Positions 1 to 35,804 are shown, numbered from the stretch's first letter. The stretch is DNA of 35,804 bases from Thermotogota bacterium (GCA_003538775.1 DPRG01000006.1:1-35804), one strand, 5' to 3'. The notes: generated by a model not told the origin, from the sequence alone. Program-made: numbers and translations.

Positions 1-110
1 TCGGCGCTACGCAAGACTGTAAAAGCTCTATGCTGGAACAGGGAAGGTAAAAAGGCGAAATTTCGCCATATTCGTGTGGTTCGGTAATTCGCTCGGCGCT
101 TCACAAGACT
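1..110. repeat. Imperfect 18-bp direct repeat pair (1-18, 93-110) flanking a 14-bp perfect palindrome (54-67)
   Basis: TCGGCGCTACGCAAGACT vs TCGGCGCTTCACAAGACT (16/18 identical); GGCGAAATTTCGCC is self-complementary. The first copy may be cut by the window edge. Confidence 0.6.
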
Positions 111-296
111 CGAAACCAGGGGTTATGTGGTGAAACAAGGCCAAAAAACATTTGCTCTTTTGAAGGTGTTTACCTTGTTGAGTAGGGATAAGTATAGTCC
201 GTAGTGATGTGATAAGGTGATGGGTTACACAACAAGGTTTATTGAATCGTGAAAAACGACCTTTTGAGAGTTTTTAACTGTATACTTTCCAAATTT

Positions 297-1376
297 TTAT
301 TTGTGAGATTGCTTTGTGGCGATGGATTTCGATATCCCCAGAAAAAGGGAAGATGTGATCCGAAACGAATGTAGGATTTCAAGCAGACCATATACAAGAA
401 AGATTCCTATCAGGTTCACGATCAATCTATCTAATAGATAACTTCCTGTGGTCATTTTCAGCGCATCCCAGATCCACCACATCATGGGGAGATGAGAGAG
501 GAAAACTCCATATGACAATCTTCCATACCGCGAAAGCCATGAGCCAAAACGACCGTCAGGTATTCTGGAAAGTATTGCCAGAACAAGGGGAATCGAGAAA
601 AGCTCCCACAGTATTGAAAGTGGTTTAAACAGATCGAAGGCCACTAAATAGCCTTTTAGGCCATAGAAAAGGACCATCTCGAGTGCTGCAAAAAAGTAAA
701 GGACGAAGGTAAGGATCAAATACCACCAGGTTTCGGCTATTTTTTGAAGAGGTACTATTACGTTGTTTTTACCCGCCCAGAAACCGAAGAAAAAGAAACC
801 AATCCAGCACAAAGGGTTCATGTACGTTAGAAGGCCGCCTTTGACGATCGATATCTCGTTTATATCAACTCTCCACTGCACAACTTCGGCGATGCCAACC
901 CATGCGACACTCGCGACGATACTGATTATGGCGATGTATTTGCTCAGACGAGGATTCATCCGTTTAAGGATCGGGTAGATCGCGTACAGGACTATCACGA
1001 GAAATACGAAATAATGTTGACCCGACGCGGTAAACGTTAATACCTTGGTGATGACATCACTCCAGTTTCCTCCGTTAAGCATTTTTTCTCCTGTAGCTGC
1101 CATTGTTGCCCAGACCAGGTAAGGTACGATGATTCTCATCGTTCTTCGCTTCCAGAACGTGCCTACCGGGAGATCCGTTCGGGCCAGGAAATAGCCTATG
1201 AGATACATGAAAAGGGCAACGGAGAAAGTTACTGCTTGATGGATAAAAATCGCTATCGTTGCTTCCTCGAAGTTCGCTTCTGCCACACCGAAAATGTAAG
1301 AGTGCCCCGCTACAACCGCCATGATAGCGATGGCACGCGCTCTGTCAAAAACCTCTATACGTTTTCCTTGCTTCAT
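297..1376 (-). CDS. Acyltransferase family 3 (OafA/YrhL-like) membrane acyltransferase
   Basis: About 10 hydrophobic segments; N-terminal R-x3-D-x2-R...V-x3-H (RIEVFDRARAIAIMAVVAGH) and RxxRI-x-PY (KRRTMRIIVPY); ATGA overlap with the lnt stop. Confidence 0.85.
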   Translation of the reverse strand: MKQGKRIEVFDRARAIAIMAVVAGHSYIFGVAEANFEEATIAIFIHQAVTFSVALFMYLIGYFLARTDLPVGTFWKRRTMRIIVPYLVWATMAATGEKMLNGGNWSDVITKVLTFTASGQHYFVFLVIVLYAIYPILKRMNPRLSKYIAIISIVASVAWVGIAEVVQWRVDINEISIVKGGLLTYMNPLCWIGFFFFGFWAGKNNVIVPLQKIAETWWYLILTFVLYFFAALEMVLFYGLKGYLVAFDLFKPLSILWELFSIPLVLAILSRIPDGRFGSWLSRYGRLSYGVFLSHLPMMWWIWDALKMTTGSYLLDRLIVNLIGIFLVYGLLEILHSFRITSSLFLGISKSIATKQSHK

Positions 1377-2848
1377 ATTATCACCAGCAGCAGTAAGACA
1401 GCTGTGAGAAAGATGGGAATGTATCTGCCTATGTGGTAGTACAGGGTATTACCAGAGCGTTCTGGCACGGTAAAGGTGTGAGCCATTTCTGTCCATTCGG
1501 GTAAACTGTAAACAAGCCTTCCGAACGGGTCGAAAAGACCCGTTATTCCTGTGTTAGATATCTGCAACACGTAACGACCGTATTCTGCCGCCCTGAATGC
1601 CGATTGAACGAAGTGTTGTTTTAACGCCACCTTACTGTTGAACCAGCCATCGTTAGTGGTTACGACGAGAGCAAGGGCGCCGTTTTTCACGAGCTCCCGG
1701 GATACCTCGGTGAAATACGATTCGAAGCAGATCATCACTCCCAGTGCTTTTCCGTCCAGTTCAAAGGTCGGAAAACCCTCGCCCGGTGTGTAATAGCTGA
1801 GCAATTTCAAGAACCTAAAAGCTCCAAAGAACCATGGATAAGGAAGCATCTCTGCAAAAGGTGTTAGCTTTACCTTTGAGTAGTTCTGATCTGTGAAACC
1901 CTGAGCGGGATCGATCAACCAGACGCTGTTGAAGGCTTTATCCTCTTCAAAATGAGGAAATCCAACGATTACCTTCACTTTTTTCTCCTTGCTTAGGGCT
2001 ATCAGGTAGCTCCCGTTGTAATCCTGCGTCATATCTCTCATGAATGTTGCCTCGGGAAAGATCACCACATCAGCGTTGGACGGGGTTGTTCGAACAAATT
2101 TTTCAAAGGTTTCGAGTAATGGTTCTATTCTTCTGGAATACTTCACGCTTTGAGGTACGTTTGTCTGAACGGCATGTATTCTAAAGCTGTTAACATCGTC
2201 TATCCTGACAGAGGGCAAAAAGTACCCAACAGTCAATCCAACGCCGTTTAACATCATGATGATCATCAGAAGGTTAAGAATCAGATTTCTCCTCACGTTT
2301 TTTAACCAGTGGCTCAAACGGGTGTTCACAAAAGCAATGAACCAGCTCAGACCAAGGGTCCCCCATACAGAAAGCGTTGAAATGAATCCTGCGTTCCAGT
2401 ACAGCGCGTCTGATAATCTGCTACCGGCGAACCCCAGATCCCCTATTCCCCGGAGATACTCGAATACAGAGTAAGTGAGGGAGAAGGCAAAAGCATCAAG
2501 CCAGGGCCTTCTGGTGAACTTCTTCGAAAGAAAAGAGTACACCAGACCAGTGCCTGCAAATGGCAGCGCTTCCACGGCAGCAAGCAACCAGAAAGTGAGG
2601 AATCCCACCCATCCAGGAAAAGATCTCAAAACTTCTGGCACGTTTTTTGAAAGTGTCGGAAGCTGCCAGAAGAGTGACACACTCATCATCACATAACCAA
2701 AGATGAACCCATTCAGGAGACCGTGGAGGGGTTTGCTTTTTCTCAGCACCTCGATGAGTGGTATTAGGGTTATCCACACCGCAGGACCGAGAAAGAATCC
2801 GGGCATTGTGAGAGCTGTTAGAAAAGCCGAAACGATAGAATATAACAA
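1373..2848 (-). CDS. lnt: Apolipoprotein N-acyltransferase
   Basis: N-terminal TM helices plus nitrilase-fold triad motifs IFPE (E), YSKVKLTPFAE (K), MICFES (C); TTG start adjacent to the upstream stop. Confidence 0.92.
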   Translation of the reverse strand: MLYSIVSAFLTALTMPGFFLGPAVWITLIPLIEVLRKSKPLHGLLNGFIFGYVMMSVSLFWQLPTLSKNVPEVLRSFPGWVGFLTFWLLAAVEALPFAGTGLVYSFLSKKFTRRPWLDAFAFSLTYSVFEYLRGIGDLGFAGSRLSDALYWNAGFISTLSVWGTLGLSWFIAFVNTRLSHWLKNVRRNLILNLLMIIMMLNGVGLTVGYFLPSVRIDDVNSFRIHAVQTNVPQSVKYSRRIEPLLETFEKFVRTTPSNADVVIFPEATFMRDMTQDYNGSYLIALSKEKKVKVIVGFPHFEEDKAFNSVWLIDPAQGFTDQNYSKVKLTPFAEMLPYPWFFGAFRFLKLLSYYTPGEGFPTFELDGKALGVMICFESYFTEVSRELVKNGALALVVTTNDGWFNSKVALKQHFVQSAFRAAEYGRYVLQISNTGITGLFDPFGRLVYSLPEWTEMAHTFTVPERSGNTLYYHIGRYIPIFLTAVLLLLVII

Positions 2849-4012
2849 CTATCCCACCCTTTCCAGGGCTTCGAGGAGCGTACTCACAACCTCTTCTTGC
2901 TCTTCAGGTTTTATCTGGTTGAAGAAAGGAAGGGCCAGCGTGCGCTTCGATATCTTTTCGGCTACAGGATACATGCCTTCTGTGTAGTTCATCTTCCGGT
3001 AAAATGGCTGAAGGTGAACGCAGGCAAAGTAGTTTCGAGTCTGTATACCTTTTTCTGCCATGTATTCCATTATTTTATCTCTGTTGCTGCCTTCAGGTAA
3101 CCTCACCACATAAACAAACCAGCTCATTCGGGTAGTGTAGGGGGCTATATAGTGAGTTTCTACAGAGGTGTTTTGAAAGAGTTCGTTGTACTTTGTCGCA
3201 ACTTCTGCCCGTCTGTCGAGTATGGTATCGATCCGCTTCATCTGTGAAACACCTAAAGCGGCAGACATTTCATCCAGGCGGTAGTTGTACCCAAGACGCA
3301 CATGATGCAACCAGGCGTCGCCTTCGCCTCTTCCTTGATTCCTCATGCTTTTAGCGAGTGCGCAGACTTCTAAATTGTTTGAGACAATGATGCCGCCCTC
3401 TCCAGTTGTTATCTGTTTGTTGGGGTAAAAGGCAAAAGTTCCTGCCAGTCCAAAGGTTCCTATCCTTCTTCCCTTGTATTCTGCACCTATCGCTTCGCAG
3501 GAATCTTCGATAGCGGTTATACCGTGCTCTTCACACAATTTTAGGGCTCTATCCCAATCCATGGGTTGGCCCAGGATATCCACACCCATGAGTATCTTCA
3601 CCCTGTTCACTTTATGCCCACAGATTTCGAAGTCACCCTTTCTCACTTTGATCAGCAGATCTTCCAGTGCGTCTGCATCCATATTCAACGTTTTTTCATC
3701 GATGTCGACAAATATGGGGAAGGCTCTTTCAAAAAGAGCGACGTTTGCGGATGCTATGAACGTAAAGGGTGTGGTTACGAGAAAGTCCCCAGGTTCCAGG
3801 CCCGCGATCCTCACAAGCAGATGGAGAGCGCTGGTACCGCTGTTAACAGCCACCGCGCATTTCGCTCCTACGTAATCGGCCATCATCTTTTCAAACTCCA
3901 CAACCTTTGGACCAATACTGAGAATGGAAGATCTGAGTACTTCTTCGACGGCTTTCACGTCATCCTCATTTATATCCGGTTTTGCAAGGGGTATCCTAAA
4001 GTTCAACGACAT
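2849..4012 (-). CDS. DegT/DnrJ/EryC1/StrS family PLP-dependent sugar aminotransferase
   Basis: NSGTSALH, EDSCEAIG, FAFYPNKQITTGEGG (PLP lysine), GYNYR. Start likely ATG 4012 or TTG 4006 (SD GGAAGGTGA), not the ORF-track start at 4108. Confidence 0.9.
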   Translation of the reverse strand: MSLNFRIPLAKPDINEDDVKAVEEVLRSSILSIGPKVVEFEKMMADYVGAKCAVAVNSGTSALHLLVRIAGLEPGDFLVTTPFTFIASANVALFERAFPIFVDIDEKTLNMDADALEDLLIKVRKGDFEICGHKVNRVKILMGVDILGQPMDWDRALKLCEEHGITAIEDSCEAIGAEYKGRRIGTFGLAGTFAFYPNKQITTGEGGIIVSNNLEVCALAKSMRNQGRGEGDAWLHHVRLGYNYRLDEMSAALGVSQMKRIDTILDRRAEVATKYNELFQNTSVETHYIAPYTTRMSWFVYVVRLPEGSNRDKIMEYMAEKGIQTRNYFACVHLQPFYRKMNYTEGMYPVAEKISKRTLALPFFNQIKPEEQEEVVSTLLEALERVG

Positions 4013-4832
4013 CACCTTCCAACAGGATTTTGACAGCCTCCGCCACTCCGTCCTCATCGTTTGTGGTGGTAACCCAGCGAGCGGCTTCTTTGACTTCTTT
4101 AACGGCATTGCCCATCGCTATGGGCATACCCACTCTTTTCATCAGGGAGACATCGTTGAGGTTGTCTCCAATAAACACCACTTCTGAAGGCGATACCTGA
4201 AAATAGCTCAGGAGAACATCGAGTGCGTGAGCTTTGGTACTGCCCGGGCCGAAGAATTCCACAAAGGCTTCGTCTTCAAGCACAGAATTTTCAACCACAC
4301 TTATTCCATCATCAAGCTGCTTTGATATAAAGGATATCACGGATCGCCCGCCTACCATTGCCACTTCGGCCACTTCTTTCTTCGTTTTTATGTATGTGAA
4401 GAGATCGGGGACCCTTTTCACTCTCCACATATTTGCTTCAAGATATTTCAGGTGGACACCAGCGTAATCTTCATCTATAATCATGTCGGGAACAGTATAA
4501 AAATCTTCGTAAACTATTGAAAAGATCGAATGCTGTTTTGCGAGTCTCACCAGTTGAATGGCTGTGATAGCGGGGAGAGTGGATTTGAAAAGTTCCGCGT
4601 TGCTTTTAAAATCGTATATTAAAGCGCCGTTTTGAAAAACCACAGGCACCTTCAGGTCCAGCTCTCTGACATAGTCTATTGCAGAAACATAACTTCTTCC
4701 GGTTACTATCGTCACGTACAGTCCATTCTTCACAGCCTGATGGAGCACCTTCTTGTTTTCTTCGCTTATACGTTTTTCGCTGTCCAAAAGAGTGCCATCA
4801 AGGTCGACAAGGATCAGCCTGTATTTTCCCAA
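3996..4832 (-). CDS. Cof-type HAD-IIB phosphatase
   Basis: DLDGTLL motif I, VTGR motif II, GDNLND motif IV, MGNA; TTG start with GGAGG SD. Confidence 0.9.
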   Translation of the reverse strand: MGKYRLILVDLDGTLLDSEKRISEENKKVLHQAVKNGLYVTIVTGRSYVSAIDYVRELDLKVPVVFQNGALIYDFKSNAELFKSTLPAITAIQLVRLAKQHSIFSIVYEDFYTVPDMIIDEDYAGVHLKYLEANMWRVKRVPDLFTYIKTKKEVAEVAMVGGRSVISFISKQLDDGISVVENSVLEDEAFVEFFGPGSTKAHALDVLLSYFQVSPSEVVFIGDNLNDVSLMKRVGMPIAMGNAVKEVKEAARWVTTTNDEDGVAEAVKILLEGDVVEL

Positions 4833-5551
4833 CGTAGCACCTCCAGCGAGAATAGGGTTCTCTGCTCGCCACCCAGGTCGAGAGTTAGTGCGTTAGGAGT
4901 TATATCTACAAGCGTTGCTTCTCTCTCCTCCTCATCTCCAATTCGTACCCATAATCTGGAACCAGGCGTTAACAACTGATAACCCTTCCAGATCCTCACA
5001 AGGTACTTCTTCTTGTCTTTAATCATGTATTTCAGATAAAGGACATTAGCGGTGGAAACGATTCCGTCGAACACAAGGGATAGATCTACATCATGCCCTA
5101 AAAGCTCTTTCAGACTAACAGCTTTGCTTTTTAAATCCGGTGGGATCTCGTTATTGACGTTCATTCCAATACCAACGATGATCACAGTGTTTTTCCCACT
5201 TATCACGCTTTCAACAAGTATACCGGCGAGTTTTTTTGTACCAACATAGATATCGTTGGGCCACTTTATTCCGGCATTGATTTTGAACTTTCTTTTCAGA
5301 AACCTCACGATGGCCACTGAGAAAAGGACCACATAGTAATGAGGTTCAAATGATTGTGTCCTGTGTTTGAAGAGAACCGAAAACCAGAGTCCGCCCTTCG
5401 GAGAATGCCAATAACGTCCGAACCTTCCTCTGCCAGCGGTCTGCTCTGTTGCCCACGCCACACTCCCGCTTGGGAGGGAATCGGCTAACGATTTCAGAAC
5501 ATTGTTGGTGGAATCTACGGTATCGTAAGCGATAACGCGTGTACCGATCAT
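4814..5551 (-). CDS. birA: Biotin--[acetyl-CoA carboxylase] ligase, monofunctional (no N-terminal HTH)
   Basis: DSTN, QTAGRGRFGRYW, KWPND, KLAGILVE, GIGMN; starts directly at the catalytic domain. Confidence 0.9.
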   Translation of the reverse strand: MIGTRVIAYDTVDSTNNVLKSLADSLPSGSVAWATEQTAGRGRFGRYWHSPKGGLWFSVLFKHRTQSFEPHYYVVLFSVAIVRFLKRKFKINAGIKWPNDIYVGTKKLAGILVESVISGKNTVIIVGIGMNVNNEIPPDLKSKAVSLKELLGHDVDLSLVFDGIVSTANVLYLKYMIKDKKKYLVRIWKGYQLLTPGSRLWVRIGDEEEREATLVDITPNALTLDLGGEQRTLFSLEVLRWENTG

Positions 5552-5596
5552 AATACCGCCTCGAGGGATTGGTTTAATTGGAATACATCCTCTGTT

Positions 5597-5605
5597 AGTA
5601 TATCA
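5597..5605 (-). promoter_or_regulatory. Candidate extended -10 (TGA-TATACT) for the birA operon
   Basis: Minus strand TGATATACT about 45 nt upstream of the birA ATG; no good -35. Confidence 0.35.
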
Positions 5606-5623
5606 TCAGCCAGCGTGAAAGGG

Positions 5624-5652
5624 GTGAAAGAGACCTTTCATACGAGTATAGT
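5624..5652 (+). promoter_or_regulatory. Candidate sigma70-type promoter for the ppa operon, overlapped by an inverted repeat
   Basis: GTGAAA-17 nt-TATAGT; inverted repeat TGAAAG-agac-CTTTCA at 5625-5640; SD GGAGGTGA at 5668-5675. Confidence 0.45.
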
Positions 5653-5681
5653 AAAATTCGTATACACGGAGGTGAGGAAGA

Positions 5682-6179
5682 ATGGAGACCGTCACCATAA
5701 TCGTGGAAATCCCAAAAGGAAGCAGGAATAAATACGAATACGATAAAGAAAGAGGGATAATCAAATTCGACAGAACACTCTTTTCGGCCGTGCATTATCC
5801 GTGTGATTACGGTTTTATCACTGAGACTCTGGCCAGAGACGGTGATCCCCTGGATGCACTTGTTCTTGTTTGGGAGCCGACTTTCCCCGGATGTATGATC
5901 GAAGCGAAACCCGTGGGAGCATTCAAGATGTGGGACGAAAAAGGACCAGATGAGAAGATACTATGTGTTCCCATAAAAGATCCTGTCTGGAATTTCGTGG
6001 AAACGCTCGAAGATGTTCCGCCTCACCTTTTGAAAGAAATAGAGCACTTTTTCTCAGTGTACAAGGAACTTGAGGAAAAAATAACAGGCGTTGAAGGCTG
6101 GGTTGACAGACAACAGGCTATTGAGATAATAGAGGATGCGAAAAGACGTTACCTCGAGGAAGCGGGTGAGAAGATTTGA
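5682..6179 (+). CDS. ppa: Family I soluble inorganic pyrophosphatase
   Basis: [34 protein letters not shown]. Confidence 0.95.
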
Positions 6180-7225
6180 CATCCAGGGTATCTTTTCGCC
6201 GTTGCGATACGTACGAAGATGCACATGATGTTCTGAACGATCTGCTTCTTCCCTTTGAAAAGTATTTTTCTAAGGGCGATGAAGTTCTGGTGAAGCCCAA
6301 CATGCTTTCCCCTCGCAAGCCCGAGGAGGCCGTGACAACACACCCGAAAATTCTGGAGGCGGTGCTGAAATTCCTTCTCGATCTTGGTACAACTCCTGTG
6401 GTTGGGGACAGCCCGGCTTCCGGTACTGCGATGAGCGTGGCGAAAAAAGCGGGAATTCATGAAGTTTGCGAAAGGTTGAATGTTCCCATTCTGAACCTCA
6501 ACGATCCTGTTGAGACAAATGGGGAAGTGTACAAAAAAATAAAGATATCGGAAACGGCTATTACCAGAAAAGTGGTGAACATCGCAAAGCTCAAGACTCA
6601 TTCGCAGATGGTGATGACGCTCGGAGTGAAAAACACTTTCGGCTGTGTCGTGGGTATGGAAAAAGCGGGATGGCACTTAAGAGCTGGCACAAACGAGCGT
6701 TTTGCCGATTTGTTGATCGACGTCCATCTGATAGTTTCGCCTGTTATCACCATCATGGACGGTATAGAAGGTATGGAAGGAAACGGCCCTGCGAACGGTG
6801 TGAAAAAGCACTTTGGACTTTTGGCTGTTTCTGATAACGCCTTCGCGCTGGATTACGCCATCGTAGAGGCTCTGAATGTTGATCCAGAGATTGTTTACAC
6901 TGTTAAACGCTCGATAGATAGAGGCTTGATTCCAGAATTCGTGGTCGACGGGGAGTGGAAAGGAGAGATAAAGCTTCCATCAACCGTTCCAGTTGTTCCC
7001 GTACCAAAACCACTGCAGAGCCTTGCCAGAAGATTCGTGAGAGTTCCGAAGATCAATGTAAACAGATGTGTCAGATGCCGGATTTGTGAAAACACCTGTC
7101 CCGCAGGGGCGATAGACATCGACCGCACGAGGATCGATTACAGTAAATGCATAAGGTGCTACGTGTGCCATGAAGTTTGCCCCGAAGATGCCATATTGCT
7201 TGTGAGGAAGTTTCTTATGAGGTGA
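6176..7225 (+). CDS. DUF362 domain protein with C-terminal 2[4Fe-4S] ferredoxin domain
   Basis: [27 protein letters not shown]; two CxxCxxCxxxCP motifs ([24 protein letters not shown]). Confidence 0.85.
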
Positions 7226-7229
7226 TATT

Positions 7230-7475
7230 TTGGAAAGGCGAATAGGTGTTGTCGCGATAAGTGTGTTGCACAGAGAAAGCGCAATGAAGGTTAATGAGAT
7301 TTTGCATGGGTTCGCGGATATAATACGTGGTCGTATGGGTATACCGTTAAAAGAGAAGAATATCGCCGTGATATCCATTTTGGTTGACGGAACCACCGAC
7401 GAAATAGGCGCTCTGACAGGGCAACTTGGTCAGATCGATGGTGTTAAAGTGAAATCTCTACTGGTGAAGGTTTGA
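7230..7475 (+). CDS. TM1266-family small ACT/NikR-C-like protein (putative iron-only hydrogenase system regulator)
   Basis: 81 aa; RIGVVAI, VNEILH, IRGRMGIP, I-x-ALTGQLG-x-I-x-GVKVK pattern recalled for this family; TTG start. Confidence 0.8.
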   Translation: MERRIGVVAISVLHRESAMKVNEILHGFADIIRGRMGIPLKEKNIAVISILVDGTTDEIGALTGQLGQIDGVKVKSLLVKV

Positions 7476-7488
7476 AGGTGAAGGTGGA

Positions 7489-8148
7489 ATGAAAGTTCTT
7501 GGCGTTATTGGGGGAATGGGCCCTTTAGCGACCTGTGAATTTTATCGGCGTTTGATAGAAAAAACCCCGGCGAGAAAAGATCAGGAGCATATACATGTGA
7601 TAATCGATTCCTACCCTCAAATACCCGACAGAACGGCTTATCTGGTTGGCGCTGGTGAGAATCCCCTTCCGTATCTGATCGATTCCGCGCAAAGGCTGGA
7701 AAAAGCTGGCGCAGATGTTCTCTGTATGCCTTGTAACGCCGCTCATGCGTTTTTCGATGACCTTTCTTCTTCGGTGGGAGTTCCCTTTTTGAACATGGTG
7801 GAACTTGCGGTGAAGTTCGTATCGCGGTTTTCCAAGAGTGCTGTTGTCTTTGCAACCGATGGGACGTTGCTGAGCGGTGTTTATCAGAGGGCGGCAGAAA
7901 GGTACGGTCTCGCGCTGCGTGAATTGTCTCGAAAGTGGCAAAGAAAGCTCATGGATGGTATCTACGATATAAAGGCGGGGCGTCTTGAAGAAGGTATAGA
8001 AAAGATAGAGGTTGTTAGTAGAAGTATCGGAGAAGAGACTATACTGGCAGCCTGTACGGAAGTTTCCATTGCTTTGAAGGGGAAGAGGAACGTTGTAGAT
8101 GCCATGGATGCCCTTGTGGAGGAAGCGATCAGGGTGTGTCTTTCGTGA
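7489..8148 (+). CDS. PLP-independent amino-acid racemase (Asp/Glu racemase, RacX/YgeA-like)
   Basis: LGVIGGMGPLAT, IPDRT, and two catalytic Cys motifs (PCNAAH, ACTE). Confidence 0.88.
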   Translation: MKVLGVIGGMGPLATCEFYRRLIEKTPARKDQEHIHVIIDSYPQIPDRTAYLVGAGENPLPYLIDSAQRLEKAGADVLCMPCNAAHAFFDDLSSSVGVPFLNMVELAVKFVSRFSKSAVVFATDGTLLSGVYQRAAERYGLALRELSRKWQRKLMDGIYDIKAGRLEEGIEKIEVVSRSIGEETILAACTEVSIALKGKRNVVDAMDALVEEAIRVCLS

Positions 8149-9148
8149 TTGTTTCCAAAGGAAAAGCCTCGATCTTCCCTTTATAACCGTCCATAGGCTC
8201 GGCGCATATCAAGGAATCGTAGATGGATTCTTCCACCGTATCGACCACCGCGGAAAAGATTCTGTTGAATTCGGGATTAGAGTCGGGGATCAATTCGACG
8301 GAAATCTTCCCATTTTTCTTCCACCTAAAACCTGTGCTGAGGGCAAGACATATGTCTCCACTCGATGTATAACCAGGGGTTCCGATTCTTCCGAGCGCGA
8401 GCATGGCGTGTCGACATAACCGTTTCAGCTGTCTTGAAGTTAAGGGAATATCGGTGGCCAGGATCATGATGATCGAACCCGCTGTATCTTTAGGGTTAAA
8501 AGGTGAAGACAGTGATTTTCCAAAAAAGCGGAAGTCTTTTGCTCTTCCGTAATTGTTGAGGACGAGAGTTCCAACTGTGTATTTTATTCCATCGATCTCT
8601 ACAACACGCGAAGAACTTCCAATGCCTCCCTTGTATCCGAAGGAAATCATACCCGTACCCGCTCCGACAGAGCCGAGTTCAAAATCTTCACAGGCGTTTT
8701 CCAAGGCTTTGAAAACATGCTCGGGTCTTACCGAAGGATGGGAAATATCGTTCAAAAAACCGTCGTTGCATTCCAGCACGATCGGGTTTACGCTTCTTAT
8801 TTCCGGATGAATGTGCAGCATGTGTCTGACCATTCCTTCGAAAACCTGTCCCACAGAAAACGTGCCGGTCATCGCCAGGGGCGTTTCTATTTGACCAAGC
8901 TCTTCCACCTGGATAAGGCCGGTGGATTTTCCGTATCCATTTAAAACAAAAACCCCCGCACTTAGAGGGCTTTCATAAGGATCTTCAGAAAAATCGATTA
9001 CTGTTACGCCCGTTCTTATCTTTGTAGGGTGGTCCGAAATCAGAGAAACGTGTCCCACGAGTATGCCCTCGACATCTGTTATCTTGTTCAACGGACCAGT
9101 TTCGAACTCACCAACGCGTATCCCAAGATCGCGTAATCTTGTTTTCAC
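8129..9148 (-). CDS. DmpA-like P1 (S58) family L-aminopeptidase/D-esterase-amidase
   Basis: GVTVI, NGYGK, NPIVLECND, GSVGAGTG, KGGIGSSSR and the autoprocessing site G|SII (TAGSIIMILATD); its GTG start shares a base with the fliI stop (TAGTG). Confidence 0.88.
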   Translation of the reverse strand: MKTRLRDLGIRVGEFETGPLNKITDVEGILVGHVSLISDHPTKIRTGVTVIDFSEDPYESPLSAGVFVLNGYGKSTGLIQVEELGQIETPLAMTGTFSVGQVFEGMVRHMLHIHPEIRSVNPIVLECNDGFLNDISHPSVRPEHVFKALENACEDFELGSVGAGTGMISFGYKGGIGSSSRVVEIDGIKYTVGTLVLNNYGRAKDFRFFGKSLSSPFNPKDTAGSIIMILATDIPLTSRQLKRLCRHAMLALGRIGTPGYTSSGDICLALSTGFRWKKNGKISVELIPDSNPEFNRIFSAVVDTVEESIYDSLICAEPMDGYKGKIEAFPLETITKDTP

Positions 9149-10509
9149 TATTCCCCACCTTCATCTGTTGAATCGAGATCTTTTCTTATCATTTCTGAGA
9201 TGTTCATCAACCTTCTTATGGTCTCTTCAAAACTGCTTTTTTCGTATATATCCTGGCGCAAAAATGACATGATCTCTTCCCTGTATTTTATAGCAACATC
9301 CACACGTTTGTTGGTTCCTCTCCTGTAAGCCCCCACCTCAATGAGGTCTCTGGCTTCATTGTACGCGGCAAGGATACTTCTAACCGTACTGGCAGCTCTG
9401 AAATGTTCTTGGGTTACAACTTCCGGCATCAAACGGCTTACACTCATCAGTACGTCCACAGCGGGATAGTGATTCGCTTCCGCTAAATTCCTTGAAAGAA
9501 TAATGTGACCGTCCAGAACACCACGTGCCGTATCGCTTATGGGTTCGTTGAAATCGTCGGCTTCTACCAGCACCGTGTATATACCTGTTATACTTCCGTT
9601 GCTTGAAGTTCCCGCGCGTTCGAGGATCTTTGGAATGGAGGCAAACACGCTCGGGGTATAACCTCTGGATGCTGGTGGTTCGCCTATCGAAAGTCCGACT
9701 TCTCTTTGAGCCATTGCCCAGCGTGTCAACGAATCCACCATCAGCATCACATCATAGCCTGATTCGCGAAACGCTTCAGCGATGGTGGTAGCGACGTAAA
9801 GTGCCTTAACTCTCACAAGCGCGGGACGGTCACTGGTGGCTACAACCACCACGGATCTCTTCAACCCTTCTTCACCCAGGTCTCTTTCCAGAAACTCTCT
9901 AACCTCTCTGCCTCTTTCCCCTACAAGGGCTATGACGTTGACATCGGCTTTGGTGTTACGGGCGATCATTCCCAGGAGAGTACTCTTTCCGACACCGCTA
10001 CCTGAGAATATACCTATTCTCTGCCCTTTTCCCAGGGTAAGAAAGGCGTCTATCGATCTTACGCCTACCTCAAGAGAATCGGTTATTCTTTTACGTAAGA
10101 GAGGATTTGGAGGATCTGACCAGACGGGGACTTCCACAGAGTCATAGAAACGATCTCCATCCATTGAATTTCCGAGACCATCCAGAATTTTGCCTAGCAG
10201 TGACAGGATGTTCTTTGGGATCTTCACACTGAACGTTTTGAAGGTTCGCACTACCTCACATCCCTGGGAAAGACCGGTAGTATCCTGAAGCGGCATCAAT
10301 ACTACATTGTTCTCATGAAATCCCGTCACTTCAGCAAACACAGTTTCCCCAGAAGGTAAGATCAAACGGCAGAGTTCTCCAAGAAAGGCGTCTGGACCTC
10401 TCGATTCCACAGTCAAACCGACTATTTTCGTAACACGCCCATTTACCCTTACTGGTTCAATCCTGTGGACTTTCTCTCGGAACTGTTCGAGCTTCTGAAG
10501 ATACTTCAT
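9148..10509 (-). CDS. fliI: Flagellar export ATPase FliI
   Basis: Walker A GSGVGKS, GERGRE, DSLTR, GEPP..RGY, LDGHIILSR, HYPAVD. Confidence 0.95.
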   Translation of the reverse strand: MKYLQKLEQFREKVHRIEPVRVNGRVTKIVGLTVESRGPDAFLGELCRLILPSGETVFAEVTGFHENNVVLMPLQDTTGLSQGCEVVRTFKTFSVKIPKNILSLLGKILDGLGNSMDGDRFYDSVEVPVWSDPPNPLLRKRITDSLEVGVRSIDAFLTLGKGQRIGIFSGSGVGKSTLLGMIARNTKADVNVIALVGERGREVREFLERDLGEEGLKRSVVVVATSDRPALVRVKALYVATTIAEAFRESGYDVMLMVDSLTRWAMAQREVGLSIGEPPASRGYTPSVFASIPKILERAGTSSNGSITGIYTVLVEADDFNEPISDTARGVLDGHIILSRNLAEANHYPAVDVLMSVSRLMPEVVTQEHFRAASTVRSILAAYNEARDLIEVGAYRRGTNKRVDVAIKYREEIMSFLRQDIYEKSSFEETIRRLMNISEMIRKDLDSTDEGGE

Positions 10510-11200
10510 TTTTCAACTCCTCAACATGCTCGAGAAATTCTTCGAGAATTCTGTAAGGAGAGACTTCAATGATCCCGTACTCGGTTTCCACGAGAATTTC
10601 TGAGCGTTTGAGGCCGGGATCTGGTCTCAGGTGTATTTTTTTATCTGAAAGGAAAAACTTTTTCAGCTCTTCTCCAAACTCTTCATAGTCACGTTCATTG
10701 AGACGCATGACCACTTCTGTAGCTGTTTTCAGTTTATCAAAAACCCTCTCAAGGTTGATCTTTAAAACCCTGCCGTGGTCTTCAAGTCTTTCTTCGAAGA
10801 GTTTTAAAGACGTCATTTCAAACACTTCAAGAAGCAGTGGCAGAGCCTCCTTTTCAAGTGTATGAAGATACTCCTCATAATGTTCAAGTGCTTTCTCTAC
10901 TATGTTCACGAGATCTTCCGCTTTTTTCAACCCTTCCTGATAAGCCTGTTCAAACGATTTTCTCTTTAACTCTTCCGCCTCTTCCAGAGCTTTTCGGCGG
11001 ATTTCTTCGGATTCTTCCAGTGCTTTATTAAGAAGCTCTTCCGCCTGTTGCTTTGCATTTTCGACTATTTCAGTGGATTTTATTTTGGCTTCGTCGAGGA
11101 GCTGACGGGCTCTGTATTCCGAAGCGTCCGTGTCATCTTTATCGTTCGTTTCTTCAACAGGCAGATCGATCAGTATGAGATGTTTTTTTATAAGACTCAC
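10457..11200 (-). CDS. fliH: Flagellar assembly protein FliH
   Basis: Coiled-coil N-half with A-x3-G (AYQEG), C-terminal ETEYG; sits between fliG and fliI; GTGA overlap. Confidence 0.8.
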   Translation of the reverse strand: MSLIKKHLILIDLPVEETNDKDDTDASEYRARQLLDEAKIKSTEIVENAKQQAEELLNKALEESEEIRRKALEEAEELKRKSFEQAYQEGLKKAEDLVNIVEKALEHYEEYLHTLEKEALPLLLEVFEMTSLKLFEERLEDHGRVLKINLERVFDKLKTATEVVMRLNERDYEEFGEELKKFFLSDKKIHLRPDPGLKRSEILVETEYGIIEVSPYRILEEFLEHVEELKNEVSSEARTVPRESPQD

Positions 11201-12189
11201 ATTATCAGCTCCTCGCCCCCGCCTCTTGCAATAACAATTTCACCCGCTTCTTCCAGTCTTCTGATTACGTTTATAATCCTCTGCTGTGCTTCCTCAACGT
11301 CCCGGAGTCTTACAGGTCCCATGAACTGTATCTCTTCTTCCAGCAGAGAACGGGCCCTTTTGGACATGTTGTTGAAGATCTTTTCCTTTACTTCATCGTT
11401 CGCACCTTTGAGCGCGAGGGCCAGGTCATGTTTATCCACCTGCTGCAGGACAACCTGGACACTCCTGTCATCGAGTTTCACTATATCTTCGAAGACGAAC
11501 ATCTTCTTGCGGATCTCTTCAGCCAGCTCCGGATCGGTTTCAGAAAGCGCTTCCATAAGCGAGCGTTCTGTGCTTCTATCGAGGGTATTGATTATCTCAA
11601 CAGCGGTTTCTATTCCCCCAACCTGTGCGAAGCTCTGCGCGGTGAATGCCGAGAGGCGTTGCTCCATGAGGCGCTCAACTTCCTTTACGGTATCCGGCAT
11701 AGCCCTATCGAGCATTGCAATACGTCTTATCACATCTGGTCGAAGTTCTTCAGGAAGCGCTGAAAGTACCAGTGAAGCTTGCTGGGGAGGCATATAGGAG
11801 AGTACGAGTGCGATCGTTTGAGGGTGCTCGTTTTGAAGAAAGTTAACTAATTGAACAGGATCCACGCGTTTGAGAAATTCGAATGGCTTGACCTGAAGAT
11901 TCGATACCATCTTATCTATGATTTCCATCGCTTTTTCAGGCCCAAGGGCCTTTTCCAGTAGTTGTTTCGCATAGTCCACGCCACCCGCCATAAAGAACGA
12001 GCGCGCTCTTGAGAGATCCTGAAATTCCTGAGCAATCTGGCGCTTTTCCTCATCACTGATTTCTCCAAGATTGGCTATCTCAAGAGTAAGCTGTTCTATC
12101 TGATTCTCATCAAGCTGCCGCAAAACCCTGGCAGCATTATCAGGTCCCATAAGAACCAGCAGGATCGCCGCCTTCCTTAAACCGTTCAT
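11197..12189 (-). CDS. fliG: Flagellar motor switch protein FliG
   Basis: KAAILL, EHPQ, GG linker, MFVFED, MSKRA, VRLRDVEEAQ. Start ATG 12189 with GAGGGGG SD; the ORF track overextends it. Confidence 0.96.
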   Translation of the reverse strand: MNGLRKAAILLVLMGPDNAARVLRQLDENQIEQLTLEIANLGEISDEEKRQIAQEFQDLSRARSFFMAGGVDYAKQLLEKALGPEKAMEIIDKMVSNLQVKPFEFLKRVDPVQLVNFLQNEHPQTIALVLSYMPPQQASLVLSALPEELRPDVIRRIAMLDRAMPDTVKEVERLMEQRLSAFTAQSFAQVGGIETAVEIINTLDRSTERSLMEALSETDPELAEEIRKKMFVFEDIVKLDDRSVQVVLQQVDKHDLALALKGANDEVKEKIFNNMSKRARSLLEEEIQFMGPVRLRDVEEAQQRIINVIRRLEEAGEIVIARGGGEELIM

Positions 12190-12202
12190 CTGACATTCCC
12201 CC

Positions 12203-13771
12203 TCATTCCGATAACCACATGCGAATGACATCTGCTACCGATTCAGGATCTTTATTTGAAAGTTCGATCAGTTCCTTGATGAACTGAGCAAACTCCTCTT
12301 CTTCGGGAGCCAGTTCTTTCACCTCTTCTTCGAATTTTTCACGGAGTTCTTTTTCCAGCTGGCGCCTGCGTTCTTCCACAAGCTTCCTTGCACGTGCACG
12401 TCTGAGTTGATGACTGATCAGGAAAATCGCCAGCACAGCAACTACCACCAGCAGCGAATACCCCAGAATCAATCTCCTTCGAGCTTCCGCTTGCTGCGCT
12501 TTCTTCATCTCGGCTTCGATTTCGGCAGCAAGCTGTCTGTTGAATGGTATAAAAACGAGGGCTATGCTGGTAGGTGGAGAATTAGTCGCGAGGGCCAGGG
12601 CGTTTTTCAATTCTTCTTCCAAAGTGCTGCTGGTGCTTATTGGGCTGATCGCCGAAGCGTCCACCACCACTGTGAAGGATTTGGATGAAATTTCTCCATA
12701 CTTGTCCGAGACAATCTTTTCGTATATTTCGTTTACATTGTAATTAACAACACTCCTGGTGCGTTCGGAGCTCTCGCTTCCAGTTGTGATCGAAGGATAG
12801 GTAGTTGGAGGAATGTTACCTTCGGTACCCACATCTCCACCCGGGGATACGCCTTTAGCGGTCTCCTTTTCTTCTTCTTTACTGATTACTATTCCTTCGT
12901 TTTTGGTAACGGGTTCGTATTTTTTGCTTTCTCGCTCTATTTTTTGCCAGTCAAGTTCTATTTCAGACATTACAACAACGTTTCCAGGTCCAAATATCTG
13001 TTCCAGCTTCTGTGTTATGAGGTTTGTGTAATACTGCTGTACCTGTCTTTTTAATTCGAATTTCGTCGTTGCTTCCAGGTTTTGAAGGTCGAGGACCACG
13101 CTGTCGCTGAGTATCCTTGAACGATTGTCTATAACCCTGACATCTTTCACGTCAAGGCCTTCGACAGCGCCGGCCACAAGCTCCATTATACCCTTTACCT
13201 GTTTAGAATCAAGTTCTGCACCTGGCTCCAGATATACCAGCACCGAAGCTGAAGGCTTCGTTCCATCCCGAGTGTAGTATGTGAATTTGGGGAGTGTGAG
13301 AAACACTCTTGCGAATCTCACACCATCAATAGTAGCTATGCTTCTTTCGAGCTCTCCCTGCAGGGCACGCTGGAAGTTAACCTGTTTGTCAAAAGCCGTT
13401 GCACCGAAACTCTGCTGGTCAAGTATTTCGAACCCCCTCGTTGCTGTTCCCAGAACACCTTCGGCTGCGAGTTTCATCCTCACTTCGTAAACGTTGGCGG
13501 TGTCGGGTATGAGTATGGAGCCTCCAGGGCCTGCTTTATAGTTTATACCCATGTTTTCGAGGGCCTGCGCGATTCTCCCGGCTTCATCTTCGCTGAGGTT
13601 TTTCACAAGTACCACGTAATTTGTTCGCGCCACTTCCACTCCAAGAACTACCAGCAGGATTACCCCGGCCAGAGCGACCGCAATTACGGTTAACTTACCT
13701 GTAGTGGGGAGTCTTTTCCAGCCTTCGGTTAATCTTTTCAAAAAGGATCTTAAACCTTCTATAAAATTCAC
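12203..13771 (-). CDS. fliF: Flagellar MS-ring protein FliF
   Basis: Two TM segments; GFEILD, RALQGELERSI, ARVFL, PSASV, VA-x-VIRMWL; GTG start with GAGGTGA SD. Confidence 0.93.
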   Translation of the reverse strand: MNFIEGLRSFLKRLTEGWKRLPTTGKLTVIAVALAGVILLVVLGVEVARTNYVVLVKNLSEDEAGRIAQALENMGINYKAGPGGSILIPDTANVYEVRMKLAAEGVLGTATRGFEILDQQSFGATAFDKQVNFQRALQGELERSIATIDGVRFARVFLTLPKFTYYTRDGTKPSASVLVYLEPGAELDSKQVKGIMELVAGAVEGLDVKDVRVIDNRSRILSDSVVLDLQNLEATTKFELKRQVQQYYTNLITQKLEQIFGPGNVVVMSEIELDWQKIERESKKYEPVTKNEGIVISKEEEKETAKGVSPGGDVGTEGNIPPTTYPSITTGSESSERTRSVVNYNVNEIYEKIVSDKYGEISSKSFTVVVDASAISPISTSSTLEEELKNALALATNSPPTSIALVFIPFNRQLAAEIEAEMKKAQQAEARRRLILGYSLLVVVAVLAIFLISHQLRRARARKLVEERRRQLEKELREKFEEEVKELAPEEEEFAQFIKELIELSNKDPESVADVIRMWLSE

Positions 13772-13786
13772 GTGCTCACCTCTTTT

Positions 13787-14797
13787 TCAATACCCAACTT
13801 CGAGTCTCAGGTACAGTGTTTCATTCCATCCAGCATATACGTTTATGTCCCTATAACTACTTCCCAGTTCGAAAACGGGTACCCCTCCGTAAAAACCGCC
13901 AGAAATGGTAAACCCGTTGATCTTGTATCTGGTTGTCAACACCGCGCCGTTATCCCAGCCAATTTGAAACGGGAAATTCCAGAGCTCCGTCCACAGAATC
14001 ACTCCGGCATCTCTGGAGATCAGATCCATACAACCCAGAATGTTGTTTCTTTCGGATAGAGAAAGACCTACTCCAAGCGATAGAACACCCAGCTGTTCTT
14101 TCGATATATCTATCCCGGCGTTGATACCGAACATAAGAACACCGAAAGGCTGTGCCAGAAATGAGACGTTAAACACAGCCGCTTCTTCTTTGAAACCTCC
14201 GCGCAGACTCAGCCACGCGGTATCGTAAATCATGCTGGCTTTTATCTGCCCTTCCTTTATCTTTTCCTCCGTGTTGCGCACCTTATCGAGGTACGTTTTA
14301 CCTGCTCCCACAATGCCGTATCTGGACACATTGCCAGGCCCAAAGTGGTAAGCCGCGATCGCTTTGTCCTGGTTGTTGAATTGTTTTTCAAGATCTTTCA
14401 GATATTTATAGCCACCTTTGACGTTTTCAAATGGATTGAACCTGTTGGAGACGCCGAGTATTTCCGCAGTTTTAGGCATCAGCTGCATAAGCCCGGCAGC
14501 ACCCAGATATGAGTATGCATGGGCGTTCATGGAAGATTCCACGAAGATTATAGACTTCGTCAACGTTCGATCCTTCTTATCCACGCCTGAAATGGAAAGC
14601 AGGAAATCCGTCGGCATGAACGGGAACCGTAATGGTATATTGACAACAGCGTAACCGTAATTCTGTGAAACGTGTGCCGAAAAATTGGTTTTTCCATGGT
14701 AAAATACCGAAGGTTCAAAGAAAACAACTCCAGAGAAAAGCGTGCTCATAACTATTATCAGATACAGGAGACTGAATGCAAGGTGCAAACGTCTCAT
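13787..14797 (-). CDS. Lytic transglycosylase (GH23/SLT) with C-terminal beta-strand-rich, predicted beta-barrel domain
   Basis: Signal peptide or TM at aa 1-22; VES (catalytic E87), GLMQ, AYHFG; aa ~190-336 is Gly/aromatic-rich with alternating hydrophobicity and ends LYLRLEVGY. Confidence 0.8.
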   Translation of the reverse strand: MRRLHLAFSLLYLIIVMSTLFSGVVFFEPSVFYHGKTNFSAHVSQNYGYAVVNIPLRFPFMPTDFLLSISGVDKKDRTLTKSIIFVESSMNAHAYSYLGAAGLMQLMPKTAEILGVSNRFNPFENVKGGYKYLKDLEKQFNNQDKAIAAYHFGPGNVSRYGIVGAGKTYLDKVRNTEEKIKEGQIKASMIYDTAWLSLRGGFKEEAAVFNVSFLAQPFGVLMFGINAGIDISKEQLGVLSLGVGLSLSERNNILGCMDLISRDAGVILWTELWNFPFQIGWDNGAVLTTRYKINGFTISGGFYGGVPVFELGSSYRDINVYAGWNETLYLRLEVGY

Positions 14798-14826
14798 AGA
14801 TTCACCTCTCAGTTGTTATCGTTTGT

Positions 14827-14832
14827 ATTATA
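14827..14832 (-). promoter_or_regulatory. Consensus -10 (TATAAT) upstream of the SLT-fli operon, in a 60-bp divergent intergenic region
   Basis: Perfect TATAAT 30 nt upstream of the ATG; no recognisable -35. Confidence 0.35.
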
Positions 14833-14857
14833 ACCCTTAGAGAGAAGGAGAAGAGGA

Positions 14858-15409
14858 ATGATTTTGGAGGATCTGAAAATCAATATAGAATCGCTGGAAC
14901 AGAGATCGATATACAGGATAGAGGGAGATCTGGTAATCGACAGCATCGAGCTGGATATAGGCAACTGCCCTTTACTCAAACCCCTGAGCATAAATATCGA
15001 ATACGTTCTTCAGAAGCGGGAGCTTTTTGTAACGGGAAGGGTGCGAACCACTCTGGAGTGCCAGTGTTCCAGATGTCTTGAGCCTGCGGTGATTGAGATA
15101 AATGGGCAGATAGAGGCTGTCTATAGACCATCTGAGGAACTGAAATCTTTGAAGCGTGAAGAAGTGCTTGAAAAACTGGAAAATGTGGTGTATTATTTTG
15201 ATCCGGTGATAGACCTTTTTGAAAGGGTTCACGAGGCAGTGGTAGTCGAAGTGCCTCAAAAGCCTTTGTGTAAACCCGATTGCAAGGGATTATGTCCCTA
15301 TTGTGGCGAGAATCTGAATGAACATCCAGAACACAGGTGCAACCAGCTTGAAGATTTCCTTTTAGAAGCGAGGATGAGTTTGTTTAAAGAACTGCGAAGA
15401 GGAGGTTGA
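14858..15409 (+). CDS. yceD: YceD/DUF177 family protein
   Basis: CSRCL and P-x3-LC-x3-CKGLCPYCG; directly upstream of rpmF. Confidence 0.88.
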   Translation: MILEDLKINIESLEQRSIYRIEGDLVIDSIELDIGNCPLLKPLSINIEYVLQKRELFVTGRVRTTLECQCSRCLEPAVIEINGQIEAVYRPSEELKSLKREEVLEKLENVVYYFDPVIDLFERVHEAVVVEVPQKPLCKPDCKGLCPYCGENLNEHPEHRCNQLEDFLLEARMSLFKELRRGG

Positions 15410-15416
15410 TTGAAGA

Positions 15417-15602
15417 ATGGCCGTTCCTAAGAAGAAGAGCAGCAGATCGCAGACGCGCCACAGAAGACAGAAAATCTATCGTCCAATAAAGGTGGCGCTT
15501 ACAACCTGTCCCAACTGTGGGGCGCCGAAGGAACCACATAGAGTTTGCCTTTCATGTGGGTATTACAAGGGCAGGCAGGTGCTCGTGATAGGAGAAGAAT
15601 GA
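15417..15602 (+). CDS. rpmF: 50S ribosomal protein L32 (Zn-ribbon form)
   Basis: MAVPKKKSSRS, CPNCG, PHRVCLSCGYY. Confidence 0.96.
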   Translation: MAVPKKKSSRSQTRHRRQKIYRPIKVALTTCPNCGAPKEPHRVCLSCGYYKGRQVLVIGEE

Positions 15603-16591
15603 AAAGGCCGACGATAGCGGTAGACGCAATGGGCGGTGATCACGCGCCTGAAGAAATACTGAAAGGGGTCTTCGAAGCGGCAGAAGAAGTGAACGCCGAT
15701 TTTCTGCTTGTTGGACAGAGAGAAACCCTTGAAAATTTGTTTGTTCGAGTTTTTTCGAGAATTCCCGAGAACGTCAAGATACACGAAGCCCCCGATGTCT
15801 TTCGGACAGAGGAAAAACCATCTGAGGTCCTCAAAAGAAGGACCTCATCACTTTTTGTTGGCGCCGATCTTGTCAGGCGTGAAGAAGCCGATGGGTTTGT
15901 CAGTGCTGGCAACACCGGTGCCTTACTTGCGGTTGCGACTTTTGTCATCGGACGCATTCCAGGTGTGGAAAGACCTGCGCTTGCCACCCCGATACCCTCA
16001 AAAACCGGCGTCACAATCCTGATCGATGCGGGAGCTAATGCGGAGGTCAAACCGAAACACCTTCTCGATTTCGCGAGGATGGGTAGTGTTTATGCGGAGC
16101 TTCTGGGTATCTCTCGCCCGAAGGTCGCTCTTCTCAACATAGGTGAAGAGCCTGAAAAGGGTAATACAGTGGTCAAGGATGCTTATCAACTCCTCAAGGA
16201 TACTCTCGGTGATAGATTCTATGGAAACGTTGAAAGTAGAGATGTTCTGGAAGGTAAGGTTGATGTGGTTGTGGCAGATGGCTTTGCTGGAAACATCGCC
16301 CTGAAGGCCTACGAAGGCGCGATGAAATTCATGTTTGATCTGATAAAAGAAGGTGTGAAGAAAAGCGGATTCTTTGCCAAACTGGGCGCTCTGATGATGA
16401 AAGATGTTTTTGGTCACGTAAAATCCCGTCTGGATTATCGAACTTATGGTGGAGCTTTCTTTCTTGGCGTTAACGGTGTAGTGGTTAAGGCCCATGGAAG
16501 TTCCGATGCGCTGGCTATAAAGAACGCCCTTAAACTCGCGGAAAAAGGTGTTCGAACCGGGATGCTGGAAAAGATACGGGAGCTGGTTTGA
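15599..16591 (+). CDS. plsX: Phosphate acyltransferase PlsX
   Basis: IAVDAMGGDHAP, SAGNTGA, RPA, DAGAN, LLNIGEE, DGFAGN, KAHGSS; start ATG 15599 (ATGA overlap with rpmF). Confidence 0.95.
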   Translation: MKRPTIAVDAMGGDHAPEEILKGVFEAAEEVNADFLLVGQRETLENLFVRVFSRIPENVKIHEAPDVFRTEEKPSEVLKRRTSSLFVGADLVRREEADGFVSAGNTGALLAVATFVIGRIPGVERPALATPIPSKTGVTILIDAGANAEVKPKHLLDFARMGSVYAELLGISRPKVALLNIGEEPEKGNTVVKDAYQLLKDTLGDRFYGNVESRDVLEGKVDVVVADGFAGNIALKAYEGAMKFMFDLIKEGVKKSGFFAKLGALMMKDVFGHVKSRLDYRTYGGAFFLGVNGVVVKAHGSSDALAIKNALKLAEKGVRTGMLEKIRELV

Positions 16592-16592
16592 G

Positions 16593-18419
16593 ATGTGTGG
16601 AATCGTGGGCATGGTTGGTAGAGAGTACAGTCTTAAAGCGCTTCTGGAAGGCCTGAAAAAGCTTGAATACAGGGGTTATGATTCTGCAGGCGTTGCCTTT
16701 GTTGAAAACGGAGTTCTGGCTCTCAGGAAGGTTCGTGGAAGGATCGACCAGTTGATTGAAAAGATGGGTTCGGAGCTCAACAAAAAGGTCCGTGCTGGCA
16801 TAGCTCACACAAGGTGGGCAACTCATGGAGAGCCCAATGAGATAAACGCACATCCTCAGACCGATTGTACCGGTAAATTGGCGGTTGTTCACAACGGAAT
16901 CATAGAAAACTATCGAGAGCTTAGAGAGGAGCTCATTGCCAGGGGACACGTGTTCATATCCGAGACCGATACCGAGGTTATCTCGCATCTTATAGAGGAA
17001 AACTTTGATGGTGATCTTATGGAGGCTGTGAGAAAGACCGTTCGTCGTCTTGACGGAGCTTATGCGATAGCCGTGACTCATGCCGATAAAACCGAGGAGC
17101 TTGTTGTTGCACGGAAAGGAAGCCCACTTGTTCTTGGAAAAGGTGATGGATTGGCGCTTCTGGCATCTGACGTGACTCCCATGCTAAGCTACACGAGAGA
17201 TGTTGTCTTTCTGTCCGATGGTGATGTTGCGAAGATAACGGGTGAGTCACTGGAGATTTGCGATTTGGATGGCAACACGGTGGAGAGGGAGCTTATACAT
17301 GTGGACTGGGATGAATCGGATGCGGAAAAATCGGGTTACAAACACTTCATGTTGAAGGAGATTATGGAGGAACCCGAAGCCCTGCGTCGCGCCATTACCA
17401 ACAGGATAACTCCTGATGGACGGATAATGTTCGAAGAACTTGAAATGCTGGAGAAGTTACTTCCTTCAATCAGAAAGGTTATGGTGGTTGCCTGTGGGAC
17501 GAGTTATCATGCGGGCCTGGTTTTCAAGTATTTTCTTGAGAGAATTTCCGAGCTTGATGTTGAGGTTGATGTAGCCTCGGAGTTCCGATATAGAAACCTG
17601 CACGTGGATGAAAACACACTGGTTATAGCGATATCACAGAGTGGAGAGACGGCTGACACTCTTCAGGGTGTGAGACTCGTCAAGAGAAAGGGAGGAATCG
17701 TTGTATCGGTCTGTAACGTGGTTGGATCGACTCTTACAAGGGAAAGCGATGCCACCATTTTGATGATGGCCGGCCCGGAAATAGGTGTTGCGGCAACGAA
17801 GACTTATGTTTCACAGCTGGTCGTCTTATACCTCCTCGCGATGTTCATAGCTTCGAAAAGACAGGATTGGAAGCGTGAATTTGACGAGATCCTCTATCAG
17901 CTTGCTCACACCCCTGAGGTGTTCGAAGGTCTTCTTTCGAAATCGGAGGAGATTCGTAATCTCGCTGATAAGTATCGCAATTTCGATCACTTTATGTATA
18001 TAGGAAGAGGTTTTGGTGTTCCCACAGCCATGGAAGGAGCTTTGAAGCTTAAAGAGATCAGCTACATCAACGCCACAGCCTATCAGGCTGGAGAGCTAAA
18101 GCACGGGCCCATAGCTCTTCTTGACAGCAAATTTCCTGTGTTTGCCATAGCACCACGTGACAGACTGTTCCAGAAGATGAAAAGCAATATCATGGAGTCG
18201 CTCGCAAGGGGTGCGCCCATAATCTCCCTTGGAACCGAAGGCGATGAAGAGCTTCGGGAGATTTCCAGCGATGTTTTATGGGTTCCAAAGGTGGATGAGA
18301 ACCTCTATCCACTTGTTATGGCGCCTGTTATCCAGCTCTTTGCGTACCACGTATCAGATCTGAAAGGTCTTGATCCCGATAAACCGAGGAATCTTGCCAA
18401 GAGCGTCACGGTAGAATGA
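16593..18419 (+). CDS. glmS: Glutamine--fructose-6-phosphate transaminase
   Basis: MCGIVG N-terminal nucleophile, EYRGYDSAG, HTRWATHG, HNGIIEN, SQSGETAD, PRNLAKSVTVE; start ATG 16593. Confidence 0.97.
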   Translation: MCGIVGMVGREYSLKALLEGLKKLEYRGYDSAGVAFVENGVLALRKVRGRIDQLIEKMGSELNKKVRAGIAHTRWATHGEPNEINAHPQTDCTGKLAVVHNGIIENYRELREELIARGHVFISETDTEVISHLIEENFDGDLMEAVRKTVRRLDGAYAIAVTHADKTEELVVARKGSPLVLGKGDGLALLASDVTPMLSYTRDVVFLSDGDVAKITGESLEICDLDGNTVERELIHVDWDESDAEKSGYKHFMLKEIMEEPEALRRAITNRITPDGRIMFEELEMLEKLLPSIRKVMVVACGTSYHAGLVFKYFLERISELDVEVDVASEFRYRNLHVDENTLVIAISQSGETADTLQGVRLVKRKGGIVVSVCNVVGSTLTRESDATILMMAGPEIGVAATKTYVSQLVVLYLLAMFIASKRQDWKREFDEILYQLAHTPEVFEGLLSKSEEIRNLADKYRNFDHFMYIGRGFGVPTAMEGALKLKEISYINATAYQAGELKHGPIALLDSKFPVFAIAPRDRLFQKMKSNIMESLARGAPIISLGTEGDEELREISSDVLWVPKVDENLYPLVMAPVIQLFAYHVSDLKGLDPDKPRNLAKSVTVE

Positions 18420-18420
18420 A

Positions 18421-18783
18421 ATGAAGGGAGGCGAGCGCAAGCTGGTTGAAAGATTAAAGCGTATCGTGGAAGTGCTGGTGAGACACGAAGGAGAAAATCC
18501 TGTGGTTCTCGACATGAGTTCTACTCCGATTCCTACCGATTATTTCGTCATAGTCACAGCCAATTCGAGCCCTCATATGAAGGCACTGAGGGAAGCGGTC
18601 CTTGAAGAGCTGGATAGGCTCAATCAGCCGGTGATTTTCTACGATAAAGACCTTGAACACGATTGGTTGCTCATCGATGCTGGAGATATAGTCATCCACA
18701 TATTCAGCGAGTACGGGCGGGAGTTTTACGATCTGGAGTCGCTATGGCTTATGGCTGAGAGGTTGAATCTGATAGAAGTTTAA
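18421..18783 (+). CDS. rsfS: Ribosome silencing factor RsfS (Iojap)
   Basis: DYFVIVTA, W-x-LIDAGDIVIHIF, REFYDLESLW; exact start uncertain. Confidence 0.9.
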   Translation: MKGGERKLVERLKRIVEVLVRHEGENPVVLDMSSTPIPTDYFVIVTANSSPHMKALREAVLEELDRLNQPVIFYDKDLEHDWLLIDAGDIVIHIFSEYGREFYDLESLWLMAERLNLIEV

Positions 18784-18787
18784 TTCC

Positions 18788-18868
18788 GCACACCTCCGAT
18801 GAGCGTGGGTGCCTGTTAAAAGGTTCACGCCGCACATGTCGGAGGTGGAGGAGTAAAACCGTTAACGG
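18788..18868 (+). ncRNA. rpsB leader (t44/S2-leader-like cis-regulatory RNA)
   Basis: Outer stem CACCTCCGA (18791-99)/TCGGAGGTG (18839-47); inner GCGTG/CACGC stem containing GGGTG; 3' GTGGAGG...TAAAACC, matching features recalled for rpsB leaders. Confidence 0.75.
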
Positions 18869-18879
18869 AGGTGTTGGAG

Positions 18880-19683
18880 TTGGCAGTTGTAACCAAGAAA
18901 GAACTGCTCGAAGCGGGGGTTCACTTCGGGCACAGAACACAGAGATGGAACCCCAAAATGAAGCCCTATATCTACGGTGCTCGTAAAGGCATCCACATCA
19001 TTAACCTTCAGGAATCCTTGAGGCACCTGGAGATAGCCTACAACTTTGTACGTGACAGAGCAGCTGAAGGAGCCACGTTTCTCTTTGTCGGCACCAAAAG
19101 GCAGGCGCAGGAGATAATCGAAAAAGAAGCCAGGCGCTGCGGAGCCTACTACGTGAACAACAGATGGCTTGGTGGCTTGCTGACGAATTTCAAGACCATT
19201 CAAAAGCGAATTCGAAGGCTTGAAGAACTGGAAGAAATGGAGCTCAGTGGTGAACTGGACCGTCTGCCCAAAAAAACTCAGGCGCTCTTGCGAAAAGAAC
19301 TGGCGAAGTTGCGAAAGAATCTCGGCGGCGTGAAAGGGATGGAGCGGATACCCGATGTGGTCTATATCGTGGATCCCAGAAAGGAAAAGATAGCCGTTAA
19401 AGAGGCGAACCTTCTTTCCATACCAATAGTGGCCATAGTGGATACCAACTGTGATCCTGATGAAATAGACTATGTGATTCCGGGCAATGATGACGCCATT
19501 AGAGCTATCCGCTTGATAACTTCAAAGATCGCAGACGCTATCATTGAAGGTCGCGAAGGTTTGTCTATGGAAGAAGGCACCGAATCCGAGGCAGAAACAG
19601 AAGAAAGCCCGGAGGAAGAGCTCGCTGAGATAGATCTGATAGATGAAGAAGAATACGAGGACGATGAGATGAAAAATATATGA
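18880..19683 (+). CDS. rpsB: 30S ribosomal protein S2
   Basis: [40 protein letters not shown]; likely TTG start at 18880 (SD GGAGGTG 18867-73); acidic tail. Confidence 0.97.
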
Positions 19684-19696
19684 ATTGAAGAAATCA

Positions 19697-19735
19697 AAAA
19701 CGGGGAGGTTCAAAACCTCCCCGTTTTGCTTTTTC
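19697..19735 (+). terminator. Rho-independent terminator after rpsB
   Basis: 14-bp stem AAAACGGGGAGGTT/AACCTCCCCGTTTT, 3-nt loop, followed by GCTTTTTC. Confidence 0.85.
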
Positions 19736-19753
19736 AACATCGCGTGTTAGAAT
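19726..19753 (+). promoter_or_regulatory. Candidate promoter for the MFS operon
   Basis: TTGCTT-16 nt-TAGAAT with TG extended -10 at 19745-46; SD GGAGGTG follows. Confidence 0.45.
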
Positions 19754-19773
19754 CGTTTTTGGAGGTGTAGGTT

Positions 19774-21033
19774 GTGCTCGGCACAAAGAATAAAGCCGAA
19801 TTCGCCTGGGCTATGTATGATTGGGCAAACTCCGCTTTTTCGACCACGATACAGGCTGCCCTTCTTCCGATATTCTTCAAGGATGTTGCTGCTGCCAACC
19901 TTGAACCTTTCGTTTCCACGAGCTACTGGGGTTACACCCAATCTGTTGCCATGATCATAGCCGTTGTTCTTGCTCCAGTACTCGGTGCGATTGCCGACCA
20001 TGCGGCACTCAGGAAACGACTGATGGTATTCTTTGTGACTACAGGTGCGTTCTTCACAGCGTCACTTTTCACCGTTGACAAGGGCGAATTTCTTCTTTGC
20101 TCTGTCCTTTATGTCGCCGCAAACGTCGCTTTCGCCTCTGCAAACGTTTTCTACGATTCTTTCTTGCCGGCTGTGACCTCCCGTGACCGCATGGACTGGC
20201 TGTCATCGCTTGGTTACGCCTATGGATATGTTGGAGGAGGGCTTCTCTTTTTGATAAACATCGTCATGGTGCTTAAGCCGGGACTTTTCTTTTTGAAGAG
20301 TCCCGTGGACGGAATGAAGCTCTCGTTCGTTACTGTCGGCCTGTGGTGGTTTGGTTTTACCGTACCCTTCATGAGACACGTTAAGGAGGAAAAGGTAGGT
20401 TATAAGATAAAGATTTCCACGAGCATCAAAGAAGGTTTCAGGCGTATATTCGAAACGTTCAAAGAGATAAGAAAACACCGTGAGGCTTTCCTGATGCTCA
20501 TAGCATACTGGTTTTACATCGACGCGGTTGGTACCATCATAAAGATGGCAGTGGTCTATGGAAAGGATGTTGGGGTTCCAAATGAACACCTTATGGGAGC
20601 ATTACTTTTAACCCAGTTCGTTGCTTTTCCCTTTGCCATACTCTATGGGCGGATTGCCTGGAAACTTGGAACTAAAAAGGCTCTTTACCTTTCCATCCTC
20701 GTTTATCTCTTCATCATGATATGGGGGTACTTTTTGAAAAGCGCATGGGAGTTTTGGGCACTTGCACTTCTTGTGGCCACTTCCCAAGGAGGAGTTCAGG
20801 CACTCAGCCGCTCCCTTTTCGGCAGAATGGTTCCTCACGGTAAAAGAGCCGAATTTTTCGGTTTTTTCAGTGTTTTCAGCAAATTCGCCACAGTAGCCGG
20901 TCCTGCCATTTACGGCTTTGCGGCACAGCTTACGAGAAACTCCCGAAGTGGTATCATCTTTCTTATCATCTTCCTGTTGATAGGACTTGCGTTGCTTTCA
21001 AGGGTTAGAACTGAGGAGGCATCTAAAACATGA
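19774..21033 (+). CDS. MFS transporter (UMF1/Atg22-like family)
   Basis: About 12 TM segments; AWAMYDWANSAF, P.LGAIAD, FYDSFLP, SSLGYAYGY, SRSLF, EFFGF. Confidence 0.88.
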   Translation: MLGTKNKAEFAWAMYDWANSAFSTTIQAALLPIFFKDVAAANLEPFVSTSYWGYTQSVAMIIAVVLAPVLGAIADHAALRKRLMVFFVTTGAFFTASLFTVDKGEFLLCSVLYVAANVAFASANVFYDSFLPAVTSRDRMDWLSSLGYAYGYVGGGLLFLINIVMVLKPGLFFLKSPVDGMKLSFVTVGLWWFGFTVPFMRHVKEEKVGYKIKISTSIKEGFRRIFETFKEIRKHREAFLMLIAYWFYIDAVGTIIKMAVVYGKDVGVPNEHLMGALLLTQFVAFPFAILYGRIAWKLGTKKALYLSILVYLFIMIWGYFLKSAWEFWALALLVATSQGGVQALSRSLFGRMVPHGKRAEFFGFFSVFSKFATVAGPAIYGFAAQLTRNSRSGIIFLIIFLLIGLALLSRVRTEEASKT

Positions 21034-21701
21034 TACTGGTGAGCGGTGTTTTTGAAAAAGAGGTGGAGCCGTTTCTCGTATCCATGGTGGCACTGGAGCG
21101 AGGACTTTTGCTTTCGAGAGAATACTTCCGTGGTGTTATTGGAAGAAACGAGATCATCGTGACGAGTGGAATGATAGGAAAGGTCGATACAGCGGCGGTT
21201 TTGCAAGCTTTCATAGATCGGTTCAATCCATTTCTGATCATCCATGTGGGCGCATGCGGAGGCATTTCAGAACTTTTGGATATCGGTGACATGGTACTGG
21301 CTAGCCAGACGCTCGAGTACGATCTCTATCCTCTCGACAGGATACAACGCTTTTATAGCAGTGATCTCTTCATGGAGCACGTGCTTGATTACACCGATAA
21401 TGTTGTTACTGGAACTATAGTCACTGGAGACAAGGTTGTGAGCGATCCCAAGCTTAAAGAATGGTTGAAGAACACCTTTGATGCCATCGCGCTCGATATG
21501 GATTCGGCGGTTGTCGGAAAGGTATCCCGAATGAACGGGGTAAACTTCGGAGTTCTCAAGATCGTTGTGGATATGTGCGATGAAAGAGCCACGGAGGATT
21601 TCGAGAGATACTTTCCAAAATACGCTCCTGTACCAGCGCTTCACGTTGTTGAAATCATGAAACACCACATGTTCCATCCGGAAAGGGGGCTCTGGGAATG
21701 A
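21030..21701 (+). CDS. MTA/SAH nucleosidase-like protein (PNP/UDP superfamily)
   Basis: EKEV, GMIGKV, G-x-CGG, GTIVTGD; DMD in place of EME and KIVVD in place of RAISD. Confidence 0.75.
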   Translation: MILVSGVFEKEVEPFLVSMVALERGLLLSREYFRGVIGRNEIIVTSGMIGKVDTAAVLQAFIDRFNPFLIIHVGACGGISELLDIGDMVLASQTLEYDLYPLDRIQRFYSSDLFMEHVLDYTDNVVTGTIVTGDKVVSDPKLKEWLKNTFDAIALDMDSAVVGKVSRMNGVNFGVLKIVVDMCDERATEDFERYFPKYAPVPALHVVEIMKHHMFHPERGLWE

Positions 21702-22540
21702 GTGAAAGAGACCGTATCCAGTTCATGATTGACACGAAGAACAAGATCGAATCGGCTATGAAAACCATCCGTCACAAGATACTCGTAATGAGCGGAAAAG
21801 GTGGTGTTGGAAAGACCACTGTCTCTGTGAATCTCGCTGTTGCTCTGGCCGAGGAAGGTTTTAGGGTGGGGCTTCTCGATATCGATCTTCACGGGCCGAA
21901 TGTTGTCACCATGACCGGTTACTCAGTTCCTCCCGACGTGGATGGAACAAAGATAATTCCGGCGAAAACCTCGGACAATCTTAAAGTGGTGTCCATGGCG
22001 TACTTTCTCGAAGAAGGTCGTCCGACGATATGGAGAGGTCCGATAAAGATTTCGGCGATTAACCAGTTTTTGGGAGATGTGGAATGGGGCGAACTGGATT
22101 TTCTCTTGATAGATTCACCTCCTGGAAGCGGTGATGAGCCGTTGACTGTCATGCAACAGATCCCAGACGTCAAGGTCATCGTCGTAACAACGCCTCAACG
22201 CGTCGCCATAGAAGATGTTAGGAGATCACTGAATTTCGCGTTGACGATGAACAAAGAAGTAATAGGAGTTGTGGAAAACATGGCCTATCTCGTTTGTCCT
22301 CACTGTGGTGGGGAAATCAGAATGTACGGCTCAGGTAACACGCAGACGCTATCGGACGAGTTCAATGTTCCGATACTGGCGAGTGTTCCTTTTGACCCTG
22401 CCGTGGTGGAACTTTCAGATTCCGGAAGACCTATCGTTAGCTGGTATCGTGGCAGTAACCTTGAGAAAGTATATCGAGATCTCGTAGCGAAGGTCATCGA
22501 GCGACTGGAGAAAGGGGAGGGCACCAGAGGTGAAGCGTGA
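21698..22540 (+). CDS. mrp: Mrp/NBP35 (ApbC) Fe-S cluster carrier ATPase
   Basis: SGKGGVGKTT, DIDLHGP, WRGP, DSPPG, TTPQ, ENM, CPHC. Confidence 0.92.
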   Translation: MSERDRIQFMIDTKNKIESAMKTIRHKILVMSGKGGVGKTTVSVNLAVALAEEGFRVGLLDIDLHGPNVVTMTGYSVPPDVDGTKIIPAKTSDNLKVVSMAYFLEEGRPTIWRGPIKISAINQFLGDVEWGELDFLLIDSPPGSGDEPLTVMQQIPDVKVIVVTTPQRVAIEDVRRSLNFALTMNKEVIGVVENMAYLVCPHCGGEIRMYGSGNTQTLSDEFNVPILASVPFDPAVVELSDSGRPIVSWYRGSNLEKVYRDLVAKVIERLEKGEGTRGEA

Positions 22541-23051
22541 AGAGTTGAAGGTTCTGATCGATCGAGAAACGATACAGAAACGTGTAGCTGAAATGGGTAG
22601 GGAGATAGGCGAATATTATGCCGATAAAACCGACTCCATAGTGGCGATATGCGTTCTTAAAGGATCTATCCACTTTTTCAGTGAGCTTGTTCTGAATATT
22701 CCTCTGAATGTTATGTATTCGTTCGTTCACGTTTCGAGCTATGTCGGTTCGAGCTCTACGGGAAGGATTCGAGTGAACTCGTGGATCGATGTGCCCGTGT
22801 CGAACGAATATGTGCTTCTTGTAGAAGATATCGTGGATACCGGGAACACGATCCGTTACATAATGAAATATCTCCAGAGGTACAAACCTAAGGATCTAAA
22901 ACTGGCGGCTTTGATAGAAAAAAAGGCTCATGACCACGGAATAAACATAGACTTTCTCGGATTTCAAATAGAAGATCGCTTTGTGGTGGGATACGGACTG
23001 GATTACGATGGAAGATTTCGAAACCTCCCGTTTGTGGGATACAAAGAATGA
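22530..23051 (+). CDS. hpt: Hypoxanthine phosphoribosyltransferase
   Basis: VLKGS, SSY, VLLVEDIVDTG PRPP-binding motif, FVVGYGLD. Confidence 0.93.
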   Translation: MKREELKVLIDRETIQKRVAEMGREIGEYYADKTDSIVAICVLKGSIHFFSELVLNIPLNVMYSFVHVSSYVGSSSTGRIRVNSWIDVPVSNEYVLLVEDIVDTGNTIRYIMKYLQRYKPKDLKLAALIEKKAHDHGINIDFLGFQIEDRFVVGYGLDYDGRFRNLPFVGYKE

Positions 23052-23241
23052 GAGTTCGTCACGTGAAGGAAGCTTCGCCATAATCGTGGCTTTTGTGATG
23101 GCGATGGTGATCGTCGTGGTTCTGGCGGCAAAGCTGCTTCAGATGGTCGAACTTCAGCTGGAATCTGGTAGGATAGTCCTTGCCGATGTGGTAGAAAGGT
23201 ACGAGCTTGAAGCCACGGAACTTCATGAACACGGCAGGTGA
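23008..23241 (+). CDS. Small single-TM hypothetical protein with prepilin-like N-terminus; start uncertain, possibly frameshifted
   Basis: Open frame fills the hpt-gatB gap and stops inside the gatB SD; REG|[20 protein letters not shown] hydrophobic run; no good in-frame SD/start pair. Confidence 0.45.
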
Positions 23242-23245
23242 TAAC

Positions 23246-24676
23246 GTGAGGTTTAGAACGGTCATAGGTCTGGAGATACACGTCCAGCTTCAAACTAAAA
23301 GTAAGATGTTCTGCTCCTGCTCGGCTGATGTCTTTGACGCCTCTCCAAACACGCATATTTGCCCCGTTTGCACTGGACAGCCCGGTGCCCTTCCAGTGGT
23401 CAACGGCGAGGCGGTAAAGCTGGCCGTTTTGACCGCCCTGGCTTTGAACTGCCAGGTTAATCTATTTTCGCGTTTTGACCGTAAGAACTACTTTTATCCC
23501 GACCTCCCCAAAGGTTACCAGATCACTCAGTATTTTTATCCTCTGGCGGAAAGAGGGTATCTTATCATCGAAGACGATGAAGGTAACGAGAAGGTAGTCA
23601 GAATAAGAAGGATACATCTCGAGGAAGACGCTGGAAAACTTTTCCATGAAGAAGACAAGAGTCTTGTGGATCTGAATCGCTGTGGTGTTCCGCTCATAGA
23701 GATCGTAACAGAACCGGACATCGCTTCTCCGGCTGAAGCGAGGCGCTTCATGGAAGAGCTGAGAGCAGTGGTGCGCCATCTCGGAGTTTCCAGTGGTGAT
23801 ATGGAGAAGGGTGCCTTAAGATGCGATGCGAACATCTCCGTTGAAGATGTTGAGACTGGCCGTAAAAGCAACAGGGTTGAGGTGAAAAACATCAACTCTT
23901 TCAGATTCGTTGAAAAGGCGCTGGAGTTTGAATTTGAAAGGATAAAGAAAGCGCTGGAAGGCGGAAAGAACGTTGAGAAAGAAACCCGTGGTTGGGATAT
24001 GAAGACCAGAACCACCATTTCCATGCGGAGTAAGGAAGAGGAAGCGGATTACAGATATTTCCCCGAACCGGATCTTCCACCGCTTGTCTTGAAAGAGGAA
24101 TTCGTGAAGAATTTAGAGCATTCACTTCCCGAACTGCCGCGTGAACGCGCTTTGCGCCTTTCCCGGGAGTACGGCATTCCGTTGAAAGAAGCAAAGATTT
24201 ACGCTCTGAGACCGTCCGTTGCGGATTTCTTCGAAGAAGCGGCGGGTCTTTATGGGGATCCGAAAACCGTTTCGAACTGGATTCTGAGCGAGATTTTGAG
24301 GGAATTGAAGGAAGAAGGTGAGGATCGAATATCCCTGACGCCTGCACAACTGGTTGAGTTGTTGAGGCTTCTTGATGAGGGAACTATCTCCACGAGGATC
24401 GCGAAGGAACTTCTTCCTGAGATGATATCAACCGGGAAATCCGCAAAACGGCTTGTTGAAGAGAAAGGTTTATCTCAGATCGATGACGAATCTCTCATAA
24501 GGGATATACTGCAGAGAGCTATACAGGAGAATCCAGACGTTGTTGAAAAGTACCGTTCTGGTAAAAAGCAGACACTGGGTTTCTTCGTGGGTTTCGTTAT
24601 GAAGGAAACGAGAGGAAAAGCAAATCCAGCGGTGGTGAATCGAATTGCCAGGGAACTTCTCGATCAGGATCTTTAG
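23246..24676 (+). CDS. gatB: Asp-tRNA(Asn)/Glu-tRNA(Gln) amidotransferase subunit B
   Basis: [61 protein letters not shown]; GTG start at 23246. Confidence 0.96.
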
Positions 24677-25454
24677 CATTGTGTGTCTATTTTTAAGTCT
24701 GGCGGTCATCTATGTGGGCTTTAATATCGTGCTCAATCCCGAGGATTTCGTGGTTCGAGCTTTCTCAGGGCCCCTGTCTGTGGGAATGCAAAAAGATGGA
24801 CTGCTTCTTGGTATGAACCTGATGGCGTCCGAAGAAAGTTTCACGGAAAGTGAAGTGAAACTCGGTATATTCTCAAGAAAGATCAGGCTCAAGACGTCAG
24901 AATCCTCTTTGAACTTTTCCTCAGGGATTCGTTTACCCGATATGACACCCTGGGCGATGATCGAATTTGACCATCGCGGCATTTTTCCCATACCCTCTTC
25001 GAGCGCCATGGGTTACGGCATCTGGACTGGCGGCTTTCTTTTCTATTCCAGATCGAATTTGAGGATCCCTCTTGCGGTTTTAAGTGGAGGTTACAAGTCA
25101 GAGTTCTTTACCACAGGGGCGTGGAGCTACCAGGATACCCTCCTGTATCTGAACACATCTTCTCTGGATCTGCGTTTTCGCAGAGGAGGGGAGTACTGGT
25201 ATATAGGAATTCCGATTAAGTCCTTCGATTCTCTTGGTGAATATGGCGTTGCGCTTGGACTGGGCAGGTATGTGGATTCATGGTGTGCGGTGCTGGATGT
25301 AGATGTCTTCAAAACCGCGAGGTTAAACCCCGTGTTCTTGTTTGACATCCAGAACGGTTCTGCCAGCTGGTTGTTAACCTTCAATGGTCATGCTGGACGC
25401 AGTTTCACACTGATGATTTCGCCTGAGGAGGCTTTTCTGGCAGTTGGGTGGTAG
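24645..25454 (+). CDS. Hypothetical exported or membrane-anchored beta-strand-rich protein
   Basis: 269-aa ORF overlapping both neighbours; N-terminal hydrophobic segment; Gly/aromatic-rich alternating strands; C-terminal FLAVGW. Confidence 0.65.
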
Positions 25455-26553
25455 TCTTTCCATCTACGTTCATGTTCCCTTCTGTTCAAGGCGCTGTGCC
25501 TACTGCAACTTCACCTCGATCGCGTCTTCAGATCCTGAGCTTTATCTGCGTTACTTCAAACTCCTCTGGCGGGAGATAGAGCTCCGTTCCTTCCAGCTGG
25601 AAGGCAAGGACATGGTGAGTCTTTACTTCGGTGGGGGCACTCCTTCACATGTACCGGCGAAACTTCTAAGTAAGACCCTTGAGGTAATTCTAAAATACGT
25701 TAAAGTTCCAGATGAATTCGAATTCACCGTGGAAGTGAACCCTGAAGACATCAATGAAGAGATCGCAGGTGATTACTCGGTTCTGGGAGTTAACAGGATA
25801 AGCATAGGGCTTCAGGCAGCTCAAGACGATATTCTCAGACTCATCGGCCGGCCTCACACCTTTGAAGATTTCATTAAAGCGTGGAAGATTCTCGAAAGGC
25901 GTTTCAACGACATCAATATCGATTTTATAGTGGGCTTACCCATGGAGAGCCGTGAGACGATAGCCGAAGACGTGAAGCTTGTGAGCTGGTTACGCCCGTC
26001 GCACGTGTCTGTTTACATGCTGGAAGAGGAGAAGCTCGACGCCGAAAAGAAAGCCCTGCTTCCTGATGAAGAGGAAGTGGTTGAGCATTTTCTCATCTTC
26101 TGCAACACCCTTTCCGACGAGGGTTACAGGCGCTACGAGATCTCGAACTGGTATCTTACCAAGCCTTCGTTCCACAATCTTTCTTACTGGAAAAACCAAG
26201 ATTACATAGGTGTTGGCCTTTCCGCAGGAGGGCATGTGAGCAGATTCAGATACGTCAACACGGGAAATCTCCGGGTGTATTCAGAGAAAATACTGGAAGG
26301 AAAACTTCCTTACGAGTATGCGCACAACAATTCTGAAGAAGAGGAATTGAGAGAAACCCTCTTCATGTGTTTGAGACTTATCGAAGGTTGCGATCTTGCC
26401 GATCTGGAAAAGAGATTTTCTGGACAATTGCTGGGGCGTTATCTTAAGAAACTTCTGACCAATCCACATTACTTTGAACGTCAAAATAAAAAACTCAGGT
26501 TAACATCGCTGGGTATACTTCACAGCGCATCTGCTATGGAGATGCTGGTGTGA
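25444..26553 (+). CDS. hemW: Radical SAM heme chaperone HemW (HemN-like)
   Basis: YVHVPFCSRRCAYCNF (CxxxCxxC), YFGGGTPS, EVNP, RISIG.Q, YEISN and HNLSYW (HNxxYW). Confidence 0.85.
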   Translation: MGGSLSIYVHVPFCSRRCAYCNFTSIASSDPELYLRYFKLLWREIELRSFQLEGKDMVSLYFGGGTPSHVPAKLLSKTLEVILKYVKVPDEFEFTVEVNPEDINEEIAGDYSVLGVNRISIGLQAAQDDILRLIGRPHTFEDFIKAWKILERRFNDINIDFIVGLPMESRETIAEDVKLVSWLRPSHVSVYMLEEEKLDAEKKALLPDEEEVVEHFLIFCNTLSDEGYRRYEISNWYLTKPSFHNLSYWKNQDYIGVGLSAGGHVSRFRYVNTGNLRVYSEKILEGKLPYEYAHNNSEEEELRETLFMCLRLIEGCDLADLEKRFSGQLLGRYLKKLLTNPHYFERQNKKLRLTSLGILHSASAMEMLV

Positions 26554-26560
26554 AAAGCGT

Positions 26561-29500
26561 TTATGCGTAGGATACCCTGTCTTTGCCCGAGTTTTTTGAA
26601 ACGTATAGGGCTTTGTCCGCAAGAGATACGAGATCTGCTGCCCTCTCAGGCCTGTCATCAGGCAGCCCTGATACTCCAAGGCTGATCGTTATGGGAAATG
26701 GGAAGGGATTTCTGGATTTTATCGTCGATCGCAGTTTTTCAGCTACTTCTATGGCTTTAGATTTCACGGTGTTCGTGAGTATTAATATGAACTCTTCTCC
26801 GCCGTATCTTCCCACTATGTCGGTCGCTCTGACGCTTGAGGTCATAATGGCGGCGATGAACTTCAAAACCTCGTCCCCTTTTGGATGCCCGTAGGTGTCG
26901 TTTATTTGTTTGAAATCATCGATGTCAGCCATGATCACAGAAAAGGGTATACCATAACGTCTGTACCTTTCGAACTCTTCCTCCAGCCTCTTCGTGAAAT
27001 ACCACCGGGTATAGAGTCCGGTCAGCGGGTCTGTGATGCTCGTCTCTTGTGCCATGGAAAATCGAATAGTTCCTATCAGTGCGATTTCCATCTGGTTCAG
27101 GAACTCCAGATAGTATTCAAAGGTTTGATCATCCAAAAACAAATGTGGATTTTCTATGAGAACGACCAGATCGTGTTCGCTGTCTATTCTCATCGATTGG
27201 AGGATCTTCAATGGTTGTGAACCGGAAATGTCCTTGATAAAATCCTGGCTCAACAGATTTTCTGGTATTTCACCGTATTGTACCAGTGGCTGGCTATGGC
27301 GTCTCAACACCATGGATATGTTTTCAGCGGGTATCAGGTTTCCCAGTCTATTGGAAAGATATTCCAGCAGCTCTTTTGTGGAAGCGATGTTGTTTGCAAA
27401 CCTGATAGTCATTAGCGCCTCGTTTTTCATCAGGTTCTGCGTTCTGTACCAGTCCTGACGATTTTCGTAGAGCTTCTTAGATCCAGCGAATACAGGATAA
27501 GATTCAAGCGCATCTGCGGCATTGTCAAATCCAATGGACTCGTAAATCTCATACGCGCGTCTGAGAAATCTTCGTGCTTTTAAGTTCTCTCCATCAGCCC
27601 AGAAAGCCTTTCCAAGCCCCTCATAAATCAAAGCCAGTGAAAGGAGCATATCCGCAAGCGCATTGCTTTCTTCGGATTCAAACGCTATCTTCAGAAAGAA
27701 GTCTCTGTTGAGTCTTATCATCCTTTCGGAGAATATGAGGATGGATTCTTCTCTCCAGAAAACGGTCTTTTCGATCAGTTCTTTCCATGCTTTCTTGAAA
27801 TCTTCATCGCTTTTCGCAAGGATGAGATGAGCAAACGGCAGAAAACTCGTATGGGAAATTGCGGGATCGTCTATGTTTTCCAGTAGCAGTTCTCGCGAGC
27901 GTTCCAGATCGCCTTTCATCGCATATAGAGTGGCCATAGCCCTCAGCGCTCTTTTTCGAAAACCTGACGCTTCTTCTATTTGAAGTTCGCGCTTTAAATC
28001 TTCTTCCGCGTCTTCGTACTCCTTGTTATAGGCATGGAACATCCCTTCGATGAAGTAGGTTCGCGTGATTCCATAAAGATTGCCGGATGCCGTGGCAACG
28101 GATCTAATTTCCTGGAGTTCTCTTAAAAACTCTCTTTTCTGACCTTTGTACAGGCTGTTGACCAGGAGTTCGAGCTTCAGGTTTATAAGCTTGTTGTGTA
28201 TACCGAGTTCTTTACTTTTAGACGAAGCGCTTTCCAGAAGATGTTGCCCGAGAGCCGGTAAAACCGGCAGGAAACGATTTGCAACAGCGCTTTGTAGCTT
28301 TATCAGTTCCACCCAGGCCCTGTGTTTTTCGAGTGTTTCCATGGCATTCTTAAGTTTTTCCATCGTGGATGTTCCAACATGTGAACTGACAGAGAGTTCA
28401 AGTAATGCGAGCTCTCCCTGAAATTCCGCGTAAACAACATGGTGTTTACAGTTTAGTGGCGTGAACCTTTCGAGTTCCTGCCGGGATAGATTTACGAGCT
28501 CTTCTGGTCTTTCCCCCTTCAGGTTCGCGAATTTCAAAAGTAGAGTCAGCACACGCAATCGTAGATAAGGAGGAAAATCCCTCAAACGCTCGTCCATTCG
28601 TAATGCCAGTTTCCTGGCTTCCTCCAGATTCTCGGAATTGAGGGCTATGGAAAGGCGATAAAAGTCTTTGAGATGTGTGATTGTAACATGTTCGTCCAGG
28701 AGTTTCTCGGCATCCTCTTGACGCTCTTCAATTTCTGAGAGGAGCCATGCAAACCTGGTACCCAGGGCGTAAGAGGTCTCCCCTTGTTTCAAAAAGCTTT
28801 TTGCTTCTTCGAGGAACATCTTTGCTCTTAGATAGTTTCCATCGTCGAGCGCTTTAATCGCCTCTTTGATACACAACGCCGCGGCACTTCTTAGTTTTCC
28901 AAGGCGTTCCAGATACCATGCTTTGAGCCAAGGATCATCGACCATCCTGTAAAGTCTTTCGTATATCTTTTTCGCTTCCGCTTCTTCCACCTGCTTGGCA
29001 AATATTTCCCAGAACTCGTGCAGGTTAAATTTGTAGATTTCGTCCGACTCTTTGTAAAGAAAACCGTACTTCATCAGCTTTTCAAGTGCATTGCGAAGTG
29101 AGTGAACCGGAACATCCAGGACCTTCACCAGCGCATTGATTTCATCTTCAGAGAACCTCGTTCCCAGGAGCGCAAGACGCGACCATGTCCAGATGTACTC
29201 TTTGGGTACAGATTTCAAACGTGCTTCTATCAGGTAATCAAATCCTTTCAACTTTTGGGGTTCGAATTCCTCTGGATTTTTCCTCAACTGAGGATAAAGC
29301 GTTCTCAAGATTTCTACGGCTAACCCCGGTATACCTTCGGATAAAGAGTGCAGCCACCTGGTAATCTGCTGACGTGTATCTTCGGGCAAATCTTCGAAAA
29401 CGAACCTCAGAAGGCGGCCTATTTCTTCTTGACCAAGCGGGGGAATGTTCAGCGAGATGCTTGCGGATACGTCAAGCCCTTCTGCGGAGTGTGTTACGAG

Positions 29501-30604
29501 GATTTCAACAATCCTACCTTCGTATTGAGCAAAAGAGATGTCTTTTAAAAATAGCTTCAAATCAGGATCTATCGCGTCGTAATCGTCTATCAATATGAAG
29601 AGATTGTCGAATCCCTGAAGTAGGATTTTTACAGCCAGTTTGACCGCGTCGTTCAACGTTCCTGAACTCACGTAATCCATCAAAACTCTTTGAGTCTCGG
29701 GACTTAGATTATCGAGTTTCTCTGCTCCAATCTGAACGAGTGATTCGATAAGCCTTTTAATGTCTCTTGCGACAATTACGCTGTAACCAGACTCTCTCAA
29801 TTCGTGCTGGATCATTTCCAAGAAGGTGGATTTTCCCACACCGTGTTCACCAAAGATATGAAAGACATGAAAGCCCGCATCGAGTTCTTCGATTTTTTCC
29901 CTTACCAGGTGTAATAATTCATCCCTGCCGACAGGCGGCAGGGTAAGCTGAACGTATTCACGGCGAATTCCCCTGCTTTTCCACTCTTCAACGCACCCTG
30001 GTAGCGATACGTGAGAAGGACGCGAAGACGGATCTTCAGCTGTCAGAGATGTTACGAGCGTTTTAAGAGCATCAGGTATTTCGCTTTTAAGAAGTTCTTC
30101 CATCGTTTTCCCAAGGACATAGATCGAAGAAGTGATGTGCATTTTACCTGTTTTTAGAAAATATGGATCGACAAAGGCGTTTTCGGAAAGCGCCTCAGGT
30201 TTGAACCACACTGGAAGCAGGAAGAAAAAGTCATCGAGCTCCAAAATGTCATCGAATCCGAAAGTCGCAAAGGCTGGAATGTCCATATGGCTAAGTAGAT
30301 GTGCCAGTTCAAGGAGTTTTGCCGCCAGATACTTTTTTTCGCCGCTTTCCAGATGTTGTGGAGCAACAGGGGCTTCAGCTCGAAATGGATAATAGATCTT
30401 TATCACGTCACTGAATTCCACCCTTTTGGGGAGGATAAGATCTCTCAAATTGAATTCTCTGAGTTTCTGAAGCCTCGTGACAAAATCCGCGTAGTGACTT
30501 CCAGGGGAATGAGACATCACCTTCATTCTGAGGTATTCATTGCCTTCCACAACAAGAAACTCTTCACCGGAATAGGTGTTTCGCAAACGTCGAAGGATCT
30601 TCAT
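26561..30604 (-). CDS. Multidomain diguanylate cyclase: degenerate kinase-like domain + STAND-type ATPase + TPR-like helical region + GAF-like + GGDEF
   Basis: SIYVLG..MEELL and L..DP..RP kinase C-lobe motifs; VGRDEL, Walker A GEHGVGKS, Walker B FILIDD, GIP; DPLTGL, DIDDFKQINDTYGH..GD, RATD-IVGRY-GGEEF. Confidence 0.85.
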   Translation of the reverse strand: MKILRRLRNTYSGEEFLVVEGNEYLRMKVMSHSPGSHYADFVTRLQKLREFNLRDLILPKRVEFSDVIKIYYPFRAEAPVAPQHLESGEKKYLAAKLLELAHLLSHMDIPAFATFGFDDILELDDFFFLLPVWFKPEALSENAFVDPYFLKTGKMHITSSIYVLGKTMEELLKSEIPDALKTLVTSLTAEDPSSRPSHVSLPGCVEEWKSRGIRREYVQLTLPPVGRDELLHLVREKIEELDAGFHVFHIFGEHGVGKSTFLEMIQHELRESGYSVIVARDIKRLIESLVQIGAEKLDNLSPETQRVLMDYVSSGTLNDAVKLAVKILLQGFDNLFILIDDYDAIDPDLKLFLKDISFAQYEGRIVEILVTHSAEGLDVSASISLNIPPLGQEEIGRLLRFVFEDLPEDTRQQITRWLHSLSEGIPGLAVEILRTLYPQLRKNPEEFEPQKLKGFDYLIEARLKSVPKEYIWTWSRLALLGTRFSEDEINALVKVLDVPVHSLRNALEKLMKYGFLYKESDEIYKFNLHEFWEIFAKQVEEAEAKKIYERLYRMVDDPWLKAWYLERLGKLRSAAALCIKEAIKALDDGNYLRAKMFLEEAKSFLKQGETSYALGTRFAWLLSEIEERQEDAEKLLDEHVTITHLKDFYRLSIALNSENLEEARKLALRMDERLRDFPPYLRLRVLTLLLKFANLKGERPEELVNLSRQELERFTPLNCKHHVVYAEFQGELALLELSVSSHVGTSTMEKLKNAMETLEKHRAWVELIKLQSAVANRFLPVLPALGQHLLESASSKSKELGIHNKLINLKLELLVNSLYKGQKREFLRELQEIRSVATASGNLYGITRTYFIEGMFHAYNKEYEDAEEDLKRELQIEEASGFRKRALRAMATLYAMKGDLERSRELLLENIDDPAISHTSFLPFAHLILAKSDEDFKKAWKELIEKTVFWREESILIFSERMIRLNRDFFLKIAFESEESNALADMLLSLALIYEGLGKAFWADGENLKARRFLRRAYEIYESIGFDNAADALESYPVFAGSKKLYENRQDWYRTQNLMKNEALMTIRFANNIASTKELLEYLSNRLGNLIPAENISMVLRRHSQPLVQYGEIPENLLSQDFIKDISGSQPLKILQSMRIDSEHDLVVLIENPHLFLDDQTFEYYLEFLNQMEIALIGTIRFSMAQETSITDPLTGLYTRWYFTKRLEEEFERYRRYGIPFSVIMADIDDFKQINDTYGHPKGDEVLKFIAAIMTSSVRATDIVGRYGGEEFILILTNTVKSKAIEVAEKLRSTIKSRNPFPFPITISLGVSGLPDDRPERAADLVSLADKALYVSKNSGKDRVSYA

Positions 30605-30631
30605 GCTATCTCCCCGTTAGCCTGAAATGTG

Positions 30632-30667
30632 ATGATATACCATGAAAATATATCATAATCCATGAAA
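30632..30667. promoter_or_regulatory. Inverted repeat ATGATATA-N9-TATATCAT with interleaved CCATGAAA direct repeat, upstream of the cyclase gene
   Basis: Arms at 30632-39 and 30649-56; CCATGAAA at 30640-47 and 30660-67. Confidence 0.4.
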
Positions 30668-30685
30668 CAAAACAAACCTTCTCAT

Positions 30686-32005
30686 TCAGCTTTTCATAAA
30701 TTCACTGAACCATTTAGCGCTGTCTTTCAGATAGCGTTTCTGTGTGGTGTAATCCACATAAACAAGGCCAAAGCGTTTTGAGTATCCAAAGGCCCATTCG
30801 AAGTTATCCATCAGCGTCCATACGAAGTAACCCCTGAGGTCGACGCCATCTTTTATGGCTTTTAAGGCCTTTTCAAAGTGAGTTTCCAGGTATTCTATTC
30901 TGTAAGGATCGTGAACCTCACCGTTTTCGAGAACGTCAGGGCCAGCCATTCCGTTTTCGGTCACATAAAGTGGTAATCTATAGGAATTCCAGAGTCTTTT
31001 CAGCATGTCGTAGAGCCCTTGAGGATAGATTTCCCATCCCATTTCGGTTTTTGGAAGGGGGCCTTCGACGTGTTTGTACTTCATGGGAGATTCGGGATCG
31101 AACGCGATAAGTTGTCTTGTGTAGTAGTTAACTCCGAAGAAATCGAACGGGGTGGATATAACGTCCATGTCGTCATCTCTTACTTTAATACCGATGCTTT
31201 CAAGAGTTCGGCGCGCTTCTTCCGGATACACGCCTTTTATCACCGTGTCATGGAACCAGCCGTTCACGAGCTGATCCACTATAGCCGCTGCCTGTATGTC
31301 CTCAGGTTTGTCGGTAGCCGGCTCCACCTTGGAGACCACGTTGGTGAGACCTATGAGACCGTCTTTTACCACTGAGCGGAATTCTTTCACTGCAAGACCG
31401 TGAGCTCTGAGAAGATTGTGAGCGGCTGTAATCGCTTCTTGGATGTCGGTGTGTCCTGGCGCATGGATGCCCATGAAATATCCGAGAAAGGCTGAACACC
31501 AGGGTTCGTTGAGTGTTATCCATAGTTTCACGCGATCTCCGAGTTTCTCAAAAACCGTGGCGGCGTAATCTCTGAAGTAAAGAGGTGTGTCGTCGGAAAG
31601 CCATCCTTTAGAGCCGTTTAGGGCGGAAGGTAAATCCCAGTGGTACAACGTCACCATCGGTTTTATATCGTTTGCCAGGAGTTCATCAACCAGACGCTGA
31701 TAAAAGTCCATACCCTTGGGATTGTATGTTTTTCCATCTGGCATTATACGAGGCCACGCTATAGAGAAACGATAGCCTTCCACACCTATCTCCTTCATAA
31801 TTCTGACATCTTCTTTATATCGGTGGTAATGGTCGCAGGCAACGTCTCCTGTCTCGCCTGTGATGATCTTTCCAGGAGTGTGAGAGAAGTCATCCCAGAT
31901 GGAAGGACCTCTTCCATCCTCGTTTACCGCGCCTTCGATCTGATATGAAGCGGTCGCCACTCCGAATATAAAATCAGCCGGAAAGTCAGATCTTTTCACC
32001 CTCAT
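30686..32005 (-). CDS. bglA: GH1 beta-glucosidase
   Basis: FGVATASYQIEG, YRFSIAWPR, TLYHWDLP, TLNEP (acid/base), YVTENG (nucleophile), DNFEW; no signal peptide. Confidence 0.95.
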   Translation of the reverse strand: MRVKRSDFPADFIFGVATASYQIEGAVNEDGRGPSIWDDFSHTPGKIITGETGDVACDHYHRYKEDVRIMKEIGVEGYRFSIAWPRIMPDGKTYNPKGMDFYQRLVDELLANDIKPMVTLYHWDLPSALNGSKGWLSDDTPLYFRDYAATVFEKLGDRVKLWITLNEPWCSAFLGYFMGIHAPGHTDIQEAITAAHNLLRAHGLAVKEFRSVVKDGLIGLTNVVSKVEPATDKPEDIQAAAIVDQLVNGWFHDTVIKGVYPEEARRTLESIGIKVRDDDMDVISTPFDFFGVNYYTRQLIAFDPESPMKYKHVEGPLPKTEMGWEIYPQGLYDMLKRLWNSYRLPLYVTENGMAGPDVLENGEVHDPYRIEYLETHFEKALKAIKDGVDLRGYFVWTLMDNFEWAFGYSKRFGLVYVDYTTQKRYLKDSAKWFSEFMKS

Positions 32006-32099
32006 CTTTTTCCCTCCCGTTCAAAACATCTCATGTTCGATTTTTATTCTACATCATTCTATGATACACTACTTTAGAGGAAAGTAGGAGGTGTAAAGA

Positions 32100-32318
32100 A
32101 TGCAGACTTTTCTTGCGATACTTGGGGTGATATTTCTCATATACCTTTTGTTCAGGTTCTTTCCCGTCTTTGCTGGTCTTGCCGGTCTTGTGCTGGGTGG
32201 TGTCGTGATCGCATTGATAGCCCTCGGCTTCATACTCATAGCGCTTCCCATAGTGGTGCTCGCACTCGTTCTTGTTGGTGGGATGTGGCTTTTCAAGAAG
32301 ATAAGAGAGTCTATTTAG
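32100..32318 (+). CDS. Small hydrophobic membrane protein of unknown function
   Basis: 72 aa, almost entirely hydrophobic with a basic C-terminus; strong SD GGAGGTG at 32087-93. Confidence 0.7.
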   Translation: MQTFLAILGVIFLIYLLFRFFPVFAGLAGLVLGGVVIALIALGFILIALPIVVLALVLVGGMWLFKKIRESI

Positions 32319-32321
32319 AAC

Positions 32322-32555
32322 ATGAGGCTGGACAAGTTTTTAAAACAGACCAGATTGATAAAACGAAGAAGTGTTGCAAAAGCCATGGCCGATGCAGGAC
32401 GAATCCTGAAAAACGGGATCCCTTTGAAACCTTCATATGACGTCAAACCGGGTGATGAACTGGAAATACGGTTTTTTTCGAAGCGACTTCTTATAAGGGT
32501 TACCGGCGATCTCGAGGTAGAAGTTTTGCACGCCGTAAAGGAAGATGATGTGTGA
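32322..32555 (+). CDS. S4-domain RNA-binding protein (YabO/Hsp15-like)
   Basis: MRLDKFLK, RLIKRR..AK, G...KPS..VK.GD.LEI. Confidence 0.88.
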   Translation: MRLDKFLKQTRLIKRRSVAKAMADAGRILKNGIPLKPSYDVKPGDELEIRFFSKRLLIRVTGDLEVEVLHAVKEDDV

Positions 32556-32590
32556 TTTGCTGAATCGACGTTTACTTCTGATATAAAACC

Positions 32591-32626
32591 GTCCCCGGTC
32601 AGAAAGACCGGGGACAGCTGTTTTTT
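32591..32626. terminator. Intrinsic terminator, probably bidirectional, between the S4 gene and lamA
   Basis: 10-bp stem GTCCCCGGTC/GACCGGGGAC, 5-nt loop; T run downstream on + and AAAA upstream. Confidence 0.8.
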
Positions 32627-32632
32627 ATGGCC

Positions 32633-34591
32633 TCATTCCACGGGGATAATCGTTACATCGTCAAAGTAGATCGTGGTTGGAGTGTGAAGGCCGAGTTCGA
32701 AGCTTATCTGTACGACCTCATCAGCATCCTCCGGATGGGTGTATTCAAAAGAGAACTCCTGCCACTCGTTTGTGAGATTCACCGTTTCAGCAAAGTAGTT
32801 TATCCACGGATCGTGGTTCTGAAGGATCTTTGCGTTTATAGGTCTTTCCTCATCGGCTTTCGCTTTGAAGGAGAAAGTGTAGGTCTTTCCAGGATAAAGG
32901 CCTATCCACTGGTTGAACTGAATGTGCCACGCTTCACTTCCTGGGTCTTCGATCGTTATGTAAGCGTATCCATCGGTCACACCGTAATCGGAGACACGTG
33001 CACCGCTTATACCGTAGTCTCCCGCCTGCCAGATAAACCACTCATCGGGGTTGTTCTCCTGGTCGTTGACAATGGGTTCATCGAAAGTGCCGTTGTTGAC
33101 CTCTTCATAGGTTACCTCTGGTCCTTCTTCTTCAAGTGATAGCTCGTATTCGCAATCGTCCACCTCACCAGAGATCGTATCTGGATTCACATCTTCATAA
33201 ACCCTTATGTAGTCTATGTACATTCTCTGGGGGAATGTGGTGGTCTCATCGGGATATCCCGGCCAGTACCCGCCCACGGCGACGTTCATTATCAGGAAAA
33301 ACGGATGGTCGAAAACCCAGTTGAGACCCATTTCCGCCAGTTCATCTTTGCTCAGTATGTGATACAGATATCCGTCAACATACCATTCAACCTCATCTTC
33401 ATCCCATTCTATCGAGAAGACATGAAAGTCTTCTGAAAAGTCCGTTTCACCGTCTGTGTAAGGTACCCCAATGCTTGCACCTCCAGAGTATCCCGGTCCA
33501 TGTGCTGTTCCGTAGATCGTTTTTGTATCGTGTCCGAGCATTTCCATAATGTCTATCTCGCCGCAGTTTGGCCAGCCGACTTCTCCTATATCAGAGCCGA
33601 GCATCCAGAGCGCTGGCCATATTCCCTGTCCCTTGGGAAGTTTCGCTCTGATCTCTATCTTTCCGTAGTGTATCTCGTACTTACCTTCAGTTGTTAATCT
33701 GGCGGAGGTGTAGTCGTAGGTCCCGTATTCATCAGAGACAGTTTCTTCTCTCGCCTCGATTACGAGGCATCCATCTTCTATGAAGGCGTTGTCGGTTGCG
33801 TAATACTCGAGTTCGGCATTTCCCCAGCCAGGAATACCCTTAGCGTGGCCGTTTCCTATTTCGAAGTTCCAGACGCTCGTATCAATGGTCTCCTCATCGA
33901 ATTCCTGACTCCATACGAGCTGCCAGTCCTCCACAGCATCTTCATCCTCCTCTGTGTATATTTCATCTTCCTCTCCTTCCACTTCTATTTCGCCGAGGTC
34001 TTCCATAACCACATCGTCTATCCAGATCGTTCCCGTGGCCCTTCCAAGCTGGAACTCAAAGCGTGCACCTTCATCTGTATCCTGGGACATTATGAAATCG
34101 AATTCAAACGATTCCCAGTCTGTTGTTAAATCGAAAACTATACCACCAGATTCGTCCGTTCCCGGGTTGTAGGCAGGCCAGCCTCTACCAGCGGTTCCGC
34201 CTATTTTCACTCCTATGTTTCTATCGAGGGATGCCTTAGCTTTGAAAGCGACCCTGTACTTGTGCAGTTTCTCGACGGTTATCGGTGCTTGGAGTATCTG
34301 GACCGACCACGTGTGTGCTCCGCCGTTTGTGATGTCAACCCTCAACGTTTCGTCTTCGATGGTAGCTGTCGCTTCAACGTCAGGATCTGTTCTGAACGCC
34401 CAGTTGTTGCTTGTGTCGAAATCTCCAGTCGGCGAATCTGGAATATCCGTCCCGATCACCAGTATCGGCTCGTTAAAAGTGCCGTTACCCAAAATATTCT
34501 GAGTTTCAAGTTCGACGGGTTTCTGACAACCGAAAAGAGGGATAAGCATTAACACACCAAACAGAAAGATGAGTGGGGTTTTGAACTTCAT
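32633..34591 (-). CDS. lamA: GH16 laminarinase (endo-1,3-beta-glucanase) with N- and C-terminal CBM4-type modules; predicted lipoprotein
   Basis: WP..GEIDIME catalytic motif, WGNAELEYY, YTSARL; two related NGTFxEPI CBM repeats; start ATG 34591 (SD GGGAGGTG); lipobox LFG|C. Confidence 0.93.
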   Translation of the reverse strand: MKFKTPLIFLFGVLMLIPLFGCQKPVELETQNILGNGTFNEPILVIGTDIPDSPTGDFDTSNNWAFRTDPDVEATATIEDETLRVDITNGGAHTWSVQILQAPITVEKLHKYRVAFKAKASLDRNIGVKIGGTAGRGWPAYNPGTDESGGIVFDLTTDWESFEFDFIMSQDTDEGARFEFQLGRATGTIWIDDVVMEDLGEIEVEGEEDEIYTEEDEDAVEDWQLVWSQEFDEETIDTSVWNFEIGNGHAKGIPGWGNAELEYYATDNAFIEDGCLVIEAREETVSDEYGTYDYTSARLTTEGKYEIHYGKIEIRAKLPKGQGIWPALWMLGSDIGEVGWPNCGEIDIMEMLGHDTKTIYGTAHGPGYSGGASIGVPYTDGETDFSEDFHVFSIEWDEDEVEWYVDGYLYHILSKDELAEMGLNWVFDHPFFLIMNVAVGGYWPGYPDETTTFPQRMYIDYIRVYEDVNPDTISGEVDDCEYELSLEEEGPEVTYEEVNNGTFDEPIVNDQENNPDEWFIWQAGDYGISGARVSDYGVTDGYAYITIEDPGSEAWHIQFNQWIGLYPGKTYTFSFKAKADEERPINAKILQNHDPWINYFAETVNLTNEWQEFSFEYTHPEDADEVVQISFELGLHTPTTIYFDDVTIIPVE

Positions 34592-34625
34592 ATCCAACAC
34601 CTCCCATAAAATAAATATGTGATTT

Positions 34626-35804
34626 TTAATCCTTTTCAAGAACGAAAAATCCCTTTAGCCTTATATCTTTCGACGAGGCGCCTATTCTCACTTCATATGT
34701 TCCTGCTTCAAGAAGCCATTTTTCACCGTCGAAACTTGAAAGATCATTCAAAGGAATCTCCAGGTTTATCTTTTCAGTTTCTCCAGGTTCCAGCATTTTC
34801 GTTTTGTGGAACGCTTTCAGTTCCTGAAAGGGTTTATCGAGTTTGCCCCGGGGTGGTTTAACATAAACCTGTGAGACTTCTTTGCCGGGACGAGCACCAC
34901 TGTTGGTTATGGAATAGGAAAGTTTCAGAACACCGTTTTCGATGGATACTTCCAGATCATCATACTCGAATTCGGTATAAGAGAGTCCGAAGCCGAATTC
35001 GTAGGCTGGTTCAACACCGAATGTGTCGTAATACCTATATCCAACAAAGATGTCCTCCACATAGGTAACCTTTTCTGGATTGTCTTCAGGCTCTCCTGGA
35101 AAATTCCATGAAGGAACATCAGAATAATCCATAGGAAAGGTTACAGGAAGTTTCCCTGAAGGGTTTATTTTCCCTGTCAGGACGTCTGCCACGATCCTCC
35201 CTGTTTCCTGCCCTGCCTGCCAGGCAAGAAGAATACCGTCAGCGAGATTCCTCCAGCTTACGACTTCTACCGGACTCCCGATGTTCAGAACCACAATAAC
35301 CTTCCTGTCAAACGAATGGAATATTTCGGAAATCCTTTCCAGTAGCTCCCTTTCGTCATCAGAGAGATAGAAATCACCCTTTACGGGTTTCCTGTCGTAC
35401 CCTTCTCCAGATATCCTGCTTATTACCACGACCGCCACATCGTTGTTTTGTGCGAGGTGTTCGATTTCCTCCTTGGAAAGAAAATTCTCCGGTAGTTTGG
35501 GTTTTATAACCGTTCCCCAGGAGTCTTTTCTTGGTTTGTAGTCTTCTTTGGTTCTCATTTCTTCTATGTATTCCCTGTAGGTTTTTGCAAGACTCTCGTC
35601 GAGCTTGAGAGCGCTCTCTCTTATCCCTTCTATGATGGATATCGTGTATTTTGGATGTGTATCCCCGCTGCCAGTTCCGCCTTTTATCGTTTCGATCTGT
35701 CCGGTGCCAAATACTGCTATCCGGGTTCCGTTACCGAGTGGAAGGGTGGCGTTGTTTTTGAGCAAAACAACTCCTTCGGCTCCCGCGAGATAGGCTATCC
35801 TGGC
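34626..35804 (-). CDS. bglB: GH3 beta-glucosidase, 5'-truncated by the window edge
   Basis: Open frame runs to the window end (ARIAYLAGAEGVVLLKNN); GGTGSG, SRISGEGYDR, WQAGQE, SGKLP.TFP, VGYRYYD, FGFGLSYT, FnIII-like C-terminus. Confidence 0.92.
   Translation of the reverse strand, partial: ARIAYLAGAEGVVLLKNNATLPLGNGTRIAVFGTGQIETIKGGTGSGDTHPKYTISIIEGIRESALKLDESLAKTYREYIEEMRTKEDYKPRKDSWGTVIKPKLPENFLSKEEIEHLAQNNDVAVVVISRISGEGYDRKPVKGDFYLSDDERELLERISEIFHSFDRKVIVVLNIGSPVEVVSWRNLADGILLAWQAGQETGRIVADVLTGKINPSGKLPVTFPMDYSDVPSWNFPGEPEDNPEKVTYVEDIFVGYRYYDTFGVEPAYEFGFGLSYTEFEYDDLEVSIENGVLKLSYSITNSGARPGKEVSQVYVKPPRGKLDKPFQELKAFHKTKMLEPGETEKINLEIPLNDLSSFDGEKWLLEAGTYEVRIGASSKDIRLKGFFVLEKD

Follow-up and report, generated by a model that had tools for sequence, protein, structure and literature searches.

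Can an enzyme that cleaves peptidoglycan be held in place by an outer-membrane beta-barrel built from its own polypeptide chain? The question is raised by a gene in a 35,804-nt stretch of DNA from a Thermotogota bacterium (GCA_003538775.1 DPRG01000006.1:1-35804), the whole of which was analysed and is called the window here. An earlier note had described the product as a signal peptide and a lytic transglycosylase core flanked by beta-rich segments, and had proposed that these segments form a barrel tethering the enzyme to the toga. The ORF and the features named there are all present in the sequence. The ORF list gives an ATG start and a 336-aa product. In comparison with the homologue P0002 (61% identity), non-synonymous differences are much scarcer than synonymous ones throughout the ORF, the C-terminal part included (pN 0.30, pS 0.73), so the whole ORF is under purifying selection and represents a real, constrained gene. 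Its product is classified by sequence as an exported family-1 (SLT/GH23) lytic transglycosylase.

14803..14808, minus strand: Shine-Dalgarno sequence GAGGTG, 5 nt upstream of the SLT ATG, read from the sequence
13787..14797, minus strand: whole SLT gene, with its stop codon at 13787-13789 and full-length homologues P0002, P0023, P0024 and P0026

The catalytic core is intact, as had been claimed, with E87, GLMQ, and an AYH in place of AYN. With 79.9 bits and an E-value of 1.4e-22, it passes the gathering threshold of the Pfam SLT family, which is set at 21.3 bits. Seven helices span aa 63-181 in the AlphaFold models, with pLDDT of 78-93 over most of the domain in the run that used five sequences, and Foldseek aligns this helical part to a GH23 chitinase in the PDB (prob 1.00, TMt 0.57).

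14243..14611, minus strand: SLT (GH23, family 1) domain, aa 63-185, all-helical, from Pfam, PDB sequence matches and Foldseek
14318-14572, minus strand: Pfam SLT match (PF01464), aa 76-160
14537..14539, minus strand: codon of E87, the predicted catalytic glutamate in FVESS, invariant in 5/5 family members

E87 aligns with the E-S motif of ordinary SLT homologues, and both this Glu-Ser motif and GLMQ (aa 102-105) are invariant or nearly so in the five members of the family. The third motif differs. Where ordinary SLT homologues read AIAAYNAGPG, the window protein has AYH-F-G (AYH at aa 149-151) instead of A-Y-N-x-G; four members carry AYH and P0026 has AYC. We read AYH for AYN as conservative variation of one motif, and the score together with two of the three motifs assigns the domain to the SLT family. 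Both NCBIfam and PDB sequence searches match the SLT core alone, and the PDB matches are to MltF, Slt70 and a phage tape-measure SLT. The NCBIfam cut-offs for MltF (47.7 bits vs 354), Slt70-type enzymes (36.2 vs 536), MltC (19.1 vs 375) and MltD (16.7 vs 508) are all missed. The BB0259 flagellar lytic transglycosylase model NF047373 scores 31.5 bits against a cut-off of 234, and its match covers only aa 77-158 of the SLT core (profile positions 563-651 of 705). By these scores the protein falls outside every curated MltC, MltD, MltF, Slt70 and BB0259 family.

The N-terminus carries the n-region and h-region of a putative Sec signal peptide, in line with the earlier note, with a cleavage site that is non-canonical in the window protein. 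It begins with MRR followed by a hydrophobic stretch of 18 residues, and aa 2-16 or 2-21, depending on the AlphaFold run, are modelled as a helix. The hydrophobic stretch is poorly conserved among homologues, with only 33% identity to P0002 over aa 1-22 versus 80% over aa 23-62. Both the window protein and P0002 lack a canonical A-X-A site; VMS|T, which obeys the -3/-1 rule, is possible in the window protein. The distant relative P0026 has a canonical signal-peptidase site (SFA|T) and is the only family member with a clear one, while P0023 and P0024 have either a lipobox-like LISC or an ILSA|G site at the signal.

14732..14797, minus strand: Sec-type signal or anchor, aa 1-22, from hydropathy, the AlphaFold helix and low conservation

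The family comprises five 90% clusters, all from Thermotogota, whose existing annotations are limited to "lytic transglycosylase domain-containing" or "hypothetical". Among 5.8 billion protein clusters, P0002 was the one full-length relative returned by a word-indexed search, and P0024 (39% identity) and P0026 were gained with a profile search. The latter is annotated as a "hypothetical protein" of 353 aa, comes from a Thermotogaceae or Pseudothermotoga-like MAG, and aligns end to end with the same layout at 27% identity. For the C-terminal beta region there are only three homologous 90% clusters (P0002, P0023 and P0024), with P0026 aligning weakly at 15% identity, and when a C-terminal profile HMM was run exhaustively against 1.84 billion representatives, only P0002 and P0023 (E 1e-5) were found. 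Identities to the window protein are 52%, 27% and 15% in the C-terminal beta region versus 73%, 61% and 43% in the SLT core; the beta parts diverge faster than the core. Beta-rich, charge-poor flanks are nevertheless kept in every family member. A word-index search with the five-sequence C-terminal alignment gave 0 matches at E up to 0.01 and missed the family's own members too, and we do not take it as a sign that further relatives are absent. Scanning GTDB genomes with the C-terminal alignment recovered only a Guaymas Thermotogae MAG that encodes a P0002-type protein with one residue different. A metagenome scan with the full-length alignment yielded 80 loci with SLT-core patterns, none of them spanning the beta part. 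The loci L008 and L059 proved on inspection to encode ordinary SLT proteins. A full-text literature search for lytic transglycosylases that carry a beta-barrel domain at the C-terminus gave no relevant result.

The segments on either side of the SLT domain are amphipathic and amount to about 40 aa before it and about 150 aa after it. We ran AlphaFold2 twice, with a 3-sequence and then a 5-sequence alignment. This modelling, which the earlier note had proposed for the flanks, predicts strands on both sides, at a pLDDT in the beta part of only 50-72.

14612..14731, minus strand: conserved N-terminal segment, aa 23-62, proposed barrel strands 1-2, from AlphaFold DSSP, conservation and composition
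13790..14242, minus strand: C-terminal beta region, aa 186-336, proposed barrel strands 3-14, from AlphaFold DSSP, face analysis and composition

Both runs place a beta hairpin before the SLT domain (strands at aa 40-44 and 49-62). After it, strands are predicted at aa 189-203, 206-215, 221-230, 235-246, 251-258 (second run only) and 264-272, and then at 275-281, 285-293, 296-303, 306-315, 318-324 and 328-334. The totals are thus 2 + 11 = 13 in the first run and 2 + 12 = 14 in the second, at the same positions, and the SLT domain does lie between beta segments, as described, with two strands before it and 12 (11 in the first run) after it. At low confidence, the strands are predicted to have an up-and-down topology, with those of the C-terminal region antiparallel. 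Mean pLDDT is 61-65 and pTM 0.55-0.57, with a wide scatter among the five models, from 36 to 65. All strand connections have 2-5 residues, and the last seven strands have 7-10 residues, or about 10 on average with their turns. In these models, the strands are short for a barrel that spans a bilayer, and the long outer loops that are usual in outer-membrane proteins are missing. Predicted strand 2 contains three prolines and, in P0026, is interrupted by a 13-residue insertion. When insertions and deletions were mapped on loops versus strands, several of the gaps set by MAFFT fell within predicted strands.

Foldseek comparison of the beta part with the PDB gives transmembrane beta-barrels as both its highest-probability and its longest matches. 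VDAC, Tom40 and Mdm10 reach probabilities of up to 1.00 (best E 4.9e-3), and OmpG and PorV, which both have 14 strands, as well as NanC and OEP21 are also among the matches. The best designed barrel, a 12-strand transmembrane barrel (TMB12), has a TMt of 0.45 at an rmsd of 5.5 Å. Intimin and invasin beta-domains match with probabilities of 0.75-0.87, and the FimD translocation domain matches weakly (prob 0.82). Soluble FABP-type barrels (prob 0.6-0.85) and RSL and TolB propellers occur among the matches as well. No Foldseek match to the beta part has E <= 1e-3 or a TM score above 0.5. With E allowed up to 10, Pfam gives no match to the C-terminal part of any of the five members, and the beta part matches no PDB sequence.

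Composition separates the beta part from most of its surroundings. Charged residues make up 15.9% of the C-terminal beta part and 8% of aa 23-70, compared with 25% of the SLT domain. The soluble or secreted proteins of the window are 22-41% charged, far above the beta part, and the secreted all-beta GH16-CBM protein is 25% charged. Across 278 sliding 150-aa segments from the 29 other proteins of the window that were analysed, only Acyl_transf_3, Lnt and MFS proteins and one other OMP-like ORF are as charge-poor. This ORF (24645-25454) was considered as a paralogue of the beta part and rejected, as the two have no similarity. When residues in the predicted strands of the five homologues are divided between the two faces, 78% of those on one face are hydrophobic and 4% charged. 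The opposite face is 34% hydrophobic and 20% charged, with 17% Gly and 24% Ser, Thr, Asn or Gln.

The protein ends in a motif that had been likened to the classic beta-signal of BAM substrates, and the classic pattern does occur in the window protein.

13790..13816, minus strand: LYLRLEVGY, aa 328-336, a beta-signal-like motif with a terminal Tyr and hydrophobic residues at 1, 3, 5, 7 and 9

Given the composition of the window, an ending of this type has a chance of about 0.4% per protein. An aromatic C-terminal residue is found in 2/31 window proteins, and only the SLT protein has hydrophobic residues at all five positions (the other has 4/5). The toga porin OmpB of T. maritima ends in a like motif, YLYLKASVAF (PMC3387000). 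The pattern is shared by P0002 (FYFRLDVGY), but the terminal aromatic is absent from the three distant relatives P0023 and P0024 (…FLTLES; YFLTLES) and P0026 (…FIFKTTQP). The C-terminal beta-signal is therefore not a feature of the whole family.

Immediately downstream of the SLT gene lies a run of four flagellar genes, fliF to fliI, whose ends overlap.

12203..13771, minus strand: fliF, with Pfam domains YscJ_FliF and YscJ_FliF_C, a GTG start and its own GAGGTG Shine-Dalgarno sequence
9148..12231, minus strand: fliG (11197-12231), fliH (10457-11200) and fliI (9148-10509), from Pfam, overlapping one another

Just 15 nt separate the SLT stop codon from the GTG start of fliF, and a terminator scan found no terminator-like site in this gap. 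The SLT gene heads a putative fliF-fliG-fliH-fliI operon, a context that the earlier note had not used. On its other side, 60 bp away, is the divergent series yceD, rpmF, plsX and glmS. A promoter scan found no full sigma-70 match in the 60-bp region between yceD and the SLT gene; a TATAAT hexamer at 14827-14832 (minus strand) was spotted by eye only. The order yceD, divergent SLT and then fliF-fliG-fliH-fliI is kept at loci L001 (P0002, 61% identity) and L007 (P0024, 39%). A third locus, L003 (P0023, 40% identity), is a 1.7-kb contig that has yceD, divergent SLT and fliF before it ends. The spacing between SLT and fliF remains 15-16 nt in homologues down to 39-40% identity. At the three P0026 loci (L004-L006), SLT is divergent from yceD-rpmF-plsX and is followed by a metallophosphoesterase gene instead of fliF, so the flagellar link is not universal. 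The syntenic contig L001 also carries a TM1266-like gene, and the window itself is ordinary Thermotogota chromosome.

Because the SLT gene adjoins fliF-fliG-fliH-fliI in a conserved order, a dedicated enzyme that makes the peptidoglycan hole for the flagellum is our best functional guess. With the P0026 exception and the lack of specific similarity to BB0259, the chances for and against this assignment remain about evenly balanced. A related idea, that the barrel substitutes for a missing L-ring, was dropped, as FlgH and an L-ring are reported in Thermotoga (PMC1586193).

Taken on its own, it seems to us somewhat probable that the beta part forms a barrel integral to the outer envelope. The topology, the fold matches, the composition, the strand faces and the C-terminal motif favor the proposed barrel tether. 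The low pLDDT, the lack of a significant fold match, the short strands and connections, the prolines and the P0026 insertion in strand 2, and the loss of the terminal aromatic in three relatives count against it. If 14 strands form, the count is even and both termini would be periplasmic, as they are in BAM substrates, and the turn that carries the SLT domain would then lie in the periplasm, on the correct side for peptidoglycan. Thermotogota possess BamA and several beta-barrel toga proteins (PMC10160955), and the main texts of the toga proteomics papers do not mention a transglycosylase. The beta segments could instead make up a soluble periplasmic domain that is not embedded in the toga, such as a closed soluble barrel, a sandwich or a partial propeller, and that binds peptidoglycan, the rod or the MS-ring or regulates the SLT active site. 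We consider this unlikely. The low-confidence models and the presence of FABP-type barrels and RSL and TolB propellers among the Foldseek matches are compatible with it, as are the short strands with their uniformly short turns, the terminal aromatic that is unconserved across the family, and the lack of sequence matches to any Pfam outer-membrane-protein family. A soluble domain is harder to reconcile with a charge content of 16%, which equals that of the membrane proteins of the window, or with one nearly charge-free face opposed to a face that is rich in Gly, Ser, Thr and Asn like the lumens of barrels. Soluble up-and-down barrels generally have 8-11 strands, and 14 would be unusual for one; among the fold matches, those with the highest probability and the greatest length are to membrane barrels. 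If the beta part is soluble after all, then the finding reduces to an ordinary SLT enzyme of a flagellar operon with an orphan accessory domain.

Two other explanations concern where the enzyme sits and what it is for. If the signal were an uncleaved anchor, the protein would be tethered to the cytoplasmic membrane beside the MS-ring with its SLT and beta domains in the periplasm. This would agree with the missing A-X-A site in the window protein and P0002, with the helix that AlphaFold builds over aa 2-16 or 2-21, and with the identity of the next gene, as fliF encodes the MS-ring protein. We find it highly improbable, given the site in P0026, the lipobox-like or ILSA|G sites in P0023 and P0024, a VMS|T sequence that is compatible with cleavage, and the fact that aa 1-22 are the least conserved portion of the protein, like signal peptides. 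Alternatively, the same barrel with a periplasmic SLT domain may belong to a housekeeping enzyme for wall growth or turnover, in which the barrel replaces the lipid anchor of E. coli MltA-E and the adjacency to fliF is incidental. The neighbor common to all five members is indeed the divergent yceD-rpmF-plsX cluster rather than fliF, the genes downstream of P0026 are unrelated to flagella, and the flagellar model NF047373 is not reached. A housekeeping role is nonetheless quite unlikely in our estimation, since SLT directly precedes fliF in 4/5 family clusters (with the L003 contig ending at fliF), and their close spacing is retained at 39-40% identity with no terminator in the SLT-fliF gap.

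Returning to the barrel with a flagellar role, we can outline how such a protein might work. After Sec export, the hairpin (aa 40-62) would join with the 12 strands that follow the SLT domain (aa 189-334) in a small 14-strand barrel in the toga, and BamA would probably insert this split barrel by way of the C-terminal LYLRLEVGY. The SLT domain between strands 2 and 3 would then hang from a periplasmic turn, facing the peptidoglycan, and by analogy with other SLT enzymes it would cut glycan strands non-hydrolytically to leave 1,6-anhydro-MurNAc ends. Given putative co-expression with FliF, FliG, FliH and FliI, which include components of the MS-ring and C-ring and the export ATPase, the most likely job of the enzyme would be to clear a passage through the peptidoglycan as the flagellar rod grows, and an outer-membrane anchor would restrict its site of action. 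We put this whole scheme of an exported SLT enzyme, an outer-envelope barrel anchor and a flagellar peptidoglycan opening forward tentatively, at a little short of an even chance. A more specific version is doubtful: that a BamA-inserted toga barrel carries a complete lytic transglycosylase in a periplasmic turn, so that the wall is breached only beneath the outer envelope and the peptidoglycan hole is lined up with the point where the flagellum crosses the toga.

Placement largely keeps lytic transglycosylases in check, whether the enzymes are soluble, carry a lipoprotein anchor or a membrane helix, or are recruited by FlgJ or MipA. If the barrel is real, then this placement problem would have been solved in one more way, by a catalytic domain threaded into an outer-membrane barrel of its own. 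It would also mean that a natural folded enzyme is tolerated in the periplasmic turn of a BAM substrate, which is relevant to the folding of outer-membrane proteins and to display engineering. An enzyme would be added to a set of toga beta-barrels that has so far been described only structurally, and there would be a concrete candidate for flagellar wall passage in Thermotogota, whose toga has been discussed as a model for the origins of outer membranes (PMC10160955). These conclusions have a limited reach, given a tiny family with uncultured members.

The window protein shares the E-S motif, GLMQ and, by prediction, the all-helical goose-lysozyme-like fold with Slt70, MltC and MltE of E. coli and MltF of P. 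aeruginosa, although the Slt70/Mlt family has AYN where the window protein has AYH. To our knowledge, SLT enzymes are soluble, lipoproteins or anchored by a membrane helix, and none has its catalytic domain between beta-strand segments. We likewise know of no other peptidoglycan-cleaving enzyme that is anchored by its own outer-membrane barrel, so this protein would be the first, and as far as we know no enzyme domain has been described before in a periplasmic turn of such a barrel. In species where FlgJ has no enzyme domain, peptidoglycan is probably opened for the rod by SltF, PleA and BB0259 (PMC8517470). These proteins of Rhodobacter sphaeroides, Caulobacter and Borrelia burgdorferi, respectively, are likewise separate SLT-type enzymes encoded with flagellar genes. 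They have no barrel-like beta domain, however, and the putative flagellar link of the window protein comes from gene order. FlgJ recruits SltF; for the window protein, we propose anchoring in the outer envelope.

By function, the window protein resembles these flagellar enzymes and the lytic transglycosylases anchored to the outer membrane, such as the Mlt lipoproteins and the MltA-MipA pair. Outer-membrane proteins offer the nearest, though partial, parallels for its architecture. Intimin, invasin and OmpA-type proteins combine a small outer-membrane barrel with a periplasmic domain directed at peptidoglycan, as is proposed for the window protein, but their LysM and OmpA_C domains bind peptidoglycan without cleaving it and are appended at a terminus rather than placed within a turn. 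The ushers FimD and PapC provide a precedent for a folded domain inserted between the strands of an outer-membrane barrel, although they are 24-strand translocation pores in which the inserted plug, itself a beta domain, blocks the lumen and is not an enzyme. In E. coli, the lipoprotein lytic transglycosylase MltA is bound by the outer-membrane scaffold MipA, so that an outer-membrane protein keeps the enzyme on the inner side of that membrane, much as we propose here. MltA and MipA are two proteins, and the fold of MltA is unlike that of SLT, whereas the window protein would join both functions in one chain.

The SLT-beta gene, which encodes a lytic transglycosylase domain flanked by beta segments and heads fliFGHI in the window, has a more distant homologue with a different downstream neighbour.

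L004-L006, 6001-7062: SLT-beta gene of P0026 (27% identity), Pseudothermotoga-like lineage

This gene is still divergent from yceD-rpmF-plsX, and it is followed by a metallophosphoesterase gene rather than fliF. Because these loci retain yceD-rpmF-plsX but lack an adjacent fliF, the yceD side is the neighbour that is conserved family-wide. At the other end of the flagellar genes, the place after fliI where fliJ might be expected is occupied by a peptidase gene.

8129-9148, minus strand: peptidase S58 (DmpA-type), directly after fliI with one base in common

The same arrangement occurs in L001 (peptidase at 15627-16646), the contig of the 61%-identical relative, whereas in L007, the contig of P0024, an unannotated gap comes after fliI and then a gene on the reverse strand.

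Two further window genes encode proteins with little or no Pfam coverage.

24645-25454, plus strand: ORF of 269 aa, downstream of gatB, with no match in Pfam
26561-30604, minus strand: very large protein of 1347 aa that begins with an AAA_16 (STAND-like) ATPase region, carries a GGDEF diguanylate cyclase domain at its C-terminus and has no Pfam match over most of its length

The 269-aa product is possibly another barrel protein of the toga/outer membrane encoded in the window. It has a hydrophobic segment at its N-terminus and a beta-rich sequence. Charged residues make up 16% of it, aromatic residues 15% and Gly 10%, and its C-terminal end, AFLAVGW, has a V-G-aromatic ending as in the SLT protein. 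No sequence similarity was found between it and the beta part of the SLT protein.

Three genes bear on lipoproteins.

1373-2848, minus strand, window: homologue of the apolipoprotein N-acyltransferase Lnt, in which CN_hydrolase and LNT_N domains are recognised
L003, 432-1451: P0023 gene, L-I-S-C near the signal sequence end
L007, 1449-2471: P0024 gene, L-I-S-C near the signal sequence end

The Lnt homologue implies that triacylated lipoproteins are present in this Thermotogota lineage. The L-I-S-C motifs of P0023 and P0024, homologues with 40% and 39% identity, are compatible with a lipobox, and some members of the SLT-beta family could consequently be lipoproteins; the window protein differs from them in lacking Cys in its N-terminal part.
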